A stretch of DNA of 64,000 nucleotides, taken from a phage. Positions 1 through 64,000 of the stretch are shown in pieces. Numbering within the stretch: the first letter of the stretch is position 1; every line of letters starts with the position of its first letter. Under the pieces are notes generated by a model, which saw nothing but the letters and a program-made list of their open reading frames with translations, made no database searches and was not told the DNA's origin. The DNA lies in sequence record OZ413489.1; one strand, 5' to 3'. The position numbers and the translations under genes are program-made.

Positions 1-1
1 A

Positions 2-400
2 ATGATTTCAGGTTTAACATGGCTGAGTAGGTATAGAGGGATCATAAAAGGTTTAGTTTTTGCAGCGGCTATAGGTACAGCTTATCTTGGGGCCGTGTAT
101 TGGTTTAACTCTAAGCTTAATGAAGCCTACCAAGAAGGTGTGTTAGCAACAGAGTTGAAGTGGGAACGGATCCTTGATCAGCAACAAAAGCAGGCCGACA
201 AAATTAAAATGGGCCACGCAGAGGAGGTTAAAAACCTTGAAAAATCCCTTTCTGATCTACAGGATAAATTAAATATAGCTGAGAGGGCAGGTAGAGAAAA
301 GCAGATTATCTACCTCCAATCGCCTGAAGGTAAGAAGTCAACACTTCCTGATCAGCTTATAGATATTTATAATGAGAGTATCAATCAGGAGGATCGATGA
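2..400 (+). CDS. i-spanin (Rz-like inner-membrane spanin)
   Basis: 132-aa ORF; N-terminal TM segment GIIKGLVFAAAIGTAYLGAVYWF then charged coiled-coil-like region; stop overlaps next start (ATGA). ATG at 2 may be the true start but upstream is outside the window. Confidence 0.45.
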   Translation: MISGLTWLSRYRGIIKGLVFAAAIGTAYLGAVYWFNSKLNEAYQEGVLATELKWERILDQQQKQADKIKMGHAEEVKNLEKSLSDLQDKLNIAERAGREKQIIYLQSPEGKKSTLPDQLIDIYNESINQEDR

Positions 401-684
401 GAGTTGCCACACTGTTTATTGCGTGCTTGTTATTATGTGGGTGTGCAACCAGCGTTGAGAGAGAATACAAGATTGACCCTCCGGATGTAGGAAGGTTGAT
501 TGTTAAACCCCCAGAAGGTGCCATGAAACCACCTGCTAAAGCTATGCCTTTGAAGAAAGGTGCGCCAGATGCAGTGAATTCTGGCATTATGAGGGATAAT
601 AATCTGTCTTGTAGCAATGATAGAGCTAAATTGATCATTTTGCAAGACTATATTAGAACACTTTTTCCAAAGGAGAGAGGTTAA
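397..684 (+). CDS. o-spanin (Rz1-like outer-membrane lipoprotein)
   Basis: 95 aa; signal peptide with lipobox-like LLLCGC; Pro-rich mature part; AGGAGG 5 nt upstream; stop overlaps terminase start (TAATG). Confidence 0.5.
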   Translation: MRVATLFIACLLLCGCATSVEREYKIDPPDVGRLIVKPPEGAMKPPAKAMPLKKGAPDAVNSGIMRDNNLSCSNDRAKLIILQDYIRTLFPKERG

Positions 685-1109
685 TGTCTAAGATTTACGG
701 ACCGTGTTCTGAAAAGCAGAAGATGATCCTAGAAAACGATGCAGATATTTTGGTAATCGGCGGTGCCGCAGGGTCTGGCAAGTCGTTCCTCTTGCAATTG
801 ATGCCACTTAAAATTATTGATGACCCCCACAGCTCTGTGGTTATGTTCCGAAGAACAACCCCACAGTTGGAAGGTGAGGGTGGATTATGGCCTAAAGCAG
901 TAGCTATTTATAGTGATCTGCCTGAAAACATTAAGCCAAAGTTTAGAGAGAAGGATCATAAGTTCATTTTTCCACGGTTTGATCCGAACACTGGCAAGTG
1001 GGATAGAAGCAAAAAGGGAGCTGTTGTAAAATACTGCCACATGGAGTATGTACAAGATAAGCTTAACCATCAGGGGCTTGAGTACACCATGGTTTGCTTC
1101 GATGAGGGT
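684..1109 (+). CDS. terL: terminase large subunit, exon 1 (ATPase N-terminal part)
   Basis: Walker A GGAAGSGKS and Walker B-like MVCFDE; frame closes with UAA at 1110-1112, which is the first codon of a group I intron. Confidence 0.8.
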
Positions 1110-1428
1110 TAATTTGTAGCTCTCGTAAAACCTCCCTAATTGCGGGGAAATCTTTATTATTGACACCACCAACCTGTCATGGTAACATGACAGAGGCTTC
1201 GAAGAGAGATCGAAGGTATGGTAACAGTGTGTTAATTTAGATAATCCGCAGCGAAGCATCCGAGAGGATGAACGTTCAACGACTAGTCGAAAGACGTAGA
1301 ATCAAGCGATTCGAAACGGGAGGGTAAGCGGTTGTTGTCGCTTATAAGATATAGTCTGGTCTGCATGGAGACATGCAGCTGCCTGAAAATGGCGGGGCAA
1401 GACTAGCGACCTTGCCCGAACATAAACG
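1110..1428 (+). ncRNA. group I intron 1 (ORF-less, self-splicing type)
   Basis: Core elements in order: P AATTGCGGGGAAA 1138-1150, Q AATCCGCAGC 1243-1252, R GTTCAACGACTAGTC 1274-1288, S AAGATATAGTC 1347-1356; GNRA-capped P9 hairpin 1361-1378; 7-bp P1 between exon 1103-1109 (UGAGGGU) and guide GCUCUCG 1119-1125 with U1109/G1119 wobble; 3' end at G1428 chosen by frame and by tail GAACAUAAACG shared with intron 2; alternative 3' sites 1443, 1446, 1449, 1461. Confidence 0.7.
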
Positions 1429-1745
1429 ACACAATTCGAATGGGAGCAGATAGACTATCTGATGTCTCGTCTGCGATCTCAGTCAAAGTATCCATCAAGA
1501 ATGGTTATCAGCTGTAACCCAGATTCAGAACACATGCTTGCCAAACTGGTTAGATGGTGGTTGGACGATGAAGGGTATCCAGATCCGGAGAAATGCGGTA
1601 AGAAAAGATATTTTATCCGACGCGACGGTGAATTTATCTGGGGAGACTCTAAAGAAGAGTTGATAGAGAAATACACCACGGTTAACGGACTGGGTGTGGA
1701 GATCAAGCCAAGACCGTTGTCATTCTCGTTCATAGGCGCAACCAT
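1429..1745 (+). CDS. terL: terminase large subunit, exon 2
   Basis: In frame with exon 1 when joined at 1109/1429; gives ...VCFDEG/TQFEWEQIDYLMSRLRSQSKYPSRMVISCNPD..., with DE-to-P spacing matching T4-type terminases (recollection); ends in a split codon AU at 1745. Confidence 0.6.
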
Positions 1746-2013
1746 TAAATAATAGTGGCTTCGTGCAGAAATGCACGTCGAATAACTTCGTTAATTGCTG
1801 GAAAATCCGATTGCTAAACGGACAATCAGCAGCCAAGCCTGAATATTCAGGAAGGTTCAACGACTATCCCGAGAGGGAGTAGGGCGCAAGCTTATGGCGC
1901 TCGAAAAGCGAAGCACCCTGAAAGGGGTGGTGATATAGTCTACTCTGCATGGTAACATGCAGCAGCACGTAATGGTGCGGAGGGTGGTGTTGCGACCACC
2001 TTTGAATATAAGG
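1746..2013 (+). ncRNA. group I intron 2 (ORF-less, paralogous to intron 1)
   Basis: P AATTGCTGGAAA 1793-1804, Q AATCAGCAGC 1824-1833, R GTTCAACGACTA 1855-1866, S GATATAGTC 1932-1940; GAAA-capped hairpin 1762-1777; P9 hairpin 1945-1962 (GUAA loop); 4-bp P1 exon CCAU 1742-1745 with GUGG 1755-1758; 3' end G2013 after tail GAAUAUAAGG; alternative 3' site G2031. Confidence 0.65.
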
Positions 2014-2818
2014 ATTCGATAATCCTGTCTGTTTGAGAGACAACCCAGAATACCTTGCTTTCCTTGAAGGTCTGCCGGAACTGGAAAAAGCTCAGCTTCT
2101 TCATGGTAACTGGTTTGCAAAGCCTGAGGGTGCAAACTATTTTCAAAGATCTTTCCTTCGTGATGCCGATAGAGTACCCCTTGGATCAGTATCTTGCAGG
2201 GCATGGGATAAGGCAGGAACCGAGAGAACTTCCGGTAATAAATTTCCTGACTTTACCGCCAGTATTAAGGTAAGTAAAGATAGCGACGGCTTTTATTACC
2301 TGTCCGGTGATTATTGTCCTGAGAACGTGGATGACGGGAGGTATTCCACAGGTCTGGAAGGCAAGTTCTGTAAAAAGGCTGGTGAACGAGATGTGATCAT
2401 CAGGAAACAGGCGCAGTTCGATGGTGATGATTGCATAATCGTCTTCTCTGTGGACCCAGGTCAGGCAGGTAAGAGTGAGTTCTTAACCTCATCCAGATCC
2501 TTGCTCGCCGAAGGGTTCAGGGTTGAAGAAGACCCAATGCCTTCCAACAAATCTAAACTGACAAGGTTCTCACCTTTTGCCAATCTTGCACAACAAGGAA
2601 TGGTGAGGATTGTAAAATCCAGTTTCCATCCTGATACTCTGGAAGCATTTCTGACTGAACTTGAAAAATTCAACGGGGAAAGATCAACATTTAACAGAAA
2701 AGACGACTGGGCCGACTGTGTAGCTTCTGCGATTAATTTCCTAGAGAAAGAGGAGGTAGCACTTCCTTGTGTGATTCCATCAATCTCATCACCTTCTATG
2801 TTCAAGCGTTTTATCTAA
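2014..2818 (+). CDS. terL: terminase large subunit, exon 3 (C-terminal nuclease-domain region)
   Basis: Joined 1745/2014 the codon AU+A reads Ile and continues FDNPVCLRDNPEYLAFLEGL...; spliced product about 515 aa; stop 2816-2818. Confidence 0.6.
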
Positions 2819-2821
2819 GTG

Positions 2822-2850
2822 TTGCCAATCTTAATTAGATGTGGTACAAT
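2822..2850 (+). promoter_or_regulatory. sigma70-like promoter, TTGCCA-17-TGgTACAAT
   Basis: -35 2822-2827, 17-nt spacer, TG-extended -10 2845-2850; upstream of portal gene. Confidence 0.45.
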
Positions 2851-2867
2851 AAAGTAATTGGAGATAC

Positions 2868-2896
2868 TAGCCCTCTGACGAGGGCTATTTTGTTAT
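2868..2896 (+). promoter_or_regulatory. 5' leader stem-loop (terminator-like) upstream of portal gene
   Basis: TAGCCCTC-TGAC-GAGGGCTA then TTTTGTTAT, between promoter and GTG start of portal. Confidence 0.35.
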
Positions 2897-2918
2897 ACTG
2901 TTTTGAGGGGTAAAGCTT

Positions 2919-4475
2919 GTGTCCAAAAAGAACCGCAGGAAACACAACGCCACAGCCAAAACTGTGAATAAATCTGGGAACGCAGGCGCACCAACTCATA
3001 ATGTTCGTATGAGTGAGATCGGTTCTGGCGCACTTTCCCAAATTATGGCAGAATCGCAATCTATGATGGTTGAGGAATTGCGTTGGCCTCAGCTGATTGC
3101 CACAGTGGAGACTATGAAATGTGATTCCACAGTTGCTACTGCCTTAGATACAAAATATGTTTTCATCACGAAAGCATTCAATGATTTTAAGATCCTTTAT
3201 AATGTTAAAAGTGAAGACTCTAAGAAAGCTGCCGAGCTTATAGAGTATTCTTTGCGTAATTTGGCAAACCAACAAACTCTTCGAGATATTGCAAGAAGCG
3301 CAGCTACCTTTAACGAGTATGGTTTTTCACTGTTTGAGAAAGTATACCGCAGAGAGAAAGAAGGTAAATATGCCGGGATGCTTCTTATCGATAAAATTGC
3401 ATTCCGACCTCAGGCCAGCCTGTCCAGATCAGAGCCGTTTGTTTTTGATAAGAATAGCAGAACACTGACAGGTATTTATCAGTCACCTAATGCATTTCTA
3501 AACACTCAGAATGCACGCTGGGCTGGACCTCTTGCTGCAATGCCTTCAAAAAGCTTTAATGAGCCTGAAATTTTCATCCCTGCTAAAAAGCTTATGCTCA
3601 TGACCCTGTCAGGAACAGAATCTAACCCTGCAGGTGTGTCACCGATGATAGGTTGCTACAGATCTTTCCGTGAGAAAGTTCTGATTGAAAACCTTGAGGT
3701 TGTTGGCTGTTCCAAAGACCTTGGTGGTGTGCTTGAGCTGAAAATTCCTTCCAATATTTTGAACAAGGCCAGCATTGACCCGAATTCAATGGAAGGGAGA
3801 ATGGTTGCAGATCTTATGCTTGACGCAGCAAACGCCCATAGTGGTGAGCAAAGTTTCTTTATACTTCCGTCTGATAGAGATAAGTCTGGTAAAGAGCTTT
3901 ACTCCATGACCCTGAAGGGGGTTGACGGTATGGGTAAGCAGTATTCCACTAAAGATTTGATTGATGCCCGTAAGAAGGCGATTCTTGACCGTTTCGGTGC
4001 TGGCTTTATTAACCTCGGTAACGATAACGTTGGATCCTTCTCTCTGTCTGAGTCAAAACAGTCTATCCATGGTCATTTTGTTCAGCGTGATATAGATATT
4101 ATCACTGAAGCCTTCAATAAGGATCTTATTCCACAGCTTCTGGCATTGAATGGTATCATCCTTGAAGATGATGATATGCCTAAACTGAAACCTGGTCTGA
4201 TTGAAGAAGTGGATATGGAGAGCTTCTCCAAGTTTGTCCAGAGGATCGGTGCTGTAGGTTACTTGCCAAAAACTCCTGCAGTAATTAATAAGATTCTTGA
4301 AGTAGGCGGGTTTGATGAAAGATTTGACGAGGACATGGATCAGGAAGAGCTGATGAAGCTCTTGGGCCAGGACATCAGTAGAGCTGGTGATGGAATGGCT
4401 GCAGGATCCACTGGCAACGGCACTTCTAAGATATCATCAACCAGAGATAATTCCATATCCAACATGGAAAATTAA
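2919..4475 (+). CDS. portal protein
   Basis: 518 aa, GTG start with GAGGGG RBS; immediately after terminase; size and position typical of portal. Confidence 0.65.
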   Translation: MSKKNRRKHNATAKTVNKSGNAGAPTHNVRMSEIGSGALSQIMAESQSMMVEELRWPQLIATVETMKCDSTVATALDTKYVFITKAFNDFKILYNVKSEDSKKAAELIEYSLRNLANQQTLRDIARSAATFNEYGFSLFEKVYRREKEGKYAGMLLIDKIAFRPQASLSRSEPFVFDKNSRTLTGIYQSPNAFLNTQNARWAGPLAAMPSKSFNEPEIFIPAKKLMLMTLSGTESNPAGVSPMIGCYRSFREKVLIENLEVVGCSKDLGGVLELKIPSNILNKASIDPNSMEGRMVADLMLDAANAHSGEQSFFILPSDRDKSGKELYSMTLKGVDGMGKQYSTKDLIDARKKAILDRFGAGFINLGNDNVGSFSLSESKQSIHGHFVQRDIDIITEAFNKDLIPQLLALNGIILEDDDMPKLKPGLIEEVDMESFSKFVQRIGAVGYLPKTPAVINKILEVGGFDERFDEDMDQEELMKLLGQDISRAGDGMAAGSTGNGTSKISSTRDNSISNMEN

Positions 4476-4542
4476 AAATTATCAACACAGGTGGTTGCAA
4501 AACCTCCTTTGGCGTGATAAAATAATCCACATGGGGAATAAG

Positions 4543-4962
4543 ATGCCACAGGAAGAAATGATTTCCTACGAAATCATCTACGAGCCTGACACTAAAGATG
4601 CTCACGGTGAGTGGATGAGTAAAGACACCATCAAAAAGGCTAAAGATAACTGGGACGCAGCATACGCTGCAGGCCTAGTTTCTGAAAACCTTTTCCACTT
4701 GACCTCTACAGATGCTTTCACTATTGAAAAGACGTGGATTCAAGAAGAGTTTGATGTTGTAGTAATTGGCACTGAGCAGGTCATCAAGGCTGGCTCTTGG
4801 GTTGCTAAAGTTAAATACAATAATCCTGAATTATGGGAAGCTAAGAAGGCTGGCATTGTTGGTGGCCTAAGCATTCAGGCAACAGGTAATGTTGATGAAG
4901 AAACTGGTGAAATTACCAACGTAAACTTCGGGATCAGTGTTGTAGAAGAGGGCAATGAATAA
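4543..4962 (+). CDS. head morphogenesis protein (function unknown)
   Basis: Track ORF 4387-4962 overlaps portal; ATG 4543 with GGGGA RBS chosen as start (139 aa); lies between portal and scaffold. Confidence 0.4.
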   Translation: MPQEEMISYEIIYEPDTKDAHGEWMSKDTIKKAKDNWDAAYAAGLVSENLFHLTSTDAFTIEKTWIQEEFDVVVIGTEQVIKAGSWVAKVKYNNPELWEAKKAGIVGGLSIQATGNVDEETGEITNVNFGISVVEEGNE

Positions 4963-5939
4963 TGTCTGAAAAAACGATTACTATTAAAGAGAAGGGGATT
5001 GCCCTGTGCCATAAGGCGCAAGGCTATAGCGCTAACAACAGACCTGTATCTCTTTTGATGAAGAGTGATCTTAAGCCTGAGCAGTTAACAGACGATATTG
5101 TTAAGGCACTTCGCCAAGTTACTGTGGAGCTTAGCTTTGAAGAATACCTGCGTCGTTTCTTCGATATGTGGTATGATGATGCTAAAGCACTTGCACACAT
5201 GCTTGGTTTTGAGATTGAAGAGGAGGCTTGGGCTAAAGAGCATCCTGATTGGGAATGGGCGCAAGCTGACGCAGAGTCTTGTATTGCATGGCTGGAAGAG
5301 CGTTGTGATAACGTGACCATTCATAAGGCTGCAAAAGAAGGCAAGCAGCTTAGTGTGGTAGATCAGTACAGCCTGTTAAAAACACAACAGATTTTTGAAC
5401 AAGTAACCGCTGATCTCTTCGATAAAGAAGGGAACCTGATCAAGGCGGTACAGGAACCTGCTGAGGTGGATAAAACTACCGAGGTGGATGATGTTGCAAA
5501 ATCCGCAAATACCGAGGAGAATCCGGTGGACGTAACCAAAACTAAAGAGTATCTGGATCTGCTGAAGCAAGTAGAAGAGCTGAAAGCAACCCAGAGTAAA
5601 GCTGAAGAAATCATCAAGGCCCAGGTTGAAGTTGAAAAAGCTAAAATGCTGACTAAGGCTCAAGCTTTAAGCTTTGTTGGTGAAGAAGATCACGCAACCC
5701 TGGTTGACTTCATGCTGGAAAAAGCTAACGAACCTATCGTAGCTATGCTGGAGAAAGCTCAAGCAAAAATTGAAGAGCTGGAAGCAGAGGTGCATAAAAC
5801 TAAAGAAGAGTTTGCCACCACTGAACATGGTAATGATGGCGAACCTGTTGTGGATGATATTGCGAAATCCGCAGAAGAAATTCTTGCTGAAAACGTTGCA
5901 AAAGCACTTGCTCGTGCACGTGCAGAATCTAACAAATAA
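4962..5939 (+). CDS. capsid scaffolding protein
   Basis: 325 aa, acidic, Ala/Glu/Lys-rich coiled-coil character with internal repeats; just upstream of major capsid gene; TAATG coupling. Confidence 0.55.
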   Translation: MSEKTITIKEKGIALCHKAQGYSANNRPVSLLMKSDLKPEQLTDDIVKALRQVTVELSFEEYLRRFFDMWYDDAKALAHMLGFEIEEEAWAKEHPDWEWAQADAESCIAWLEERCDNVTIHKAAKEGKQLSVVDQYSLLKTQQIFEQVTADLFDKEGNLIKAVQEPAEVDKTTEVDDVAKSANTEENPVDVTKTKEYLDLLKQVEELKATQSKAEEIIKAQVEVEKAKMLTKAQALSFVGEEDHATLVDFMLEKANEPIVAMLEKAQAKIEELEAEVHKTKEEFATTEHGNDGEPVVDDIAKSAEEILAENVAKALARARAESNK

Positions 5940-5959
5940 GACATTAACGGGGGAAATAA

Positions 5960-6349
5960 ATGATTACCGCTCAATATTCTGATATCGTGCTCGGCAAAGT
6001 TGATTCTAGCGATGCTGGCTACAATTTTAAAGAGATGGAAATTACACTGACAGAGCACCACCATGCGGGTACTGTTGTAACAAAAACTGGCACTATCGCT
6101 AACGATGATGGCTCAGACGTTTATGGTGTTCTTGTAGACCGAGCTTTGGTAAAAGATGCAGGAAAAGTTCATCTTGCTGAGCCTCTGCAAACAGGTCAGA
6201 AATATAAACTAGTTGTCGCAGTTCACGGTGTTACCTTTGCAAAAGATAAGCTGCTGGGGTCTAACGGTGAAGCAGCTAAGCAGGCTGTTCTTGAAAAGCT
6301 GGAAGCTCTGGGTAACAAAGTTCACGTCCAGACTCTTGGTGAAGAGTAA
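5960..6349 (+). CDS. small head protein (possible decoration or auxiliary capsid protein)
   Basis: 129 aa; GGGGGAAATAAATG RBS; between scaffold and major capsid genes. Confidence 0.35.
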   Translation: MITAQYSDIVLGKVDSSDAGYNFKEMEITLTEHHHAGTVVTKTGTIANDDGSDVYGVLVDRALVKDAGKVHLAEPLQTGQKYKLVVAVHGVTFAKDKLLGSNGEAAKQAVLEKLEALGNKVHVQTLGEE

Positions 6350-6397
6350 GTCCTAAATTGTTCGGGAAAATATTTAAGTTTTACTTTGGAGAAATAA

Positions 6398-7405
6398 ATG
6401 ATTACTCGTAAAGATGAATTTGGCATTGTTGATTTAGGTGCTACTCTGGACCTTGTTCCACGTCAATTCCGCCTGATTACTGGTATGGATCTGTTCGAAA
6501 CCCGTCTCGGCACCTCAACAATTGCTCAGATTGAGCGTGTTGATGAAGTTGTAACCGACATTCCGGCACGCCGTCGTGGTGGTGAGCGTAACTACGTTGG
6601 TAGTGAACGTGCTCAGGTTAAAAACCTGAACATCCCGTTCTTCCCTCTGGACAAAGGCATCACTGCCGCAGATGTTCAGAACTTCCGTCGTTACTTCACT
6701 CCTGATGCTCCGAAAACTGTTCAGGACGTAGTAACCCGCGTTGTTCGCCGTATCCGTGTTTCTCATGAAGCACTGCGTGAGAAAGCGCTGTTCCAGGCTA
6801 TTCTGGGTAAATCCTATGCACCTGGTGACACCACCTGTCAGTATGATTACTACACTCTGTGGGGTGTGTCTCAGAAGTCTGTTGAGATCGACCCTGCAAA
6901 AGCAGATCAGGATCCTATGGAGGTTCTGGAAGAAGCTCGTCTGCACATCGCACTGCAAGCTGGTGATAACGCAGCTGGCTATCGCATTGTAGCTCTGTGC
7001 TCACCGGAGTTCTTCAGTGCTGTTACTCATCACCCGCTGGTAGAACTGGCATACACCTATTACGGCTCTGCTCAGGAACCTCTGCGTCGCCGTCTGGGTG
7101 CTGGCGGTCAAGACAGCGTATACCGTGTGTTTGAGCATAAAGGTATCACCTTTATCGAAGATATCTCTGGCAATATTCCTAAGAAAGAAGCTCGCATTCT
7201 GCCGATGGGTATTGATCAGATGTTCCAGCTGCACTTTGCTCCGGCAGACGATGTTAACGAAGCAAACACTCCAGCACAGGAACTGTACATGTGGTATAAA
7301 CACTCTGCATACCTGCGTGAAGAGAAGATTGAATCTGAAACTTCCATGCTGGCAGTTAACACCCGTCCAGAGCTGGTTGTTAAAGCAACTCTGAAAGGTG
7401 AATAA
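6398..7405 (+). CDS. major capsid protein
   Basis: 335 aa; GGAGA RBS; biased codon use typical of a highly expressed gene; followed by a strong intrinsic terminator; position after scaffold. Confidence 0.6.
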   Translation: MITRKDEFGIVDLGATLDLVPRQFRLITGMDLFETRLGTSTIAQIERVDEVVTDIPARRRGGERNYVGSERAQVKNLNIPFFPLDKGITAADVQNFRRYFTPDAPKTVQDVVTRVVRRIRVSHEALREKALFQAILGKSYAPGDTTCQYDYYTLWGVSQKSVEIDPAKADQDPMEVLEEARLHIALQAGDNAAGYRIVALCSPEFFSAVTHHPLVELAYTYYGSAQEPLRRRLGAGGQDSVYRVFEHKGITFIEDISGNIPKKEARILPMGIDQMFQLHFAPADDVNEANTPAQELYMWYKHSAYLREEKIESETSMLAVNTRPELVVKATLKGE

Positions 7406-7429
7406 TCACTAAGGTGATTCATCCCATAT

Positions 7430-7462
7430 GGGGAGGGGGTTCTCCCCCTCCCCTTTTTATTT
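7430..7462 (+). terminator. rho-independent terminator
   Basis: GGGGAGGGGG-TTCT-CCCCCTCCCC then TTTTTATTTATT. Confidence 0.75.
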
Positions 7463-7486
7463 ATTAGGGTTTAACAGGAGTGTCCC

Positions 7487-8332
7487 GTGAAGAGAGCCGT
7501 ATATCCAGTTGAGTATGATCCTCTATTAAGAGTTTTCAACAATCAGTTAAGTTTTTATCAATTTTTAGCACAATATAATCCAGAAATCAATGTTGGTTTA
7601 TCAGCCCTGCTGCCACCAACAGAGTTCGTTATTGGCAGTGTTCACTATCCATGCAGAACGATTGTAGACTTCTTCGAGAAGATTGCAAAACACACAGGCC
7701 TGCCAATTGATACTGGTATTTCAACTATCCGTATGGGTGTTATTCTTCTGTTCTTCACAGAGAACCTTGATGAAAGCACTTTAACACTGCAAAGCGGGGA
7801 TGTCAATATTACACTCACTCCGTCAGTGTTTAAAGAGGTAGATGCTGCTTTCAAAGTTTCCGTGGCAGAGGGCCATCTGTGGGACCCTGAAGGTATGCCT
7901 AAAAAAGTGACCATAAACGATGAGCAATGCAACATTGTTTATGAAGAAGATACCCAAACTTTCACCATCGAGTGGCCTAAGAAACGTTCTCAGGTTGTAA
8001 ATCTTGGGCTGGTTTCTACAGTAGCTCCACTGCCTGAACCAGAGCCGGAGCCACCTGTAGGTCCTACTGAACCAGGTGGTGGCGGTGAAGAATCCCCAGA
8101 TCCGGCTGCACCGGGAGGCACTGAGCAGGATCCTGAACAGGCACAAGAATCAAGATCTTCTCGCAGTGATGTTGATGCCATACTGCAGCAGGCCGCAGCT
8201 CTTAACAACGAAGATGACAAAAGTGGTTCAAAAGATGCACTCCAAACCTTCGCCAAAGAGCACGGTGTTATCTTAAGTAAGGCAAAAACTTTCCAAAATA
8301 TGATGAAAGATTTTGAGGCTGCACTGGCATAA
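7487..8332 (+). CDS. virion protein with Pro/Glu-rich linker (function unknown)
   Basis: 281 aa; GTG start with AGGAG RBS; low-complexity PLPEPEPEPPVGPTEPGGGGEESPDPAAPGG segment. Confidence 0.4.
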   Translation: MKRAVYPVEYDPLLRVFNNQLSFYQFLAQYNPEINVGLSALLPPTEFVIGSVHYPCRTIVDFFEKIAKHTGLPIDTGISTIRMGVILLFFTENLDESTLTLQSGDVNITLTPSVFKEVDAAFKVSVAEGHLWDPEGMPKKVTINDEQCNIVYEEDTQTFTIEWPKKRSQVVNLGLVSTVAPLPEPEPEPPVGPTEPGGGGEESPDPAAPGGTEQDPEQAQESRSSRSDVDAILQQAAALNNEDDKSGSKDALQTFAKEHGVILSKAKTFQNMMKDFEAALA

Positions 8333-8342
8333 TTTTGTTAAG

Positions 8343-8377
8343 GCCCCTTCCAAATCAGGAATGGGGCTTTATTTTTA
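8343..8377 (+). terminator. rho-independent terminator
   Basis: GCCCCTTCC...GGAATGGGGC stem then TTTATTTTT. Confidence 0.6.
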
Positions 8378-8391
8378 CGAGGTATTTTCAA

Positions 8392-9012
8392 ATGGCATGG
8401 TATGAAGATGAAGAGATTATCCAGTCACCGCCTAACCATGATGGTGTAGTCGATACCCCAGAAGAACCACCAAAAGAAGATCCTGTACCTCCGGAACCTG
8501 ATCCAGACCAACCTCTTATTAATATTATGAGGTTGTTGCTTGGCAATGTTGATGAGGAAACCCTCCCTGATGAGGTAATTAAAACATTCCTTGACATGGA
8601 GAAGTTGAAACTAAATTATCCGGCAGATCCTGATAAGCTACCTCTACTTAAGTACAATGTGCTTGTGCAGCTGGTGCGGTGGCTGATGATGCAGGAAGTG
8701 TCCAGCGGTAATGCAAGTATAACTTCCCGTCTGGAAAAAATAGGTGATGAGACCATAGAGATTCGTGGTGGATCTTCCTACGCCCAATGGAAGGATTTCC
8801 TTGATTGGCTGCTGGCACACCCAGACTATGTAGATTCTGAGCTAGATGCTTACAGCAGAATGATTATCATTGGTGGTGTTCGTGTAGACGAAGGAATTCG
8901 GGTTAAATTTAATGAAAACAGCAACGGACCGTTCGATGTCCAGGGGATTACACCTATCAGCGGTCTAAATAACCAACCTCCTCGCCACCCAAGACGCAAA
9001 CGCAGTTTTTAA
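8392..9012 (+). CDS. hypothetical structural protein
   Basis: Track ORF 8335-9012 trimmed to in-frame ATG 8392 (MAWYEDEE...) because the upstream part overlaps the terminator; Pro-rich acidic N-terminus. Confidence 0.4.
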   Translation: MAWYEDEEIIQSPPNHDGVVDTPEEPPKEDPVPPEPDPDQPLINIMRLLLGNVDEETLPDEVIKTFLDMEKLKLNYPADPDKLPLLKYNVLVQLVRWLMMQEVSSGNASITSRLEKIGDETIEIRGGSSYAQWKDFLDWLLAHPDYVDSELDAYSRMIIIGGVRVDEGIRVKFNENSNGPFDVQGITPISGLNNQPPRHPRRKRSF

Positions 9013-9018
9013 AAATTG

Positions 9019-9047
9019 TTGCTTTTGATGTATCTTTGTGGTAAAAT
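9019..9047 (+). promoter_or_regulatory. sigma70-like promoter, TTGCTT-17-TGgTAAAAT
   Basis: -35 9019-9024, -10 9042-9047 preceded by TGG. Confidence 0.45.
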
Positions 9048-9065
9048 ACATTAGTGAGGGATATA

Positions 9066-9530
9066 ATGCTAAAGGTTAAATGTCAAACAAGGTTCAACCT
9101 AAAGCGTTTAGATCGCTTCTACAAAGAACTTGTGAGACTTGAAAGTAAAACAATAACCTACGGCTTTTATGACGAACCTCACCCGTCAGGCTTAAATATG
9201 GCAACATTGGCAGCCATTCACAACTTCGGTTGGAACGGGCTGCCTGTTCGCAATTTCATGGAGACAGCTTTTGCATTTCACAGCACTCAACTACAGACCT
9301 TGACAGAAAAATTGTTGAGAGCTATGGCTAGAGGATCAAGTGCAGAGGCTATTCTTAAGCAGATGGGGGACACAGGGGCCAAAGCTATCCAGTTTGTTAT
9401 TGAGGCTGGTCAGTTTAGTAACCCTACTGTTAGTGAGCAGTGGGCACAAGAGAAGGGCTTCAACGAGGCTATGCGGCATTACGATGTGCTGCTGGAATCT
9501 GCAACCTTTAAAATTGGACAGCAAAAATAA
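9066..9530 (+). CDS. hypothetical head-tail joining region protein
   Basis: Track ORF 9054-9530; ATG 9066 with GAGGGA RBS preferred; 154 aa. Confidence 0.4.
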   Translation: MLKVKCQTRFNLKRLDRFYKELVRLESKTITYGFYDEPHPSGLNMATLAAIHNFGWNGLPVRNFMETAFAFHSTQLQTLTEKLLRAMARGSSAEAILKQMGDTGAKAIQFVIEAGQFSNPTVSEQWAQEKGFNEAMRHYDVLLESATFKIGQQK

Positions 9531-9539
9531 GGGGGTTGA

Positions 9540-9965
9540 GTGGCAGCAGGTTATAAGCTGATAGGAAAGAACAGGCTAATACCCCGTAAAACATTCAAAG
9601 GTCGCCACAGAGTGTATAACAAAACAGTTGGTGGTCCTTTTGCTAACGAGGGGTTAGAATTTGAGTATGAAGAGTTTGATGTCTTAGAGTGTGTTGTGCA
9701 GCCGTTGACAGGAAGGGCAGCTAAAGATTACTCCTCTCAAATAAATCCAGAAGGTGACAGACAGTACGAGGCTTTTACAGTCTACTCCTCAACCAAGTTG
9801 TATAGTCCAGATGAAGGAACATATGCAATGGCTGATCAAATTCAGCTGCCTGACATCCGTGGTGACTTGAAATGGTTTACCGTTTTAAAATGCGATGCAT
9901 ATGTTACCTCTGGTGGTGGGAGATATAGATTTTTTGTGGTAGAAGAGCCTGAAGGAGAAGACTGA
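9540..9965 (+). CDS. hypothetical head-tail joining region protein
   Basis: 141 aa; GTG start with GGGGG RBS. Confidence 0.4.
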   Translation: MAAGYKLIGKNRLIPRKTFKGRHRVYNKTVGGPFANEGLEFEYEEFDVLECVVQPLTGRAAKDYSSQINPEGDRQYEAFTVYSSTKLYSPDEGTYAMADQIQLPDIRGDLKWFTVLKCDAYVTSGGGRYRFFVVEEPEGED

Positions 9966-10516
9966 TGGAAGCTTTCGAAAAAGTTTTTTCTGATCTTGAA
10001 ACAACCATTGCTAAGCTTGTCAAGGTTGCCACAGGAAGAACTGTAGTTTTGGCAGAAAGCTCTACCATACCGAAGCCGGAAGGTGAGTTTGTGCTTTTAC
10101 AAACCTTGGCGATCAATCCAACCACTTGGGAAGATAATGAGTTTCAAGACGCGGAGGGTAATGCCTACGTCACCCACAGTTACACTGTTACTTATCTGTT
10201 AACAGCTTATCGTGGCAGGGCATATGCTGCACTTAGCAGAGTATTGCAAGCAATAAACCTTCCGATGTTTTATGACAAGTATTTCCCTCTGGGATCGTGC
10301 TTTGCCTACTCTAACAATTCAACAATCTCACCTCAAAGAGTGCCGTTGAATAAGCAGACGTATGAAAATAGAGCCACTGTGATGCTGACATTTAACGTAA
10401 GGTTTGTTGAAACAGACATTGGGGCTTTTGAGGATCTTCAGGGAATTAAGGCTGAAATAACCACACACTTTCCTTCACCCAATTCTGGTAAAGCGGTTAC
10501 AGACAGTGGTCAGTAA
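9965..10516 (+). CDS. hypothetical head-tail joining region protein
   Basis: 183 aa; ATG overlaps upstream stop (TGATG). Confidence 0.4.
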   Translation: MEAFEKVFSDLETTIAKLVKVATGRTVVLAESSTIPKPEGEFVLLQTLAINPTTWEDNEFQDAEGNAYVTHSYTVTYLLTAYRGRAYAALSRVLQAINLPMFYDKYFPLGSCFAYSNNSTISPQRVPLNKQTYENRATVMLTFNVRFVETDIGAFEDLQGIKAEITTHFPSPNSGKAVTDSGQ

Positions 10517-10588
10517 TCGTTATAATTGTGTAGTGTAATGATTACACTGCGTGTTTGATATCCGTGCACAGATATTAAGAGGAAACAA

Positions 10589-11965
10589 ATGCCATATTTA
10601 GATAAAGTGGTAGATGTTACAGTTAACCTCGGAACCCAGCCTATTGACACTGTAGGTTTCGAAACTCCCCTGTTCATCGCTATCCACAACAACTTTACTG
10701 AGCGAGCTCGCGTATACGCTGAGCTGGATCAGATGGTGGAAGATGGTTTCGCACAAGGCTCTGCAGCGTATGAGTTTGCAGCAAAAGCTTTTGGTGGTGT
10801 ATTCCCTCCACAATACGTTATGATCGGCAGACAGGCCAAAGAAAAGACCACTGTAGATTTTAAAGGTATTGCTGCCGCAGCTGATACCGATGTCGTAATG
10901 ACTATTGCAAAAGGTAGCTACAATACTTCTTTGATAGTGCCTATCTCTGGTGGAACAGGTGCAACTCAGATTGCAGAGTCAATGAAGACTAAAATTGAAG
11001 CAGATGATAGCTTGAACGATATCACTGTAGAGGCTGCTGAAGGTGTTCTCACCATCACGGGTGATTGTACTGTTGGTTATCATACTGGCAACTATACAAT
11101 CAAAAATATCGCCAATGCTGAAAAACCTTCTACAGTAGTTGATAAGATCAATGCTGAGCGTGACAATTGGTACTTCCTGTGCCATGAAGACCACACCGAC
11201 ATTGAAGCATGTGCTAAGTGGGCTCAGGCTAACTACAAGCTGCATGTCTACTCTACTGCAGAAGATGTGACTGGTAAAGATAATAACATCGCCACCAAAC
11301 TGATGGCTGCACAATATGACAGTGTTGGCATGTACGATCCTCGTGCTGATAAAGATTTTCCAGAGGGTGGTATCGTAGGCGCTATGGCATCCAACGATCC
11401 GTCTTACGGTGACAGCTTGCACTTAAAACAGATGCCGGGTGTGATTGCACCATCTCTGACTTTAACTCAGCGTATGGCGATTTGGGAAAACCACGTTAAC
11501 TTCTACAGGATGATTAACGGTGTCGGTGCTTTCTGGGAAGGCAAGTGTGCTTCAGGTCAGTATGCAGACGCTATTCGTTTTGCACACTGGATCAAGTTCA
11601 GATCTGAAGAATCCATGTTTGGGTACATGCATCGTCGCTCCAATATGGGTTTAAGCATGAAGATGTCTGATGATGATCTTCCGGTTATCAAGTCTGTCCT
11701 GATGAACAACCCAATCAACACTGGCATTAAGAATGGTGCGATCCTGACAGGTTTCGACGAAGACAATAATGTATTCTACGACCCGATCATCACAGTTCCT
11801 AAACGTGCAGAAATCCCAACCAATCAGTTGGCTGCTCGTGTTCTGGAAGGTGTGAAAGTAGAACTGGTGTATAACAACGCCCTGCACTTCGTTCGTATCC
11901 GGATCAATGTCCTTCTGGACAAAGTTGGTTCTAAATCCACCAATGCTGTTGCAATGACTGAATAA
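10589..11965 (+). CDS. tail sheath protein (by gene order and size)
   Basis: 458 aa; AAGAGGA RBS; directly precedes a 157-aa tube-sized gene, the frameshifted chaperone and the tape measure. Confidence 0.5.
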   Translation: MPYLDKVVDVTVNLGTQPIDTVGFETPLFIAIHNNFTERARVYAELDQMVEDGFAQGSAAYEFAAKAFGGVFPPQYVMIGRQAKEKTTVDFKGIAAAADTDVVMTIAKGSYNTSLIVPISGGTGATQIAESMKTKIEADDSLNDITVEAAEGVLTITGDCTVGYHTGNYTIKNIANAEKPSTVVDKINAERDNWYFLCHEDHTDIEACAKWAQANYKLHVYSTAEDVTGKDNNIATKLMAAQYDSVGMYDPRADKDFPEGGIVGAMASNDPSYGDSLHLKQMPGVIAPSLTLTQRMAIWENHVNFYRMINGVGAFWEGKCASGQYADAIRFAHWIKFRSEESMFGYMHRRSNMGLSMKMSDDDLPVIKSVLMNNPINTGIKNGAILTGFDEDNNVFYDPIITVPKRAEIPTNQLAARVLEGVKVELVYNNALHFVRIRINVLLDKVGSKSTNAVAMTE

Positions 11966-11975
11966 GGAAGCCTAG

Positions 11976-12449
11976 ATGGAAACTCAAATTTTAACTCCTT
12001 ATGCGTATGACCCTAAAAAGGTCAAACTGTATCTGATGCAGCAGCGTGTCACTGGCTTCGCTGCTGACACCAAGATTGTTGTTTCAAGAAACGAAGACAA
12101 CATTTACCCTCACGTCGGTGTGGATGGTGAAATGTCTGCGGCTCTGTCTCGTAACCAATCTGGTGTTATGACCGTGTCTTTGCAGAACACTTCTGTATGG
12201 AACGCTTACCTTTCTGACTGGCAGAAACAGGCATCGATTACTGGTCTGGTATTCTTCCCAGTTCTGCTGGAAGGTAGCCAGGGTCCTGGTATTTCCACAA
12301 TTGGTTGGATCCAGAAACAGCCTGACCTGACTTACGGAACCGAAGTAGGTCAACTGGACTGGGATATCGGTATTCTGGATGCATGGCTCAACCGTGATAA
12401 CATCACTGGTGCTCTTACTGGCCTCGCAGGTCTTGCAGGTATTATCTAA
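11976..12449 (+). CDS. tail tube protein (by gene order and size)
   Basis: 157 aa; AAGGAAG RBS; followed by terminator, promoter and chaperone. Confidence 0.5.
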   Translation: METQILTPYAYDPKKVKLYLMQQRVTGFAADTKIVVSRNEDNIYPHVGVDGEMSAALSRNQSGVMTVSLQNTSVWNAYLSDWQKQASITGLVFFPVLLEGSQGPGISTIGWIQKQPDLTYGTEVGQLDWDIGILDAWLNRDNITGALTGLAGLAGII

Positions 12450-12467
12450 GGGCACACTTTAGCATAA

Positions 12468-12496
12468 GCCTCACCTTCGGGTGGGGCTTTTTGCTT
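12468..12496 (+). terminator. rho-independent terminator
   Basis: GCCTCACC-TTCG-GGTGGGGC then TTTTTGCTTTT. Confidence 0.7.
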
Positions 12497-12539
12497 TTAT
12501 GGTTTTGACACACGTTCTTGAATTGCTTGGAAGGTTAAA

Positions 12540-12568
12540 TTGACAATGCACCATAATCATGGTAAAAT
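12540..12568 (+). promoter_or_regulatory. sigma70-like promoter, TTGACA-17-TGgTAAAAT
   Basis: -35 12540-12545, -10 12563-12568 preceded by TGG. Confidence 0.5.
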
Positions 12569-12611
12569 ACACAAATATGGTGCACAACATGACTAATAAG
12601 GATGCTATAAA

Positions 12612-13085
12612 ATGGCTATAAACTTTAGACCTACAACAGAGATTGATTTAGCAGGGCACAACTTTGTGATCACCCACTGGGGACCGATGAAAGCAATGAA
12701 AAACATGCCTAAAATCGGTAAGATTGTGGCTGTCCCGCTAGGTGCTATCGGTGGATCTATTATCTCAGGCGGTCAGAACATGGCAGAGGTCCTTCCTACA
12801 GCTCTGGCTTACCTGTTCCAAGAACTTGATGATAACTCTATCGAAGAGTTATTTAAAATTTTGTTCGAAGATATTACCGTAGATGGTGTGGATAAGCTTA
12901 ACCCGGATGTTGTGTTTGCAGGGCATCTGCTGGAGATGATTAAGCTGGCAGGTAAGGTTCTGGAGGTTAACTACGGCTGTTTTTTCACACAAGACGGTTT
13001 AGGAAGCCTTCTGGAGATGTTACAGCAGATGGGTATGATTCAGCAGGTGAACAACCTGGATCAGACTCCGGAAGAGCAGGAATAA
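12612..13085 (+). CDS. tail assembly chaperone (G-like, frame 0 product)
   Basis: 157 aa between tube and tape measure genes; contains slippery heptamer. Confidence 0.5.
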   Translation: MAINFRPTTEIDLAGHNFVITHWGPMKAMKNMPKIGKIVAVPLGAIGGSIISGGQNMAEVLPTALAYLFQELDDNSIEELFKILFEDITVDGVDKLNPDVVFAGHLLEMIKLAGKVLEVNYGCFFTQDGLGSLLEMLQQMGMIQQVNNLDQTPEEQE

Positions 13086-13345
13086 GCAAGGTTGTTGTGA
13101 GGGCCAGTGAGTGGGCAGCCAAGAACAGTTCACTCAACTGGTTCGACTTTCTTTGGTGTAGAGTGCTCAAGAATTTCAAAGGGGAAAATTTTGAATCGCT
13201 AAATCTTGCAGATATGGCGTATTTCCTGAAGCTCTGTGAGTATCTTGATATCGAAGAATTCCTAGATACCGTCCAAAACAGGGAAATGGAGCGGGAGCAG
13301 AAGGCTGCCGCAGCTGCTGCGAAAGCTAAGCGCAGGAGAGGATAA
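12971..13345 (+). CDS. -1 frame extension of tail assembly chaperone (GT-like fusion by frameshift)
   Basis: -1 frame open 12971-13345 (track ORF 13097-13345 is its downstream part); predicted fusion about 244 aa. Confidence 0.4.
   Translation, partial: LRLFFHTRRFRKPSGDVTADGYDSAGEQPGSDSGRAGISKVVVRASEWAAKNSSLNWFDFLWCRVLKNFKGENFESLNLADMAYFLKLCEYLDIEEFLDTVQNREMEREQKAAAAAAKAKRRRG
12980..12986 (+). promoter_or_regulatory. candidate -1 ribosomal frameshift slippery site T TTT TTC
   Basis: X XXY YYZ heptamer in frame 0 (codons TGT TTT TTC); -1 frame is open from 12971 to 13345. Confidence 0.45.
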
Positions 13346-13350
13346 TCTAA

Positions 13351-13388
13351 GGGCCGGATTCCTTTTCTGGGATCTGGCCCTTTTTATT
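13351..13388 (+). terminator. rho-independent terminator
   Basis: 12-bp stem GGGCCGGATTCC/GGGATCTGGCCC then TTTTTATT. Confidence 0.7.
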
Positions 13389-13399
13389 ATGAGGAAACC

Positions 13400-15736
13400 A
13401 TGGCTACAAACAAAATAGTTGCCACAACAGTCAACAAGATTGGCTTTGAGATAGAGAACTCCTCCTACAAAAAAGCTGTAGAGAAAATTCGCAGTATTGG
13501 GAGGGAGTTCAGGAAACTGGGCGAGGATTTTAACTCAGCCAACCCCATGAGTAGATGGCAGGCGGTAGCTGTTAAAACCCAGCAGACAATGCAGCGGGTT
13601 GCCAGACAGCAATCTCAGGCAAATGCTAAACTGCACAGAGAGAGCGTAGCACAGGCCAAGAAAGAGGCTGCAGTAAGGGCTGCAATAGAACGTAGGGAGA
13701 ATGCGAGACGTAAACAAGCTGTAGGTAATCTTACCGCTAAAAATCCAGAAATGGCTAGGATGCGTAAGTTCTACCAGCAGCAAGCTAAAGAGGCCAAAAA
13801 GGCTGCCAAATCTGCACCAGTGTCTTACGGTGGTTATAAGGCACCTAAGGCAAGAGTTTTGGCTAATGCCAAATCTTTCAAATATATCCCAGGTAACCCT
13901 AATATGGGTGGTGTGGCTTCCGACCCTAACCTTGTGAAAGCTCAGACAGCCGCTATGAATCGTTATCATAGACAGCTAAGAAGAGACAGTAAAGCTGGTA
14001 TGGATAATAGGCTTATGTCGGATCGTGAGGCAAGGAGAACCCACCTCTACAACTCCGCGATAAGACTTTCTGCCAAGTATGGGGCCGGATTCCGTGGAAG
14101 CTTGCCAGGATACTCAGAGTTAGAGTCCAGGTTTGCTCGCGGGGAGATGAAGAAGTCAACCTTTAACGCCCACCTGTCAGCGCTGCAGTCTGGGTTTAAA
14201 AGCGCCACCAGCCAAACGCTTACACTAGGCGATGCCATGAGAGACTTACGTAGATCTGTTATTAATGCAACAGCTGCGTATACAGCTTTTTCTGGATTTG
14301 CTGCGGTTAACAGATCCGGTCACATGATGGAGGGGGCAAGTGCTGCTCTTACTGCTGTCACTGGAGATCCAAACAAAGCCAACAGTGAGGTTGCGTTTGT
14401 CCAGCAAGAGGCTATGCGTCTTGGTTTTGATCTCAAATCTGGTCTTCAAGGTTACGCCCAGATGTCGGTAAACGCCAAAAACCAGATGACAAATCAGGAA
14501 GTGCATGAGCTGTTTTCTGCATACTCCCAGTATGCTGCTGCTTATGGTGCCGATGAGGTAAAATACCAGCGCGGTATTATGGCTATCCAACAGATGCTTG
14601 GCAAGGGACAAGTAATGTCCGAAGAACTGAAGCAACAACTTGCTGAAGCATTGCCTGGTGCATACGAACCTTTTATCAAGGCCACCAAAGAGGCTTTTGG
14701 TCTTTCTGAACTCTCCATGGATCAGTTCATGGACATGATGAAGAAAGGTGAGGTTAAAACAGCCAAGATCATGAAGTATGTGGCTAAGTACATGAACGAG
14801 GCATCTGCAGCTGGTTATGAAAGAATGCAGAAGTCTAACGTGCTGGCAGAAAACAGACTGAAAACCTTCATCGAACTGACTCGTCAGAAACTGTTCACCC
14901 GTTGGTCTGACGAACTAACAGAGTTCTATTATACACTAATCCGCACTGGTGAGACTCTGCAATTTGTGTGGGATGCCTCTGGTGATTTTGTTAGCGGGTT
15001 TGTGAGAGGCCTTAACTGGGTAGTTGGTGAACTAAACAACACTATAGTCAAGATCCGCATGTTTTTCCTTGAATGGGGGATTAAATGGGGATTCATAACA
15101 GCTAAGACGAAGGAATATTCTGAAGAGCTTCATGACACCTTTAGCTATGCTAAATGGGCAGGGTTTGCTGCTGCCATCATGCTGGTAGTCAACGCCCTAA
15201 CAAAAGGTTTTGTCATGGCATCCATGCTTGTAAAAACCTTTAAATTCCTTAACTCTCTAAGGGGTGCAGCTGGAGCAGCGGGTGCCGCTACTACAGAAGG
15301 ATCTGGTGGTGGAGCTCCGGCAGGAAAAGGTGGGGGTGGCCTCAAGACACCTGGTGGCAAAGTTGGTCTGCTCGGTAAGCTGGGCATTATCGGTACAATA
15401 CTAAGCGCCGGGGAATTATTTAATGACCGTTACAACCCACTAAGTGAAAGAAATCAGCAGCTAGGTACTATCAGCGATATGATTCGCAAAGATATCATAT
15501 CGGGAGGTAACGGGTTTGTTAATCCTTTGGACACCTTACCTGGCGGGACTCTTCCGTTGCCGGGTGGCCCTGGTTTTGCTTCTCAATTAAGAACTATGGA
15601 AATGCTACCTTTAGAGATCAGTGATGGGAAAATCACGATTTCAATAGATGAGGGTGAGTTTAACAAAATATTTGATGCAAAACTTGAGTGGGAGAACAAT
15701 AAAGATATCAACTTCATGTCTACCGACCTTTGGTAA
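13400..15736 (+). CDS. tail tape measure protein
   Basis: 778 aa; helical Ala/Gln/Lys-rich N-terminal part, Gly-rich tract GAAGAAGAATTEGSGGGAPAGKGGGG; after chaperone pair. Confidence 0.65.
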   Translation: MATNKIVATTVNKIGFEIENSSYKKAVEKIRSIGREFRKLGEDFNSANPMSRWQAVAVKTQQTMQRVARQQSQANAKLHRESVAQAKKEAAVRAAIERRENARRKQAVGNLTAKNPEMARMRKFYQQQAKEAKKAAKSAPVSYGGYKAPKARVLANAKSFKYIPGNPNMGGVASDPNLVKAQTAAMNRYHRQLRRDSKAGMDNRLMSDREARRTHLYNSAIRLSAKYGAGFRGSLPGYSELESRFARGEMKKSTFNAHLSALQSGFKSATSQTLTLGDAMRDLRRSVINATAAYTAFSGFAAVNRSGHMMEGASAALTAVTGDPNKANSEVAFVQQEAMRLGFDLKSGLQGYAQMSVNAKNQMTNQEVHELFSAYSQYAAAYGADEVKYQRGIMAIQQMLGKGQVMSEELKQQLAEALPGAYEPFIKATKEAFGLSELSMDQFMDMMKKGEVKTAKIMKYVAKYMNEASAAGYERMQKSNVLAENRLKTFIELTRQKLFTRWSDELTEFYYTLIRTGETLQFVWDASGDFVSGFVRGLNWVVGELNNTIVKIRMFFLEWGIKWGFITAKTKEYSEELHDTFSYAKWAGFAAAIMLVVNALTKGFVMASMLVKTFKFLNSLRGAAGAAGAATTEGSGGGAPAGKGGGGLKTPGGKVGLLGKLGIIGTILSAGELFNDRYNPLSERNQQLGTISDMIRKDIISGGNGFVNPLDTLPGGTLPLPGGPGFASQLRTMEMLPLEISDGKITISIDEGEFNKIFDAKLEWENNKDINFMSTDLW

Positions 15737-15748
15737 TAAACTGTGCAA

Positions 15749-15773
15749 GGGGGCTCCGGCCCCCTTTATTTTA
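15749..15773 (+). terminator. rho-independent terminator
   Basis: GGGGGC-TCCG-GCCCCC then TTTATTTTA. Confidence 0.7.
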
Positions 15774-15779
15774 TCGGTG

Positions 15780-15808
15780 TTGTAAAAACGGCTATTTTAT
15801 GATACAAT
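15780..15808 (+). promoter_or_regulatory. sigma70-like promoter, TTGTAA-17-TGaTACAAT
   Basis: -35 15780-15785, -10 15803-15808 preceded by TGA. Confidence 0.45.
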
Positions 15809-15841
15809 ATCTAGATGGTATCGGAGTGTCCTGGAGAGGTT

Positions 15842-16726
15842 ATGCCAAGCAATATAGTTGATGAAAAAGACCTGTACAAGCCTCAAGAGGTTAAATCTCC
15901 AAAGGCTGAAAAGGCAGAGCAGCAAACTGAAAGCGATGTAAAGTACACTATGTTTGTCAGCGGTCTTAACTATGGCGGTCGCAATACGGAGATGAAGGGT
16001 AAAAACTTTACTAACGATCTTGCCATTATCTTCGATCAGGTTGAGAATTACTCTTTCAAACATTCTGTTGATAAGACTGGGTTTGCGGTGGAAGATAAAT
16101 CTACCCTGTCAGACCACGCCGTAATTAAAGATGGTGTATTTTCTTTTACTGGTAGGGTAAATACATCCCCACACATAATCTATGAGCAAAACTACATTGA
16201 TAGGAATACTGACTCTAAAAACCCTGCAGCATCTATGCGACCAGGCGCTGCATTGGAGGCTTTGACTGAGATTATCAATAAGCGACAGTTGGTTTCTTTG
16301 GTTACCGAGGAGAGACTTCTTGAGAACTACATCATAACCAGTCTTTCTGCCAACAAGTCTGTTGGTGAAGGCGCTGCAATGGTGTTTGATGTAGAACTTA
16401 CAGAGTTCCGCACATTCTACTTGAATAAGGTTGTTAATGCAACTGTATACAGCAATCCTAAGAAAGTAGGCAAGACCCAACAAAAAGGCGCTGTCAACGA
16501 CTGTAAGAATGGTAGTAACGTAGGTAACAAGAGGGACACAGGAGCATTCGCAGACACTGCATCCACAAACGCTGCAGAGGAGTGGCAGCCATACAAATCT
16601 ATGATGTGGACAGATGAAAACGGTGTTACCCAATCGGCTGCGGATTGGTATTATCAGGAATATGGAAGACCTTCTACCATAGTCCCATCTGAGCAGGGAA
16701 ACTACAACAAAGTTAACGGGAAATAA
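15842..16726 (+). CDS. tail or baseplate-associated protein (unknown)
   Basis: Track ORF 15815-16726; ATG 15842 with GGAGAGG RBS preferred (294 aa); first gene after tape measure. Confidence 0.4.
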   Translation: MPSNIVDEKDLYKPQEVKSPKAEKAEQQTESDVKYTMFVSGLNYGGRNTEMKGKNFTNDLAIIFDQVENYSFKHSVDKTGFAVEDKSTLSDHAVIKDGVFSFTGRVNTSPHIIYEQNYIDRNTDSKNPAASMRPGAALEALTEIINKRQLVSLVTEERLLENYIITSLSANKSVGEGAAMVFDVELTEFRTFYLNKVVNATVYSNPKKVGKTQQKGAVNDCKNGSNVGNKRDTGAFADTASTNAAEEWQPYKSMMWTDENGVTQSAADWYYQEYGRPSTIVPSEQGNYNKVNGK

Positions 16727-16738
16727 GGGGAGCGTATA

Positions 16739-17119
16739 ATGGAGCTTAAAGATTGGTGCATAATCACCTTTGTGTGGGACATTGACGGCTTTCCTGACCA
16801 AACCATGCGTGTTGTTTTAGACAATGAAACGTATGAAATGCGTATGCAATGGAATGAGAGGGATGAGTCCTGGTGGTTATCTCTTGGTCCAGTAGGTGAT
16901 AGCCCTTTAGTAACCAGAAAAGTAACAGCTTGTCAAGATATTTTAGACGGGCTGCATTACAGAGATGATTTACCGAAAGGAAGACTGATGGTGCTGTCGT
17001 TTAAAGACGATCAATATTGGGGTAGAGTTGGAAGATATAACCTTGGGGCGAGATCTGAGCTACAACTTGTATACGGCACCCCGGTTGATCTTTACAAGGA
17101 ACAGCAAGGGTTAGAATAA
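16739..17119 (+). CDS. small tail protein (unknown)
   Basis: 126 aa; AAGGGGA RBS. Confidence 0.35.
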   Translation: MELKDWCIITFVWDIDGFPDQTMRVVLDNETYEMRMQWNERDESWWLSLGPVGDSPLVTRKVTACQDILDGLHYRDDLPKGRLMVLSFKDDQYWGRVGRYNLGARSELQLVYGTPVDLYKEQQGLE

Positions 17120-18123
17120 TGGCAGAGTACAGACGTAGAACATGGCGATTATTGTTTGGTCGTCCTGTAGAACATGGCGGCAAATCAAAAACCAATATCC
17201 CAAAATCTGTTGAAAAGAAAGGGGAGAGTGATTCCGGAGTTTATGAAGTTAGCTCGGACACTGGTGCTGCCAATATAGAGTTTGACATACAAAAGGACAA
17301 TACCAAAGAGCCAAACAAAGGTTATGTGACAGTTTACAACCTGTCTGACGATACAGTTAACTATCTGGACATGCATCAGGCTGATGCCCTTGCAGTTATG
17401 TTTGAAGCTGGCTATGATGATGAGAACCAGTTAATATTCTCCGGAACTGTGGAGTTTGTTGAAGACAGATGGGAAGGTCCGACCAGAAAAACTAAGTTCA
17501 TCTTCGGGGATGGCACTGAGAACATCATTAAGTGCCAAAGCACAAGATCTTATCAGAAAGGCACACCTCTGAACTCTGTGCTTAATGACCTGCTGAAGGA
17601 TATGAACTTGCCAAAAGGTAGGGTTGTTGGTTTTGGAAACCAGACTTTGCAATACTCTATGGCTTTCTCTGGAAACACTGCAGAGAACCTCCGCAGGTTT
17701 GCAAGGCTGACCAACTCCACATTTAGCGTTCAGGATGGGGCTTTGTATTGGACCAAGGTTGGAAAAAGGTTCAAAGACTCTGTGTTTGAAATAAGTGCAG
17801 AGTCTGGGATGCACGGATCTCCTACCCCTAAAAACCCAGAACCTGCTAAAAAACGAAAAGCTAAAGCTGCTGCCAAAGGTGGTTCGACATCTAAAAAGAA
17901 AAAGAAAAACCCGAGAGAGGATGTTGGCCTTACTGTAACCACATGCCTTAACGGAGCTATCCTCCCAGAGTCCACTATTTATCTTAAAAGCAAGCAATAT
18001 ACAGGCTTCTATAAGGTGATTACGGTGCATCATAAGGGCACCATAGAAGGTGGTGATTACACTACAGAGCTTGGCCTTGGGGAAACAGTGGGTGGAGTTG
18101 TTGACAAAACTGAGGAGGTATAA
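17119..18123 (+). CDS. baseplate hub-like protein (by position) with Lys-rich linker
   Basis: 334 aa; precedes spike-like gene; low-complexity PAKKRKAKAAAKGGSTSKKKKKNPRE segment. Confidence 0.35.
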   Translation: MAEYRRRTWRLLFGRPVEHGGKSKTNIPKSVEKKGESDSGVYEVSSDTGAANIEFDIQKDNTKEPNKGYVTVYNLSDDTVNYLDMHQADALAVMFEAGYDDENQLIFSGTVEFVEDRWEGPTRKTKFIFGDGTENIIKCQSTRSYQKGTPLNSVLNDLLKDMNLPKGRVVGFGNQTLQYSMAFSGNTAENLRRFARLTNSTFSVQDGALYWTKVGKRFKDSVFEISAESGMHGSPTPKNPEPAKKRKAKAAAKGGSTSKKKKKNPREDVGLTVTTCLNGAILPESTIYLKSKQYTGFYKVITVHHKGTIEGGDYTTELGLGETVGGVVDKTEEV

Positions 18124-18800
18124 TGGCAATAAATAGGAAAGATGCTGCTGTAAGATCCTTTATAGAAAAAATAATGAGGGACTACCACACCAGTATCAGG
18201 GCCAGAGTTGTCAGTGTAGACTACAGTATCCCTTCTGCAGCCGTGCAGCCAATTGCTGAAACCACGTTTGATGACGGGGATGTAGAGAGATACCCTCTTA
18301 TCTATGACGTTCCAATTCAGGTGATGTCTGCAAACAGCGGAAAGGCAAGGTTAACACTCCCTATTAAGGCTGGAGATGTTGTAGGATTGCAGTTTTCAGA
18401 GAGAAATGAAAACAATAACGACGATCAACAAACTCACGGTCTGTTTCCGGGGTGGGCAATAACCTCTGTTCATTCAGACTCAAACGCTTTACAGATCGAT
18501 CCTGATAACGTAGAGTTATGGAATGATAGGGTTTATTTTAAACTGACACCTTCTGGAGATTTTGAGCTTCAAACACCCGGTGGGACATTACGGTGCGACA
18601 GCAGCGGGGAGTTTTCTTTCACTAACGGGGCTGCCAATTTGCGAGCTGCTGTGGATGGGAATATCAGAATGAATGGTGCTACAATAGACCCATCTGGTAG
18701 AATTATAACTGCTGCTGGCGTGGATTTGGATTCATTCTATGCAGAATATAAAGGTCATACCCACTCTTGCCCTGATGGCGAGACAAGTGGACCACACTAA
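18123..18800 (+). CDS. baseplate spike protein (gpV-like)
   Basis: 225 aa; His- and Cys-containing C-terminal tip motif (HTHSCPDGETSGPH); position after hub-like gene. Confidence 0.4.
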   Translation: MAINRKDAAVRSFIEKIMRDYHTSIRARVVSVDYSIPSAAVQPIAETTFDDGDVERYPLIYDVPIQVMSANSGKARLTLPIKAGDVVGLQFSERNENNNDDQQTHGLFPGWAITSVHSDSNALQIDPDNVELWNDRVYFKLTPSGDFELQTPGGTLRCDSSGEFSFTNGAANLRAAVDGNIRMNGATIDPSGRIITAAGVDLDSFYAEYKGHTHSCPDGETSGPH

Positions 18801-18812
18801 TAGAGGGCTTTA

Positions 18813-19529
18813 ATGGCTACGCTTTATAGTGATATATTGATGGACCCACAGACAGGCGATTTGGCGATAGACAAAGGTCTTGAGTTGATAGATTCAAACC
18901 AGGTAAGTCTGCGCCAGCGCTTGTGGATGAGGTTTAATACGTGGAAGGGGAGCTGGTACTTTGACGAACTGTTTGGCTTCCCTTATATGGACTTTCTCAG
19001 TAAGAAGGTCATGAAGACTGTTCTTGATAACAAGATCATGGAAGTGGCAAGACAAGAGCCGGATGTGCTAAACATCATAAACTTCCAGTCTACCATGGAC
19101 CGAAGATCGAGAACATACCAAGCGTTCTTTGAGGTTGTTACCAAAGAGAACGAGATTGTAAGGCTGGCTTTCGTAGGTCTTGATCAGTTCACCTACCCAC
19201 AACCTGATTCTGGGACAACCTCTCTCTGTGATGATGAGGGTTGGATTAAGTGGGCTAATAAACTGTACTATCTGATCAACTTCAGATTGCCTAGAACAGG
19301 AGATGCCACATGGTGGAACCAGTATGCTGGCCCTGAGATGGAAAATCCGATCCCTGTAGGCTCTCTGTTGACTCAGGATAAAGATCTGCTGATGACTGAG
19401 GCAGAACAAACCATTAACCGCAATACCTGGACGCTTGCTCCAGATGAGCGCGAATACTCTGGTGTTATTGCTACCTCCAATGATGAGGCTATTGCCAACC
19501 AGTCTGGTCGTGCTATTGATGTTAACTAA
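18813..19529 (+). CDS. baseplate wedge protein (W/gp25-like, tentative)
   Basis: 238 aa; GAGGG RBS; N-terminal pattern resembling gp25-like wedge proteins (recollection). Confidence 0.35.
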   Translation: MATLYSDILMDPQTGDLAIDKGLELIDSNQVSLRQRLWMRFNTWKGSWYFDELFGFPYMDFLSKKVMKTVLDNKIMEVARQEPDVLNIINFQSTMDRRSRTYQAFFEVVTKENEIVRLAFVGLDQFTYPQPDSGTTSLCDDEGWIKWANKLYYLINFRLPRTGDATWWNQYAGPEMENPIPVGSLLTQDKDLLMTEAEQTINRNTWTLAPDEREYSGVIATSNDEAIANQSGRAIDVN

Positions 19530-19538
19530 GGAGAAATC

Positions 19539-20207
19539 ATGGCTGTAGCTTATCCTACAATACCAATTCCAGATCTTGAAGATGCAGAAACAGTCCTGAG
19601 TGATGACTTCTTGGTTGTCAACCAGACTGATGGGACAAGAAAGGCTAAGATTGATGATGTTGTCAACGATCTCAGCATTACTAAAATAGTCTATTTCACA
19701 GAGGGTGGTTATCTTAAGAGCAAGAAGGACTTTGCTTATGATCCAGAAACTAAGCGCTACTACACGTGGAACGGGGATTATCCTAAAATAATCCTCCCAG
19801 ACTCCACTGTAGAGGGTGCTGGGGGTGTGTCTGCAAATGCCTGGTCTGTTTTTGGTGAGCTTGCTGCAACTTCTTCTGGCAGAATAGTTGATTACGGATC
19901 TATCGGTGGTCAGCTTGATATGGATCTTGAAGTTGCGGATACCTTTAAGGTTCGACTAACTTCAAATACCACAATCTCTTTTGAAAATCAAACAGAAGGT
20001 CTTGAAGGGGTGGCGAGAACTATAACCGTATGCATTACTCAGACCTCTGGCGGCAACAAAGTCTATTGGCCTGGTAATGTTAAATGGTCCTACGGAAGAG
20101 ATCCTATCCTAACATTTACAGCTGGTGCAACAGACATTTTCAAGTTGGAAACCTACGACAACGGGTTAACTTGGTACGGGGCACTGATTATCGCAGGAGC
20201 TATCTAA
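19539..20207 (+). CDS. tail fibre N-terminal anchor-like protein
   Basis: 222 aa; N-terminus (DDFLVVNQTDGTRKAKIDDVV) is paralogous to the N-terminus of the 1479-aa fibre (DDYLVVQQPDLTRRVKIGDVV). Confidence 0.4.
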   Translation: MAVAYPTIPIPDLEDAETVLSDDFLVVNQTDGTRKAKIDDVVNDLSITKIVYFTEGGYLKSKKDFAYDPETKRYYTWNGDYPKIILPDSTVEGAGGVSANAWSVFGELAATSSGRIVDYGSIGGQLDMDLEVADTFKVRLTSNTTISFENQTEGLEGVARTITVCITQTSGGNKVYWPGNVKWSYGRDPILTFTAGATDIFKLETYDNGLTWYGALIIAGAI

Positions 20208-20208
20208 G

Positions 20209-22806
20209 ATGCGTATTCAACATAACATTGATAACGTATTTCAGATGATTGAGGGGCACAGGAAGTGCCTCGATAACAACACAGGTATTACCAACACCCC
20301 TACACAAAATAAGCTAGTAAACCCTGATGGTCTTATAGCTGCAGGGTGGGCAGGTAATAAGATAAATAATGATTGGGCAATGCATGAGTCCCAAGCTGTG
20401 TTGATTCTGGGATACATTGAAGCATACAGGGCATCGAAAAGCGATTTCTATCTGGGTAGGGCAAAAGATGCTTGGGAAGCTTACAATAGCCATCTTCTGG
20501 GTGCATATGCAGTAGAAAGTAAAATGCAAAGATTGTCCCACTACCCCCTATCCACAGATGGGGTTCCATCACATGGTGGGTTTAAAGATGTGGTGGTGTC
20601 TTTTACCAACGGTAGAGGAAAAATCCCAGCTGGATCTCCGACATGGGGAGAATACCTTGACAAGGCATTCCAAGCGTATAACGGTGTGTTAGGAAGAAAC
20701 ACTGTAGACTCTGATGTTTACGGTGGCACAGATGCTAACCCAGATTGGACAACATCCGGATTAAGTTGGTGGGTTGAGTGGTACATAGCATGGGATGGTA
20801 ACCGCTATTGGGCTAACGGTAGCATAGCCGACAGTGGTCATACGTCTGTAGAGTTCGGCACAATCCAATTACAAGATAAGGGTGTTACAGGCAGCCACAA
20901 GGTGACCTATTGTGTAAGATTACCTCAAGAGCAGGGCGGATCGGTGATACCTGCAGGATCCCCTGTAATTGTAAATCCTATAAACGTGGTTGCAGATAAT
21001 CAGGCCCCAGAGTTGGACGGGGAAGAAATGTGGTGTGACGCTTGTTATCAACTCTACACCTTGACAGGTGAGGAAAAGTATTACACCGCGTTTAAACAGT
21101 CTTACAACAAATTGCTTAATTTCAGTGATATAAACGCCTACGACAAACTGTTTAGGAAGACCACGTTGATTAAGGCACCGTTTACAGATGGTACTTGCCT
21201 TGTTGCAGGAACAGTTCCTGCCATGAGCAGGGACAGTGACGGGTATATCAATTTTAGAATGAACGCACGCCAGCCTTGCGAAATAATTCAAAAAGGGACT
21301 ACATACAAAATAGGCAGAGATGCTGAAATTGTTATGAATTTCGGAGGAGAAGGGGTTCTGTTCCAGCCACATTTCATCCTTAATGATGGCAACAATAACA
21401 AAAAACAGTACAGGATAGGGGTTCCTTTTGGAGGGGCAGAGGTAACAGAAATAGTTGCCAAGGTTACTGATTTCGTAGAGGTAGTTGGTAAAGACGGTAA
21501 TCCGTATCTCTTACCTAAAGAGGAAAACATTGTCGTAAGCGGTGGCGCTAGTGTTAGTATGCAGTATGATACCGACATTTACAACCACTCTGACAACTTC
21601 ACCCGTTGTAATATAGCAAGAGGTAAAGTAACTTTCAATTTTGGGAGAGAGATTTCTTTAAACTCAGTAACTTATCGATCAGATGATGAGATGGTAAGGG
21701 TCAAATTTCTTGACAAAGATAGGTGGTTATGGTATGCTGATCTATATGCCACTAATGGACAATGGATAACAGAAACTCTTACTCTAGGAGATTTCAAACT
21801 AGATCCGACACAACCTCATCACACCGAAGAAGAGATTAAACCTTTCTTTGCTAATCCTAAGGGGCTCACCTCTGTAGATTTCAGCCTAAGCGACAGGCAG
21901 ATAGGTAATGGCTTGTTTGATCTGTACTGCGTAAACACGCTGCCGCAGTTCTATATTGCAGATAGGGATGCTTATCTAATATGGTTTAGCGTATGGATGG
22001 CAAGCAAGACAGAATCAACCGCTAAGGTTGGTGATTGCTATGTCAGAAACTACAAGCAAGGTGCATACAGGCACACACCAGGTGTGTTCCCTGCCGGAAA
22101 GGTGATAGATAAGGAAAACTATCTCTTAGAGGAAAAGCCAAATTGGCCCTACCCTGGCATGCAATACCCAGCAGTATACTGCATGGGTGCAGAAAACATA
22201 GATCGCCATAGATTGTCAAATACAATAGGCTTTCTGTATGACGCTCAAGTCTGGTATAACAATACATTTAAGACAGAGGGTCCAGTTGCCTCACGTTATG
22301 TATGGCAGAGAGGTAATGAAGGGTTGACTGGTTGGTGGGAGATGGTAGATAACTCTAAGCTCCAGTCAAGATCTTTTGTTGCTGCGTGCCGCACAATATA
22401 TGAGCTCAAGAAACATAAAGAACCTGTTGATGAAAGACTGTTCCTGTTCTGCCAGAAATGGGCATGGTTCCTCAACAGATTCCAGTCATCTCATTCAGGA
22501 AATCTACCTACAGACTTTAACACCTCTGGGGGATATTCTTATCAGGACAGAGGAGACAGGATGTGGGTGGTAGGTGAATGGCTTGCAGGCTGCTGCTGGC
22601 TAGGTCTGTGCGGGTATTCAGAGACAATACCTCAAATAGACATTGTTGTAGAAGCCTGTATGAAGCTACTGCAAAAGCACCACTTCATCAATGGGGATAA
22701 TGTTTTAAACGGCTGCTGGGCAGTTTCTGATCCGGTGGGCTATCACTCTGGCGAAATCCTTCGCGGTCTGGGCCTTTATGCTCAATACCGTGGATTGTAC
22801 CTTTAA
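20209..22806 (+). CDS. large tail-associated protein, possible glycan-degrading enzyme
   Basis: 865 aa; Trp/Tyr-rich with enzyme-like composition; sits right after the fibre-anchor-like gene; function inferred only. Confidence 0.3.
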   Translation: MRIQHNIDNVFQMIEGHRKCLDNNTGITNTPTQNKLVNPDGLIAAGWAGNKINNDWAMHESQAVLILGYIEAYRASKSDFYLGRAKDAWEAYNSHLLGAYAVESKMQRLSHYPLSTDGVPSHGGFKDVVVSFTNGRGKIPAGSPTWGEYLDKAFQAYNGVLGRNTVDSDVYGGTDANPDWTTSGLSWWVEWYIAWDGNRYWANGSIADSGHTSVEFGTIQLQDKGVTGSHKVTYCVRLPQEQGGSVIPAGSPVIVNPINVVADNQAPELDGEEMWCDACYQLYTLTGEEKYYTAFKQSYNKLLNFSDINAYDKLFRKTTLIKAPFTDGTCLVAGTVPAMSRDSDGYINFRMNARQPCEIIQKGTTYKIGRDAEIVMNFGGEGVLFQPHFILNDGNNNKKQYRIGVPFGGAEVTEIVAKVTDFVEVVGKDGNPYLLPKEENIVVSGGASVSMQYDTDIYNHSDNFTRCNIARGKVTFNFGREISLNSVTYRSDDEMVRVKFLDKDRWLWYADLYATNGQWITETLTLGDFKLDPTQPHHTEEEIKPFFANPKGLTSVDFSLSDRQIGNGLFDLYCVNTLPQFYIADRDAYLIWFSVWMASKTESTAKVGDCYVRNYKQGAYRHTPGVFPAGKVIDKENYLLEEKPNWPYPGMQYPAVYCMGAENIDRHRLSNTIGFLYDAQVWYNNTFKTEGPVASRYVWQRGNEGLTGWWEMVDNSKLQSRSFVAACRTIYELKKHKEPVDERLFLFCQKWAWFLNRFQSSHSGNLPTDFNTSGGYSYQDRGDRMWVVGEWLAGCCWLGLCGYSETIPQIDIVVEACMKLLQKHHFINGDNVLNGCWAVSDPVGYHSGEILRGLGLYAQYRGLYL

Positions 22807-22810
22807 CATA

Positions 22811-22830
22811 GGGGGCTGTTTGCCCCCTTT
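22811..22830 (+). terminator. weak terminator-like hairpin
   Basis: GGGGGC-TGTT-TGCCCCC followed by only TTT. Confidence 0.3.
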
Positions 22831-22841
22831 CAGGAGAAAGA

Positions 22842-25800
22842 ATGGCTGATATTAAAGTTGTCAGAATTGAATCTCTTCCTGCCACTACCGCAGTGACAGA
22901 GGATGATTACCTGGTTGTTCAACAACCAGACCTGACCCGTCGTGTAAAAATTGGCGATGTTGTCCATGTGGATGGGACTGTTTCTCATGTAATCTCCTTT
23001 AAGGAAGGTGGTAAGTTAAACGGCCCAATGGATTTTGCCTACTTCGAAGAGGAAGACCTCTACCTGCGTTGGAAAGGCGAATTTCCACACACTGTTCCTG
23101 CACTATCTTCACCGTACGCTGATGGTGGGATTACTGACGCTGCATGGATGGTATATACAGATCCGTCCTTAAGGGAGGAGCTGGAATCTACCATTGGCGC
23201 ATCTATGATCATGACAGCCGAAGGGCAGTCTGTCCAGGATGTAATGGATGTTACTGTTCAGACAGCTAACGATGCTAAAGCACTTGCACAGCGTGTAGAT
23301 TTTGGTACGGTGCACACTGTAGGTGATGTTATTCACCTTGATAACTTTGTGGGTCCTGCAGTTATTGAAGAGGGAAGAACTACCAACTACCCTTCTGTAG
23401 CAGCTGGTGAAAAATTTCTGAACGGTGTGGTATCTCGTCGTGATACTACAACTGTTGATGGTATTTTCCGTGGCGCTACCACCGGAGCCATGTACACCAT
23501 TGCAGTAACCAACGGTGTAGCAACAACGAAAAGAATAGCACTTCGTGATGAATTTAAACGCCTAGAGGCAAACAACCCAACAAGAACAGTTATCCGTGCT
23601 GGAGATGATTTAAATACGGCAGGGTACTTGCAGCTTGATGCAACAGGCCGTTGGGGTATGTGGAACCAACAAACAGCTTCGTGGCAACCTCTTGCTATAG
23701 AGCAAGGCGGCACAGGGGCTAGAGATGCCGCTGGAGTCCGTATCAATATCGGTGCTTTCTATAAGCAACGTGCAGCCCTTGAGCCAAATTTCAATATCAA
23801 TAACTTGACTGGTAATCAGGATGGTGTATACTACCAGCCAATGACTGCTTATGCAACTGAGGCAAATGGTTACCCTGCAGGTTCTGGTGCTGGTCACTTG
23901 ATTGTTTGGCAGAACAATGCTAACGGAGGTACAGGTTGTCGTCAGGAATACTATCCATTCTCTAACGTAGATGTTTGGTATTTGAGAACCTATCAGGCCA
24001 ACACAAATCAGTGGACTGCATGGCAGCCGATGGTCAGACCTCGTAACGATGATACCTTTAGATCGCACATCGGTCTCGGGTCTAGAAATACCCCTACCTT
24101 CGGGCACCTTTACCTGTCTCAAAGCACTTCTGAGGTTAAGTTGCCATCAGGTATTCTCCATGGGGATAAATACGGCGCTGACGGTGCCCTTGAGCATGGG
24201 TATAGGATCTACTCTGAGGTAAGAAACGACAATAAGGCTTGGCTGACAATCCACCTGCACAAAGGTGCAAAAGGATCTGAAACTCATAAATATTTAGGTT
24301 TCCGCGAAGACGGCGTATTAGACTGCCCTAAATATATGCAGGTTGGGGATCTTACTGGTCAGCTGACAAACTGGGGACTTGGAGAATGGATTCGTAGTTC
24401 AGGAGCAGAAAGAGGCTTCTGGGGGTCCAAGAAAGCCGCCAAGATGGTTATCTGGGATGGTGGGATGGACGAATCCGGTAACGGCACTCTGGAATGGGGT
24501 GTTTATAACAACCGGAAGGCCAAGTGGGAACCTCTACCTCAAGCCGCAGGTGGCACTGGGGCTACAACTTTAGCAGATGCTCAGAATCTGTTCAAAGTTC
24601 CTGTAGCGGCAGGCGTAAAAGACTTCTTAATACTGCCAAGAACTGCAGGAATGGAAGATGGGAAATACTACCCAATCATCGTTAGAACAGATCCGTATTA
24701 CGCCCCTTCGACAGGTACAGATATTACCATAGTCACCAGGTCTTCATCTGGAAATGACCCTATGAACTGTGCCACCCTGCAGTGTCACTATAGAACTGGC
24801 GGCTGGACGGACAGGGGAGACTCTTTCTACGGGGTAGTAAATTTCTACCAGAATGAAAAAGCACTTCTTGGGATGATTGCTCCAACAAGGGGTAAACAAG
24901 AGTATGTTGCTTTCTATGTGGAGGCTCGTGCTTTCCCTGTCAGCATATACGCAAGTAGAAATGTTGTCGAAGTGTTTACCAGAGAGCAAGATTACCAGGT
25001 TGGGACTGTAACAGACAATCAGAATGGGGTTAAGTTCGTTGCACCTCTTCAGTCAGCAGATTTGAATCTTGCTATTCTTGGAGATAACAACACCAATACC
25101 AGACCTATTGTCGACTTCAAAGGTACTTCAGGGTTCTACACTGGGGGCGGCACACAGTGGCACTATATAGGCACTGCTGAACGCTATGCTGTGATGAGCA
25201 AAATGAATATGCCAAAAGTCGAGCTATGGGCAGACGGTCTTGACTATTTGTGCTACGGCAGTCCTAGAAAGGCGTTATTCTCTAATGCAGGATTCCAGTG
25301 TGCATCCGATGGGACAGAGGATCTGACTAACGGTACGTTTACCTCTAAATGCGGTAATGGTGCTGGTCTCAAAGGTCAGGCAGAGTTCAGATCTACTCCA
25401 GAGGCTGGTCAAGTTATTGTTCGTGATGTTGTAGGTTCTGCTCACAGATTCTACAACTTCAACAAAGATGGCACTTTCTCAGCTCCTGGTGGTTTTGTAT
25501 GCCACACAGGTGCAGACTGGAACAACCAGTTCGGGAATAACAACCCTTCTAAAATAATGGCTGGTAACGTCAACGGACCTGAAGGTTCCATGGTTGTAGC
25601 AGGGTTGTCGGTTGGTTTTTCTGGAAACTACGCTTTCCAGATGGCAGGTCGTTTAGACCAGCTGTATACTCGTTCCATAGAGCAGGGAAACCACAGAGCG
25701 TGGAACAAAGTTATTCAGCACCGTGGTCAAGGGTTGGGAACTAATGACCTTAACGACTACAAGGCAGATCGTGAAGGGATTTACCATCAAGAGGCAAATG

Positions 25801-27281
25801 CCAACGCCACAGCGGAAAGAAATTACCCACCAGGACAGCAGATGGCTGGTACGCTGATCGTTCTTAGAAACTCCGCTAACGAAGGAACAGGTTGTATCCA
25901 GATATATAAAATGTATCTTGGTGGAACATGGGAAAGGTATTACAATAACCTTGGCAGCGGAATGGCTTGGAGTCCTTGGAAGAGAACAAGCTTCCCAGAA
26001 AACACAACTGCTCCAGTTATGCCTGACTTGTGGTTGCCTTTAACCTCTAACCTAAAACCTGCATTGGGTGAAGGTGAGATGGTCTTCTCCAGACCTTCCA
26101 CAGCAACCTATTTCACTAAGCGGGGTGTTATGGCTGTTGCACAAGCAAACCAACCACGTTTTGAAAGAGATGGGTTGCTTATCGAGGGGCAAAGGACAAA
26201 CCTCATGCTCAACAGTGAGGACCCAAGCAAGTGGGGTGCACAGCAAGCGATTACTGTCGGTAGCACTGTAACAAATACTAACGGCACAAAAGGTGCAAGA
26301 TTTACAGTAAACACCGCATCCGGTGTAGAAACAACAGCGTTAAACCTTGCCACTGTTCCAGCCACTAGGGGTGCCGATGTGACAGGTGCTGAGAAATTCT
26401 GTACTGGGTCTATTATTGCAAGGGGAGGTAAAGCGAACCAGAGATTACGTGTAAGATTCGACATGTATGACGGATCCACCACAGTATTCCAAGGTGACGC
26501 TTATGTTAACCTGTCAACACTTGAAGTTAAAACAACAGGGGATGCAGCTGGGAGAATTAAAGTAAAAGCTGAGAGATGGCAAACAGCCGGACCTGCTTGG
26601 GTAAGGATTGCCGCTACGTTTGAGGCAGCGGCCTCTGACAAGAATATCGGTTGCCAGTTCCAGATTGCCCCGCCGGAGAGTTCTCAACATGCCGTAGGGG
26701 ATTGGGTTGACGTTGCAATACCTCAGTTTGAGTTGGGATCTTGTGAGTCCTCGTTTATCCCTACAGGGTCTTCACCTGTAACCAGGGCGGCAGATCTTTG
26801 TAAATTCCCAATGACGGATAACCTAGCGCCCAGACCATTCACTATCGCCGCTACGGTTGATGCCAACTGGAGAGGCTGGGGCAAAGCTCCTAACGCAGCC
26901 CCTAGGGTTATTGATACAGAGGGTCATCAATCCGGTGCTTTATTTATCATGGGGTTTGGCTCTGCAACAAATATTGCGGAGGACGGTTATCCATACTGTG
27001 ATATTGGAGGGTCAAACAGACGTGTTTACGAGATGGCTAAAGCCCGTAAATTGAAAATTGGGTTCAGGATAAAAGGGGACGGTAAAACATGCTCTTTTGC
27101 TAACGGATTGGTAAGTACGGAAACACAGTCTTCTTGGGAGTTCCTGGCAGGAGGCGCTTTCCTCCGCATTGGTGGTCAAACGGCGACAGGTGAAAGACAC
27201 CTATTTGGTCATATTAAGGACATAAGAGTTTGGAACTCTGCGTTGACAGATACTCAACTCATGATGGAGAGTGTTGAATAA
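22842..27281 (+). CDS. long tail fibre protein
   Basis: 1479 aa; fibre anchor-like N-terminus; two GGTGA motifs; duplicated about 60-aa module; C-terminal lectin/LamG-like segment (recollection). Confidence 0.5.
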   Translation: MADIKVVRIESLPATTAVTEDDYLVVQQPDLTRRVKIGDVVHVDGTVSHVISFKEGGKLNGPMDFAYFEEEDLYLRWKGEFPHTVPALSSPYADGGITDAAWMVYTDPSLREELESTIGASMIMTAEGQSVQDVMDVTVQTANDAKALAQRVDFGTVHTVGDVIHLDNFVGPAVIEEGRTTNYPSVAAGEKFLNGVVSRRDTTTVDGIFRGATTGAMYTIAVTNGVATTKRIALRDEFKRLEANNPTRTVIRAGDDLNTAGYLQLDATGRWGMWNQQTASWQPLAIEQGGTGARDAAGVRINIGAFYKQRAALEPNFNINNLTGNQDGVYYQPMTAYATEANGYPAGSGAGHLIVWQNNANGGTGCRQEYYPFSNVDVWYLRTYQANTNQWTAWQPMVRPRNDDTFRSHIGLGSRNTPTFGHLYLSQSTSEVKLPSGILHGDKYGADGALEHGYRIYSEVRNDNKAWLTIHLHKGAKGSETHKYLGFREDGVLDCPKYMQVGDLTGQLTNWGLGEWIRSSGAERGFWGSKKAAKMVIWDGGMDESGNGTLEWGVYNNRKAKWEPLPQAAGGTGATTLADAQNLFKVPVAAGVKDFLILPRTAGMEDGKYYPIIVRTDPYYAPSTGTDITIVTRSSSGNDPMNCATLQCHYRTGGWTDRGDSFYGVVNFYQNEKALLGMIAPTRGKQEYVAFYVEARAFPVSIYASRNVVEVFTREQDYQVGTVTDNQNGVKFVAPLQSADLNLAILGDNNTNTRPIVDFKGTSGFYTGGGTQWHYIGTAERYAVMSKMNMPKVELWADGLDYLCYGSPRKALFSNAGFQCASDGTEDLTNGTFTSKCGNGAGLKGQAEFRSTPEAGQVIVRDVVGSAHRFYNFNKDGTFSAPGGFVCHTGADWNNQFGNNNPSKIMAGNVNGPEGSMVVAGLSVGFSGNYAFQMAGRLDQLYTRSIEQGNHRAWNKVIQHRGQGLGTNDLNDYKADREGIYHQEANANATAERNYPPGQQMAGTLIVLRNSANEGTGCIQIYKMYLGGTWERYYNNLGSGMAWSPWKRTSFPENTTAPVMPDLWLPLTSNLKPALGEGEMVFSRPSTATYFTKRGVMAVAQANQPRFERDGLLIEGQRTNLMLNSEDPSKWGAQQAITVGSTVTNTNGTKGARFTVNTASGVETTALNLATVPATRGADVTGAEKFCTGSIIARGGKANQRLRVRFDMYDGSTTVFQGDAYVNLSTLEVKTTGDAAGRIKVKAERWQTAGPAWVRIAATFEAAASDKNIGCQFQIAPPESSQHAVGDWVDVAIPQFELGSCESSFIPTGSSPVTRAADLCKFPMTDNLAPRPFTIAATVDANWRGWGKAPNAAPRVIDTEGHQSGALFIMGFGSATNIAEDGYPYCDIGGSNRRVYEMAKARKLKIGFRIKGDGKTCSFANGLVSTETQSSWEFLAGGAFLRIGGQTATGERHLFGHIKDIRVWNSALTDTQLMMESVE

Positions 27282-27613
27282 TGAATATTTTTACCCTTGG
27301 ATTCACTGACAGGGAGGACTTTAACGGTTTCATGGATGAAATCGGCTTTTATGAGAATGAGGTGTTGCAAAACACCCTTCTTGTAGAGGTTGTCGGGTTC
27401 ATTTACACAGAGACTGGAGACACTTATGAGGCCGAAGATGAGTTTGGCAACATGGTTGTCTACCCAGTTTGCGAGAAAAGTGAATTGTTTTATGTTAACG
27501 TTCTGGCTCTAAACGGGGATGCAGAAAACATCATCTCTAAAAGCGGAAAAGTTGTAGATCCGATAAGGTTGAACATGTTCGACCCATCAGTATCCACCTT
27601 GGAAGCACTTTAA
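27281..27613 (+). CDS. small acidic protein, candidate fibre chaperone
   Basis: 110 aa; start overlaps fibre stop (TAATG). Confidence 0.3.
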   Translation: MNIFTLGFTDREDFNGFMDEIGFYENEVLQNTLLVEVVGFIYTETGDTYEAEDEFGNMVVYPVCEKSELFYVNVLALNGDAENIISKSGKVVDPIRLNMFDPSVSTLEAL

Positions 27614-27620
27614 AGTATTG

Positions 27621-27648
27621 CCCTCGCTTCGGCGGGGGTTTTTTGTTT
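27621..27648 (+). terminator. rho-independent terminator
   Basis: CCCTCGC-TTCG-GCGGGGG then TTTTTTGTTTG. Confidence 0.7.
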
Positions 27649-27651
27649 GTA

Positions 27652-27680
27652 TTGCGTATTAACTTAAAATCTGGTAAAAT
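27652..27680 (+). promoter_or_regulatory. sigma70-like promoter, TTGCGT-17-TGgTAAAAT
   Basis: -35 27652-27657, -10 27675-27680 preceded by TGG. Confidence 0.45.
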
Positions 27681-27711
27681 AACTATCATAATTGTTTAAC
27701 CTGGAGGCATA

Positions 27712-28302
27712 ATGTTTTTATGGGAAAGGCCTAGATACCTTCCAGATATTAGATTAGAGTTGCTGGCAGATATTGTCACGTTTAAAAGTCCGTTTACAGG
27801 TAAAACGCAAAAAGTAACCTATGCCACGCCTAACTGGAAAGGCACTTTGACGGTCTCCAATATCAGCGAGTCACAGTTACTAGAGCTTAAGAGCTTTGTT
27901 GATCAGGTGTATAAAGATGGGAACATCTTTCTTATTAAAACTTACGGTCACTCGGTAACAGCTAACGAGCCAATCGCCCTTGGGCCTACTGGTAACGACG
28001 ATTTTTTGAAGACTGTTGGGTGGGAGCCAAACAGAGACATAGCCAGAGCCGGGGATAAAATATCTGTCAATGATGAATTGAAAGTGGTAACAGCTCCAGT
28101 GCGTAGCGATGGTGTTGGGTCTGCTGTTATAGGCATATCTCCAAGACTTAGAAAACCTATTGCCGCAGGGGACACCATGAAGATAATAACTCAATCTCCG
28201 AAGGGTAGGTTTCATATCAGAGATATTTATAAAATTAAGCAAAAAGTCGATGCTATGCAAAAAGGTGATAATATAGTTATCAACTTCTTTGAGGATTTCT
28301 AA
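27712..28302 (+). CDS. distal tail protein (lambda M / GTA g12-like, tentative)
   Basis: 196 aa; GGAGG RBS; first of four genes ending in a J-like host specificity gene. Confidence 0.3.
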   Translation: MFLWERPRYLPDIRLELLADIVTFKSPFTGKTQKVTYATPNWKGTLTVSNISESQLLELKSFVDQVYKDGNIFLIKTYGHSVTANEPIALGPTGNDDFLKTVGWEPNRDIARAGDKISVNDELKVVTAPVRSDGVGSAVIGISPRLRKPIAAGDTMKIITQSPKGRFHIRDIYKIKQKVDAMQKGDNIVINFFEDF

Positions 28303-28303
28303 G

Positions 28304-28855
28304 ATGATCAGAGCGCCATTAGATAATTTATTTCTTGAAAAGCTGGAGCTTGATGGTGTTGAGATCTTAATTGCTGCAAAGCTGGAGCTACCGACAGGAA
28401 CTGTCAGGGTGTGCTCAGGCACTGGTGTTGTAGTAATTGAGGGGCAACATTTTATAGGGATAGGTGGATCAGCAACATTAACCGCTGTGTCTGAGAAAGA
28501 TGCCACCAACTTCGGATCTGTGGTAGCGACATTGAACGGGTTTGATCCTAAGTATGTGGGTGATCTGCTAAAGACTGAGTATTCTGGTTGTCGTGCCACG
28601 TTGTACATTACCGCTATGGAGAATGGTCTGCCTGTTACAACTAATGGCTTGTTTGACGGCCTTATAACAGATATGGCTATTCAGACAGGTGAGAATAGCG
28701 CTTTGTCCATATCCATCTCTTCCATCTTTAACAGTTGGTTAAGAGGTTTTCCTTATCGGTACACGGAGGAAAGCCACAGCTCAAGAAACGATAATGACAG
28801 ATTTTTTAAATATGTGGATCAGGTGGCGAGCCGCCCGATCATTTGGGAGGTTTAA
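28304..28855 (+). CDS. distal tail protein (lambda L / GTA g13-like, tentative)
   Basis: Track ORF 28289-28855; ATG 28304 with GAGGA RBS (183 aa); assignment by order only. Confidence 0.3.
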   Translation: MIRAPLDNLFLEKLELDGVEILIAAKLELPTGTVRVCSGTGVVVIEGQHFIGIGGSATLTAVSEKDATNFGSVVATLNGFDPKYVGDLLKTEYSGCRATLYITAMENGLPVTTNGLFDGLITDMAIQTGENSALSISISSIFNSWLRGFPYRYTEESHSSRNDNDRFFKYVDQVASRPIIWEV

Positions 28856-29280
28856 TGAGCACACACCCTCGTTTAGTGGATTGGCAAGAAAGATTGTGGA
28901 AAGTGTTTGACGAAGAGGCCACCATACCTTTTGAATGGGGATTCCACGATTGTTGCACCTTTGCAGCTAAGTGTGTTGATGCCCAATACGGAACAGATTT
29001 TCTTTCTAACTTCGAAGGAACGTATAAAACAGAGTTGGAAAGCAAAAGATGGTGCATGCTTCGTTTCAAAACCACACACCTGCCTACTATTTTTGATCTC
29101 TTTATGACTCGGCTGGATACTCCTAAACAGGTTCAGCGTGGAGATATTGTCATTTTCGAAGGTCTGAACGGGCTCACCGCTGGTGTGTTCTGGAACAACC
29201 AGATTTGGGCGAAAGGTGATAAAGGGGTCTTTATGTTCGACATGAAAGATTCTATCGTTGTTGATGTCTGGAGGTATTAA
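28855..29280 (+). CDS. NlpC/P60-like tail peptidase (tentative)
   Basis: Track ORF 28843-29280; ATG 28855 (141 aa); WGFHDCCTF and GDIVIFEG resemble phage NlpC/P60 Cys-His peptidases located before J-like genes. Confidence 0.35.
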   Translation: MSTHPRLVDWQERLWKVFDEEATIPFEWGFHDCCTFAAKCVDAQYGTDFLSNFEGTYKTELESKRWCMLRFKTTHLPTIFDLFMTRLDTPKQVQRGDIVIFEGLNGLTAGVFWNNQIWAKGDKGVFMFDMKDSIVVDVWRY

Positions 29281-32200
29281 TGCCAATTGCAATGATTGAT
29301 AACATCGTTGCTTCTGCAAGATCTTCAAGTTATGACTGGAACGCATCCAAGGCAGCTCTGGCTGACAGCCTGAACACTGTGACCACCAGAACTTTGGATA
29401 AGATTTTTGAGGGCAACAAATCTTACAGAAGTCAGCAAGATAGACAAAAGCTTCTCAGATCTTCTGCTGCACCTTGCTCTGTAGTGTATGGGAAGACACG
29501 CACATCTGGATTGCTTGCGTTTTTGGAGCAGGATAGCGACAGAACCCTCCATTGTGCTATTGTTCTTGCCAATCACCCTCTGGAAGGTATAGAAGATATA
29601 CTCATCGACGGTAATCCTATTTCCTCGTATGGGGATTTGGTATCGTGGGAGCTACATAACGACAGAAAAACATCGGATCCTTTCATGGGTACACACTGCC
29701 CATCGTGGTCACCAGACATGATAGGTAGAGGGATCAGTTGGCTACGTGCCAGCTTCAGGTTTGACCCTAACAAGTTCCCTTTTGGGTTGCCAAACGTTAC
29801 ACTCGTCAAGGTTGGTAAAAAATGCTATGATCCCCGTATCAGTAAAGAGGTGTATACCAATAACGCGGCCTTGGTGATCCTAGACTATTTAAGAACGTAC
29901 CTTAAATGTCCTGACGAAACCATCAACTGGGAGTCCTTCAAGGAGGCTGCCAACATATGCGACGAGGCGGTAAAAAACGCGGACGGAACCAGTGAGCGCC
30001 GTTACACCATTAACGGTGAGTTCGACATGGATGAGGCTCCAGCAAGTATTATGGCAGAAATGCTGAAAGCTTGTGGTGCAGATCTCAGCTATGTAGCTGG
30101 TAAGTATGGACTGCTGGTAGGTGCATACTATGGCCCGGCAACAATGACACTAAGTGAGGATTGTGTCTGCGGTGAGGTTAAGATCTATCCTGAAGCCTCA
30201 TTTGACAAAAGATCTAACACAATAACTGGCAGATTCACTAGTCCGACCAAAGGGTATTCTGAAACAGATTTTCCATCAGTGTTTGTCCCAGAGTGGATAG
30301 AGAAGGATGGAGAAAGAAAGATAATCGATATAGACTATCGCTTTGTTACCAGCCCTTATCAAGCTCAGCGTGTTTCTGCAATATTCTTAAGACGTGCCAG
30401 AGCTGGCAGGATTATTGAAGTCACCTGCAATATGCGAGGTTTTAAATTTAAGCCTGGTCGTTACGTCACAATGGATCTTCCAAGTATTGGTATAGTGGGC
30501 CAAGAAATGAGGGTTCTTGAATGGGAGTTCACCAAAAAGGGCGGTGTCAAGGTAAAACTTCGTCAAGATGCTAAAGAGTGGAATGATGCCACAGGGCAAC
30601 TTCCGGATTCCGGCGATGTAGATATTCCGATATCCCCGTCCGGTGTAGCTCAGCCGCAAAACTTCAGATACTCCGTTCTCCAAGCTGGGGAAGTAACTCA
30701 CGGTGTTTTGGCCTGGGACAACGTTGGGACTTACGCTCAAAATATTGTGCAGGTAAGAAAGAACGGAGAGATTGTTTGGACAGCACAGACAGTTGAGCAG
30801 TTTGTCAGAGTAGAAGGTTTGACAAAAGGGTCATACACAGCAACCGTGGTTGCAACATCTTATAAAGGTGGTGTATCTCCAGAAGCGTATTGTGAGTTTA
30901 ACATTCAGGCACCTGAAGCTCCGGTTTCTGTAGAGGTTAAGCAAGGATACTTTGCTATCACCTTGATTCCGCATAGTAGGGATTTAGCAAGTGTTAGCAC
31001 CCAGTATGACTTTTGGACATCCGGTATGACAAGGTTGCCCGACACCAGTGATGCAACCGTTACTTCAAACGCCACCCGTATGGGTGTTGGTTCAACTTGG
31101 ACATCTGAAGGTCTGCAGAACGATAAGGTTTATTATTGGTATATTCGAACCACAAACGCTTTTGGTAGTTCTCAGTTTGTAGAATGCGCTGCACGCTGCT
31201 ACACCTCTATTGAGGATTTGATGCCTCAGATAGATGCTGAATTTAAAAAGACAGAAACTTATAAAGAGTTGATGAGCACTTTAGATTCATCTATTGAAGA
31301 GGTTGAAAATAGGGTCACAGAACTTAACAGGTACATGGATGGTAGGGTAGATGAGGCATTCCAGCAACTTGGAGACAGAATAGGTGCGGTAGTTACAGAG
31401 ACAACTCAGAAGTTTGAGGATGTCAATGGCAATATCACAGCGCTGGATAGGAAACTTGTTGCTGCACAGAACAAGTTCACCAACGATCTGAACACTGAAA
31501 GTGGAAGATTGGCATCCCTGATTGAGACAACCAATAAAGCAACTACTGATCTTCTGAACAAAAAGACAGAGGCTTTAGATGAGAAATTGGTTGCCGCCAA
31601 AGGTGAGCTGGTAGAGCAGATAGAGGGAGTTGAGAGCGGGTATTTGGCCGGAGATAAAACTCTGGATGGTAAGATCAATACTCAGAGAACAGAACTTGAC
31701 GCAAGCATCTTGAGCACTAACCAGGCCACTGTGGATCTTTTGAACAGGACATCTGAAACTCTGGATCAAAAGATTAGTCAGACAAACGCGACGGTATCTA
31801 AAAACTATACCACCCTTGACGGCAAGATAACTACCGCAAAAACTGACCTCAACACCTTGATTGCCAATACCAACAAGGCCACCACTGACTTGTTGAATCA
31901 GAAAACATCTGCACTGTCAGAGCAGATAACTTCTGCACGTGGGGAGATTTCTACCAACAAGCAAGCGATTGATGCTTTGGATGGAAAACTGACCTCCACA
32001 AAAACAGCGCTGGATGCTACAATTTCCGATACCAATAAAGCCACTGTGGACCTTATCAACGGCACAGCGTCAGCTATTCGTCAAGAACTTGCTGTTGCTA
32101 AGCAGGAGATCATTGATGATGTTGGGGATGTGTCTGAGATCAGGGCTGCAGTAGCTACAACATCTAAGGCTGTAACCGACTTAGAGGGTAAAGTAAATGC

Positions 32201-33119
32201 TCAATGGGGCACAAAAATACAGGTAGACTCCGCAGGGAATAAATATGTTGCAGGTATTCAGTTGGGGATGGAAGGGTCTGGAGGCCAAGTTCAATCCTAC
32301 TTCATGGTTAGCGCAAACAATTTTGCGGTATACAACCCTGGCAATGGAACAGCAACCCTTGCTTTCGCAATCAAGAACAACCAAGCGTTCTTGAAAGACG
32401 CTTTTATAGAGAATGGCACGATCTCCTCTGCCAAGATTGCACAAGAAATTTCGTCAAACAACTACGATGGCAACGGGTACCATAAATACGGTTGGTATAT
32501 TAACAAGAACGGGCACGCCCAATTTATGGATGTGTGGGTGAAAGGCAACATCAACGCCAGTTCTGGTAACTTCACAGGGGCAGTTAACGCCACTAGTGGT
32601 ACCTTCCGTGGGGATGTTTATGCCAATAATGGTAGCTTTAGAGGCACCATAGATGCAACCGGAGGTACCTTCCGTGGTCGTGTAGAAGCTTCTGTTATCC
32701 GCGCTAACCAGTTCGAAGGTGCAATTGTTGCACACAGGACTTACGGAGATTGTGCTCCAGTATATAACTCCCAGCAAAGGGTTTGCCGTTGGAGGTGGAG
32801 ATACGTAGATAACGTTTCAGGTCAGGGTAAGAACGTAACATTCTTCTTTAAACTGAATGGTACTCTTGCCAGCTCCCAACTGAATGCATGGATAGCTGGT
32901 CATCAGATCCTTGCTGGCAAGAAGTATTTTAACGACAACAACGGCATGTGCGCGGTAGGGATAACAGGTCTTGGTGAACAAACTATAGACATTGTTATCG
33001 AGATTTACACACCGTGGTCAACGTCGAGCGTGACAGGTGTCACAATTTCCTGTCCTACTGTGATAGTAAGTCGTTCAAACTCTAGCTTCCAGGGACCTTG
33101 GAACGAGTCTCACGACTAA
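29280..33119 (+). CDS. host specificity / central tail fibre protein (lambda J-like)
   Basis: 1279 aa; N-terminal region resembling J-type tail proteins, FN3-like segment, four tandem coiled-coil repeats, C-terminal Gly-rich beta-helix-like repeats. Confidence 0.5.
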   Translation: MPIAMIDNIVASARSSSYDWNASKAALADSLNTVTTRTLDKIFEGNKSYRSQQDRQKLLRSSAAPCSVVYGKTRTSGLLAFLEQDSDRTLHCAIVLANHPLEGIEDILIDGNPISSYGDLVSWELHNDRKTSDPFMGTHCPSWSPDMIGRGISWLRASFRFDPNKFPFGLPNVTLVKVGKKCYDPRISKEVYTNNAALVILDYLRTYLKCPDETINWESFKEAANICDEAVKNADGTSERRYTINGEFDMDEAPASIMAEMLKACGADLSYVAGKYGLLVGAYYGPATMTLSEDCVCGEVKIYPEASFDKRSNTITGRFTSPTKGYSETDFPSVFVPEWIEKDGERKIIDIDYRFVTSPYQAQRVSAIFLRRARAGRIIEVTCNMRGFKFKPGRYVTMDLPSIGIVGQEMRVLEWEFTKKGGVKVKLRQDAKEWNDATGQLPDSGDVDIPISPSGVAQPQNFRYSVLQAGEVTHGVLAWDNVGTYAQNIVQVRKNGEIVWTAQTVEQFVRVEGLTKGSYTATVVATSYKGGVSPEAYCEFNIQAPEAPVSVEVKQGYFAITLIPHSRDLASVSTQYDFWTSGMTRLPDTSDATVTSNATRMGVGSTWTSEGLQNDKVYYWYIRTTNAFGSSQFVECAARCYTSIEDLMPQIDAEFKKTETYKELMSTLDSSIEEVENRVTELNRYMDGRVDEAFQQLGDRIGAVVTETTQKFEDVNGNITALDRKLVAAQNKFTNDLNTESGRLASLIETTNKATTDLLNKKTEALDEKLVAAKGELVEQIEGVESGYLAGDKTLDGKINTQRTELDASILSTNQATVDLLNRTSETLDQKISQTNATVSKNYTTLDGKITTAKTDLNTLIANTNKATTDLLNQKTSALSEQITSARGEISTNKQAIDALDGKLTSTKTALDATISDTNKATVDLINGTASAIRQELAVAKQEIIDDVGDVSEIRAAVATTSKAVTDLEGKVNAQWGTKIQVDSAGNKYVAGIQLGMEGSGGQVQSYFMVSANNFAVYNPGNGTATLAFAIKNNQAFLKDAFIENGTISSAKIAQEISSNNYDGNGYHKYGWYINKNGHAQFMDVWVKGNINASSGNFTGAVNATSGTFRGDVYANNGSFRGTIDATGGTFRGRVEASVIRANQFEGAIVAHRTYGDCAPVYNSQQRVCRWRWRYVDNVSGQGKNVTFFFKLNGTLASSQLNAWIAGHQILAGKKYFNDNNGMCAVGITGLGEQTIDIVIEIYTPWSTSSVTGVTISCPTVIVSRSNSSFQGPWNESHD
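31520..32100 (+). repeat. tandem 150-190-nt repeat units inside J-like gene
   Basis: Four diverged copies starting near 31530, 31716, 31869 and 32021 (ACCAATAAAGC... / TNKATxDLLN at protein level). Confidence 0.5.
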
Positions 33120-33127
33120 CCTTTAAA

Positions 33128-33153
33128 GCCCCGCTTCGGCGGGGTTTATTTTT
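33128..33153 (+). terminator. rho-independent terminator
   Basis: GCCCCGC-TTCG-GCGGGG then TTTATTTTT. Confidence 0.7.
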
Positions 33154-33162
33154 ATGCTCAGA

Positions 33163-33191
33163 TTGACTATTGTTACAAAATTTGGTAAAAT
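33163..33191 (+). promoter_or_regulatory. sigma70-like promoter, TTGACT-17-TGgTAAAAT
   Basis: -35 33163-33168, -10 33186-33191 preceded by TGG. Confidence 0.5.
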
Positions 33192-33224
33192 ACCTTGTAG
33201 AGATTTTCATACCGGAGGAGTGAC

Positions 33225-34715
33225 GTGGCTAAGTATGGATTGACAGAGGCTGGTTTCGTTATACCAACCCTAAATGACCTAATCGTTGAAACTAAGCAAA
33301 GCCTGATCCGTGCTTTTGGCGAAAACTTCAACGTACAGAGTAACTCCGTTGCAGATAAGCTGACCACTATCTTCAACGAGCGAGAGTATCAACTTATTCT
33401 TATGGCAGCATCTGTATACGCATCACAGACGCTGTATGGGGCAGAAGGTATTTACCTAGATGAGCTTCTTGGAAGACAGGGTATTTACCGAAGAGGCCGT
33501 TCTAAATCATCAGGTACCTGCCAGTTGACAATCAACACAACTGTGCCGTACAATATGATTTATGATTCCAAAACTTATACACTGGATAGTGGCAACTTTG
33601 TTCTTAGCAATGATGTGCAGGTGGCAGGGAATCTTATTGCCCACAGAATAAATGCTCCAGACCTAAGGATTGGTAAATACAACTTTCAAATCACCAACCA
33701 GACAGATGGAAGTATCAAAACAAAAAGTCTGGTTTTAACAGATAAGTCTCTGGACTCTTCTGATCTGCCAAGCTTTTACGGAGAGATTAAGCAGTTCATT
33801 GTCGATAATACAACCCTGTTGAACGACGATTTGATTCAGATCGATATGTTGACAGGAACGTTGTGGATAGGGTACAATTCGAATCTTGATCAAGTTGGAC
33901 TTAATAGTAGGGTAGATTTCAGAGTATCCCCGATTGTAGGGGAAAGAACTATCACACTGGATGTTATCGCTAACGAGGCTGGTGAGCTGTCAAGAGAAGC
34001 AGAAACCGTGACAACAATGTCACCTACTCCTAGTGGATTTATCAAGCTTACCAACCGAGAAAGATTCAATGAGGGCAGGGATGTTGAGAAAGACTCAGAG
34101 TATCGCTTAAGAGCTTCCAGCACAAAACAGTTAACATCTAAGGCTACCCGTCCTGCAATCCTTAGCGCTGTAAGCGAGGTGAAAGGTGTTGAGAAAGTGA
34201 GAGTGTTCTCCAACAACACCGATAAAACTGATGCTAAAGGTATACCTCCTTACAAGTTCCAAGTGGTTGTGTTTGGTGGTGCAACGGAAGACATTTGCCA
34301 AGCACTTTACCAAACTATAGCCTGTACGAACAGGACTTATGGTAATATTTTCTACGATGTCACTACATCTGATGGTCAAACTGAAAGAATTTATTACTCC
34401 AAGGCAAATACCTACCGCCTAGATGTAAGAATTACCTACTCCGGTGCCGCACTTTCCACAACCGAAAAAGATGCCATTGTAGAGGCTCTTTTGCAGGTTG
34501 TTAACGGACTGGATGTTGCAGATACGTTGTATAATATCCAATTGGTCGGCGCTGCATCTGCTGCTGTATCAATAGGCAGATTTAATAGACTGGTAATTCA
34601 AGTTAAACCAGTAGGAGCTTCTGATGAAGCTTACACTACAAACGATATTGTTGCGAACATGACCGAGGTGTTTGACCTCGACGAAAGTAATATAACTTTC
34701 CAACAAACTATTTAA
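33225..34715 (+). CDS. baseplate J-like protein
   Basis: 496 aa; GTG start with GGAGGAG RBS; N-terminus (YGLTEAGF...ADKLTTIF...ASQTLYGAEGIYLDELLGRQGIYRRGRSKSSG) matches the Baseplate_J family pattern as recalled. Confidence 0.55.
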   Translation: MAKYGLTEAGFVIPTLNDLIVETKQSLIRAFGENFNVQSNSVADKLTTIFNEREYQLILMAASVYASQTLYGAEGIYLDELLGRQGIYRRGRSKSSGTCQLTINTTVPYNMIYDSKTYTLDSGNFVLSNDVQVAGNLIAHRINAPDLRIGKYNFQITNQTDGSIKTKSLVLTDKSLDSSDLPSFYGEIKQFIVDNTTLLNDDLIQIDMLTGTLWIGYNSNLDQVGLNSRVDFRVSPIVGERTITLDVIANEAGELSREAETVTTMSPTPSGFIKLTNRERFNEGRDVEKDSEYRLRASSTKQLTSKATRPAILSAVSEVKGVEKVRVFSNNTDKTDAKGIPPYKFQVVVFGGATEDICQALYQTIACTNRTYGNIFYDVTTSDGQTERIYYSKANTYRLDVRITYSGAALSTTEKDAIVEALLQVVNGLDVADTLYNIQLVGAASAAVSIGRFNRLVIQVKPVGASDEAYTTNDIVANMTEVFDLDESNITFQQTI

Positions 34716-34726
34716 GGCGGCGAGAT

Positions 34727-35413
34727 ATGGCAGAGATTAAGTCGGATGTTAACCACATCCACACTCTGCCAGATTTTGTTCAGGGAGGTCTTGACTACCT
34801 GCCTGGAGATTTTCTGGCTGAGAAGGTTAATTTGGTCACATTCTTAACCGTGTACCTTAAAAGGTTGGAGGATGTTGATAAGATGCTGGTAGGTTTGGCT
34901 GAAGGAAGATTGCTTAACAATGCCAGCGGAAGATACCTTGACGAAGTTGGTAATCAACTTGGTATTCTTAGGAATGGACTTTCAGATGCTGATTTTCGTG
35001 CCACACTAATTATTCAGCAGGCCGCAGCATCAAGGGGCGGGACTCGCGAAGATGTCATCTCCACCTTGCGACAATTGTTCGGAAGAAACAATTTCGATAC
35101 GTGGAAAGGAGACAACTTCAGGTTTGACATAAATATTAGAAAAACTTGCTTTGACATATTGCAGTCTATCGATCAGATCTTAGATATGCTACCATTGCCT
35201 TGTCATTTGCGTCTTACAGAATCGCAAGGGCAAGCTTTTGGTTTTGAAGGGGACCATACAGCTCTTGGCTTCGGATCAGTGTGGGAAGAAAACCAATTCG
35301 GAGTTGGTGGGCTGGCTACTTTGCTGTATGTTCCTGACGTAAGACCTGATTGGGACACCACAACCATTTATTGTGAAAGTATTACAGTAAACGCAACTAG
35401 ACAGGAGGGTTAA
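34727..35413 (+). CDS. baseplate protein (gpI-like, tentative)
   Basis: 228 aa; follows J-like gene as in P2/Mu-type baseplate modules. Confidence 0.4.
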   Translation: MAEIKSDVNHIHTLPDFVQGGLDYLPGDFLAEKVNLVTFLTVYLKRLEDVDKMLVGLAEGRLLNNASGRYLDEVGNQLGILRNGLSDADFRATLIIQQAAASRGGTREDVISTLRQLFGRNNFDTWKGDNFRFDINIRKTCFDILQSIDQILDMLPLPCHLRLTESQGQAFGFEGDHTALGFGSVWEENQFGVGGLATLLYVPDVRPDWDTTTIYCESITVNATRQEG

Positions 35414-37485
35414 TGGCAACAGCTATTTTTAAACCTTACCGTGATTACTCTACAATGGCTGCACGGTTTCATTACCGCACAGTTCAGGATACTGCAGTTC
35501 CTGGTAGGGATTATAATCATGTTGAGGGTGATGTAACTATCCCAATTGGGGCAACCAGTATTGAGATCCCAGTGGAAATTGTTGACAAATTACCCAACAG
35601 GTTGCCAAGAAGCTTCTTTATGGAGTTTTCATCAAAATCTCAAGGGGTGATGATTGGAACACAAAGGGCGAAATGTACAATAGTTTCAGATGAGAATCTT
35701 GACAGGATATCTTGGGATACTGTCGAGGAGAGAATGTTTCACCCAAGATATTGGGTTACATCTACCCAGCAGACTGAAAGCACCTGTATTGTTGCAGATA
35801 ATAACTGTTGTATTAACCGTTTAGTGTCAAGAACATATGGAGGTATGGCTGGGTGCATTTGGGAAACAGTTGACAAGTATGACCATTTCGGTATTGGGTT
35901 TGATGATCATTATGAGATGAGAAATACCAAGCTTTGGTTCAGAATGTCAATAACCAACGCCAGCAACTTCTCCACTCCTGAAAAGATGATTATGACTGTA
36001 GACCTTGTTGATGGCACAATCATCTATGTTCCTTTAGCTCAATATGCTGTCAGCATCTCAGAGGATAAGAATGTTGCAGAAATTCATATTGATTTCGAGG
36101 ACTGCGTCGGGATGGACCAGAACAACAATATGATGGGTGTTGATCCTCGACAGGTGAGAAGGATTTTAATACCGCTTATGCCTAAAGATTGGGTAAGCAA
36201 TAGCACAAACCCAAGAACGGAAAATGTAGAGTGTGAGTTGCGCCTAGATCTGCTTCAGCCAGACACAGGCTGGAAAATGATGCAACTTAACAATATTCAG
36301 GTGAAAGAACACGACGTTGGGATCTGCACAGCATATGACGATATGTGGAACGTGTCTCCTTTAAGGGTGTTGAACAATATCAAGCGTCTGGGCTATACCG
36401 GAACCATAAACCATTATGTTGGTATGAGTCATTATTATGACTACACATGGTCAGGAACTCAATGGTCTATAAACAGAACAGGAGCGCTAAACGCTGCAGC
36501 TTATAAATGGCATGATGATTTTATGTACAATGCCAAACGACATAACTTCGACGTTATGCAATCTGTAAGTTTTGAGCTTTTCAGCGATGCCTGCCCGTTG
36601 GAATGGACCCAAAGAGACTGGAACGATAACTACGCTAAAACAGGGTATACACCTTGTAGCTACCTCCTGTCTCCAACCATTGAAGAGGGTATGAATTTCC
36701 TTACTGCAGTATTTAAGAATTTTGCATCAGCCGCTATGAGAAACAACCTGCCAGTGATTATGCAGGTTGGTGAACCGTGGTGGTGGTACAATACCGATAC
36801 TCGTAGACCTTGTATTTATGATTACCCTACAAAGCAGGCGTTTTATGATGAGACAGGTGAGTATGCATTAGATATTGGGACTATTGACGATCCTAAAACT
36901 GGCGGTGTTTACGACAAGTATGTAGCATTTTGTCGTGGTAAGCTTGGCGCTCGTATTGCGGCTATTTCAAAGGCAATAAAGGCACACGCTGCATCAGCTC
37001 AGATGACAGCTCTACTGTTTTTCCCAACCATTATGGAAACCGAGCTTACGCAAAAGCTTAACCTTGCTGACCAATATAAAAAGGAAGCAGGTGCTCTTGA
37101 TTTCTTCTGCACCGAGTGCTACGATTGGGTGATGCAGGGAGGTATTGAAAAGGCAAAAGAGTCTGTAAACATACCTATCGTTAAGTTAGGTTGGCAACCG
37201 TCTGAAATACAATACCTTGCAGGGTTCGTTCCTAGTAAAGAGCTTGCTCCGGTATATGGTTACGACCCAACCAGGAATTACCAAGAATTTTTATGGAGAT
37301 GTATTTGCGGAAACATGGCAACTATAGAGTATAGATATCCTGAGGTAAAACAGTATGTGTGGGCATACCCGCAAGTAATGTCTGACAGCATCACTGTTAC
37401 CGCTAGAGATTCTACCGTGCTTCATATGGGGCAGGTTGCTCTGAAAGGGTATGTAGAAGATGTTGTCCCGCCAGACTTCTCATAA
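35413..37485 (+). CDS. tail-associated protein with Calx-beta-like N-terminus and enzyme-like body
   Basis: 690 aa; GRDYNHVEGDVTIPIGATSIEIPVEIVD resembles a Calx-beta fold; remainder Trp/Tyr-rich. Confidence 0.35.
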   Translation: MATAIFKPYRDYSTMAARFHYRTVQDTAVPGRDYNHVEGDVTIPIGATSIEIPVEIVDKLPNRLPRSFFMEFSSKSQGVMIGTQRAKCTIVSDENLDRISWDTVEERMFHPRYWVTSTQQTESTCIVADNNCCINRLVSRTYGGMAGCIWETVDKYDHFGIGFDDHYEMRNTKLWFRMSITNASNFSTPEKMIMTVDLVDGTIIYVPLAQYAVSISEDKNVAEIHIDFEDCVGMDQNNNMMGVDPRQVRRILIPLMPKDWVSNSTNPRTENVECELRLDLLQPDTGWKMMQLNNIQVKEHDVGICTAYDDMWNVSPLRVLNNIKRLGYTGTINHYVGMSHYYDYTWSGTQWSINRTGALNAAAYKWHDDFMYNAKRHNFDVMQSVSFELFSDACPLEWTQRDWNDNYAKTGYTPCSYLLSPTIEEGMNFLTAVFKNFASAAMRNNLPVIMQVGEPWWWYNTDTRRPCIYDYPTKQAFYDETGEYALDIGTIDDPKTGGVYDKYVAFCRGKLGARIAAISKAIKAHAASAQMTALLFFPTIMETELTQKLNLADQYKKEAGALDFFCTECYDWVMQGGIEKAKESVNIPIVKLGWQPSEIQYLAGFVPSKELAPVYGYDPTRNYQEFLWRCICGNMATIEYRYPEVKQYVWAYPQVMSDSITVTARDSTVLHMGQVALKGYVEDVVPPDFS

Positions 37486-37497
37486 TCAGGAGATAAA

Positions 37498-38538
37498 ATG
37501 TCAAAACCTAGTTTTCCATTAGAGATTTGGGCAGAGGAGGATCAGGTTCTGCCTAACACCCACAGACAGAACAGGCTACGCCCGATTGATGATTTGTGGA
37601 GAAAAGGTTGGGATCTTGGTCAAAAGCCCTCATGTGAAGAACTTAACTATATTTTCAATATGCTCGGGACTTGGGCAAAATACATCGCTGACGAGCAGAT
37701 CCCCGCTCAAGAAGGCCGTTATCTGGTACGTGATAATAACTTGAGTGATCTTTTGAACATTCCTGTTGCCCGTAGAAACCTTGGGATTATTACTAAGGAA
37801 GAGGCAGACGCCAGGTATGTAAAAGTTACAGGTGATACAATGACAGGCCCATTGGGTTTGCAACGTATCAACTTTAAAGCTGCCGAGTCAGATAAGGCTT
37901 GGATAGAGACAACTATTGGCCCAGATAAGACAACTCTCGACTTTGGGTTAAGTGATAATACCGGGTCGTTTGATGATGGTGGTACATCTACAGTGGATGC
38001 GTTCCGTTGGAGATTCCAGCCAACTCAGCCGGATATTAATCCAGAGTTCACTTTGATGTACCTTAACGCGATCACGGCTAACCGTGCGCTGTTGAAAGTG
38101 GTAGGCAATGTTGAAGTTGTCGATAACATGAGGTGCAATAACCTTACTATCAGCAATACAGCGACATTCACCAACTGTAATGTGGCTAGTCAGTTGACGG
38201 CTGGGTCAGTGTATGTTAATGGTGGTGCAAGTTGTGACAGTATGGTTGTAAGAAGCCAGCACTGTGTTGTCGGTAACAGAAATGTGGTTCGCTCTGTGAA
38301 CGGAGTGACGGCTAACGGTAACGGTGATGTAACGATCACTATCCCGCAGACAGGTGTGCAAGACATCAGAATCGGTGCAAGACTTGTTGACGGCGTTTCC
38401 GAATCTCCAATTCGCAACGGCTACGTTGTCACAGGCTGGCATTTCGGTGACAAAAAAGAGATGCGTGGTTCAACCTACTGGGCAGGACCTTTACAAAAAC
38501 TTGTAAACGGTCAATGGATCACTGTTAATTATGCATAG
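37498..38538 (+). CDS. tail fibre protein (P2 H-like C-terminus), copy 1
   Basis: 346 aa; AGGAGA RBS; C-terminus ...LQKLVNGQWITVNYA resembles the P2 H fibre C-terminus (recollection); followed by Tfa gene. Confidence 0.55.
   Translation: MSKPSFPLEIWAEEDQVLPNTHRQNRLRPIDDLWRKGWDLGQKPSCEELNYIFNMLGTWAKYIADEQIPAQEGRYLVRDNNLSDLLNIPVARRNLGIITKEEADARYVKVTGDTMTGPLGLQRINFKAAESDKAWIETTIGPDKTTLDFGLSDNTGSFDDGGTSTVDAFRWRFQPTQPDINPEFTLMYLNAITANRALLKVVGNVEVVDNMRCNNLTISNTATFTNCNVASQLTAGSVYVNGGASCDSMVVRSQHCVVGNRNVVRSVNGVTANGNGDVTITIPQTGVQDIRIGARLVDGVSESPIRNGYVVTGWHFGDKKEMRGSTYWAGPLQKLVNGQWITVNYA
38494..38523 (+). repeat. 30-nt conserved segment at fibre 3' end (copy 1)
   Basis: CAAAAACTTGTAAACGGTCAATGGATCACT; 29/30 identical to 40552-40581. 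Confidence 0.6.
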
Positions 38539-38552
38539 ATCGGAGGACTAGC

Positions 38553-39137
38553 ATGAAAATACTTCAAGAGTTTAAACTTTACCAACCGGGATCTGGCGAA
38601 TACCACTCCAACAAGGAAACCAAGGAGCTGACCCCTCAAGAGGTTGAGGATTACACCGCATACACTGGGTATTTTTTACGTAATGATGATGGCGATTGGT
38701 ATGTGCAGTCACGAACATTACGACAAGAAAATCCGGGTTGTATCTTCCTACTTGTTGACGAGAAGGGAATTCTTAAGACATCTACAGAAGAACCTGATGC
38801 CTTATGGCCTGCTCCAGGTCTTCGTGTGGTTATCGCCAAAAAAGAAGAGGTACCAGAAAACATTATGCTTCACCACGACGCTTTGCGTTTAGTTGGTGAT
38901 GAATTTGTCACAGATAATGAATTCTTTGTTCAACAGGCAGAGGGTGTCATAGAGACAGAACTTGCTTGGGCTACTGCTAGAATTGGTGCCTATCAAGACA
39001 TGATTGACCTTGAATATGATCTTACTGATGACCAGAAACGTAACATCAGAGATTTGAAAATGTACAGGGTAAAACTTCTTGAAATAGATACATCTAAAGC
39101 CCCTGACATTTTCTTCCCGGAGCGACCTACCCTCTAA
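38553..39137 (+). CDS. tail fibre assembly protein (Tfa-like)
   Basis: 194 aa; C-terminal ELAWATARIGAYQDMIDLEYDLTDDQKRNIRDLKMYRVKLLEIDTSKAPDIFFPERP matches the Tfa C-terminal domain pattern. Confidence 0.55.
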   Translation: MKILQEFKLYQPGSGEYHSNKETKELTPQEVEDYTAYTGYFLRNDDGDWYVQSRTLRQENPGCIFLLVDEKGILKTSTEEPDALWPAPGLRVVIAKKEEVPENIMLHHDALRLVGDEFVTDNEFFVQQAEGVIETELAWATARIGAYQDMIDLEYDLTDDQKRNIRDLKMYRVKLLEIDTSKAPDIFFPERPTL

Positions 39138-39148
39138 GAGGAGGTGTT

Positions 39149-39463
39149 GTGGAGTTGGATTTGGCGGCATTGTACGGTATCTGCATGGGTACCGTTGTCC
39201 CGATCTGTGTATGGGCTTTCAACCAGTGGCACACCAAATGGAAAGGCATTTCCAAGAGGTTGGATGAACTGGAGAAAGACCTCATCTTAGTGAAAAACAG
39301 TATGGTTACAAAAGATAAACTTGATTCCGTTATCGAGACCCGGTTAAGCAAGCTAGAGGCCGATATTAACGACCTTAAGCAGGATGTCAGGACAGATGTC
39401 TCCGGCATCCGAGCTGATGTACAAAAGATTTTGCACATGCTCGTAGAGCATAGTAAAAGGTAA
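39149..39463 (+). CDS. small membrane-anchored coiled-coil protein
   Basis: 104 aa; GTG start with AGAGGAGG RBS; hydrophobic N-terminus AALYGICMGTVVPICVWAF then coiled coil. Confidence 0.3.
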   Translation: MELDLAALYGICMGTVVPICVWAFNQWHTKWKGISKRLDELEKDLILVKNSMVTKDKLDSVIETRLSKLEADINDLKQDVRTDVSGIRADVQKILHMLVEHSKR

Positions 39464-39472
39464 ACAAAGGTC

Positions 39473-39505
39473 AGAACGGAAAGGACTCCGTTCTTGCATT
39501 TTGTT
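39473..39505 (+). terminator. rho-independent terminator
   Basis: AGAACGGA-AAGGAC-TCCGTTCT then TGCATTTTGTT. Confidence 0.55.
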
Positions 39506-39522
39506 CTCTAAAGTGTTAAAAT
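39494..39522 (+). promoter_or_regulatory. sigma70-like promoter, TTGCAT-17-TGtTAAAAT
   Basis: -35 39494-39499 (overlaps terminator 3' end), -10 39517-39522 preceded by TGT. Confidence 0.4.
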
Positions 39523-39552
39523 AGTCCTAAGGAATTTTCTCAGGAGAACGTG

Positions 39553-40596
39553 ATGACTAAACCAGTTATCCCTCTTGATATTTGGGCCAATCAGGATGTT
39601 GTGCTTGAAAATACGGGAGAGTTGAATAAATCTCAACCAAAAAAAGAAGAGAGATTGAAAGGTTGGGATATGACACAAAGAGTGGCATGTGAAGTTGTTA
39701 ACTTTGAACTCCACATGCTTTCTGCGTGGTTAAAGCATTTAACAGAAGATGTTGTCCCAGGATGGGATAATAGATTCTTAAGGGTCACTAATAATCTAGC
39801 AGACGTTCCAGACAAAGCTGCTGCACGTCAAGTTCTCAATGTATACTCGCCTGAAGAAATGGACGATCTGTATGTTGACAAGTCTGGAGACATAATGACT
39901 CAGACTCAAACTTTAGGCCTTCAAAGAATCGAGTTTGCATCTGCGTCAACAGACAATGCGGCAATATATACCACCATAACTCCAGACAAGACGACGATGG
40001 ATTTCTGGATTATGGACAACATCGGTGGTGCTGACGGCACAGACCTTGATGATCCTTCTCACCAAATAGACGGGTTCCGTTGGAGATTTCAACCTTCTGG
40101 TGGGCAGCCTGTGTTTTCGGCTATGAAGCTCAATGCTATAACTGCCAACCGTGCAAGACTGGCCATCCAAGGAAATCTTGAATGCAACGATGCAAAAAGT
40201 TCCTCTGCAAATGCCAATGCGGTCACGATACCAAGAGCCACTGTTAACGGACAACAATCCTGCGGAATCGCTCAAATAGGTGGAAGAGTTGATTGTAACG
40301 ATGAAACAGTCAGGGGTCAATATGCAACAGTTGGTGGAAGAAACGTGGTCCGCAGGGTAAATGGTAACGGCGCAGACAGTAGTGGTAACCTTACTATCCC
40401 TATGCCCAGCAGAGGGGTTGATGATGTAAGGATAGCAAACCGTTTCAAAACCACCTACAGAGAGTCAAGAGTCTACCCTGGACATGTGATGTGCTCTGGT
40501 AACTACGCTTATAAACACCCTTATCAAGGTGATTACTGGACAGGTGCTATCCAAAAACTTGTAAATGGTCAATGGATCACTATATCTTATGCTTAA
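39553..40596 (+). CDS. tail fibre protein (P2 H-like C-terminus), copy 2
   Basis: Track ORF 39550; ATG 39553 with AGGAGA RBS; 347 aa; diverged paralogue of 37498-38538 with shared FRWRFQP and ...QKLVNGQWITISYA. Confidence 0.55.
   Translation: MTKPVIPLDIWANQDVVLENTGELNKSQPKKEERLKGWDMTQRVACEVVNFELHMLSAWLKHLTEDVVPGWDNRFLRVTNNLADVPDKAAARQVLNVYSPEEMDDLYVDKSGDIMTQTQTLGLQRIEFASASTDNAAIYTTITPDKTTMDFWIMDNIGGADGTDLDDPSHQIDGFRWRFQPSGGQPVFSAMKLNAITANRARLAIQGNLECNDAKSSSANANAVTIPRATVNGQQSCGIAQIGGRVDCNDETVRGQYATVGGRNVVRRVNGNGADSSGNLTIPMPSRGVDDVRIANRFKTTYRESRVYPGHVMCSGNYAYKHPYQGDYWTGAIQKLVNGQWITISYA
40552..40581 (+). repeat. 30-nt conserved segment at fibre 3' end (copy 2)
   Basis: CAAAAACTTGTAAATGGTCAATGGATCACT. 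Confidence 0.6.
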
Positions 40597-40607
40597 AAAG
40601 AGGGTAA

Positions 40608-40874
40608 ATGAAACTAACTCAGTTTTTATGGGGACTGGTTGCGGCATCTGATGACCCTACGAAAGTGTCCCAAACTAAGCTATGGTCGAACATAGGCATG
40701 GCGGTGATGACTGGGGTGTTTATTCATATGGGGTATAATGATACGCTTCCTGAATGGTATGCGTGGATATACGCGCCTTCAGTAGCTTGCCCCCAGCTTA
40801 TTAGCAAATTCATCTCGCTCCGGTGGGGTTGCCAGCACCCTGACCACGTTAAAAACGAAGAGCAAAAAGCTTAA
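40608..40874 (+). CDS. small membrane protein
   Basis: 88 aa; AGAGGG RBS; hydrophobic segments IGMAVMTGVFIHMGY and WYAWIYAPSVA. Confidence 0.3.
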   Translation: MKLTQFLWGLVAASDDPTKVSQTKLWSNIGMAVMTGVFIHMGYNDTLPEWYAWIYAPSVACPQLISKFISLRWGCQHPDHVKNEEQKA

Positions 40875-40883
40875 GGAGAAATC

Positions 40884-42629
40884 ATGGCGCAAGACATGAC
40901 AAGCTTTGAGCAGGCGGTAGATCAAGTAATTGTTGATTCTGAACGTTTGCACCTGATTGTCAACGGTAACGCTGTGGATGAAGTTGTCGTAGAGGATGGG
41001 ACCACCATCCCTACGGTACGAAAAGCCATGCTTGACACCCTTTATTTTAAAACGCCACCGATCCCTTGGGCGTATGGTGCATCCACAACAGTTTTTAACC
41101 AGCTGTACGAGTTTAAAGGGGACACAGGCCCTCAGTGGTGGTACGCTCCCGCAGCATCAAAATCTAACCCGGTTAGAATGCCAGCAGATCCTTCACAATC
41201 TCCAAACTGGAGATTATATACCGATTCTGCAGTAATGGCAAAATACTACGCAAAACTTAACAGTCCGAGGTTCGAAGGTGACCCGCGAGTACCTACGCCT
41301 CCAATGGACGACAAATCCGAGTCTATAGCAAACACAGAGTTTGTTGTTGACTATGTGGATAGCATATTTGAAGCCATGGAGGGAATGAAAGTTACTGTAG
41401 GGTCTTTGGTGGTAAAAGGTCTTACAGAACTTGCTAACACTATAGTTGGTGGCACACTCACCTTACATGGGCCTGTTAATGGAGCAGATTCTACTGCACG
41501 CTTCAGGAACCTAATCCTCACGGCAAATACTTCTACACTTACTTTTGCGTGGAGTGATCCTAAGCATGCAGACTGGAGAAGCACAGAGCTGCAACCTCAT
41601 GAAGTGTCCACCCACAGGGTTATAGCTGACACTATAACTTCTGGGAAACCAGTGGCTAATAATAACGATGTGCATTTTGATGGTCTAGGTAATAACTTTT
41701 TTGACTACGTGTACATTCGTGGTAATGCCATGAAGGCAGCAACCGAACCGACATTGCAGGTAGATGGAACCACCAGGGTTAAGAACCTTGAGGTGACAGG
41801 CACTGTTACAGGGATAACCTACTCTGTCGATGGCACCATGATTTACCCTAGCTATATTGAAAGCACGGGGGACGCATTAATAAATGGTGATTTAGAAGTT
41901 GGCGGATCTGTAGTTATTCGAGGTACAGCCTCTATCCAAAACATAGCTCTGAATACCCTAAGAGTCAATGAGCGTGCAACTTTTGAAGGGGAAGGGCTTA
42001 CAGCCAACAAAGGTGTAATTACCGAGCTGACAACCACTACTTTAACTGCAACAACTGCAAACTCTGAAAACTGCAACGTTACCAGAAACTTGCAGGTAAA
42101 TGGAGATGTTAGTTTAAACGCAGCAGGGACGGGCACCACCTACCTTCACAACCTTGAAATATCCGGCACAGTGACTGGGTGGCTGCCAGACTTCTCTAAT
42201 GTCAACTTTGTTTGTAATGGCATTAACTCCAGTGGCAAGATAACCACCTCTCAAGAAATTGAGGCGGGTAAAACCATTACTGCCCCTACTTTCCACGCAG
42301 GAAAGGTAGATTTTGATTTAGAGGAGGTTGACGCGTCCAGTGGGACATGGACACCTAACGGGCAGGCCAGTATGTATGTTGTCCACGCGAAAGGGGATTT
42401 TACAATAGGACAATGGCCTGGTACATCAGCGGAAGATAAACCTTATCCATTCACTGCGGTTATCTATGTCATTCAGGATGCTGTAGGTCACAACGTGACT
42501 TTGCACGATAAGTATGCTATCCTGTCGGCAACGCCTGTTATTAATAACAAGGCTAATAGTGTTACCTTGCTGCAATTAACATATTGTGGTGTTGGTGATA
42601 TCGTAGACGTAGTAATTGCACAACGTTAA
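40884..42629 (+). CDS. tail fibre or spike protein
   Basis: 581 aa; AAGGAG RBS; Thr/Gly/Val-rich beta-helix-like repeats. Confidence 0.4.
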   Translation: MAQDMTSFEQAVDQVIVDSERLHLIVNGNAVDEVVVEDGTTIPTVRKAMLDTLYFKTPPIPWAYGASTTVFNQLYEFKGDTGPQWWYAPAASKSNPVRMPADPSQSPNWRLYTDSAVMAKYYAKLNSPRFEGDPRVPTPPMDDKSESIANTEFVVDYVDSIFEAMEGMKVTVGSLVVKGLTELANTIVGGTLTLHGPVNGADSTARFRNLILTANTSTLTFAWSDPKHADWRSTELQPHEVSTHRVIADTITSGKPVANNNDVHFDGLGNNFFDYVYIRGNAMKAATEPTLQVDGTTRVKNLEVTGTVTGITYSVDGTMIYPSYIESTGDALINGDLEVGGSVVIRGTASIQNIALNTLRVNERATFEGEGLTANKGVITELTTTTLTATTANSENCNVTRNLQVNGDVSLNAAGTGTTYLHNLEISGTVTGWLPDFSNVNFVCNGINSSGKITTSQEIEAGKTITAPTFHAGKVDFDLEEVDASSGTWTPNGQASMYVVHAKGDFTIGQWPGTSAEDKPYPFTAVIYVIQDAVGHNVTLHDKYAILSATPVINNKANSVTLLQLTYCGVGDIVDVVIAQR

Positions 42630-42638
42630 TATATATCT

Positions 42639-42669
42639 AACCGCTCCTGACGGGGCGGTTTTCTTATCT
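42639..42669 (+). terminator. rho-independent terminator immediately upstream of giant gene
   Basis: AACCGCTCC-TGAC-GGGGCGGTT then TTCTTATCT; only about 10 nt before RBS of 42680. Confidence 0.55.
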
Positions 42670-42679
42670 GGAGAACACA

Positions 42680-45600
42680 ATGCTTCCAATCCCTTTGCTA
42701 AAACTTGGTCGTCATTTCCTCGATAAGAGGGGTGGAATTAAGGAACTTGCTGTTCTGTCATACCCAATAGACAACAGTGATGGTACAAGCAACACAGTAT
42801 CCTATGTAAATAGCTTAGCTATACTTTTTGATGATGGTCAGCTTAATATTACTGGCTATAATAGGTTCGGAGAGTGTCGGACTGGAGATCTTGATACAAT
42901 AAACTATCCTAATGAGGCAGCTTGGAACGTAGACCATGTTTGGAGAGCTGACCGTGCATTTGTAATCCGCACATTCGATAATAAATTTTTCTATATTGGT
43001 TGCACAGCTGGTCTTATCGGATCGGAGGCAGCAGGTGGAAACGATGTTTGTGTCAGAGAGTGGACACCTTTGCCGGAACAGATCGTAACAGGGTTGCATT
43101 TGGACACCCATCCTGAGAGACTTGTTGAAGTAATGGGTGGCGTAAACAATACAGTGTGGGTAATTGCTGCACCAGAGGCTGATGGTATGCTTCACCTGTA
43201 CGGCTCTGGCAATAATACTTACGGCTCTCTTCATGTTGACAAAAGTCAACACGCTACTCCAGTTAAGATCGGTGAAACATCTGAAAGTCCAGAGACAGGT
43301 CCTTGGAAAAATCCAAGAATTAATTGTGAAGTTCATGACAACTCGGTTATTTTTGGTGGTCCTAACGGATTCTGGATTGCAGGTTACGATTTCTTAAGAA
43401 ATAACAGCAAAAACACACTAGTTTATCCAGCCGAGCATGTGACTCTTGACCAGTTTAAAGGCATCCCGGTGGGCGAGACATGGAAAGGGTTCATGTGTGG
43501 ACCTAATGGTGCAATTATAGCCACAGAAAGGATGCACAAACCTGATGACCAACAGCTTGTTAACGTATTCTACGGGCAAGACGTCTGGGGAGATGACACA
43601 TGGCGTTCCTTAAATATCACCTACACCCATGAGGTGATAATGGCTCGTGGATACGGCACAAGTGGCATTTTCTTCAATAATGGCACTAAACAGTATCGTG
43701 GATTCTCTCGCAACTTGTGTAATGATATTGGTGCACAATCTGCAAACAATAGCCCTAGGGCTAATTTTATCCACTATCAGGCTCTTGCTACAGCTAAATA
43801 TGTTGAGCAACGCCTGCCAGTTAGCTGGACAGAGAGTGTTTATTTCCAAGGCATCCACAGGGAAGGTTTCTTAGGAACCTTTACTGTTGTTAATGGCAAA
43901 CTTTGGTGGTCAGGCATCCCAAGGGGGAGTTTTGCAGGATCTAACAACCTCTTTGGCGGCAGACTTAACAGCCAAGGGTTCACAGAGATTCCGGAGAATT
44001 GGTATAAAAATGTCCCGGTAGATAGCTGGGGTATCGAAGACATCTTTGATGTCAATGGTGTGAGCAATGTTAGCAACATTTACATCGGAGATACTGTCAA
44101 GATGAAATTGAAACCTCAGCCGGAGGGTGCTACGTTCATTATTGACAAGATTGAGTTGGTAAATGCTGCAGGCACTGTTGTTACAGATGCAAACTATCAG
44201 TTCTCCACTAACTGGAACCATGGTGGTGCTAACGAAGTTGTGGTCACCCAGTATAACCGTAACATCAACAGACGTGGTTTGTATTCTATCAAGATCACCT
44301 ACCATGACAAGCATGGCACTGGAAGAACCTGTACGACAAGGACTTTGAACTGGAACACTATAGTTCCTGCGTATCCGTCCAACGGCAAGTGGCATACCGT
44401 TGGTAGAAACAAGCAGTTCCATGTTAACGATACTGTATACTTTGGGCTGAATGGGACCCAGCCTGCAGTAGAAGGGGATACATCGTATATGGTCAGACTC
44501 CACAGAATGGATGCTGGATCAGTCACTTATGATGTGACCCAAGAGATCTACGATCAAAGACGCGCCACGTATGACAATATTGTGAAAACACAAGCCTTGT
44601 GGAAGTTCAATCCTAATGGCAAGGGTGGTAAAATGTTGCAGGTTAATGAGCAGAACGGAACGTCGTTGACTGTTCACGAACACCCAGACCCTTGGCCTGA
44701 TCCTGGAAAACCTCACCCGGGAGCTCGTACACTGAAAATTGTCAGCCATGATGCAGGGTATTTCGGAATACGCTGGGAAGCTACAGTAAGATATGTCGAC
44801 GGGACAACAAACAACATAGGGATTACACTTGGCGGCACTAGTGAAGATAACTCGCTGAAAATTGCCTACACGCCTAGAGGTATCTCTATTGATAATATGG
44901 ATGTTGTTCGCAATGGTTACGGCGATGTGAATGTCAAAGTTACTCTTGGCGAACATCTTGGTGGGGAAAGGATCATCATGTATGCCTTTGATCATGATCC
45001 ACGCACCAATGGAACTTATGCAAATCAGGCATGGAGTTACCTGATAAATGCACCTGAGCCGAATACTAAAGAGTTCTACTATGGTATGAAGCGAGATGTG
45101 TGCAAGAAAACAGGAACACATGACTGGATTGCTATCTGCGTTAAAGATGAGCGCACAGCTTGGGATGAGCCTGTTAACAGATGGTTCATAGGTATTCCTA
45201 CCAGAAGTGATAAGTATGTCGCAGAATATATTGTATGCATGGGCGGTACCAACCTAAACATGTGTTGGAACGAAGATGTAAACAAATACTCTGATTATGA
45301 CTATATGAGGGATTACTCTTGTAATTTGTGGTTTAACCAAACTACAGGTTACCCTCCGCGTCAGGCAAGGGTAAATCCTGCAATCTTTACAGATACGCAG
45401 GTTTTCTTGACAAAACAGGCCAACGAGGTTCAGACCTTCAAGAATAACTATGACCCTAACAAGTGGTTCTACAACTGTTACGGCGCATTTTTCTGGGGAC
45501 CTGGTGAGTTACCTGGTGGAGGATCTTGCTTGAATGAGGCAACTTACGCCAGTGACTACATCATGGGGCAGGTCAAGAAGTATAAGATAATCCCCGGTCC

Positions 45601-48316
45601 TGAGACTCTGGGCAATGCCGTTGACCCTTATATCATCATGACTGCACTGAGATCAAACATGGACGGGACATCCATGTCTATGCAAATTCCGGTAACAAAC
45701 GGGTACAAACGTGTTGTGATGATCATTAAGTGCGATCTGATCGGGAAGCAAGTTCTTGCAGAAAACGGGACATCCACACATCCTTTTGAGATCGCTCTGC
45801 ACTATCAGTTTGCTGACTCACCTTTTGCAGGGGATAAGAGAATATCTGATACAGACGCACAGCGTTGTAAGAAAGTATTGTTGGGTGCAGGTTGGTGGTG
45901 GTATGAGTTTGATTTAACAGACAAATTCACCGACACGTCTAAAGTTGTAACAGGACTTCGTCTAGACCTTGGCGAGAACATGCACAAAGCTGTTTGTGAT
46001 GGCACCTATGGTGACCCTACAATATACCTAAAATATGTTTCTTTTGAGCATCCGGAAGATGTTGTCTACGGTCCAAAACTGAGATTGTTTGGCAGCTGGA
46101 TTGCAAAAGATAGGGTAGGCATGGGTAAGAAGGTAAGAGGGCTCTTGGTTGATGCAGGAACAGAAGACATGCTGGTTAATGCAGTGTGGCCTGAATTACC
46201 TGGGACTCAGTGGGACAACTCAGCCAAATCTATAAACTGGTTTAACATTCATAGGGCCATGTGGACCACTAACTGCTACTTGTGGAGAGAGCTTAACGAT
46301 CAGGCCTTTGGATTCAGCGATGGTAGAAGGATGGCGATCATTTGCTGGACAACACTGCAAAGATGTTATGACCATGACTATGAGATTGGGGGCAGGGCAT
46401 GGAAAAATATCAGGGATAGAATCATAACCAATTTTGCAGACGACAACGGTGGTGGAGCACATAACTTTGGCACAAGCCGACTCATCCATTTGAACGGATC
46501 CTCAGCCTACAAGAAAGAAGGTTACTCTGGGTCTATGATCGAGTGGGGTCTGGTGAAAGATGCTCGCGTATTGATGGGCCAGCAACTTGCTGCCGCAATA
46601 GGTCCCAGCGCAGTGCAGTCGGTTAAACCAGCGTGGTTCGATATTCCATTGTGGTCACCCGGAACACCGGGAACTGCTGCAATCAACCCTACCACTGGGG
46701 ATCTAGAAATCTCCTGGGAGGACTTGAAGCAGGTCGGTGGTTGGGACAAAACAGGGTACCAGGTTCAGTGGTGGAGAGCTGATGGATCTTTAGCTGCTGA
46801 TGAGTTTGTTAAGGACAATTTCTACACTATGTCCTCTGCAAAAGCACAGCAATTATTTGGTCAGGCAACTCCGTCAACGATCACCATGTCTATGTGCTGT
46901 AAAGACAACAGGACTGGAGCTTTGGGGCCAAGGGTTGCTAAAGTTTTCTCAGGTATTAAATGGAATCTACCTGTCCAAAGTATTTCATGGAAGCAAATAG
47001 GTGATAACAAGCTGCTGGTTACCCCTGCCTGTCAGTTCAACGCAACTCTTAACGTTGATCCTGCTGTTGCGGCAAACTCAGCTAAAGCTTCTGACTTCTC
47101 TGTGTCTAACACTGCTATGGCAGATGTGAGGAAGATTGACACGCTGAACGCCAGAATTACCTGTAAAAACACTTATGGCACATTCCAGATCATCAACAAC
47201 TTCACAGATGCTGATTCTAAGGTAGTGAGGACAGCAAGCCAGACTTTGAGTTTAGGAACTCTGGCCTATGCGGCCCTGATCACTGAACAGTCGGCAACAC
47301 TCCAAGGAGGTGGTGTAGGCAAGTCCATTACAACACCTGTGTGGAAGCCAAATGAGTGGGTTGTGTTTGATTTGACTGTGGACTTCTCCAGCGATAATAA
47401 CTGGACATGGGTAAGGAATTGTTTGTCACAGTTGATGGGCGGTCCAAGCTCCGTTAGTGATAGTCACGACTCTACTGACCCGAGTGTGTTCCAGGTAGGT
47501 AAAACTCACCCAGAGACTGGAGAAACGTTGCCTGACAGGAAGTATGCTTTGGTTTGCATCTCTTACGGGAAGGCAGATGTCACCTTCTCAGGGACACACA
47601 CTTATAACGGAACCTACAACTTCTCAAGGAAGTATAGTCTCAAAGCAGGGAACATTATAGACGAGGTTGGTGTGCTGTATAATCCGGGCAACGGCATAGG
47701 GATTGTTGGTGGTAAACTGCAGATGCAGGAACCTTCTATTACCCCTTCCAACGTATCCGGGATTAGAAAGACTTGGGAAAGTAGTAATACCAACATTGCA
47801 ACAGTGGATGCCACCACAGGACTGGTAACATTTAAAGCTACTGGGAATGTCACCATAAAGTTTGTAGTTACAGATGATGCAGGGCGCAAAACGTCTTCAA
47901 CATCTTTTACTGTCAAACAGATGGCACCACAGTGGAGAATGTGGATAGGTACAGCAACAAACGGGGCATACCCTAATCCGGCAGGTACTTCTGGTATGAA
48001 GACTTTCTCTACAAGCAAACCGATGGAGTACGGCAGCGGTCCTAAGGTAGGGCAGATGGTGTACTTTGGTGCGTATATTCCTGAAATTATAGGGCTTCCG
48101 AGAAGTCAGCTTCAGTTGCTGTTTGGGGCTGGTGTTGACGATCTTGCCACTTTCGGGTATAGCGACAACATCGAGGCTGCAAGGAGTTCAGGATGGGTAG
48201 GGTTCAGAATGGAGTCTGGAAAGGAAGGCAGGATTCTAGGGACAGCCTCTATAGGTGTTATGTTCCCTGGTGACCAGCAGTATCGTCTAGAAGCCTACGC
48301 AACCTTTTCTCGTTAA
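42680..48316 (+). CDS. giant virion-associated protein with C-terminal Ig-like domain
   Basis: 1878 aa; GGAGA RBS; Big_2-like segment (TWESSNTNIATVDATTGLVTFKATGNVTIKFVVTDDAGRKTSSTSFTV); last gene of the plus-strand operon. Confidence 0.4.
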   Translation: MLPIPLLKLGRHFLDKRGGIKELAVLSYPIDNSDGTSNTVSYVNSLAILFDDGQLNITGYNRFGECRTGDLDTINYPNEAAWNVDHVWRADRAFVIRTFDNKFFYIGCTAGLIGSEAAGGNDVCVREWTPLPEQIVTGLHLDTHPERLVEVMGGVNNTVWVIAAPEADGMLHLYGSGNNTYGSLHVDKSQHATPVKIGETSESPETGPWKNPRINCEVHDNSVIFGGPNGFWIAGYDFLRNNSKNTLVYPAEHVTLDQFKGIPVGETWKGFMCGPNGAIIATERMHKPDDQQLVNVFYGQDVWGDDTWRSLNITYTHEVIMARGYGTSGIFFNNGTKQYRGFSRNLCNDIGAQSANNSPRANFIHYQALATAKYVEQRLPVSWTESVYFQGIHREGFLGTFTVVNGKLWWSGIPRGSFAGSNNLFGGRLNSQGFTEIPENWYKNVPVDSWGIEDIFDVNGVSNVSNIYIGDTVKMKLKPQPEGATFIIDKIELVNAAGTVVTDANYQFSTNWNHGGANEVVVTQYNRNINRRGLYSIKITYHDKHGTGRTCTTRTLNWNTIVPAYPSNGKWHTVGRNKQFHVNDTVYFGLNGTQPAVEGDTSYMVRLHRMDAGSVTYDVTQEIYDQRRATYDNIVKTQALWKFNPNGKGGKMLQVNEQNGTSLTVHEHPDPWPDPGKPHPGARTLKIVSHDAGYFGIRWEATVRYVDGTTNNIGITLGGTSEDNSLKIAYTPRGISIDNMDVVRNGYGDVNVKVTLGEHLGGERIIMYAFDHDPRTNGTYANQAWSYLINAPEPNTKEFYYGMKRDVCKKTGTHDWIAICVKDERTAWDEPVNRWFIGIPTRSDKYVAEYIVCMGGTNLNMCWNEDVNKYSDYDYMRDYSCNLWFNQTTGYPPRQARVNPAIFTDTQVFLTKQANEVQTFKNNYDPNKWFYNCYGAFFWGPGELPGGGSCLNEATYASDYIMGQVKKYKIIPGPETLGNAVDPYIIMTALRSNMDGTSMSMQIPVTNGYKRVVMIIKCDLIGKQVLAENGTSTHPFEIALHYQFADSPFAGDKRISDTDAQRCKKVLLGAGWWWYEFDLTDKFTDTSKVVTGLRLDLGENMHKAVCDGTYGDPTIYLKYVSFEHPEDVVYGPKLRLFGSWIAKDRVGMGKKVRGLLVDAGTEDMLVNAVWPELPGTQWDNSAKSINWFNIHRAMWTTNCYLWRELNDQAFGFSDGRRMAIICWTTLQRCYDHDYEIGGRAWKNIRDRIITNFADDNGGGAHNFGTSRLIHLNGSSAYKKEGYSGSMIEWGLVKDARVLMGQQLAAAIGPSAVQSVKPAWFDIPLWSPGTPGTAAINPTTGDLEISWEDLKQVGGWDKTGYQVQWWRADGSLAADEFVKDNFYTMSSAKAQQLFGQATPSTITMSMCCKDNRTGALGPRVAKVFSGIKWNLPVQSISWKQIGDNKLLVTPACQFNATLNVDPAVAANSAKASDFSVSNTAMADVRKIDTLNARITCKNTYGTFQIINNFTDADSKVVRTASQTLSLGTLAYAALITEQSATLQGGGVGKSITTPVWKPNEWVVFDLTVDFSSDNNWTWVRNCLSQLMGGPSSVSDSHDSTDPSVFQVGKTHPETGETLPDRKYALVCISYGKADVTFSGTHTYNGTYNFSRKYSLKAGNIIDEVGVLYNPGNGIGIVGGKLQMQEPSITPSNVSGIRKTWESSNTNIATVDATTGLVTFKATGNVTIKFVVTDDAGRKTSSTSFTVKQMAPQWRMWIGTATNGAYPNPAGTSGMKTFSTSKPMEYGSGPKVGQMVYFGAYIPEIIGLPRSQLQLLFGAGVDDLATFGYSDNIEAARSSGWVGFRMESGKEGRILGTASIGVMFPGDQQYRLEAYATFSR

Positions 48317-48325
48317 CAAGGGGGT

Positions 48326-48359
48326 AAATAAAAAGGGGCCAAACGGCCCCTTTCTTTTT
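48326..48359. terminator. bidirectional rho-independent terminator
   Basis: A-run, GGGGCC-AAAC-GGCCCC, T-run; between convergent genes. Confidence 0.75.
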
Positions 48360-48363
48360 ATAG

Positions 48364-48564
48364 TTAGTAATACTCCCAACATGCCCCATCTTCAGACGGC
48401 TTGACGCGCTTACCTTTATGGTCAACATAGGTATAGCCACAACCTTCACAAATAACAGGTGCTGCATAACCTTCCTTCCACTGCTTCTCCGTGATCAATC
48501 CTTTCAGATCTCCGCAGTCACGACCAAACAACTCTTCAGAACAGTCTTTACAAAAATCAGCCAT
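48364..48564 (-). CDS. small Cys-rich zinc-ribbon-like protein
   Basis: 66 aa; CxxC...C...CxGC pattern (CKDC, CEGCG). Confidence 0.35.
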   Translation of the reverse strand: MADFCKDCSEELFGRDCGDLKGLITEKQWKEGYAAPVICEGCGYTYVDHKGKRVKPSEDGACWEYY

Positions 48565-48633
48565 CTCTATCAGTCTCCATATTTAACCAATCTATATTAC
48601 ATATTGCCGAAGAAACAGTATTTCATTTCATTA

Positions 48634-48852
48634 TCACAGATCTCCAACAACTTCCCAAATACCCCAGTGAGCATCTATATCCTTGATAAAGTATCTTTCT
48701 CCACGGTTTGTCCACACACCTATCCCAACTTTACCATCTATCCCATTGTATACATCTGCCTCATACTCTTTGCCCGGTGTAAAGTGTACACCCATCATAA
48801 GGGCTGTTATTCCATTAGGATTTTTAAATTTAACAAATTTTACTTTGCTCAT
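48634..48852 (-). CDS. hypothetical protein
   Basis: 72 aa ORF, compact spacing with neighbours. Confidence 0.3.
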   Translation of the reverse strand: MSKVKFVKFKNPNGITALMMGVHFTPGKEYEADVYNGIDGKVGIGVWTNRGERYFIKDIDAHWGIWEVVGDL

Positions 48853-48853
48853 A

Positions 48854-49183
48854 TTACTTAATCCTTGCAGTTACAGTAGCGCTATACCCCATGTAGTTAT
48901 GAGACATAAAGAATGTAAGCCCTTTAAGTTCAGGATTCTTTCTAAGAAATCGTTTCAATTTTCGAATGCAATTAACACCATGATCATAGTTTGAGAAATT
49001 AAATTTAATACCCTGCTCCATCATAGTGCACACTTCTTCATGGGTATGCCATTGTCTATCGTGGTCACAAAACCAGTAACCAATACCTTCTTTTTCTTGG
49101 ATATGCAATCCCCAAAATACTTTATGCATTGGATATTTTGGTTTTCTACCATGATAATGTAGTTTAATATTCACATGTGCCAT
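48854..49183 (-). CDS. hypothetical His/Cys-rich protein
   Basis: 109 aa; GGAG RBS 9 nt upstream of ATG; candidate promoter upstream. Confidence 0.35.
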   Translation of the reverse strand: MAHVNIKLHYHGRKPKYPMHKVFWGLHIQEKEGIGYWFCDHDRQWHTHEEVCTMMEQGIKFNFSNYDHGVNCIRKLKRFLRKNPELKGLTFFMSHNYMGYSATVTARIK

Positions 49184-49216
49184 TTTTTGTTACTCCGTTC
49201 TGTATCTGTGATAATG

Positions 49217-49246
49217 AGAATAGCAAACTGGGGTGTGTGCTGTCAA
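49217..49246 (-). promoter_or_regulatory. sigma70-like promoter on minus strand, TTGACA-18-TATTCT
   Basis: Reverse complement of 49241-49246 is TTGACA; of 49217-49222 is TATTCT. Confidence 0.35.
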
Positions 49247-49324
49247 CAACATTTTTAAGCGTTTTGGGGAAGTTTTTTGAAAGGTGGGTGTAATCACAAG
49301 AGAGGGTGGAGTTATTGAAGGCAC

Positions 49325-49342
49325 AGGCCTCTTTTGAGGCCT
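49325..49342. other. perfect palindrome AGGCCTC-TTTT-GAGGCCT (hairpin without U tract)
   Basis: Lies between two minus-strand genes; no flanking T-run on either strand. Confidence 0.3.
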
Positions 49343-49351
49343 TAAAGTCGA

Positions 49352-49732
49352 TTATGACACTTTGACGTAGCGCTCTGACAGAGCTGGAAAGCCAAAAGCA
49401 GTACCTATACTACCGTATGCTACCCACCATTGAAGTTCATCGTGACACCATTTTCCGATCAGGAAGGTGCTGGGGTAGCGGGTCAGTATTTTGGCATAAG
49501 CTTTAGGGTCTGCATCTTCTGGGATAATGATACTTGGAACATCTTTGTTATGGCCACAGCAGCAGTTTAGAGTTTTCAATCCTGCCGCCCATAGACTCAT
49601 GATAGGCTTAGCCATGCACTTATCAAGGCACACACGTTTTTTGCCGTCACGGAGCTTTTTAGGCACATCAACGATAACATTTTGATGCTTGGCACCTTTC
49701 ACTTTCCAATTATAGGATTTACACTTGCACAT
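49352..49732 (-). CDS. hypothetical Cys-rich protein
   Basis: 126 aa; GGAGA RBS; Cys clusters CKCK, CLDKC, CCCGHNK. Confidence 0.35.
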   Translation of the reverse strand: MCKCKSYNWKVKGAKHQNVIVDVPKKLRDGKKRVCLDKCMAKPIMSLWAAGLKTLNCCCGHNKDVPSIIIPEDADPKAYAKILTRYPSTFLIGKWCHDELQWWVAYGSIGTAFGFPALSERYVKVS

Positions 49733-49762
49733 TTAATCAGTCTCCATCTAGAAAGCAATACT

Positions 49763-49933
49763 TTACTTAAAATCTTTGTCACCTATTACGATTGCACGAA
49801 TCCACTCATTGTGATGTTCAATGGCGGTAAGGTGTAACATAATGCAGTGATTGTCATTACCAAACACGGTGCGGTAAGCTTTAGCAGCACCATGATATAA
49901 CTTCCACATCAGGTAATGATATCTTCGCCTCAT
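49763..49933 (-). CDS. unannotated small ORF (56 aa), translationally coupled
   Basis: Not in the supplied track (under 60 aa); ATG overlaps stop of upstream HAD gene (ATGA); MRRRYHYLMWKLYHGAAKAYRTVFGNDNHCIMLHLTAIEHHNEWIRAIVIGDKDFK. Confidence 0.25.
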   Translation of the reverse strand: MRRRYHYLMWKLYHGAAKAYRTVFGNDNHCIMLHLTAIEHHNEWIRAIVIGDKDFK

Positions 49934-50409
49934 GGCTCTTTCTCCGGTTCAGGATCTGGGTAATCTTCAATAATAAAGGGCCATCCGTTCCGCTTAGCCT
50001 CAGACTTGTACTCAATCTCCTTCATTGCAAACTCTAACTGATTTTTAGCCGGAATACATGCCGGAGAATCATCAACCCAGATATCTGGGTAGATATCAAA
50101 CTGCGCCAGGTAGGCTGCCTTCTGAACACCGCCAGTATAAAACACACCAACATCGAGCTCCTTGCGCCAATACTCAATGTCCACATTGTCTTGAGTAATG
50201 AATCGGAAAGTCACAAGGTATACTGTCCACCCCTCCTTCTTCAGGTCCCTGATCAGGCGGGAGAAGATGAAAGGGCTCGCATTAAACGTTCCATCAAAGT
50301 CAATGGCAATGATGTGCGTGCCGTGGCGAGTCTCATATGGATTGCTTGTGGTAAGATTGCTGTAGTTAAAAGGGACCTCTTCCCCGCAGTAGCTGTAGTC
50401 CATATTCAC
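49930..50409 (-). CDS. HAD-superfamily phosphatase-like protein
   Basis: 159 aa; motif I IAIDFDGT (DxDGT) and acidic motif WVDDS. Confidence 0.45.
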   Translation of the reverse strand: MNMDYSYCGEEVPFNYSNLTTSNPYETRHGTHIIAIDFDGTFNASPFIFSRLIRDLKKEGWTVYLVTFRFITQDNVDIEYWRKELDVGVFYTGGVQKAAYLAQFDIYPDIWVDDSPACIPAKNQLEFAMKEIEYKSEAKRNGWPFIIEDYPDPEPEKEP

Positions 50410-50681
50410 ACCTTCTCGTTGATAAATTTACGGGCGGTTTGGTGAGTTGTTTCTGCTGTCTTCAGAATAATATTAATTTTATCGTCAAGATCATTCATCT
50501 CAGCAGTTAATTCAGGAATCTCTCCGGCATGCATAGTGAAATCATACATAGACATGCCAAGAATCTCATTGATTCGGCGGTTGCATTCTGCAGCACGCTG
50601 GTTCATTTTCCAAGCTAACACCAGAGCCTCTTGCGTAGCCTCCAGTGCAAAGTCTAATACGTCAGCTTCTTCTTTCGTCAT
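50406..50681 (-). CDS. hypothetical helical protein
   Basis: 91 aa; start overlaps downstream gene. Confidence 0.3.
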   Translation of the reverse strand: MTKEEADVLDFALEATQEALVLAWKMNQRAAECNRRINEILGMSMYDFTMHAGEIPELTAEMNDLDDKINIILKTAETTHQTARKFINEKV

Positions 50682-50736
50682 CTCAGTCTCTCTTGTTGTA
50701 TTGTTGGTAGGTGCATGAACACCTTATATCTCACTT

Positions 50737-51303
50737 TTATTCAAACTGCAATAGTAAGTCCACCACCGCGCTAGGTCTGTCAACAAATTCCCCAGGTCCA
50801 CATGCCCACAGAGGGTATCCGTCTACATACCGCCAAATCCAACCTGCGGTGTGGAGTTCGAGCAGGGCAGTGCCGTCCTTACTGTCAACCACTCTTTCCC
50901 ACAGTGTCGGGCAGCGAAGCTTGAGGATCGGATCCCCTCCCTTATACCCATCCATGTAGATACCCATTGCAAAGTTCAGCATCATCTTTTTGTGCACTGA
51001 TCTTTTACTGAGGGTACTCATCACTTCCTCTTTGTGAATGTTTGTAAGCTTCTCCTTGGCTACCCGCAGATCGTTGCAACCATTGTTCAGCAGATCTTCC
51101 AGACACTTGATCCGAAGGTCGTGAATGTCTTTGTCGTGTACCGTTGGCACAGGGTCGTAGCGGTATAGCACTGTTGATACAAGGTTGCTCGGGTGTGGGT
51201 CTGACAGCAACCCATAACCCCAATACTCTTCTGTATCTGAAAGGACAAGACACCCAATGTCTCTGTCAAGCTTTCCTGTGTTGTAAGCCACATTGACCGC
51301 CAT
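50737..51303 (-). CDS. hypothetical protein
   Basis: 188 aa ORF in minus-strand operon. Confidence 0.35.
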   Translation of the reverse strand: MAVNVAYNTGKLDRDIGCLVLSDTEEYWGYGLLSDPHPSNLVSTVLYRYDPVPTVHDKDIHDLRIKCLEDLLNNGCNDLRVAKEKLTNIHKEEVMSTLSKRSVHKKMMLNFAMGIYMDGYKGGDPILKLRCPTLWERVVDSKDGTALLELHTAGWIWRYVDGYPLWACGPGEFVDRPSAVVDLLLQFE

Positions 51304-51305
51304 GA

Positions 51306-51551
51306 CTATAGCTCCACTAGCAAAGTGCTTTCAAAGTGCCGTTCATGCAAACCGTTGTAAGGGACCACTTCTACAACGCCATCACGGACATATGGGGCCA
51401 TCATGGTGGTATAATCTCCAAACGGGTTGGTATTGTCACTAACCACAACCACCTTCTGCCCTTCCTTGGCAGAGTGCCAAATAGATCTGCACTTCATCAG
51501 GTGTTCGAGAGCTCCAGGTAAAATTTTGTTACGTTCTTTACGGGTCTTCAT
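51306..51551 (-). CDS. hypothetical protein
   Basis: 81 aa; overlaps neighbours by a few nt. Confidence 0.3.
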   Translation of the reverse strand: MKTRKERNKILPGALEHLMKCRSIWHSAKEGQKVVVVSDNTNPFGDYTTMMAPYVRDGVVEVVPYNGLHERHFESTLLVEL

Positions 51552-51997
51552 AACAGATATAGCTCCTTATGAAAGTGGTCTTTTAATTTCTCACTGAGAA
51601 ACTTCTTGATACCTTCCTCTAAAGTGTTTTCGATGTAGTCCAGCTTAACTGCTTCGATGGACATATCATAGATTGCCAGCTCTAAGCTGTCAAGTCCCAT
51701 CATAGCATGAACCATAAGATTTTCATCTTCAGATACATTCAGGGGACTTCCTATAACATCTGGAGGCAGAATAGTTTCCCAATTATTCTGGGTGGTAGTT
51801 CTCCCGCCATCTACTTTACGGCGCAGTTCGAATGTGTTCTTAGTGTAGAACACTTCATAAGAAACGATACGACTGTCACTCTCATAATAAACGAAGTTCA
51901 GGTAGGAGCCTAGCCGCAGTCGGCAAACTTCCACCCCAAACCATTGTTTCTTATAAGAATTCAGGCTAATGCTGTCGCATTCACGTTTGCTCAACAC
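51548..51997 (-). CDS. hypothetical protein
   Basis: 149 aa. Confidence 0.35.
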   Translation of the reverse strand: MLSKRECDSISLNSYKKQWFGVEVCRLRLGSYLNFVYYESDSRIVSYEVFYTKNTFELRRKVDGGRTTTQNNWETILPPDVIGSPLNVSEDENLMVHAMMGLDSLELAIYDMSIEAVKLDYIENTLEEGIKKFLSEKLKDHFHKELYLL

Positions 51998-52013
51998 GGC
52001 TATCTCCTTTTTG

Positions 52014-52247
52014 TTAATCTTCGTAAATCAGGATTTCTGCTTTAGGTTTTCGTGCTTTCAGATCCAGCTCTATCCAATGCACCATGGCTGTTTCAAGAAA
52101 AACAGCCTGGATGCATCCGTCCTCAGCGTGCCCTACCAACATAACAAGATCTTCACCTTCGTCATCTGCATCACGAACATACAGAATCTCTCCAGATTCA
52201 AAGTCTTTCACAACCTGATTGCTGGATAATTTACGAATTTTTGCCAT
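52014..52247 (-). CDS. small protein, paralogue family member 3
   Basis: 77 aa; KDFESGEILYV...GEDLVMLVGHAEDGCIQAVFLET aligns with 52249-52512 product. Confidence 0.4.
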   Translation of the reverse strand: MAKIRKLSSNQVVKDFESGEILYVRDADDEGEDLVMLVGHAEDGCIQAVFLETAMVHWIELDLKARKPKAEILIYED

Positions 52248-52248
52248 A

Positions 52249-52512
52249 TCAGAAACCCTCTAAAAAGCTCTTGTAGAAAACAATCTCAGTATCCACACCA
52301 GTCACAATCTTGTCGTTCCTGATTTCATCAGTAAGATAGGTGTCAAAACGCAGAACCTGTGTGGTATTGTCGCACATCCACTCAGCTGTGACCATGGCGA
52401 AAATCTTAGCATCCTCATTATCTGGTGTAAATGTTACCACCTCACCACATTTAAATTTTTCGATAGGTTGCGTGTTAGCTTTCGGTTCTGCAATAGTGAT
52501 TTTCGTGGTCAT
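52249..52512 (-). CDS. small protein, paralogue family member 2
   Basis: 87 aa; EKFKCGEVVTF...AKIFAMVTAEWMCDNTTQVLRFDT. Confidence 0.4.
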   Translation of the reverse strand: MTTKITIAEPKANTQPIEKFKCGEVVTFTPDNEDAKIFAMVTAEWMCDNTTQVLRFDTYLTDEIRNDKIVTGVDTEIVFYKSFLEGF

Positions 52513-52769
52513 TACTCTTCCTCCATAGTTTCACCAAATACTTCGATACGAGCATCGAGCTCTGTTGCTTTCAGCTCCCCAACAAAATCTTTTAGTTCTT
52601 TCTCGTCCAGATCGTAAGCCCACACACAAGAAGAACATGCAGATTTCACAATCAGCAGCGTAGATACACGGCCTGACTCTGTGATCATGCTCACAATGGT
52701 TCCCACAGGGAACGTGTTGATAGCTTTTTTAACTGGGCGTTCAGATTTGATTACTACTTCTGTTGCCAT
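52512..52769 (-). CDS. small protein, paralogue family member 1
   Basis: 85 aa; similar length and N-terminal pattern (MATEVVIKSERP / MTTKITIAEPKA). Confidence 0.4.
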   Translation of the reverse strand: MATEVVIKSERPVKKAINTFPVGTIVSMITESGRVSTLLIVKSACSSCVWAYDLDEKELKDFVGELKATELDARIEVFGETMEEE

Positions 52770-52784
52770 AAATAACGTCCTCTC

Positions 52785-54266
52785 TTACTTAGCGTACTCG
52801 ATTAATTCCACAGTTTTCCCAAAGCTCGGGATATAATTTTTATTATACCCTTCGGTGAGAACCCATAAAGTATCGTACTTTTTCCACTTGTTGTCAACAG
52901 CCTTTTGTTCAAAGTTATGCTCAAAGTATAGGTCGGTCAGGACGATGACATCTTTTGCATTTGGTATGTTGGCATCCAGATACTCGAACACGCAAGCAGC
53001 TGTTGTGCCCCATGTTGAGTGGACCTCATAGTTAATCATCTCATCGATGTTACCGCGAGTGTATACTTTAACCTCTCCAACCTCCGTTGACCAACAGAAC
53101 ATAGTAACCTTAAACTCTTTATACAAATTGCACAACCCGGTGATCTCATTGAACATTTTCTTTAAAGTTCTTTGTGAGATCGACCCAGAAACGTCTAAAG
53201 CCACTACAATATCTATAGTGTTTTCCGGATTACGACCAGGAACAATAACGTGTTGATTCTTGTTTATAGCTCCAACTTTTCGCATTGTGGTGGTCAAAGA
53301 CCCAGATCGGCGACCAGGTTTTCTGTAGGTTAACTCAGCCTTTCTTTTAGATAACATACGTTGCTTAATAATATCTATATAATTGATTACAGGCTTGCCT
53401 CTGTTTTTGACAAACTCGCGCACCGCCTCGGGGCAACGACCTCCTGAAGCTTGCATTGCTGCTTCCAACATGTCACCAGAGTCCTGCATGGCCTGATCTT
53501 TGTCAGATTGACTGATTACTGGTTGCGGCTGATCATACCCCATAGCCTTTCCAAGATCATCACTAGTGCCACCGTTCCCGCTCATGTGATCATCGGTTTG
53601 TCGTTTATCTCCTTGGGAGTTCTCACCTTTACCGTTCTTACTTTTACCGTTATTCTGATCTCTTTGCTTATCAAGAACTGCATAGACGTTCTCAGCAATC
53701 CATCCATGAAACCTCATGTCGCAGTAGCAATTAGCTAAGAAGCCAAAAGGCTTACCTTTTACGAACTCAGTGCTTTTCCCCTTCGGGAAGAAAACACAAG
53801 GAGGCTTACTAAAGTCAACCACAAGACCTGTGTTGATAACGTGATCACAAGCAATATTGAACAGTTCCGGCTCAAAGCTTTTACCACGGACCAGATGATC
53901 ACAGATAATATGCCCCACCTCATGTGACAGAAGAAAGGCCACCTCTTTCACAGATTTTGGGGAATAGAAAACCTCAGCCATCTCAAACTGCTTGTCAGTC
54001 AGAGATGCTTTAAGAATGGTTTTACGCTCATCCGCCAACCCCATAATGAACTCAGGGCTGTAGTAGATGCGTTTATGGTCGGTTGCCATGGTGGAGCACC
54101 ATGTGTGGTTTTCTACGAACTGCAACCCTGACAGTAGTGTGCCATAAAACGGCAGCTTTTCAAGGAGATACATACGTGCAGCCTGCAACATTCTCAGGGC
54201 ATCATCTTTCTGTGAGGCAATGATTTCTGAACTTCTGCTATCCATTAAAACTCCAGAAGGGGCCAT
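52785..54266 (-). CDS. VWA-domain protein with N-terminal HExxH metallopeptidase-like domain (DUF2201-like)
   Basis: 493 aa; LSHEVGHIICDH zinc-binding-like motif; Gly/Asp/Ser-rich linker; C-terminal VWA MIDAS motif IVVALDVSGS. Confidence 0.55.
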   Translation of the reverse strand: MAPSGVLMDSRSSEIIASQKDDALRMLQAARMYLLEKLPFYGTLLSGLQFVENHTWCSTMATDHKRIYYSPEFIMGLADERKTILKASLTDKQFEMAEVFYSPKSVKEVAFLLSHEVGHIICDHLVRGKSFEPELFNIACDHVINTGLVVDFSKPPCVFFPKGKSTEFVKGKPFGFLANCYCDMRFHGWIAENVYAVLDKQRDQNNGKSKNGKGENSQGDKRQTDDHMSGNGGTSDDLGKAMGYDQPQPVISQSDKDQAMQDSGDMLEAAMQASGGRCPEAVREFVKNRGKPVINYIDIIKQRMLSKRKAELTYRKPGRRSGSLTTTMRKVGAINKNQHVIVPGRNPENTIDIVVALDVSGSISQRTLKKMFNEITGLCNLYKEFKVTMFCWSTEVGEVKVYTRGNIDEMINYEVHSTWGTTAACVFEYLDANIPNAKDVIVLTDLYFEHNFEQKAVDNKWKKYDTLWVLTEGYNKNYIPSFGKTVELIEYAK

Positions 54267-54273
54267 TGGCCCC
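54259..54273. promoter_or_regulatory. palindrome GGGGCC-ATT-GGCCCC spanning start codon of 52785-54266 gene
   Basis: Perfect 6-bp inverted repeat; ATG (complement of 54264-54266) and G-rich RBS lie inside the stem. Confidence 0.35.
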
Positions 54274-54278
54274 TGTCA

Positions 54279-55319
54279 TTATTTAACGTGTTTGAAAATA
54301 CCTGCCAACTCGGTCATTGTCATGCGGGTGGTCTTCATAAGATCTGTCATAGCTTTCTCCATAATTGGAGATACTACCATAAAGTTTCCTTTAGTGAAAC
54401 CTTTATTCCAGTCGGTCACCAACAGTGGTTTAAGTCCAGCTCTGAGACGTTCACCAGTTAAAGCACAGCATTTGCGAATATACGAACTCTTAAATTGGCT
54501 GAACGACAGATCAACTTTCATACCTGCATCGTAGAACGTTTGACAATAGAAAGTGTAAGCCTTAGCAATCTCAACATCATCAGGCAGTGCAGGAACCTCT
54601 TCTGCAATCCCCTCTTCGACCTCCTGAGGCTCTTTTTCCTCTTCAGAGTTCTGTTCTTCAACTTCTTCTGTCACAGTCTCGTTCACGATGTCTGAAATGT
54701 GTTTGTTGGCTGCACGATCAGCCATGAAATTTTTAAAGTCCTGCATTGGTGACATATCTTCTTCCTCTTCGTCAAATAGTGCTAGTTTATCTTCTTCTGT
54801 CCCGTATTGCAAGATGAAATCTTCAAAAGTATAATAACCTTTCAATTTCTCCATACGCTCTTCGCTCAGGTGGAGCATCATCTGCTGGACAATTTTTCGA
54901 TCAGTTTTGTCTTTAATCAGGATTGCAGTCTTTTTATCTACCAGACAGTCTTTCAGAGCATTGCACCTCAACCCTACCACACAACAATTGTCAATTGCGT
55001 AAGGACCTTCATCATCTATACGCTCCAAAGATGGGTAGAAAGGATTCCCCAGCCCGTTTTCATCTGTGTGCATGTCAAAAGGTATAAGGGTATAGTCGCA
55101 TACTCCATCTCCTAAAAGTTTTTTACCAAATAGGAGGTATTCTTCCCATGACAGGTCGAACTCTATATCTCGTTTCCGTGCGTTATTCTGTTTGCGTCTA
55201 TATTTTTTGAGCAAGCGCTCTAACTCTTCTGGTGTATAATATTTTTCAAGATTCATGAGTCGTCTCTCGTGCTCTGTAAGTGAAGAAATCGTATCAATTG
55301 TCTCAACAGATGTCAACAT
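54279..55319 (-). CDS. acidic protein with tandem His-Me-finger (HNH-like) zinc-loop modules
   Basis: Track ORF to 55322 (TTG); ATG at 55319 preferred; SLERIDDEGPYAIDNCCVVGLRCNALK resembles the HNH zinc-binding loop, with a degenerate second copy; long Glu/Asp-rich linker. Confidence 0.35.
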   Translation of the reverse strand: MLTSVETIDTISSLTEHERRLMNLEKYYTPEELERLLKKYRRKQNNARKRDIEFDLSWEEYLLFGKKLLGDGVCDYTLIPFDMHTDENGLGNPFYPSLERIDDEGPYAIDNCCVVGLRCNALKDCLVDKKTAILIKDKTDRKIVQQMMLHLSEERMEKLKGYYTFEDFILQYGTEEDKLALFDEEEEDMSPMQDFKNFMADRAANKHISDIVNETVTEEVEEQNSEEEKEPQEVEEGIAEEVPALPDDVEIAKAYTFYCQTFYDAGMKVDLSFSQFKSSYIRKCCALTGERLRAGLKPLLVTDWNKGFTKGNFMVVSPIMEKAMTDLMKTTRMTMTELAGIFKHVK

Positions 55320-55329
55320 CAAAAACGTG

Positions 55330-55358
55330 TTGACTTTACTCTAACTCTACAATATAGT
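55330..55358 (+). promoter_or_regulatory. sigma70-like promoter, TTGACT-17-TATAGT
   Basis: -35 55330-55335, -10 55353-55358; in divergent intergenic region upstream of 55399. Confidence 0.5.
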
Positions 55359-55398
55359 GCACCCATTCGAAAGAAAACTAACATAGGAGCACTTACTT

Positions 55399-56298
55399 AT
55401 GGCAAATCTTAACAGTTTTAGTACGCGGTGGAAACAGGACATAACAACCAATCTTTCAGCTGGGGACATCCTTTCTGCAATTTACGAGGCTTTAGATGAT
55501 AAAGCTACTTCAAAAGCGGTTTGTACCAACCCGCTAATTCCTGTAGTGATGAAGGTTATTGAGCGTAGATTGGTATCTGGGTCTGATAAGTGGACATATT
55601 TAGATAATGAAGGACACACCTATTCCAATGGGTACGTCGATATAAAAGTAGAATACGCGGTATCATACCGCCGGAGCGGTTCTGTAACTTTCAACTTCTC
55701 TGGAGGTTTTCGATCTCTGGCTACCTCACCTTTTGTTTCCTCAGAGGAGAAGTATGAGCTGCCATTTCTTTGGATGATGGCTAACGCGACAGGAAAAACC
55801 CCCGTTAGCATCCGAGTAAAATACAACTACAACGGATCTAGTAAGATCTATGCCGAAAGTGTCTCAGCAAGTTTTTATTTTGTGATGGGGGATGGAATCC
55901 TCAAACATATAAAGATGTGCGATATGCATGATGTTATAAATGAAGTGACTGATAAGAATGTTCTAGTGAAAGACCTCAACAATTTTTATACACCCGGAGA
56001 CTATTACGTCAGCCGTCCACTGTGCATCTTTAATGCCGCACACCCTCTAGGTGAGTATTTGATCGCCAATAGCGATATTGCCAATAACCGCTTCGAGGTA
56101 GCAAGAGTTCAGAATGAGGTATTGACATCTTGCAAGAGCGGTGATAAGTTTACCGAAGAAGAGATGGGTGTTTTAGAAATGATGGGATATAAGTGTAGCC
56201 TTTGGGTAGATGAGGTGTTTAATGATTGCATCTATGGACAGGATATTTACCCATTAAAGAAGTATACTGATACAAGTTTAATTTATGCAAGGGTTTGA
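55399..56298 (+). CDS. hypothetical protein
   Basis: 299 aa; first gene of plus-strand early operon. Confidence 0.4.
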   Translation: MANLNSFSTRWKQDITTNLSAGDILSAIYEALDDKATSKAVCTNPLIPVVMKVIERRLVSGSDKWTYLDNEGHTYSNGYVDIKVEYAVSYRRSGSVTFNFSGGFRSLATSPFVSSEEKYELPFLWMMANATGKTPVSIRVKYNYNGSSKIYAESVSASFYFVMGDGILKHIKMCDMHDVINEVTDKNVLVKDLNNFYTPGDYYVSRPLCIFNAAHPLGEYLIANSDIANNRFEVARVQNEVLTSCKSGDKFTEEEMGVLEMMGYKCSLWVDEVFNDCIYGQDIYPLKKYTDTSLIYARV

Positions 56299-56300
56299 CT

Positions 56301-56573
56301 ATGATGAAGGCATGTGGTAATGTATATTACGTCGGTGAACATGTTCAGGCAGACAGTGTGTGGAAATCTATTAAGTCCACCACTGACGATGCCTTTCTGA
56401 GTGGACTATGTTTCCCCAATCCGGGAGACATCCTCCCTCATCCTGGAGATTTTGTTGTCAACAAGATGGACGGTTATACCGTGTGCCTGATGGTTGAAAA
56501 AATCTTTTTAGACACTAGACACAATCACCGTCTTGTGTTAAAATTTCAAGAATGTAAAATGACAATTGCCTAA
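56301..56573 (+). CDS. hypothetical protein
   Basis: Track ORF 56295 (TTG); ATG 56301 preferred; 90 aa. Confidence 0.3.
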   Translation: MMKACGNVYYVGEHVQADSVWKSIKSTTDDAFLSGLCFPNPGDILPHPGDFVVNKMDGYTVCLMVEKIFLDTRHNHRLVLKFQECKMTIA

Positions 56574-56586
56574 GGAGACCTTACCG

Positions 56587-56943
56587 ATGTCTAAAGTTAC
56601 TTATCGTGCAGCTATTTACTGCAATGAACACCCAATCAACAATGATGGTCACTGCCTTTTTAAAGAAAATCAGTTGGGATGTATTGTCCTCCCTGATGAA
56701 GGGAAAGGTTATCTGATTGCATTGACAGGGTTTGAACCTGAAGCTCTGGAAGCCAATCTGGACTACCTGGTAGAAGAGGGTGCTGCAGACCTGGTTGCCA
56801 ATGGCTTCTCCATAAGCCTTGACGAAGTGGAGCGCTTCATGGGCAATTACCGTGTAGTGCGTGAGTTTACTATCGAGGTGGAAACTCCAGAGTGGGGTAG
56901 CCATGAAACTAATGCCGAAGAAAAAGAAGAGGAGGTAGAATAA
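56587..56943 (+). CDS. hypothetical acidic protein
   Basis: Track ORF 56566 (TTG); ATG 56587 with AAGGAGA RBS preferred; 118 aa. Confidence 0.35.
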   Translation: MSKVTYRAAIYCNEHPINNDGHCLFKENQLGCIVLPDEGKGYLIALTGFEPEALEANLDYLVEEGAADLVANGFSISLDEVERFMGNYRVVREFTIEVETPEWGSHETNAEEKEEEVE

Positions 56944-57200
56944 TGAAAGTGCAGATCTTGACTAATGCCGAGAAGATGTTTATTGAAGATACACCTTTTG
57001 AAGCTGGTGAGCTCCAGTTCATTTATTTTGTTGACTTAGATAAGGTGTTCCCTGCACTGAATCTTGGTCTGGATGAAGTTCCTCATAAGGTTTTGTGCCA
57101 AGTTGTTCGTGCATTAGCGGCAGATGGGGAGTTCCACACCCTTGAAGATGTCCAGACCTACGGGTATCTTGAACTACAACGAGAAGAAGAGGTGGACTGA
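56943..57200 (+). CDS. hypothetical protein
   Basis: 85 aa; TAATG coupling. Confidence 0.3.
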   Translation: MKVQILTNAEKMFIEDTPFEAGELQFIYFVDLDKVFPALNLGLDEVPHKVLCQVVRALAADGEFHTLEDVQTYGYLELQREEEVD

Positions 57201-57202
57201 TA

Positions 57203-57583
57203 ATGGCCCGGTGGAAGACAACAGTTGACCTTCATGATCAGTGGTTAGGACGCATCACTGAAGACGGGAAGCTAGTGGAGTGGGACAATAAGCATGTTAG
57301 CGAGTTGGCAAGTATTGTGGCTGGCAAGTTACGCTCCAAGTTCCCTGAACAACTGGATCCTGATAGTTCAAAGTTCGATCCTGAGTTGGAGGATGTTGTA
57401 TACTACTTCGACACCGTTGATGACTACGACGCGTGGTTTGCAGCACGGGAGCTTTACCCACAAGGCTCTGCTATGCGTCAGATGGAAGAAGATTATCCTC
57501 CGTGTGAGCAATTCAATAGTGCAATGACTTGCCTCTATGATTGGGCAGATAAGAACCTTGTCTGGATTCGGACTGCATTTTAG
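57203..57583 (+). CDS. hypothetical protein
   Basis: 126 aa. Confidence 0.3.
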   Translation: MARWKTTVDLHDQWLGRITEDGKLVEWDNKHVSELASIVAGKLRSKFPEQLDPDSSKFDPELEDVVYYFDTVDDYDAWFAARELYPQGSAMRQMEEDYPPCEQFNSAMTCLYDWADKNLVWIRTAF

Positions 57584-57627
57584 TGGGCAGGAATGGCGGC
57601 AAGGATGCTGCTTAAGGAGTAGTAGAG

Positions 57628-57897
57628 ATGTTATACCAGCAATATGAACTTCGTGCAGAAAAAGAGTTAAATTTTGACAAAGATATTCACAGATATTATT
57701 ATGGGAAAGTTAGAGGGCAAGCAAGAAAGTGTACTCCAACACTCTTTTATGCCAGCAGACGACTAGCGCCAGAAGAGGCAACAGCAGAAAGGGTTGCGTA
57801 CAACTGGAGAGTCACGTATGATATTGACAGATCCGATGTGATATCTGTTTTGGAAAACTTTGAAAACACTTACACACAAGTAGAGGACTTTTACTAA
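57628..57897 (+). CDS. hypothetical protein
   Basis: 89 aa; AAGGAG RBS. Confidence 0.35.
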   Translation: MLYQQYELRAEKELNFDKDIHRYYYGKVRGQARKCTPTLFYASRRLAPEEATAERVAYNWRVTYDIDRSDVISVLENFENTYTQVEDFY

Positions 57898-59081
57898 TGT
57901 CAAGAAACGTATTCGAAAGTGGTCAAATCACTGTCCGTGAGTTGCCAGCTATTATTCAGTTTGCCCAACGTCATAGCCGATCTGTCCTAATTTTGGGACC
58001 AATGGGTGTGGGTAAAAGTCAGGTGATGAAGCAGATCGCTGATAATATGTTCGGTGAGCGAGATGACAACCTTGTTGACGTGCGACTGTCAGATAAAGAT
58101 CCTGCCGACTTATCTGGGCTACCTATCCCTGTAGAGGCGGATGGAACTACACGTACAGTGTTTGCAATTCCAGAATTTTGGCCTGCGGATCCTGACTGGA
58201 GCGGAATTATCTTTCTGGATGAGCTCACTCATGCAGATAACTACCTGCAAAAGGTTGCAATGCAAATTATGCTTGACCACAAGTGCGGTACCTATGCATT
58301 CCCTAAGGGTTCTGTTTTTGTGGCTGCTGGTAACCGTTCTACAGATGGTGCGGTTCTTTCGGCGCTCGAAGCCCCTCTGGCTAACCGTTTTATCATTGTA
58401 GAGGTTACAAGCAATGCAGAGGTGTTTATTGAGGACTACGCATTCCTTAATGGGGTGCACTCCTCTGTAATTGGATATCTGAAAAGAGTTCCATCAGCTA
58501 TCGATAATTATGAGGCCATGGCTGAGATTAATTGTCCATCTTTTGCCACACCGCGATCTTGGGTTGCTGCATCTGATATCTTGCACGATTTTGACAGCGG
58601 TATTATTTCTGACGCTATGGCCCGTGTTCTTCTGCAAGGTGCTATTGGTCACACTGCAGCGGTAGAGATCTGGACATACCACACCAAGAAACGCAATTTA
58701 CCTGAAATCGGTCGGATTATGGCAGGTGGTTGCAAAGAATACGTAGGTCCTAAGCAGCCAGACATTTTGTGGATTCTTGGATCTGAAGGTTGTATCGCTA
58801 TTCGTAATATGATGGAAAATGCAAGTATCTCAGACGAAGATCTTGTCAGCTGCGTGGCAAACTTCCTCGATTTCCTTTGGGAAAACTTCAAGGACGAGAA
58901 CCGAGATTTTGTATTCTCAGTCTTTATGGCGATGATGAAACCTAATGCCTTAGGAAATGCCTTGCTTATCGGCAAAGGGCGTGACAAGATTGTTGCTCAG
59001 CTGATCAAAGCATACCCAAACCTGATGAAGATTGTAAAAGAGTTTGGTGAAGAGTTTAGCGCCATTTTGGCTAAAGCTTAA
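57897..59081 (+). CDS. AAA+ ATPase (MoxR/CobS-like, AAA_5 type)
   Basis: 394 aa; Walker A GPMGVGKS, Walker B IIFLDE, sensor-like AAGN. Confidence 0.6.
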   Translation: MSRNVFESGQITVRELPAIIQFAQRHSRSVLILGPMGVGKSQVMKQIADNMFGERDDNLVDVRLSDKDPADLSGLPIPVEADGTTRTVFAIPEFWPADPDWSGIIFLDELTHADNYLQKVAMQIMLDHKCGTYAFPKGSVFVAAGNRSTDGAVLSALEAPLANRFIIVEVTSNAEVFIEDYAFLNGVHSSVIGYLKRVPSAIDNYEAMAEINCPSFATPRSWVAASDILHDFDSGIISDAMARVLLQGAIGHTAAVEIWTYHTKKRNLPEIGRIMAGGCKEYVGPKQPDILWILGSEGCIAIRNMMENASISDEDLVSCVANFLDFLWENFKDENRDFVFSVFMAMMKPNALGNALLIGKGRDKIVAQLIKAYPNLMKIVKEFGEEFSAILAKA

Positions 59082-59090
59082 GGGGGTTGT

Positions 59091-59471
59091 ATGGCTAAAG
59101 TAGGTAAGCGGGGAAACTGCCTGGTGGTATTGACCGAGGAGCCGGAGAAGGAGTACGAATGCAGCTCCACTTGCGTGATCGATATCCGAGAAAAAGATGT
59201 AGATGAAATCTGGTTTAAAATATTGGACGCTTGCGACAGCAGTGATTATTTCTTCATCTATGTCAACGATAAGGCTGGGTTCTTCCATGACGACGGAGAG
59301 TTGCCGTATGAAATCTATGAACTTGTAGAGGCTTGCCATCGTGGAGATGCGGAGTTGTTTGGCTTACGGCTGAAAAGCGGTAAATTCTTCTATCAAGATG
59401 AGTGCATGAATCTTCATAACTTTGTAGAGGGAACTTGCAACGATGGAGAGATTTTGGCACACTATGATTAA
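59091..59471 (+). CDS. hypothetical protein
   Basis: 126 aa; followed by terminator. Confidence 0.35.
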   Translation: MAKVGKRGNCLVVLTEEPEKEYECSSTCVIDIREKDVDEIWFKILDACDSSDYFFIYVNDKAGFFHDDGELPYEIYELVEACHRGDAELFGLRLKSGKFFYQDECMNLHNFVEGTCNDGEILAHYD

Positions 59472-59484
59472 TTTCTAAGACCTC

Positions 59485-59511
59485 CCCCGCTTCGGCGGGG
59501 ATTTTCTATTT
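59485..59511 (+). terminator. rho-independent terminator
   Basis: CCCCGC-TTCG-GCGGGG then ATTTTCTATTT. Confidence 0.65.
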
Positions 59512-59520
59512 GGAGTTATT

Positions 59521-60021
59521 GTGAAAATTAAGATCTTTGCTATTATTTTGAGCGCATTTTTATCGCTGCCTGTTGTTGCAGCACCAAAACAAAAAGTATA
59601 CCATACTTGCAAGCCATCAGATACTAAGGAAAACATTCTAGCATGCAATATCTACAGGGAAGCTAGAGGGGATGGCACGATGGGTATGCTGGCATCTGGG
59701 TTTGCCACCCTAAACAGGAAATCTCACCCCAAATACCCAGACACCATAAGAAAGATTGTCTACCAACCTAACCAGTTTTCGTGGACAAACCACGGCAAAA
59801 CTTTTAAGGTGACAGAAAAAGATTCATGGGATCACGCTAAAAGTCTTGCAAAGATGCTTCTAAAGGTCTATAATAACAACCATGTTGCATACATGGCTAT
59901 GGACATAACAGGTGGAGCAACACACTACCATACAACCAAAGTACGACCGAAATGGGCAAAAAAGATGCAGAGGACAGCTCAATTCGGGAGTCATATCTAC
60001 TACAAGGAGCGCAATAAATGA
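59521..60021 (+). CDS. secreted cell wall hydrolase (SleB-like)
   Basis: 166 aa; GTG start with GGAG RBS; cleavable signal peptide MKIKIFAIILSAFLSLPVVAAP; CNIYREARGDGTMGMLASGFATLNRK...YQPNQFSWTN matches the SleB/Hydrolase_2 pattern. Confidence 0.5.
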   Translation: MKIKIFAIILSAFLSLPVVAAPKQKVYHTCKPSDTKENILACNIYREARGDGTMGMLASGFATLNRKSHPKYPDTIRKIVYQPNQFSWTNHGKTFKVTEKDSWDHAKSLAKMLLKVYNNNHVAYMAMDITGGATHYHTTKVRPKWAKKMQRTAQFGSHIYYKERNK

Positions 60022-60563
60022 TTGTAAACAGTAATGAAACTAAAGCAGTACTAACCGGAAATATGGAGGTCACCAGGGGCTCAATTTCTCTGAACAAAGA
60101 GACTTTTGGGCTAATCATTAAAGGGATTTACGAAGATAAGGTGCTGGCAAGCTGCCGTGAACCAATCTTCAATGCTGTGGACTCTCATGTTGAGTCTGGA
60201 CGGGGTGATGTACCGATCATCATTCACTCCCCTACAGACCTTGAACCATACTTCTTTGTGCAGGACGTTGGATTGGGTATGTCAGAAGAGATGGTCCGCA
60301 ACACTTTCATGAACCTCGGGGAGTCAACCAAGCGCAACAGCAACGCTCTGGTAGGTAATAAAGGTGTAGGTTCAAAGGCCCCGTTCAGCATGGTTGACCC
60401 TGCAGATGTGGTTAGTGTGCCATACCAACACAATAGCGCCAAGTGCCGTGCATGCCGCTATGAGATTGTGGTAGCTCCGGAAGCACGCAAAGATGGAGAC
60501 CCTATTGAATATGTAGTTGATCGTGACGGTAACACTATCGACATTCTTTACGAGGAGGCGTAA
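60018..60563 (+). CDS. GHKL-type (Bergerat fold) ATPase domain protein
   Basis: 181 aa; N-box EPIFNAVD, G1 box DVGLGM, G2 box GNKGVGSKAPFS. Confidence 0.45.
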   Translation: MIVNSNETKAVLTGNMEVTRGSISLNKETFGLIIKGIYEDKVLASCREPIFNAVDSHVESGRGDVPIIIHSPTDLEPYFFVQDVGLGMSEEMVRNTFMNLGESTKRNSNALVGNKGVGSKAPFSMVDPADVVSVPYQHNSAKCRACRYEIVVAPEARKDGDPIEYVVDRDGNTIDILYEEA

Positions 60564-61933
60564 TGGAAAAAGGGCAGTATGATGTAGGCACAGATGCTGC
60601 CCTCGTTGCAATCATGAGCGGTGAGAATGTCTTCGTTTCAGGACCTGCAGGTTGTGGGAAGACGTATCTCATCAACATGATCCAGTCGATGTATGGAGAC
60701 TCTTGCATAACGGTTGCCCCGACAGGGGTAGCCGCTTTAAACGTTAATGGAGCAACAGCACACCGAACCTTCGATCTTGCAGCAGGTGTGAGCATGGAGT
60801 CAGACTGGACCGCAATAAGGGCAAAAACAGCAAAGCCTTTGAAAAGCAAGGCATTTACCATCCTAATTATCGATGAAATCTCTATGATCCGTGCTGATAA
60901 GTTTATAGAGATGGATAGGAAACTCCGCTTCCTTCGAAAAAATGACAAACCTTTCGGAGGCATACAGGTCATATTGTTTGGCGATTTTTACCAGGCACCT
61001 CCTGTTGTCTCTTCTATGGAGAAGGAAGCCTACTTCAACTTCTACCATACGGACCTGTGTTGCTATACCGAATCTTGGAAAGAGCTTGACCTCCACAACA
61101 TAGCCCTAATAGATCAGTTCCGACAGGAGTCTATTCGATTTGCCACAATGCTCAACTGTGTTCGTGAGGGTCGTCGCATAAAAGAGGTTGTAGCAGAACT
61201 TAATGCTCGCTGTTACAAAGGAGGTGTACCAACAGATGCTCTCACAATTTGCGCCACCAACAAACAAGCAGAGGAAGTGAACAGAAGGTTCTATGATGCC
61301 ATCAACGCCCCAGAGAAGGTATACACTGGTGAAATGAAGGGTAAGTTTCCCTCCACCCTGCCAGTTGAGCAGGAGATGAAGTTGAAAATTGGCATGAAAG
61401 TTATGATAACCGCCAACGATGTTGACCCGACGCACAAAGTACCTTATTATGTTAACGGAACACGTGCCACAATTGTTAAATTTAAGAACAAGGCGGTGGT
61501 GGTAGAGCTTGAAGATGGAACACAGGTTGACATAGAGCAGAGGTTGTGGGAGAATAACGAGTATAAGCCATCTCAGAGATACAACATTGCAGAAAGGAAG
61601 ATGGAGAAGTTTATAGAGAGGGTAGTGATTGGGTCATACAGGCAACTTCCTCTGAAATCTGGGTATGCCGTAACATCTCATAAAAGTCAAGGACTTACGC
61701 TAGATTGTTACAACCTGGACCTTGGAAAGAACGGAGCTTTCTCTCCTGGGATGACGTATGTTGCTTTGAGTCGGGTTAAGACAATACAAGGAATAAACTT
61801 GTTGCGTCCACTAAGAGAAGTTGACATTATTGTTGACCCGCGAGTCGTAGAGTTTTACAATACAACATTCCCTGACTTAGACAAAATTGTCAGGAAAGAT
61901 TTTGAAACCAGAGCCGAAGAGGGGGACGTATGA
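60563..61933 (+). CDS. SF1B DNA helicase (Dda/Pif1/RecD-like)
   Basis: 456 aa; Walker A GPAGCGKT, Walker B ILIIDEISM, GDFYQAPPV, SHKSQGLTLD. Confidence 0.6.
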   Translation: MEKGQYDVGTDAALVAIMSGENVFVSGPAGCGKTYLINMIQSMYGDSCITVAPTGVAALNVNGATAHRTFDLAAGVSMESDWTAIRAKTAKPLKSKAFTILIIDEISMIRADKFIEMDRKLRFLRKNDKPFGGIQVILFGDFYQAPPVVSSMEKEAYFNFYHTDLCCYTESWKELDLHNIALIDQFRQESIRFATMLNCVREGRRIKEVVAELNARCYKGGVPTDALTICATNKQAEEVNRRFYDAINAPEKVYTGEMKGKFPSTLPVEQEMKLKIGMKVMITANDVDPTHKVPYYVNGTRATIVKFKNKAVVVELEDGTQVDIEQRLWENNEYKPSQRYNIAERKMEKFIERVVIGSYRQLPLKSGYAVTSHKSQGLTLDCYNLDLGKNGAFSPGMTYVALSRVKTIQGINLLRPLREVDIIVDPRVVEFYNTTFPDLDKIVRKDFETRAEEGDV

Positions 61934-62271
61934 GTTTGTGGAGAAATATCGTTAACTACGTGTGCGGCAATCCAACTCCTGAAGAGAAGGATGTTGTGAT
62001 TCACGATTTTACTAAAAGATCTCGTGAAAAAGATCTACTGCTAACAAAGGTGACTGATAAAGATCCTGCAGTAGGGGACTGGGCAGGTTTTGCGTTTACA
62101 TCGGACAAATACACCTTTAACAAAGGTGACTACCTTGTTGTGGATTTTAACGAAGACATTGAGGGTGCTGAACCTTACTATCAAACCCTTATTGTTGCAG
62201 GGTGTGTTGATCTCTCTGCAGGCATGCACAGTTTGATTCTTTTTGAGCTTGACTCTGAAGACCTTGAGTAG
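61930..62271 (+). CDS. hypothetical protein
   Basis: 113 aa; start overlaps helicase stop. Confidence 0.3.
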   Translation: MSLWRNIVNYVCGNPTPEEKDVVIHDFTKRSREKDLLLTKVTDKDPAVGDWAGFAFTSDKYTFNKGDYLVVDFNEDIEGAEPYYQTLIVAGCVDLSAGMHSLILFELDSEDLE

Positions 62272-62331
62272 TAAGATGTGAGTATAAAGGGGAGGCACTC
62301 CTCCCCACAAAAACTAAGGAAGCACTAAACG

Positions 62332-62634
62332 ATGAAACGTTATAAACCATACACTTTTGAAATCGATTTCGAACTTGACGATATGTTTACTGTGGAAGCT
62401 CAGGCAGTAGTTCAGTTGCCAGATCCGGAGTGCCGGGATTCTGATGTTGACTGTTACGGATTTAGACAAATCACCGATGTGCATGTTTACCACAACGGTG
62501 AAGAGGTGGACTTCCACCAACTGCCAAACGATATGCGCCACTCAATTTACAAACGTGCAGCCCGTGAACTAGAGTCCTATCTGGATGCAGCGACGACAGC
62601 AGCTGCATTTGCTGAAGAAGTGGGAGGTTTCTGA
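62332..62634 (+). CDS. hypothetical protein
   Basis: 100 aa; AAGGAAG RBS. Confidence 0.3.
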   Translation: MKRYKPYTFEIDFELDDMFTVEAQAVVQLPDPECRDSDVDCYGFRQITDVHVYHNGEEVDFHQLPNDMRHSIYKRAARELESYLDAATTAAAFAEEVGGF

Positions 62635-63029
62635 TGATTACAGGTGTGAAGATTATCCAATACCACTTAACCAAATTGGAAGATGCTGAAAAAGAGCTTG
62701 CAGAAGTTCTGAATAGTGGATATACTTTACTATCATGCGCCTGCTCAGACACATACGCTGTGTGGACACTTATCCGGAAGGAAGAGCCTGCGTGGATCTT
62801 GGTGCCAAACCCTAAGATCATTAGTGAGGTGGATGACTACGCTCAGGACGGCCTGCCAGAAGGCTGGGAAGTATGGGAAGGTGGTGAAAACCCTGCACCA
62901 GGTAAGTGGGTAAAATACAAACTACGTAGCGGTGCACAGTACGCTGACTACTCTGATGACCTGGACTGGAGTCATTCTTCACCAGGATCATCTGCAAGTT
63001 CATATGATATCGTAGCTTTTCAGGAATAA
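62634..63029 (+). CDS. hypothetical protein
   Basis: 131 aa. Confidence 0.3.
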   Translation: MITGVKIIQYHLTKLEDAEKELAEVLNSGYTLLSCACSDTYAVWTLIRKEEPAWILVPNPKIISEVDDYAQDGLPEGWEVWEGGENPAPGKWVKYKLRSGAQYADYSDDLDWSHSSPGSSASSYDIVAFQE

Positions 63030-63041
63030 GGAGAAGAAGGT

Positions 63042-63524
63042 ATGTCAGATTTTATGTGGAAAGTAGGTTACGCAACCCCTGAAATGTGTGAGGCTTGCTT
63101 TGTTAAAATAGGCCGCGAGGATATCGACAAAGTGATCCTTAAGTTTCGTGATGTGGCTGTAATCGGCAACCGAGTGCTTAAGCACTTAAAGAATCTGAAG
63201 CTCACCAAAAAGAAGTTCTTTGGACTTTTCGAAGAGAAGGTTGATGCTTGGACCCATTGCATTCAGGAAGCTAAATCTCACTACAGTGCCATCGTTACTC
63301 CAGAACGGGTAGCAAAGATGGAAGGATTCATCAACAGCACAGAATTTGAGTGCCTAAAGGCTGCCCTTGATAGCTATCCAAAGTGCCTCAAACACCTTGA
63401 CAAGTATGCAGAAAAGGATGGTGAAATGTATCTCACCCTGGACGCATATTATGAGATGCAAGAAATTTTAAATTTAGATTTGACATTGGTATCCACCGAG
63501 TATACAATAGGTATCCGGGTTTAA
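63042..63524 (+). CDS. hypothetical protein
   Basis: 160 aa; AAGGAGAAGAAGG RBS. Confidence 0.35.
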   Translation: MSDFMWKVGYATPEMCEACFVKIGREDIDKVILKFRDVAVIGNRVLKHLKNLKLTKKKFFGLFEEKVDAWTHCIQEAKSHYSAIVTPERVAKMEGFINSTEFECLKAALDSYPKCLKHLDKYAEKDGEMYLTLDAYYEMQEILNLDLTLVSTEYTIGIRV

Positions 63525-63530
63525 CACTAG

Positions 63531-63557
63531 GCCCTGCCCGAAAGGGTGGGGCTTTTT
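63531..63557 (+). terminator. rho-independent terminator
   Basis: GCCCTGCCC-GAAA-GGGTGGGGC then TTTTTGC. Confidence 0.55.
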
Positions 63558-63575
63558 GCATTAGGAGACAGCAAA

Positions 63576-64000
63576 TTGAAATTTATCTACAAAGAACACT
63601 ACCACAAAGGTGTTGTGTGGAGTCTATTTGACGGGTCTGGTGGTGCAGTCATTGACTGGGCAAAAGCTGGGTACCTGTGCCTGTGCTTTAATGCAGAAGG
63701 TGCTGATCACGGCAGTTATGCAGAGGTTATAACCGATCATCCCAACATTCACTATGTGGATTATTGGATTGACCCATGGTTCCCTCAGGAAACTTTTTGC
63801 ATGTACCCAGCTCCAGACTTTATTCTTGCATTTCCTCCGTGCACGCATTTAGCGGTATCAGGTGCTGCACATTTTAAGAAAAAGCTGGCTAAGGACCCCA
63901 TGATCCAAATTAATGCTGTAAAGGATGCTCGGGTTGCGGAAGAGCTGGGAGAGATTTACGATTGCCCGTGGCATGTAGAGAATCCTGTGGGTGTTATGTC
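63576..64000 (+). CDS. DNA (cytosine-5) methyltransferase, N-terminal part (runs off window)
   Basis: TTG start 7 nt after AGGAGA; open to window end; motif I LFDGSGG and motif IV FPPCTHLAVSG. Confidence 0.55.
   Translation, partial: MKFIYKEHYHKGVVWSLFDGSGGAVIDWAKAGYLCLCFNAEGADHGSYAEVITDHPNIHYVDYWIDPWFPQETFCMYPAPDFILAFPPCTHLAVSGAAHFKKKLAKDPMIQINAVKDARVAEELGEIYDCPWHVENPVGVM

Follow-up and report, generated by a model that had tools for sequence, protein, structure and literature searches.

What does a large, aromatic-rich protein encoded directly beside a tail anchor domain do on the particle of a coliphage? The question arises in a 64,000-nucleotide stretch of phage DNA (OZ413489.1; hereafter the window), which derives from a Vequintavirus, an rV5-like coliphage. 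Both the rV5-like and the phi92-like phages have a broad host range and are candidates for use in therapy and biocontrol. Most of their many tail proteins lack an assigned role, and the BASEL authors describe the assignment of genes to fibres as unclear. An earlier note, made from the letters of the window, had proposed that the 865-aa product of positions 20209-22806 is enzyme-like rather than fibrous, and a candidate polysaccharide depolymerase.

The open reading frame (20209-22806, plus strand, as are the parts and neighbours of the gene given below; ATG to TAA, 865 aa) is a real gene. PHROG 2871 ("tail protein") matches aa 1-863 (E=0, 1185 bits) and tblastn retrieved orthologs from 525 phage records, 467 of them with at least 80% query coverage, which argues against a chance ORF. 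Minus-strand ORFs within the gene are all 150 aa or shorter, and none is annotated in any related phage record. The product is the ortholog of rV5 gp42 (99.8% identity), already catalogued as a coliphage tail protein, and judged by full-length sequence similarity it is a member of the rV5 gp42/phi92 gp141 group (PHROG 2871). The copies in slur16 and WalterGehring are identical to it, Vequintavirus copies share 99.7-100% identity and the orthologs in four rV5-like genomes 99.7-99.8%, and among the matches listed rV5-like phages show at least 96.9%; the copy of the phi92-like phage muut has 35%. Gp42 of phage LL12 aligned with phi92 gp141 over almost its full length (PMC7229145). Presence in the virion is known from the published ortholog, since mass spectrometry of rV5 detected both gp42 and the product of the preceding gene, gp43 (PMC3606486). 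The idea of an enzyme predates the present analysis: the BASEL annotation of the ortholog reads "with glycosidase domains" and phi92 gp141 has been listed as a glycosidase (PMC5380687). These earlier labels, on Vequintavirus copies and on phi92 gp141, are annotation-level predictions and mark no sequence difference from the gene studied here.

The composition is as the earlier note had described, with 3.1% Trp, 5.5% Tyr and a combined 8.7% that is the highest among 23 large ORFs of the window (others 2.5-8.4%), and the three motifs that it had singled out are all present (GWWEMVDN at aa 708, WAWFLNRF at aa 751 and MWVVGEWLAGCCWLGL at aa 785). Structure prediction, proposed there as a check, returned a fold of the glycoside-hydrolase/epimerase type: the AF2 model (pLDDT 89.6, pTM 0.84) contains the full barrel, with six helices in the inner ring and six in the outer, the six-hairpin (alpha/alpha)6 glycosidase-like fold. 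As modelled, gp42 is a globular six-hairpin protein rather than a fibre; since nothing in the model is fibrous, "Lateral tail fiber" is a misleading label. In the barrel, segment 1 (aa 1-100, 20209..20508; helices 2-23, 59-76 and 79-96) carries two conserved residues, E60 and Q62, at the N-terminal end of an inner helix. Beta-rich insertion 1 (aa 101-261, 20509..20991; strands within 101-254 in the model) comes next and separates an outer barrel helix from the following inner one. Segment 2 (aa 262-322, 20992..21174; helices 269-286 and 289-305), supported by the model, the HMMER alignment and conservation, has D270 and E272 at a helix N-terminus. Insertion 2 (aa 323-639, 21175..22125; strands within 329-613) probably comprises two beta-sandwich sub-domains; its aa 482-580 form a module common to other tail proteins (PHROG 23426 match), and Foldseek gave matches of low TM-score to lectin, jelly-roll and CBM-like chains. 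Segment 3 (aa 640-865, 22126..22803; helices 663-687, 714-735, 742-761, 782-800, 809-824 and 844-864) holds all three motifs together with the conserved D678, Q680, W699, R701, R721 and E849. Both insertions are predicted to emerge from the long-loop (active-site) face of the barrel, and in isolation neither matched Pfam.

Which enzyme family such a barrel belongs to is a separate matter, and here the searches agree with the earlier note, which had recognised no specific family. The protein itself matched nothing in Pfam, NCBIfam or the PDB sequences, and no curated family threshold was reached. Family profiles, both full-length and barrel-only, matched GH76 and cellobiose 2-epimerase structures in the PDB at E values of about 2.5e-4 to 3e-3 (the better ones at 2.5e-4 to 5e-4) over one or two hairpins only. 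A Pfam scan of 42, then 20 relatives gave scattered sub-threshold matches to GH127, GH76 and GH47, with C5-epimerase also below threshold. All these weak, independent matches lie in one superfamily, in agreement with the modelled fold. Membership of GH76 (PF03663) was rejected, as gp42 has no Pfam match and one or two relatives reach only E 0.003-0.014, below threshold. In the HMMER alignment of the family profile with 9r4k/9r4p, D270 falls on the leading Asp of the catalytic "DD" motif of GH76, but the second position of the adjacent pair is Gly in gp42 and Ala in the family consensus (compare ..ADATDDTGWW.. in 9r4k). GH8, GH88, GH105 and AGE were likewise set aside, with no Pfam or NCBIfam match and a likeness of fold only. 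Identity to the six-hairpin enzymes (GH76 alpha-1,6-mannanases, GH8, the GH105/GH88 unsaturated glycuronyl hydrolases and AGE/cellobiose 2-epimerase) is 7-13%, none being clearly the best, and unlike in these glycosidases and epimerases the barrel of gp42 is broken by two large beta insertions.

The position of the gene "right after an anchor domain" is correctly described, because it begins one base past the TAA stop of a 222-aa ORF that bears a Tail_spike_N domain. This ORF (19539..20207) is the ortholog of rV5 gp43 and is 100% identical in rV5, JeffSchatz and MaxBurger. Its N-terminal anchor domain (aa ~41-112, 19659..19874; PF18668 Tail_spike_N, E 2e-10) is of the tailspike N-terminal type, and the PDB sequences that the adapter matched are N-terminal parts of tailspikes, among them tailspikes 3 and 4 of CBA120. 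The C-terminal domain of about 100 aa (aa 121-222, 19899..20204) has no Pfam or PDB match. In nine of nine sampled lineages, which span myo-, sipho-, podo- and jumbo phages and differ in their adapter N-termini, the ORF directly upstream of the gp42 homolog ends in this C-domain (phmmer, 40-87 bits), and in the four lineages checked the next ORF further upstream did not match it. The C-domain matches 525 phage records with a taxon breakdown nearly equal to that of the 525 for gp42, and the two adjoin in all records that both searches list; gp42 thus also lies immediately downstream of a gp43-type adapter, as in the rV5 gp42/phi92 gp141 group. One record names the gp43-type adapter "Phi92_gp140". 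A Rosetta-stone fusion was sought in the ~280-aa N-terminal extensions of relatives P0024 and P0036, which have no similarity to gp43. From this conserved gene order, observed here for the first time, gp42 and gp43 apparently form an obligate two-gene cassette, and the linkage suggests the adapter C-domain as the docking site of gp42.

The reading that we favour, with moderate confidence, is that gp42 is a non-fibrous (alpha/alpha)6-barrel virion protein seated on gp43, with a conserved surface glycan most likely as its ligand and probably also as its substrate. A six-hairpin barrel of the glycoside-hydrolase/epimerase type forms the core of the protein. As gp42 has no anchor of its own, gp43 would hold it on the baseplate, plugging into the latter through its tailspike-type N-terminal domain and docking gp42 through its C-terminal ~100 aa. 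The glycan would most likely be bound, and probably cleaved or modified, at the mouth of the barrel, where a polar core (E60/Q62, D270/E272, D678/Q680, W699, R721) appears to be retained; active site, catalytic action and substrate are thus all putative. Such an action on the glycan would help a co-transcribed host-recognition module, composed of gp42, gp43, gp44 and the variable fibre gp41, to engage the cell. No report of activity, substrate or halo for any member of the gp42 family was found in the literature.

Conservation within the barrel bears on whether catalysis has been kept. In the secondary structure of the model, invariant or near-invariant polar residues lie at the N-termini of inner helices and in long loops (E60, D270/E272, D678 and E849 at predicted inner-helix N-termini), and a core of E60, Q62, D270, D502, D678, Q680, W699, R721 and E849 is strictly kept, including in the rV5 clade. 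Around 13 positions conserved in all eight other lineages are nevertheless replaced in the rV5 clade: two of the eight family-conserved acidic residues are gone (E360I, D703N), as are seven conserved aromatics, R249 and N250 are also changed in this clade only, and P0003, a member of it, additionally lacks E272. This replacement alongside a retained core is a new observation. It could mean that catalysis has been lost, and from these alignments the rV5 version of gp42 may lack an ancestral activity. A non-catalytic receptor-binding protein, in which the barrel and its beta-sandwich insertions serve only to bind a conserved glycan in a lectin-like way, the rV5 clade having lost the ancestral enzyme activity, is therefore a possibility that we take seriously yet regard as doubtful. 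The clade-specific replacements favour it, the near-invariance of gp42 within the genus fits a fixed ligand, and the authors of the LL12 study could recognise no enzymatic domain in their tail proteins (PMC7229145). However, the strictly kept polar core is typical of six-hairpin active sites, and the simultaneous replacement of many subsite residues also looks like a change of substrate.

The surroundings of the gene indicate how it is expressed and with what it acts. Its transcription unit is bounded upstream by a strong terminator-like hairpin after the tape-measure gene (15747..15766; terminator scan, annotated as Rho-independent in rV5) and downstream by another (27620..27639; terminator scan), which follows gp41 and a small ORF and precedes the gp40-gp37 module. 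Within the unit lie the ortholog of the baseplate protein gp44 (18813..19529; PHROG 4233 and 120, "baseplate wedge"), gp43, gp42 and the ortholog of the variable lateral tail fibre gp41 (22842..27281, 1479 aa), which has its own Tail_spike_N anchor and just 66-68% identity to gp41 of rV5 and MaxBurger. A GC-rich hairpin read from the sequence (GGGGGC-TGTTT-GCCCCC, 22811..22827) begins 5 nt past the stop of gp42, and behind it come TTT, the ribosome-binding site AGGAGA and the gp41 start; the terminator scan missed it because it is followed by only three T. Functional data come from published HIDEN-SEQ transposon experiments on the orthologs in phage Bas54, where bas54_0026 shares 99.7% identity with gp42. 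Of the 189 TA sites in this ortholog, 94 took insertions, and the gene was classed as "Intermediate". In competition, insertions in bas54_0024-0027 were depleted on K-12 and rose on a clinical isolate (for bas54_0026 from 3.1 to 52.1, log2FC +3.7); bas54_0024 (gp44) co-varied with 0025-0027, and 0027 (gp41) with 0026. Insertions in bas54_0028-0031 behaved in the opposite way, and the terminator at 27620 coincides with this switch of phenotype between bas54_0027 and bas54_0028. On these ortholog data, gp44, gp43, gp42 and gp41 constitute one host-recognition module that matters on K-12, and a polar effect on the co-transcribed gp41 could account for part of the bas54_0026 phenotype.

The shared phenotype of the four orthologs also suits a mainly structural role, in which gp42 would be a globular connector or branching node holding gp41 or other fibres on gp43, with its conserved residues as protein interfaces and the enzyme-like fold as a scaffold. 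The conservation of the partner adapter domain itself points the same way, as does RBPseg cryo-EM of Bas49 and Bas54, in whose baseplate maps, EMD-51868 and EMD-51869, a fibre head is joined to an additional density that none of the fibre models fitted (PMC12143355). We nevertheless think this role unlikely. Because gp41 carries its own Tail_spike_N anchor, it need not hang on gp42, and the cassette occurs without a downstream gp41-like fibre gene in podovirus ISAO8, a Rosemountvirus phage and the sampled jumbo phages. In ISAO8 the gp42 homolog neighbours the sole tail fiber gene annotated in that phage. Moreover, gp42 has been remodelled in the rV5 clade while the adapter C-domain has not, and ligand sites typically show what gp42 has at its inner-helix N-termini, invariant Glu, Asp, Gln, Trp and Arg. 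That gp42 is a carbohydrate-modifying non-hydrolase (an AGE-like epimerase/isomerase, or a lyase), altering the receptor glycan rather than depolymerising it, is very improbable, since no AGE family threshold was reached, no His occurs among the conserved polar positions of the family, the substrates of AGE-type enzymes are free cytoplasmic sugars, and we know of no precedent for AGE-like chemistry on a virion.

What, then, remains of the proposed depolymerase? The evidence supports gp42 as an enzyme-like tail protein, and the contrast that the earlier note had drawn with fibrous proteins is borne out by the fold, whereas depolymerase activity is unproven. Insertions in the Bas54 ortholog cost fitness on K-12, which has neither capsule nor O-antigen, and this cost, together with the near-invariant sequence in rV5-like phages, speaks against a serotype-specific role and favours a conserved target or a structural role. 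Nor does gp42 answer to the description of a classical trimeric tailspike depolymerase, with a beta-helix or beta-propeller body and its own N-terminal particle-binding domain; like those proteins it is virion-borne with a presumed glycan target, but its fold differs. No solved tailspike was seen among the Foldseek PDB matches to gp42, and alpha/alpha toroids account for only about 1% of the folds predicted for phage depolymerases (PMC11326577; PMC12491483).

Three other systems help to place the protein. The tailspike VP4 of the archaeal fusellovirus SSV19 (PDB 7xdi chain F) has 7% identity to gp42 and no detectable sequence homology; it sits in the sevenfold tail of a spindle virus rather than a coliphage tail, and according to its authors conserves five GH76 catalytic-site residues, whereas in gp42 the first Asp of the pair alone aligns. 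The G7C gp66/gp63.1 and CBA120 TSP1-4 systems have the Tail_spike_N (TSP1/Gp66) anchor domain in common with gp43 and gp41. In these branched systems the enzymatic unit, in G7C a deacetylase, is carried non-covalently by another tail protein, an idea that gp42/gp43 would share. Their enzymatic units, however, are trimeric beta-helix or SGNH tailspikes with N-terminal attachment domains of their own, which gp42 lacks, and its partner, the 222-aa adapter, ends in a distinct domain that bears no annotation. Finally, homology to N4 gp64, prompted by a BASEL figure legend that cites the coordinates of the gene, was rejected (no significant BLASTP match, best E 0.73). The N4 gp64 homolog in the window is the rV5 gp34 ortholog (35413-37485; E 2e-29; Pfam PF23845, E 4e-80), a TIM-barrel "poly-GlcNAc deacetylase-like" protein of the N4 gp64-like non-contractile tail sheath family that is, like gp42, a conserved glycan-enzyme-like tail protein of rV5-like phages, but unrelated to it; the literature ties this gp34/N4 gp64-like "deacetylase" to the NGR glycan receptor.

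As the evidence stands, the existing annotation of gp42 is confirmed. More tentatively, the adapter C-domain and the six-hairpin protein might together be a self-contained, horizontally mobile host-recognition cassette, grafted onto the tails of myo-, sipho-, podo- and jumbo phages by swaps of the adapter N-terminus; the enzyme might then found a new GH-like family whose target would be a glycan conserved on the enterobacterial surface (such as the NGR glycan, ECA or LPS core), and the rV5 clade would be an offshoot that was either retargeted or silenced in its catalysis. Forming, with its small adapter, a fixed pair across 525 phage genomes, gp42 offers a testable unit for host-range engineering, in which the N-terminus of the adapter is swapped while its C-domain and the enzyme are kept. 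If activity were shown, gp42 would be a rare virion glycanase that is not a beta-helix, and probably the first of a new CAZy family.

The 865-aa open reading frame at 20209-22806 (+ strand, ATG to TAA) is as the earlier note described it, and the three motifs quoted there are found at residues 708, 751 and 785. Its product is indeed rich in tryptophan and tyrosine (W 3.1%, Y 5.5%), with the highest W+Y content (8.7%) of the 23 large ORFs of the window. The gene starts one base past the stop codon of the reported anchor-domain neighbour, a 222-aa ORF (19539-20207, +) with the Pfam domain Tail_spike_N (PF18668, E 2e-10). The window derives from a Vequintavirus, an rV5-like E. coli myophage; over 17000-29000 it shares 98.4% identity with phage APECc02. 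The 865-aa protein is 99.8% identical to rV5 gp42 (ORF 42, "tail protein") and matches its copies in slur16 and WalterGehring at 100%, and the upstream ORF is the gp43 ortholog; both gp42 and gp43 have been detected in rV5 virions by mass spectrometry (PMC3606486). GenBank records of the MG0656xx series named "Campylobacter phage" (C12, C14, A147, A135, and others) also match the 17000-29000 region and gp42 itself. About 18-23 such records, unannotated, share 96.7-99.5% identity with rV5-like coliphages in this region; their host labels look doubtful, and contaminating coliphages are possible.

No match to gp42 was found in Pfam, NCBIfam, or the PDB sequences, and its PHROG match (PHROG 2871) is labeled only "tail protein." The family appears small and largely restricted to phages, with 92 representatives at 50% identity in a search of 1.8 billion proteins and tblastn matches in 525 phage records. 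The AlphaFold2 model is confident (mean pLDDT 89.6, pTM 0.84), with three predicted helical blocks (aa 2-96, 269-305, and 654-864) and beta-rich stretches between them (approximately aa 101-261 and 323-639). The discontinuity of the barrel defeats a whole-chain Foldseek search (TM 0.1-0.2). A full-length profile from an alignment of 42 family members and a second, barrel-only profile both match chains of GH76 and cellobiose 2-epimerase (E 2.5e-4 to 5e-3), in alignments spanning only one or two helical hairpins, and Pfam scans of relatives gave GH127, GH76, GH47, and C5-epimerase matches, all sub-threshold. As judged from these profiles, the searches agree at the superfamily level only. No solved tailspike is among the structure-search matches, neither a coiled coil nor a fiber part is present in the model, and the predicted chain opens straight into a barrel helix; gp42 is therefore enzyme-like and globular, and the label "Lateral tail fiber" is a misnomer. 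Of the proposal that gp42 is a glycan-acting depolymerase, the glycoside-hydrolase-type, non-fibrous fold holds, while enzymatic activity, substrate, and the depolymerase role are unproven.

The association of gp42 with its neighbor extends far beyond the rV5-like phages. In all nine lineages inspected (the target window, the phi92-like phage muut, the jumbo phages PBECO4 and SPN3US, the Kolesnikvirus phiEa21-4, the T7-like podovirus ISAO8, the Rosemountvirus UPF_BP2, Vibrio phage SD25, and the lambda-like Klebsiella phage KLB29), the gp42 homolog is directly preceded by an ORF whose C-terminal end is a domain of the type found at gp43 aa 121-222 (phmmer 40-87 bits), and the N-termini of these adapter ORFs vary between lineages. 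The next ORF farther upstream, in four of the nine, gave no match to this domain. Searched alone by tblastn, the adapter C-domain (about 100 aa; 19899-20204, +) matches 525 phage records, a number equal to that for gp42, with nearly equal taxon counts (domain vs. gp42: Escherichia 240 vs. 243, Salmonella 101 vs. 101, Erwinia 33 vs. 33). The two matches adjoin in every record listed by both searches, for example in nomine (18638-18943 and 18948-21542) and Vibrio K382 (139522-139734 and 139995-142487). Neither Pfam nor PDB searches matched the domain, which carries the motif Q..G.NKV.WP.NVKW...P.LS...G..D......D.G.TW.G and is joined to different N-termini across myo-, sipho-, podo-, and jumbo phages. 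The N-terminal domain of the adapter matches CBA120-type tailspike N-termini. We infer that gp43 would be the baseplate anchor, on whose C-domain gp42 would dock; the docking is suggested by gene linkage.

Strongly conserved polar residues of gp42 (E60, Q62, D270, E272, D502, D678, Q680, W699, R701, R721, and E849) mark a candidate active site, and in the predicted secondary structure most of them fall at the N-termini of inner helices or in long outer-to-inner connections. In six-hairpin enzymes the active site is the face bearing these long connections, and in the model both beta insertions leave the barrel from a face of this type. In the HMMER alignment of GH76 (9r4k, ..ADATDDTGWW..) with the gp42 family (..GNAxDAExWF..), D270 corresponds to the first Asp of the GH76 catalytic pair, whereas in place of the second Asp the target has Gly and the family consensus Ala, and the GH76 machinery is therefore not conserved as such. 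The target and its closest relatives (alignment members P0002 and P0003) moreover diverge from the other 39 members at near-universal positions: T58M, W100Y, N103E, R249A, N250G, W274M, E360I, Y622H, W643K, Y651M, D703N, W715N, and Y718L. The same positions differ from all eight other lineages aligned pairwise, including the phi92-like phage. Seven conserved aromatic and two acidic residues are lost in this rV5 clade, and the conserved polar core is retained. The adapter C-domain shows no comparable remodeling, so that the changes likely lie outside the adapter interface. They could reflect either retargeting of a sugar-binding cleft or loss of catalysis; the activity of the rV5-clade proteins is in some doubt, and mainly because of these substitutions we give the predicted enzymatic activity of gp42 at best an even chance.

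In the BASEL papers, the dependence of these phages on the NGR glycan is tied to a tail protein that has a "poly-GlcNAc deacetylase" domain in common with N4 gp64. That gp42 is the N4 gp64 homolog is rejected, as direct comparison shows no similarity. The homolog in the window is the gp34 ortholog (35413-37485, +, 690 aa; BLASTP 2e-29), with the Pfam domains TIM-barrel_NCTSP (PF23845, E 4e-80), NCTSP_N, and Calx-beta, and gp34 is the "deacetylase-like" tail protein connected with the NGR glycan in the literature. In the BASEL S5C legend, this component is instead put at about position 8,000 of the locus alignment, which is the gp42 position.

Strong terminator-like hairpins (15747-15766 and 27620-27639, both +) delimit a unit spanning the baseplate hub genes, gp44, gp43, gp42, and gp41. 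A weaker six-bp GC hairpin (GGGGGC TGTTT GCCCCC; 22811-22827, +), not called by the terminator scan, lies 5 nt past the gp42 stop, with only TTT between it and the AGGAGA that precedes the gp41 start codon; between the two genes it could serve as a weak attenuator or to stabilize the RNA. Among four Vequintavirus genomes gp42 is 99.7-99.8% identical, whereas gp41 falls to 66-68% and gp37 to 84.5%; this near-invariance is in line with the BASEL proposal that the glycans targeted by the conserved glycan-enzyme-like tail proteins are themselves conserved. The gp41 allele of the window (22842-27281, +; 1479 aa, with a C-terminal GTA_spike_fiber/Laminin_G-like part) is 97.4% identical to that of JeffSchatz and only 66-68% to the 1272-aa allele of rV5 and MaxBurger, whereas gp37 (29280-33119, +) is 99-100% identical to rV5 and MaxBurger and 84.5% to JeffSchatz, and the two variable fibers have therefore reassorted independently. 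A very large tail fiber protein (42680-48316, +; 1878 aa, Big_2 Ig-like domain) would by coordinate mapping be the rV5 gp27 ortholog, the third, moderately variable lateral fiber of BASEL, and is probably the counterpart of bas54_0041, which is non-essential on K-12. Between about 48000 and 56000 GC and AT skew turn negative and large ORFs move to the minus strand (such as 52785-54266 and 54279-55322), an oppositely transcribed block after the tail module.

In phage Bas54 the gp42 protein is bas54_0026 (99.7% identical), for which the HIDEN-SEQ reference library has insertions at 94 of 189 TA sites (class "Intermediate"), and which the authors consider dispensable for virion formation and K-12 infection; gp43 (7 of 47 sites) and gp34 are "Essential" (10.1101/2025.11.20.689424). 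In liquid competition, mean insertion counts rise from K-12 to a clinical isolate for bas54_0024 (0 to 92), 0025 (0 to 17.8), 0026 (3.1 to 52.1, log2FC +3.7), and 0027 (0.2 to 16.6), the orthologs of gp44 to gp41, and drop to about 0 for bas54_0028, 0029, 0030, and 0031 (from 85, 53, 38, and 86) (10.1101/2025.11.20.689424). The isolate behind these counts is ambiguous, since in Extended Data Table 8 the sheet "K-12 vs CFE303" has a command line naming sample "311" and sheets S6 and S7 do not differ in rows bas54_0020-0032 (10.1101/2025.11.20.689424). Because K-12 lacks O-antigen (PMC11990801), its phenotype is not explained by a "depolymerase" acting on the O-antigen of particular serotypes. 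Insertions in bas54_0026 may act partly by polar effects on gp41. We read these counts as pointing to two modules: gp44-gp41, acting together and important on K-12, and gp40-gp37, an alternative required on the isolate.

The glycan-enzyme idea is already a standard annotation-level guess: phi92 gp141, which aligns with LL12 gp42 over almost its full length (PMC7229145), is listed as "Glycosidase" in a review after Schwarzer et al., 2012 (PMC5380687). Literature searches returned no biochemical test of this idea for the family. As protein and hypothesis are both in the literature and databases, the interest is modest; the present analysis adds fold-level confirmation, the separation of gp42 from the N4 gp64-like gp34, the remodeled conserved positions of the rV5 clade, and the strict pairing of adapter and enzyme in one cassette, seen in 525 phage genomes representing several morphotypes.

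Follow-up and report, generated by a model that had tools for sequence, protein, structure and literature searches.

Two paralogous short-tail-fibre genes of an rV5-like phage, fibA (gp33 in rV5) and fibB (gp30), carry near-identical 3' ends that were probably generated by recurrent short-tract gene conversion between the two copies, with no dedicated recombination site involved. Comparison of the sequences demonstrated homology of the two genes, an excess of synonymous identity, co-variation of the paralogs within individual genomes and long identical tracts in relatives.

The short-tail-fibre module and its products

The DNA analysed, here called the window, is a 64-kb stretch of sequence record OZ413489.1 that was identified as Vequintavirus (an rV5-like myophage of E. 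coli), with phage HeinrichReichert as a nucleotide match of 99.5% over 4 kb. In the nucleotide search, 114 records spanned at least 80% of this 4-kb query, and the matching HeinrichReichert genes are annotated as two short tail fibres with a chaperone between them. Synteny of the module held gene by gene, in the order NCTSP-like fibre, short tail fibre, Tfa, 104-aa gene, short tail fibre, 88-aa gene and next fibre. The region is the Vequintavirus short-tail-fibre module, composed of two old paralogous fibre genes with one Tfa gene between them, and its features are as follows.

37498–38538, + strand: fibA, short tail fibre paralog A, 346 aa (open reading frame; phrog_4465 tail fibre, 2e-171; 'short tail fiber protein' in HeinrichReichert)
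37498–37821, + strand: N-terminal baseplate-anchor domain of fibA, aa 1–108 (phmmer to 9CUY residues 1–111, E = 1.4e-19)
38001–38015, + strand: FRWRFQP-motif patch, copy A, a second small homogenised patch (15-nt exact repeat of 40074–40088)
38353–38535, + strand: C-terminal tip of fibA, aa 286–346, Mu S/P2 H type (Mu S residues 441–501, BLASTP E = 1e-6)
38494–38523, + strand: 30-nt block, copy A, encoding QKLVNGQWIT (29/30 to copy B)
38553–39137, + strand: tfa, tail fibre assembly chaperone, 194 aa (PF02413 Caudo_TAP, 9e-12; phrog_136, 2e-36)
39149–39463, + strand: 104-aa protein, hydrophobic N-terminal stretch followed by a heptad-like charged region (phrog_5345, 1e-48)
39473–39494, + strand: predicted terminator-like hairpin and T-run 5' of fibB (consensus scan of the sequence)
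39553–40596, + strand: fibB, short tail fibre paralog B, 347 aa (open reading frame; phrog_4465, 3e-165; HeinrichReichert annotation)
40074–40088, + strand: FRWRFQP-motif patch, copy B (15-nt exact repeat of 38001–38015)
40552–40581, + strand: 30-nt block, copy B (29/30 to copy A)
40608–40874, + strand: 88-aa membrane protein after fibB, not a chaperone (phrog_1322 membrane protein, 1e-32)

This gene arrangement is already known, as publications of 2013 and 2021 had described gp33 and gp30 as short-tail-fibre paralogs, and rV5 gp33/gp32/gp30 form the published picture of two paralogs with a chaperone (PMC3606486; PMC8594841). The window carries the same genes as rV5 (BASEL bas58_0035-0038) in equal order and with equal lengths, fibA corresponding to rV5 gp33/bas58_0035, tfa to rV5 gp32 and fibB to rV5 gp30/bas58_0038, and no difference from the rV5 module was seen. 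Protein identity of fibB was still 95.7% in the most divergent Vequintavirus record of the collection.

A preliminary description of this DNA had proposed two diverged fibre genes in the same orientation, and both were indeed found as intact + strand open reading frames whose products share 42% identity over their full length (BLASTP E = 6e-93), in comparison to the 42.3% reported for the rV5 pair. The motifs FRWRFQP and, at the C-terminus, QKLVNGQWIT(V/I)(N/S)YA are present in both proteins as described. The N-terminal conservation also noted there is shared but is not the best-kept part, with residues 1–110 at 38% identity in comparison to 57–58% for residues 111–200. Two start positions (39550 and 39553) are candidates for fibB, of which the ATG at 39553, located 6 nt past an AGGAG, is likely. 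Neither gene is a pseudogene; both are intact, fibB and its ortholog in the related genome L017 differ with pN of 0.14 and pS of 0.83, and fibA and fibB are functional fibre paralogs under purifying selection, accompanied by one chaperone. Mass spectrometry of rV5 virions is reported to have found both paralogs and Tfa (PMC3606486).

Each fibre consists of a phiTE-like N-terminal anchor, a shaft and a Mu S/P2 H-type tip at the C-terminus. The initial label 'P2 H-like' is right for the last ~60 residues only, where fibA matched P2 H residues 609–666 at E = 0.001 and fibB resembled P2 H marginally at E = 0.13; Mu S was the better match to fibA (E = 1e-6; 5YVQ by phmmer, E = 2e-6). The label does not extend to the N-terminal ~100 residues, which match the phiTE short-tail-fibre anchor 9CUY in fibA (E = 1e-19) and, over 9CUY residues 1–83, in fibB (PDB phmmer, E = 1.5e-8). 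Outside the tip, nothing significant was found against Mu S or P2 H except a weak stretch of Mu S shaft (E = 1e-4). The fibA tip is 58.6% identical to a Rosemountvirus fibre tip, and fibB is assigned to this tip type through its homology to fibA. The tip terminates in Q-K/Y-x-V/I/L-N-G-x-W, the motif encoded by the 30-nt block. With regard to the T4 gp12 type of short tail fibre, an HHpred match to 1PDI has been reported for rV5 (PMC3606486); fibA and fibB had no gp12 chain among their PDB phmmer matches at E up to 1 and no Pfam match, and an AlphaFold2 monomer of fibA (10-sequence alignment) gave no usable fold at a mean pLDDT of 32.

As first described, the chaperone gene follows the first fibre copy only. 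A single tfa was found in the 64-kb window (PF02413; one tblastn match) with no second, hidden tfa detected by tblastn, and a Caudo_TAP gene lies directly downstream of fibA, whereas the 88-aa membrane protein takes this place after fibB. Comparison of Tfa to the PDB returned nothing but noise (E > 1e-4). The adjoining 104-aa gene lies next to tfa in all relatives (Av-05, Seunavirus and L017-L023), where it is labelled a putative membrane protein. Relatives with a single fibre have a 157-aa gene in the fibB slot, followed by a protein of equal size and annotation to the 88-aa one; no homolog of the 157-aa gene was found in the window.

The 30-nt block in the window and in related phages

Pairwise alignment confirmed that positions 38494–38523 and 40552–40581 are identical at 29 of 30 nucleotides, with one differing base (AAC versus AAT). 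They form a direct repeat, the copies being 2058 nt apart, and 100 shuffles of the window yielded zero 30-mer matches with three or fewer mismatches. Shuffling of synonymous codons within each gene, retaining proteins and codon usage, gave a mean of 24/30 and P(≥29/30) of 0.0013–0.002; calculation from codon frequencies gave P = 0.0023 for identity at 8 or more of the 9 degenerate codons. The explanation by codon constraint alone, which the preliminary description had named as a possible refutation, was not upheld by these values. Taken alone, the window contains an excess of about five synonymous matches, and this becomes convincing only once related lineages are added.

The comparison genomes are mostly metagenome or Logan assemblies, not isolates. 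Over residues 1–110, fibA orthologs are 75–94% identical to each other and fibB orthologs 60–95%, in comparison to 37–40% between fibA and fibB, and the fibres of Avunavirus and Seunavirus, which are present as a single copy, are nearer to fibA (53–57%) than to fibB. Synonymous sites are saturated between the two genes of the window (pS 0.84) and also between the window genes and their L017-L019 orthologs (pS 0.79–0.83). The duplication is old as judged from these comparisons, the fibA and fibB orthogroups having arisen before at least three lineages diverged.

In L017-L019 the fibA and fibB blocks again agree at 28–29 of 30 positions, and both L017-lineage copies use the codons CTG, GTC and CAG where both copies of the window use CTT, GTA and CAA. 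Block identity is 29/30 between paralogs within a genome (window and L017) versus 25–27/30 between orthologs; the block has three concerted sites and zero sites with an orthology pattern, in comparison to 213 orthology-pattern sites among the 1023 aligned sites. Codon shuffles of the L017 genes gave P = 0.0037 for the block and P = 0.0007 for the exact run. A lineage-wide codon shift behind the parallel changes was rejected, as codon usage is alike in the window and L017 lineages and GTC is rare in both. The FRWRFQP motif behaves similarly, its Arg being encoded by CGT in fibA and fibB of the window and by AGA in the two L017 genes, which are identical over 20 nt at this motif.

Exact runs between the paralogs were also found in the tips of other relatives, with 110 nt in L021 (a length reached by 0 of 3000 shuffles); L031/L037 have runs of 59 and 39 nt, and L023 has one of 30 nt. 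Residues common to both paralogs differ by lineage (L020 versus L021: K/E, A/P and G/S), and the C-terminal tails likewise co-vary in both paralogs (...YA versus ...QTL). The shuffle test was not significant for L020 (P = 0.056), and in the L020-type genomes, the largest uncultured group, the block is not homogenised (21–23/30 in L020, L021 and L028, the last by hand count); conversion here sits further upstream within the tip, and an A-type tip is present on both fibres. Across genomes, block identity between fibA and fibB ranged from 21/30 to 30/30, with YP-6 at 26/30, and orthologs from other genera retain the motif with differing codons (20–23/30, hand count). The exact block was confined to Vequintavirus-like contigs in IMG/VR, and spread as a mobile module was rejected on this ground.

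Origin of the near-identical 3' ends

The preliminary description had proposed the block as a possible recombination site for fibre swapping. Recombination at the block is supported because the paralogs co-vary within genomes when related phages are compared. It does not look like a dedicated site, as the window has no invertase homolog, the copies are direct repeats and their sequence drifts between genomes; the pattern resembles short-tract conversion by general recombination at conserved motifs. Protein constraint alone would account for about 24/30, and the surplus identity probably stems from conversion of short tracts between fibA and fibB by non-allelic homologous recombination. Such conversion would begin at conserved motifs that already provide DNA identity and would recur among related phages, with the copying possibly performed by general recombination of the host or the phage. 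A like C-terminus may in turn let one Tfa serve both fibres, and fibA and fibB may bind different LPS-core structures.

It is improbable that structural constraint on QKLVNGQWIT, codon preference and chance produced the block with no recombination. The motif is kept from Mu S and P2 H through all Vequintavirinae fibres, constraint by itself goes most of the way to the identity seen, and the block of the L020-type genomes stays close to that expectation. The shuffle probabilities of the window (about 0.002) and of L017, with codons differing between these lineages, nevertheless argue against this reading, as do the three parallel synonymous changes, including one to the rare GTC, that occurred with no shift in codon usage, and the 110- and 59-nt exact tracts of relatives are impossible by this route. 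A functional nucleic-acid element, whether recombinase crossover site, promoter or RNA structure, is more improbable still. Fibres of the Mu (Gin/gix) and P1 (Cin/cix) type, which have related tips, carry short crossover sites within the gene, and the block lies 12–15 nt before its own stop codons and 29 nt (fibA) or 26 nt (fibB) before the start of the next gene. The copies are direct repeats, however, so that site-specific recombination between them would remove tfa together with most of fibB, and no Gin homolog was found in the window by tblastn; the annotation of the HeinrichReichert record likewise contains no invertase or integrase from 27 to 137 kb, the part covered here. The nucleotide sequence also changes between lineages, with 25–27/30 between orthologs and 26/30 between the copies in YP-6. 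No sigma-70-like promoter was called on the + strand in 37000–41200, and minimum free energy folds of the 3' end with the downstream start gave no common helix in four versions. A TTGTAA within the block is lost in L017. Least credible of all is a remnant of recent tandem duplication that has yet to diverge. The genes are adjacent, co-oriented and of equal length, but lineage comparison refuted this origin, given the saturated synonymous sites outside the patches, the orthogroups that predate the split of the lineages, and the concerted changes of the block between lineages, which are impossible for a passive remnant.

A further alternative accepts conversion and adds selection, in that tracts would persist since both fibres need a matching C-terminal surface for the single Tfa or for mixed trimers. 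The presence of two fibres with one Tfa, and of Tfa in rV5 virions (PMC3606486), is consistent with this, as is the binding of Mu-type Tfa to the distal fibre through its variable N-domain (PMC9608196). The Tfa N-domain co-varies with the ...YA and ...QTL tails, with 41–43% identity between lineages (48–50 of 115 residues). Against it, the fibB tip is otherwise just 33% identical to that of fibA over residues 286–331, so that a common Tfa interface is not obvious, and neutral, self-perpetuating conversion at conserved motifs fits the data equally well. We consider a selective contribution of this kind somewhat unlikely. Gene conversion between the paralogs may be extended, tentatively and with slightly less reserve, to a view in which they exchange tracts repeatedly, keep their C-termini matched to Tfa and sometimes move the whole tip, the pair thereby acting as a reservoir of specificity within the genome.

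Comparison with other fibre systems and wider meaning

The C-terminal ~60-residue tip is homologous to that of Mu S, with chaperone U (5YVQ), and of P2 H, with G, including the terminal PxQKxxNGxW strand, and in both systems the Caudo_TAP chaperone gene lies directly downstream as it does for fibA. In contrast, the N-terminal anchor is unrelated to those of Mu S and P2 H, and the shaft lacks significant alignment apart from the Mu S stretch noted above. Unlike Mu, the window contains neither an invertible segment nor an invertase and has two fibre genes per chaperone, and its two blocks are direct repeats, in contrast to the inverted crossover sites that flank alternative C-terminal segments in Mu Gin/gix and P1 Cin/cix switching. 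Homology at the N-terminal ~100 residues is instead to the short tail fibre of phiTE (9CUY/9MJN; Certrevirus, Vequintavirinae), of which residues 3-92 bind baseplate wedge protein 1 as a joint (PMC11972413); the phiTE fibre and the window fibres also have a common C-terminal PIQKKVNGVWVTI motif. phiTE, which is flagellotropic, has one fibre of 554 aa that includes Ig-like domains as well as a long coiled coil, whereas the window has two of 346–347 aa.

For gp37/gp38 of T-even phages, PMC3157838, citing Tetart 1996 and 1998, places exchanges in or beside the most conserved short motifs (His boxes, glycine-rich) flanking variable receptor-binding segments. As described there, the T-even exchanges involve co-infecting phages and one locus, while those of the window would involve two paralogs of the same genome. 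The outcome here also differs, being homogenisation, including transfer of the whole tip in the L020-type lineage. Concerted 3'-end evolution is not mentioned in the papers that we searched or read.

Phages of the rV5 type are common coliphages with a broad host range and are used in collections for typing, biocontrol and therapy. That the two fibres would widen host range, as the preliminary description also supposed, has been put forward in print as a hypothesis ('two chemotypes of LPS'). The gene pair was already known, and the modest contribution made here is evidence that both genes evolve non-independently, with short conversion tracts apparently homogenising their tips and C-termini across several lineages. 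Fibre phylogenies would be affected, as trees built from tips will mislead, and there would be consequences for receptor prediction from sequence. In fibre engineering, a new tip placed in one paralog may be lost again through copying from the other. The pair also offers a cheap natural example of what appears to be motif-seeded recombination between paralogs in a lytic phage and, on the tentative reservoir view given above, would allow receptor specificity to be reset or duplicated without a co-infecting donor.

Gene layout and domain make-up of the fibre pair

The two short tail fibre paralogs fibA and fibB (equivalents of rV5 gp33 and gp30) are separated by the chaperone gene tfa (equivalent of rV5 gp32) and a 104-aa gene.

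Genes of the fibre region (all open reading frames)
37498-38538, + strand: fibA, 346 aa
38553-39137, + strand: tfa, 194 aa
39149-39463, + strand: 104-aa gene, phrog_5345
39553-40596, + strand: fibB, 347 aa
40608-40874, + strand: 88-aa gene, phrog_1322 membrane protein

The 4 kb around the pair showed 99.5% identity to Escherichia phage HeinrichReichert (Bas58, Vequintavirus), where the five genes are annotated in order as short tail fibre, tail fibre chaperone, hypothetical, short tail fibre and hypothetical, and 95–99% identity to more than 100 further rV5-like records. The rV5 paper gave 42.3% identity between gp30 (347 aa) and gp33 (PMC3606486), and the BASEL paper described, for Vequintavirinae sensu stricto, two paralogous short tail fibres plus a chaperone with homology to Mu S and U and with little allelic variation (PMC8594841). 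The two fibres with one chaperone noted in the preliminary description are thus real but already in print; since both papers describe the pair, the arrangement and its hypothetical dual-receptor reading were published before, and the pair as an object is already known. About 16–21 GenBank records (MG0656xx) with the name 'Campylobacter phage' and Campylobacter jejuni as host share about 99% identity with rV5-like phages of E. coli. This host label looks doubtful. In Escherichia phage navn (MN850642.1) a tblastn search with fibA gave three places, not two.

Profile matches (PF02413 9e-12; phrog_136 2e-36) identify the 194-aa product as a tail fibre assembly protein of the Caudo_TAP family, and its gene was the sole Tfa copy in the 64-kb window, in agreement with the claim that only fibA is followed by a chaperone. 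An in-frame GTG occurs at 39550 upstream of fibB, yet AGGAG precedes the ATG at 39553 by 6 nt; as a terminator-like hairpin with a T-run also separates the 104-aa gene from fibB (39473-39494), fibB may head a transcription unit of its own. The 104-aa and 88-aa proteins were kept within the tail-fibre cluster in all relatives examined. Just 5' of fibA, a 690-aa protein (35413-37485) corresponding to the NGR-glycan-binding fibre of the literature combines a Calx-beta domain with non-contractile tail sheath domains like those of N4 gp65 (PF23845 4e-80; PF23844), and a 1279-aa fibre protein (29280-33119) has several tandem coiled-coil units around repeated TNKATTDLLN/TNQATVDLLN. The GC-skew sign flips near 48 kb, and annotated genes of the closest genome go from + to - at the matching position.

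BLASTP aligned fibA and fibB from end to end with 42% identical residues (E = 6e-93), and both contain FRWRFQP and the C-terminus QKLVNGQWIT(V/I)(N/S)YA, as first described. The N-terminal region reported as conserved is not the best-conserved part, residues 1–110 being 38% and residues 111–200 57–58% identical. Neither protein had a Pfam match. Among PDB sequences, the short tail fibre of phiTE (9CUY) matched residues 1 to ~100 (E = 1.4e-19 for fibA, 1.5e-8 for fibB); residues 3–92 of the phiTE fibre are the joint binding baseplate wedge protein 1 (PMC11972413). The last ~60 residues of fibA matched Mu fibre S (5YVQ, E = 2e-6; 1e-6 by direct BLASTP). Direct BLASTP to P2 H aligned the C-terminal ~60 residues only (E = 0.001 for fibA, 0.13 for fibB), so the term 'P2 H-like' suits the tip and not the rest. 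The sequence of the terminal strand is PVQKNINGTWYNV in Mu S, PIQKYINGTWYNV in P2 H and PIQKKVNGVWVTI in phiTE, the same motif as QKLVNGQWIT here. In Salmonella phage SPLA2 (Rosemountvirus, an unrelated 53-kb myophage; L006 1852-4245), the last ~58 residues of a 444-aa fibre were 58.6% identical to the fibA tip, which is evidence that the tip is a horizontally mobile module; two tandem tfa genes come after that fibre.

The 30-nt block and concerted evolution

The segments encoding QKLVNGQWIT (38494-38523 in fibA, 40552-40581 in fibB) differ at one base, confirming the reported 29/30 identity. Identical residues with degenerate codons used the same codon in 32% of cases (42/132) outside this block and in 8/9 inside. 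Permutation of synonymous codons inside the two genes, with the protein sequences and the codon usage of either gene held constant, gave a mean of 24/30 for the block and at least 29/30 at P = 0.0013–0.002, while codon frequencies of eight neighbouring genes gave P = 0.0023 for at least 8/9 identical codons. Codon constraints alone do not explain the block, and judged on the window alone its excess identity is modest. In other genera, fibres encoded in single copy retain the peptide motif with different codons (20–23/30 against the window block by hand count for Av-05, Seunavirus, phi92-like PaulScherrer and SPLA2); no nucleotide constraint holds universally. Within Vequintavirus, block identity between the paralogs of one genome was 30/30 in HeinrichReichert and assembly L035, 28/30 in ECP26, and 26/30 in YP-6 and assembly L029.

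Distant dual-fibre genomes, gathered by fibB protein search and contig look-ups and by pattern scans of IMG/VR and JGI metagenomes, formed two groups: L017-L019, with fibB 78% identical to that of the window, and a larger uncultured group at 45–48% (measured on L020, L021 and L023, with further scan contigs assigned by the group's block and C-terminal sequences). Orthologs of the window and L017 are saturated at synonymous sites (pS 0.79 for A, 0.83 for B), although the L017 block is again 29/30 identical between paralogs. Both L017 copies read CAA AAA CTG GTC AAT GGT CAG TGG ATC ACK and both window copies CAA AAA CTT GTA AAY GGT CAA TGG ATC ACT; as the pairs differ at the same three codons, parallel synonymous changes have taken place in fibA and fibB alike (window positions 38502, 38505 and 38514). 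Codon usage is alike in the two lineages, GTC being rare in both (13–14%). The first Arg codon of FRWRFQP is CGT in both window paralogs and AGA in both L017 paralogs, where A and B have a 20-nt exact run in common at this motif.

Homogenised tracts of the uncultured group are located in the tip. Paralogs of L021 had 110 identical nt (reached by 0/3000 shuffles), those of L031 and L037 59+39 nt, and those of L023 30 nt. Both paralogs of this group carry an A-type tip (83–87% identical over residues 286–331), common lineage-specific residues (K/E, A/P, G/S) and the tail ...QTL, versus ...YA in the window lineage. Over residues 1–110, A sequences were 75–94% identical to each other, B sequences 60–95% and A versus B 37–40%, with A closer (53–57%) to the single-copy fibres of Avunavirus and Seunavirus. 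Outside the patches, fibA and fibB thus behave as old separate orthogroups and, with patches alike within genomes, the pattern is the one classically left by gene conversion between paralogs of long standing. The uncultured lineage (L020, L021, L023, L026, L028, L031, L033, L037), with the same tip type on both paralogs, encodes a 692-aa NCTSP-like, a 346-aa A and a 351–359-aa B fibre; it was absent from the phage collection, where the best fibB match was 49%.

Origin of fibB and route of homogenisation

In Av-05, Seunavirus and contig L022 the fibre gene is followed by tfa, the 104-aa gene, a gene for a 157-aa membrane protein, the 88-aa gene and the next fibre, and all dual-fibre genomes examined have fibB in place of the 157-aa gene. 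No homolog of this gene occurs in the window; the FENT2 annotation assigns it to phrog_7451, and in L022 it is PF26221 Phage_phiTE_239.

Positions of the 157-aa membrane protein gene in single-fibre relatives
L002: 4949-5422
L003: 4997-5470
L004: 4961-5434
L012: 5557-6030
L022: 6958-7431

No Gin-like invertase was found in the window, and no invertase or integrase is annotated at 27–137 kb of the HeinrichReichert record, where an EndoVII-type recombination endonuclease, a 5'-exonuclease, a ligase and several homing endonucleases are. The blocks are direct repeats, and with a site-specific crossover between them tfa plus most of fibB would be lost. Neither a promoter nor a common RNA fold accounting for the block was found. 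Taken together, these results point to general homologous recombination, which would be seeded at short identical stretches within conserved motifs. The block, proposed earlier as a recombination site for fibre swapping, does mark recombination, probably as a gene-conversion patch and not as a dedicated swap site.

The finding that the 3' parts of fibA and fibB evolve in concert, of which we met no mention in the rV5 paper, the BASEL paper or the literature searched, is a small addition to this known system. The C-termini may be kept matched since both fibres have to rely on a single Tfa: Tfa has been reported from rV5 virions (PMC3606486), Mu-type Tfa binds the distal fibre via its variable N-domain (PMC9608196), and fibre tails and the Tfa N-domain co-change between lineages. 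A neutral process that perpetuates itself would account for the data just as well.

Follow-up and report, generated by a model that had tools for sequence, protein, structure and literature searches.

A giant Ig-domain protein gene behind a conserved terminator-like hairpin in the tail-fibre module of a Vequintavirus, a candidate accessory adhesin

The 64,000-nt stretch of phage DNA analyzed here (sequence record OZ413489.1; the window) belongs to Vequintavirus and encodes on its + strand (42680..48316, ATG start) a giant protein of 1878 aa, with a calculated mass of 208.3 kDa, that is an orthologue of rV5 gp27 and bas54_0041. We propose, with moderate confidence, that this protein is an accessory, low-abundance, modular surface adhesin of the multivalent tail-fibre apparatus of Vequintavirus, and that its expression is attenuated by a terminator. 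The giant gene, its Big_2 domain and both of its terminators were already present in the 2013 rV5 paper and are not novel; as a discovery from the window, the finding repeats published annotation. What is added here is the conservation of the upstream hairpin in four lineages with no late-promoter motif after it, and an N-terminal domain, a predicted RCC1-like propeller, that is common to the syntenic last genes of Phapecoctavirus and Seunavirus.

Vequintavirinae are among the most often isolated E. coli phages, lyse a broad range of hosts and have attracted interest for therapy. The assignment of genes to fibres in this group is unsettled (BASEL paper, Maffei et al., 2021; structural papers of 2025-2026), and no product of the fibre module is larger than the giant protein. 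A reading of it as an attenuated, dispensable, propeller-anchored Ig array would narrow both the regions to be searched by cryo-EM and the hosts to be used for testing.

Genomic context and relatives of the giant gene

The giant gene is the largest in the window, as the preliminary description had stated, and the next two ORFs encode 1479 and 1279 aa. Its ribosome-binding site and start (42671..42682, + strand) consist of GGAG at 42671-42674, a 5-nt spacer and ATG at 42680-42682, and the layout GGAG(N5-6)ATG M[L/F]PIP is common to all relatives of the gene. The protein matched phrog_15684, the rV5 gp27 orthologue group, over its full length (1-1878 of 1878, 4528 bits), and was 94-95% identical to P0001 and bas54_0041 (95% amino-acid identity for the latter). 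The nucleotide identity of the locus to more than 100 Vequintavirus genomes was 93-98%. As in the orthologue group, the gene is the last + strand gene of the tail-fibre module and is followed by convergent genes, which lie on the - strand in annotated relatives. A hairpin with T-runs on both strands (48332..48353), equivalent to rV5 t026/t027, serves the giant gene and these convergent genes; the initial view of the gene as the last before a convergent bidirectional terminator therefore held. The upstream neighbour (40884..42629, + strand) is a gp28-like fibre gene of 581 aa (phrog_4549), whose product is a candidate docking partner of the giant protein and whose homologues in L007-L009 bear Pfam Phage_phiTE_241_N/C. 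The paper on phiTE gives no locus tags for the third fibre of that phage.

The counterpart in rV5, gp27 (1878 aa, "conserved hypothetical protein", Big_2; PMC3606486), has the same length, position and terminator sequences, and there is no difference of substance between the two genes; the window represents another isolate of the same genus. The same locus in the BASEL phages contains bas53_0040 and bas54_0041, described as "lateral tail fiber protein with intimin domain" (Maffei et al., 2021; HIDEN-SEQ preprint, 2025). The words "lateral tail fiber" come from annotation rather than from a demonstrated structure; no trimerization motif or fibre-type fold was found in the giant protein. The "intimin domain" corresponds to its single Big_2 repeat.

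Synteny after the gp28-like fibre gene was conserved in Vequintavirus, an uncultured sister lineage, Phapecoctavirus and Seunavirus. The 5.6-kb ORF was intact in more than 100 genomes, and also in the sister lineage at 45-58% identity. In phage V18 the giant gene was present as four CDS beside an intact gp28-like gene. The gene was also split in vB_Eco_Alma, but many neighbouring genes were split there too, so that this case was taken as sequencing error rather than decay. Two shorter proteins, Phapecoctavirus nieznany gp214 (891 aa) and Seunavirus GAP31_232 (567 aa), are likewise encoded after a gp28-like fibre gene and share with the giant gene the hairpin-RBS-ATG M[F/L]PIP arrangement, a homologous N-terminal domain, predicted to be a propeller, and Big_2 domains. 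The Ig-like domains and orphan core that intervene in the giant protein, approximately 1,000-1,300 aa, are missing from both, and the C-termini of the three proteins are alike only at the Big_2 level.

Domain organization

The protein was modelled with AF2 as two halves that overlap (aa 1-1000 and aa 841-1878), from alignments of 16-21 sequences. The mean pLDDT of the halves was 45 and 55, so that only isolated beta-sandwich domains are trustworthy and all domain boundaries given below are approximate. The segment-wise structure prediction suggested at the outset gave beta-sandwiches in models that were poor overall, and fold searches on these models returned generic matches to Ig strings and RCC1, which lend weak support. 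Word-indexed homologue searches with the full length, the N-terminal profile and the C-terminal 289 aa yielded 15, 8 and 2 clusters, respectively, all within the same phage group. Self-BLAST of the giant protein revealed no internal repeats, and Pfam and PHROG searches detected no coiled coil, triple beta-helix, collagen-like repeat or chaperone/assembly partner that could indicate trimerization. The models contained separate beta-sandwiches, and their fold matches were monomeric Ig strings.

The N-terminal region (42680..44014, + strand; aa 1 to ~445) is the most conserved part and is predicted to form an RCC1-like beta-propeller that may act as a virion-docking module. Residues 1-440 were ~75% identical to the distant lineage. 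The propeller-like parts of nieznany gp214 and GAP31_232 align to this domain at 26-32% identity across ~440 aa; the remainder of these two proteins differs. The RCC1 repeats of both proteins scored 24-37 bits against a Pfam cut-off of 21.7. The giant protein itself did not reach the Pfam gathering score for RCC1 (PF00415) or WD40_RLD (PF25390); WD40_RLD gave E = 4e-4 and 20 bits against a cut-off of 150, and RCC1_2 13.8 bits against 22. Foldseek matched the N-terminal model to HERC1, UVR8 and RCC1 propellers with a probability of 1.0, for a model whose pLDDT was below 50 over most of the domain.

Beta-sandwich (Ig-like) domains follow at 44015..45199 (+ strand; aa ~446-840). The first AF2 model placed beta-strand blocks at aa 449-564 and 737-838 (pLDDT 60-82) with no resolved fold between them, and Foldseek matched the region to multi-beta-sandwich proteins. 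The next segment (45200..46669, + strand; aa ~841-1330) is a lineage-restricted orphan core. It is made up of a segment that contains Cys, a beta-sandwich modelled with a pLDDT of 74-86 (aa ~970-1125) and a stretch predicted to be helical, with a pLDDT of 24-43 (aa ~1126-1330). An exhaustive HMM search of the core profile against 1.84 billion representative proteins recovered only matches from its own family, and no match was found by PDB profile search, Pfam or NCBIfam. With no detectable relative beyond the family in that search, the core of ~500 aa marks out a definite portion of phage "dark matter".

The enzymatic role considered at the outset was not borne out for the giant protein, because Pfam, NCBIfam, PDB profile and 1.84-billion-protein profile searches identified no enzyme domain and Foldseek no catalytic fold. 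It is unlikely that the orphan core degrades or modifies glycans as a domain of a new kind, which would remove capsule or other exopolysaccharide from certain hosts, and that the Ig and FN3 domains are its carbohydrate-binding modules. In favour of this, conservation in part of the core (aa 1161-1200, with 70% identity to the distant lineage) almost equals that of the N-terminus, Asp, Glu, His and Trp are invariant at many positions of the core, and the confident beta-sandwich of the core, a possible carbohydrate-binding module, adjoins the predicted helical region. Glycan-active domains are also known in Vequintavirinae fibres (BASEL paper, Maffei et al., 2021). Against such an enzyme-bearing fibre stand the negative family and fold searches and the low pLDDT of the helical segment.

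The C-terminal part (46670..48313, + strand; aa ~1331-1878) contains an FN3-like domain, followed by an Ig-like array with Big_2 and a terminal domain. Variability is highest in this part, which is proposed to bind the ligand. The Ig-like Big_2 segment expected near the C-terminus was confirmed at aa 1682-1733 (E = 4e-8, 33.5-36.8 bits against a Pfam cut-off of 22.8), and aa 1590-1760 were modelled with a pLDDT of 79-93. Foldseek matched the C-terminal model to cadherin, the Sap S-layer protein, NUP210 and Hoc-like Ig strings. Residues 1440-1878 were only 15-40% identical to the distant lineage. Among Vequintavirus genomes the C-terminus was 87-100% identical, and the C-terminal 448 aa of the giant protein were 98.7% identical to phage V5. 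The conservation gradient, high at the N-terminus and low at the C-terminus, resembles that of receptor-binding proteins.

The Big_2 repeat aligned to the Ig repeats of intimin/invasin, and PDB matches to intimin repeats covered 48 residues (E = 3e-3). The full intimin architecture joins an N-terminal beta-barrel anchor and a Big_1/Big_2 array to a lectin-like tip, and the giant protein has no beta-barrel anchor, LysM domain or C-type-lectin tip; membership in this family was rejected because a single repeat was present and the NCBIfam score was 24 bits against a cut-off of 1400. T4 Hoc and other Ig-domain accessory phage proteins resemble the giant protein in being dispensable in the laboratory, in their tandem Ig-like domains and in a suspected weak adhesion to surface polymers, with matches at the fold level. 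Hoc, on the other hand, is a small protein of the capsid whose gene lies among those for the head, whereas the giant protein has 1878 aa, a propeller and an orphan core, and is encoded in the tail-fibre module.

These likenesses raise a further explanation, which we regard as improbable, namely that the protein is a Hoc-like decoration fibre bound to capsid or neck, whose Ig array projects from the head and adheres weakly to mucus or surfaces, rather than serving host recognition by the tail. The C-terminal 290 aa matched phrog_215 (aa 1592-1877, E = 2e-47), a "structural protein with Ig domain" in the PHROGs category "head and packaging", and BFVD fold matches included a Hoc-like "highly immunogenic outer capsid protein" and a major head protein with Ig domains. 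The dispensability of the orthologue and the finding by cryo-EM of only three fibres at the Bas54 baseplate, against nine annotated, would also fit. However, the giant gene ends the tail-fibre module and is not among head genes, its N-terminal domain recurs in three other lineages in the product of the syntenic gene that ends the tail module, the Ig fold matches are generic, and no capsid-binding domain was identified.

Transcription of the giant gene

A terminator-like hairpin (42639..42668, + strand) lies between the gp28-like gene and the giant gene and is a proposed attenuator. The sequence AACCGCTCC-TGAC-GGGGCGGTT at 42639-42660 is followed by TTCTTAT, GGAG at 42671 and ATG at 42680. The stem has 9 bp with 6 GC pairs, a 4-nt loop and the tail UUUUCUUAU, and begins 9 nt after the stop of the upstream gene at 42629. 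The distance to the ATG was ~11 nt from the end of the T-run and 19 nt from the stem, so that the earlier placement of a terminator within 10 nt was approximately right. The 71-nt region folded with -17.8 kcal/mol (z = -2.6 against shuffles). A GC-rich stem-loop with a U-rich tract, intergenic and on the transcribed strand, as in the sequence definition of an intrinsic terminator, was thus present at 42639-42668. A lenient terminator scan of the window showed no enrichment (8 found against 8.2 expected). A strict scan, which required a T-run and a stem of 8 bp or more with 5 or more GC pairs, found 10 sites against 0.6 +/- 0.95 in Markov shuffles, and 9/9 of the + strand sites were intergenic; the upstream hairpin therefore belongs to a clearly non-random set.

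The hairpin is identical to rV5 t028, which was published together with t026/t027 in Table S4 of Kropinski et al. (2013, PMC3606486) and which, at -12.4 kcal/mol, is among the weakest of the 20 rV5 terminators. The claim of a strong intrinsic terminator is thus upheld as to the terminator-like hairpin and not as to its strength, given the low stability and the interrupted U-tract. A hairpin with a T-run occurred at the same site in four lineages (the window, L007-L009, Phapecoctavirus L005 and Seunavirus L006) with differing stem sequences. Two double compensatory changes separated the alignable versions of the window and L007, and 97.8% of the cells in the hairpin comparison were paired against 71% in shuffles, a four-lineage covariation count that arises partly by construction because the hairpins of the two most distant, non-alignable lineages were chosen by eye. 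The T-run is poor in L007-L009 (TTTACTGTAT), and termination may be weak there. The preservation of the hairpin position across four lineages favours real attenuation, hence a lower transcript dose, and we infer that the hairpin attenuates transcription of the giant gene. Alternatively, its main effect could be to stabilize the upstream mRNA at its 3' end. A translational control in which the T-run pairs with the Shine-Dalgarno sequence was dropped, since such pairing arises inevitably where U-rich sequence lies beside purine-rich sequence.

The nearest upstream copy of the proposed late-promoter motif (TGTTAAAATA, 39514..39523, + strand), equivalent to rV5 P030, is the likely source of transcripts reaching the giant gene. 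No copy of the proposed late motif (TGGTAAAATA-like) was found on the + strand between 39523 and 42680, and none follows the upstream hairpin, which is one of only two internal late-operon terminators with this property. Nearby sigma-70-like matches were weak (9/12, at 42379 and 42576), and such matches in the region were barely above shuffles (26 against 18.5 +/- 3.7). The motif search thus agreed with the suggestion that the gene has no promoter of its own, in that no recognizable promoter lay between the two terminators. A literature search for Vequintavirus transcriptomics found nothing relevant. As judged from these motifs, the giant gene is most likely transcribed only by read-through of the conserved terminator.

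Virion association and proposed function

The bas54_0041 gene tolerates disruptive transposon insertions and is dispensable on E. coli K-12, whereas bas54_0040 is absent from the list of dispensable fibre genes, according to published data. In rV5, gp27 was one of 19 proteins detected by virion mass spectrometry, with 3 peptides and 3.1% coverage. The peptides were of modest score and either non-tryptic or semi-tryptic, and the scores of gp1 and gp228 were comparable, which makes the virion evidence weak; the initial idea of a low-copy virion protein is compatible with these data as low-level association, to the extent that such peptides allow. In W70 and CB7, the gene adjoining the tail-fibre gene encodes a virion protein confirmed by mass spectrometry, a possible counterpart of gp27. 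In the cryo-EM structure of Bas54, one fibre has an N-terminal helical bundle and beta-helices, and its head touches an unassigned density, in which the authors saw a possible tip adhesin. The TC8/RBP65 fibre of Bas54 may be the gp28-like protein. A role in ejection, also raised in the preliminary description, is unlikely, and an ejection protein was rejected, because the protein is a string of extracellular-type beta-sandwich domains, its 95%-identical orthologue is dispensable for infective virions and K-12 infection, and myovirus ejection functions are encoded elsewhere.

The adhesin role agrees with the Ig-like domains and adhesin-type folds; for location and ligand, as for copy number, attachment site and oligomeric state, we infer the following. 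The conserved RCC1-like propeller would dock the giant protein to the virion, most plausibly at the distal head of the gp28-like fibre. The chain of beta-sandwich domains and the lineage-specific core would serve as a spacer, and the variable C-terminal Ig/Big_2 array would contact a host-surface polymer on some hosts. The protein would not be needed for building infective particles or for infecting E. coli K-12. Transcripts would start at the late promoter ~3.1 kb upstream, or at promoters further up, and the leaky intrinsic terminator that separates the giant gene from the essential fibre gene would keep the giant protein at a lower dose than the fibre. A more specific version is tentative: the giant protein may be the unassigned distal density on the Bas54 lateral-fibre head, a monomeric bead-string adhesin of ~200 kDa that docks by its RCC1-like propeller onto a trimeric fibre, with a core of ~500 aa that is novel at the fold level and possibly glycan-active, and with a stoichiometry set by the conserved leaky terminator. 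If true, propeller docking of an adhesin onto a trimeric fibre would be a principle not yet described for phage fibres.

It is highly improbable that the late fibre operon in truth ends at the hairpin and that the giant gene is non-structural or decaying, a barely expressed cargo with no virion role: terminators on both sides, the lack of a recognizable promoter, the dispensable orthologue, the fragmentation in V18 and the weak mass spectrometry would fit, but the long ORF is intact across the genus and in the sister lineage, its C-terminus is well kept among Vequintavirus genomes, a good RBS is conserved, and conservation follows the domains as under purifying selection.

The giant gene and its locus

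The largest gene in the window was an ORF on the + strand (42680-48316) that encodes a giant protein of 1878 aa and 208.3 kDa. It follows a gene for a 581-aa fibre protein (gp28-like), whose stop lies at 42629, and is preceded by a hairpin, AACCGCTCC/TGAC/GGGGCGGTT (42639-42660, +), with TTCTTAT after it, by GGAG at 42671 and by its ATG at 42680 (+). A second hairpin with T-runs on both strands (48332-48353) is located 3' of the gene, and a Big_2 domain at aa 1682-1733 exceeded the Pfam cut-off. All of the elements that the preliminary description had observed around the gene were real, except that calling the upstream terminator strong found no backing: the hairpin is terminator-like, but its U-tract is interrupted and, at -12.4 kcal/mol in the published table, it ranks with the weakest of the 20 terminators given for phage rV5 (Kropinski et al., 2013; PMC3606486). 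The inference of a low-copy virion protein expressed by read-through was reasonable; the features were already in the literature, and many copies of the gene have been sampled. In rV5, gene 27 was described as encoding a conserved hypothetical protein of 1878 aa and 208,334 Da with a Big_2 domain; the listed terminator t028 is exactly the hairpin sequence of the window, the bidirectional pair t026/t027 is listed 3' of gene 27, and genes 26 and 27 were stated to be separated by bidirectional terminators (Kropinski et al., 2013; PMC3606486). The BASEL study placed rV5 gp27 last among the large lateral tail fibre genes and gave its orthologue the annotation 'lateral tail fiber protein with intimin domain' (Maffei et al., 2021). 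The GenBank record of phage Alma also has a terminator annotated at the hairpin site.

A megablast search with the 7-kb stretch around the giant gene matched 125 phage records, 108 of them with at least 80% query coverage and 80-99% identity. Almost all of the annotated matches were Escherichia phages of the genus Vequintavirus (rV5-like myoviruses), and their gene order was that of the window: a long + strand late operon runs from head, tail and baseplate genes through many fibre genes to the 581-aa fibre gene and the giant gene, after which come small genes on the opposite strand. Fifteen GenBank records titled 'Campylobacter phage' (MG0656xx) were 93-98% identical in nucleotide sequence to the E. 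coli Vequintavirus locus; C. jejuni is listed as the host in 14 of them, an attribution that looks doubtful. In phage JES2013 (NC_022323), the RefSeq start lies 100 nt downstream of the MLPIP start with its conserved GGAG-ATG (locus 3679 vs 3779), giving 1841 aa rather than about 1875. Elsewhere in the window, a 690-aa protein (35413-37485, +) matched the Pfam family 'non-contractile tail sheath protein TIM barrel' (E = 4e-80), as well as the N-terminal domain of that TIM barrel protein and a Calx-beta domain; this N4-gp65-like fibre has been tied to recognition of the enterobacterial common antigen (Maffei et al., 2021).

Three contigs of 110-140 kb from Logan assemblies (L007, SRR26820253; L008, SRR25477885; L009, SRR24705493) carried, with the same gene order around it, a 1930-1976-aa homologue of 45-58% identity. 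A collection of 50,697 phage genomes held no record that matched the N-terminus of the giant protein at 60-80% identity, so these contigs appear to represent an uncultured sister lineage of Vequintavirus. On the strand opposite to the giant gene and about 1.3 kb downstream of it, L008 (13189-14298, -) and L009 (13163-14008, -) encoded a protein with a Pfam match to YadA_anchor, the anchor of trimeric autotransporters, a domain that is unusual in a lytic phage.

Architecture of the giant protein

In an alignment of 16 cluster representatives, identity to the distant lineage was about 75% over aa 1-440 and 27-65% over aa 441-1440, where it peaked at 70% for aa 1161-1200; over aa 1440-1878 it was 15-40%. 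The N-terminal ~440 aa were homologous to the N-termini of the proteins that the syntenic last gene encodes in Phapecoctavirus (891 aa) and Seunavirus (567 aa). These proteins contained a Pfam RCC1 repeat above cut-off and matched an RCC1-like-domain model (E = 1e-9 to 1e-11), with Big_2 domains after it. The RCC1 models matched the giant protein of the window weakly, and a low-confidence model of its N-terminus retrieved RCC1, UVR8 and HERC propellers. The N-terminus is therefore called a putative RCC1-like beta-propeller on the strength of transitive homology; direct membership is not claimed.

Beta-sandwich blocks were predicted with moderate confidence at aa ~446-840. In the model of the unusual core that follows (aa ~841-1330), a beta-sandwich (aa ~970-1125) was confident and a helical segment unreliable. 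It had no match in Pfam, NCBIfam or PDB sequence profiles, and a profile of eight diverse sequences retrieved only members of the same family from 1.84 billion representative proteins. An enzyme-bearing fibre, in which this core would be a new glycan-active domain, is an unlikely alternative to an adhesin.

The C-terminal part (aa ~1331-1878) was predicted to form an FN3-like domain and then Ig-like domains that include Big_2 (pLDDT up to 93), and Foldseek matched it to strings of Ig, cadherin or S-layer domains and to Ig-bearing phage proteins. The last 448 aa were confined to Vequintavirus within the phage collection and were about 86% to 100% identical in nearly all copies, most of which fell at 95% or above or near 87%. 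A Hoc-like decoration of the head or neck is quite improbable for a protein encoded at the end of this run of fibre genes. A search of the protein for a coiled coil, beta-helix, chaperone domain or internal sequence repeat found none, and nothing here says that it is a classical trimeric fibre.

The upstream hairpin and late transcription

A lenient terminator scan of the window gave no enrichment (8 sites vs 8.2 in shuffles). A stricter scan found 10 sites vs 0.6 +/- 0.95 in Markov-resampled sequence, and all nine + strand sites lay in intergenic gaps of the operon, placing the giant-gene hairpin in a clearly non-random class. The hairpin was identical in all Vequintavirus loci retrieved. In the sister lineage the intergenic region was alignable, and the stem (AGCCTCTCC/GGAGAGGCT) differed from that of the window by two double compensatory changes and one wobble-to-Watson-Crick change; its T-run was poor. 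Phapecoctavirus nieznany and Seunavirus GAP31 had unrelated sequence in this region, with a GC-rich hairpin and T-run between the fibre-gene stop and the GGAG-ATG of a protein starting with MFPIP. Over the five distinct hairpin versions, 97.8% of cells were paired vs 71% in shuffles and at most 68% with partners slid, a count that is partly by construction as the hairpins of the two non-alignable lineages were chosen by hand. The robust point is that a terminator-like element before the last tail-module gene has kept its position across at least two subfamilies, which argues for a function of the hairpin, either in attenuation or in stabilisation of the 3' end of the upstream mRNA.

A late-promoter motif resembling TGGTAAAATA was put forward for rV5 (Kropinski et al., 2013; PMC3606486). 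The window contained 10 copies vs 1.45 expected, of which those at 9039, 12560, 27672, 33183 and 39514 (+) headed gene blocks; no copy was found between 39523 and the giant gene. Strong hairpin terminators occurred within the operon at 7430-7453, 12467-12488, 15747-15766, 27620-27639 and 33126-33147. Of the seven internal terminators in a survey of the gaps between genes, five were followed within about 100 nt by the motif or its rV5-annotated equivalent, and such terminator-promoter cassettes would reset transcript levels block by block. The exceptions were the terminator after the capsid genes (7430) and that preceding the giant gene, which by this survey is the only gene alone between two terminators without a recognisable promoter. 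Two sigma-70-like matches (9/12) at the end of the upstream gene, at 42379 and 42576, are of a kind barely commoner than in shuffles. A literature search for transcript data found none. A second large fibre gene, of 1479 aa, also has a hairpin immediately 5' of it (GGGGGCTGTTTGCCCCC, 22807-22841), GC-rich with a weak T-run and without a late-promoter motif.

Dispensability, possible virion association and proposed role

In phage Bas54, transposon-insertion sequencing showed that bas54_0041, 95% identical to the giant protein of the window, tolerates disruptive insertions (HIDEN-SEQ preprint, 2025), so the gene is dispensable for making infectious particles and for infection of E. coli K-12. 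Its gp28-like neighbour, bas54_0040, is absent from the dispensable fibre genes, and some Bas54 fibre genes, not named in the text, were conditionally essential on clinical isolates (HIDEN-SEQ preprint, 2025).

Mass spectrometry of rV5 virions listed gp27 among 19 proteins, with three non-tryptic or semi-tryptic peptides, 9 spectra and 3.1% coverage and with scores similar to those of gp1 and gp228 (Kropinski et al., 2013; PMC3606486), which lends weak support to a virion protein of low abundance. The neighbour of the tail-fibre gene in Septuagintavirus W70 and Certrevirus CB7 encodes a virion protein confirmed by mass spectrometry, and separate RCC1-like proteins are also virion components in these phages. 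Cryo-EM of Bas54 resolved three of nine annotated fibres. One of these, which has a helical bundle at its N-terminus, two beta-helices and a head at its C-terminus, contacts an extra density that is fitted by no fibre model; the authors of that study suggested either an adhesin at the tip or a longer fibre complex. The window's gp28-like protein combines helix-prone segments near the N-terminus with beta-helix-like repeats and a globular C-terminal part, and its homologues carry Pfam domains named for the phiTE_241 protein. We infer that it corresponds to the fibre contacting the extra density, for which the giant protein encoded beside it is a candidate source.

On balance, the giant protein probably serves the fibre apparatus as an accessory adhesin present in few copies. 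It would be docked to the virion through its conserved propeller and lengthened by the Ig-like chain and the orphan core, and its variable Ig/Big_2 end may bind a surface polymer on some hosts. A leaky terminator would lower the dose of the protein relative to the essential upstream fibre.

Phage V18 (NC_041937.1, 13503-18065) has the giant gene annotated in four pieces, as separate CDS that span 4.56 kb and so fall about 1 kb short of the normal length, next to an intact gp28-like gene; this suggests natural decay in one isolate and fits dispensability. That the gene is barely expressed or decaying in general is very unlikely, as the 5.6-kb ORF is intact in more than 100 genomes and also in a lineage only 45-58% identical, which is hard to reconcile with decay. 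The Bas54 genome also contains an unexplained essential non-coding region, located outside the fibre locus of the window (HIDEN-SEQ preprint, 2025).
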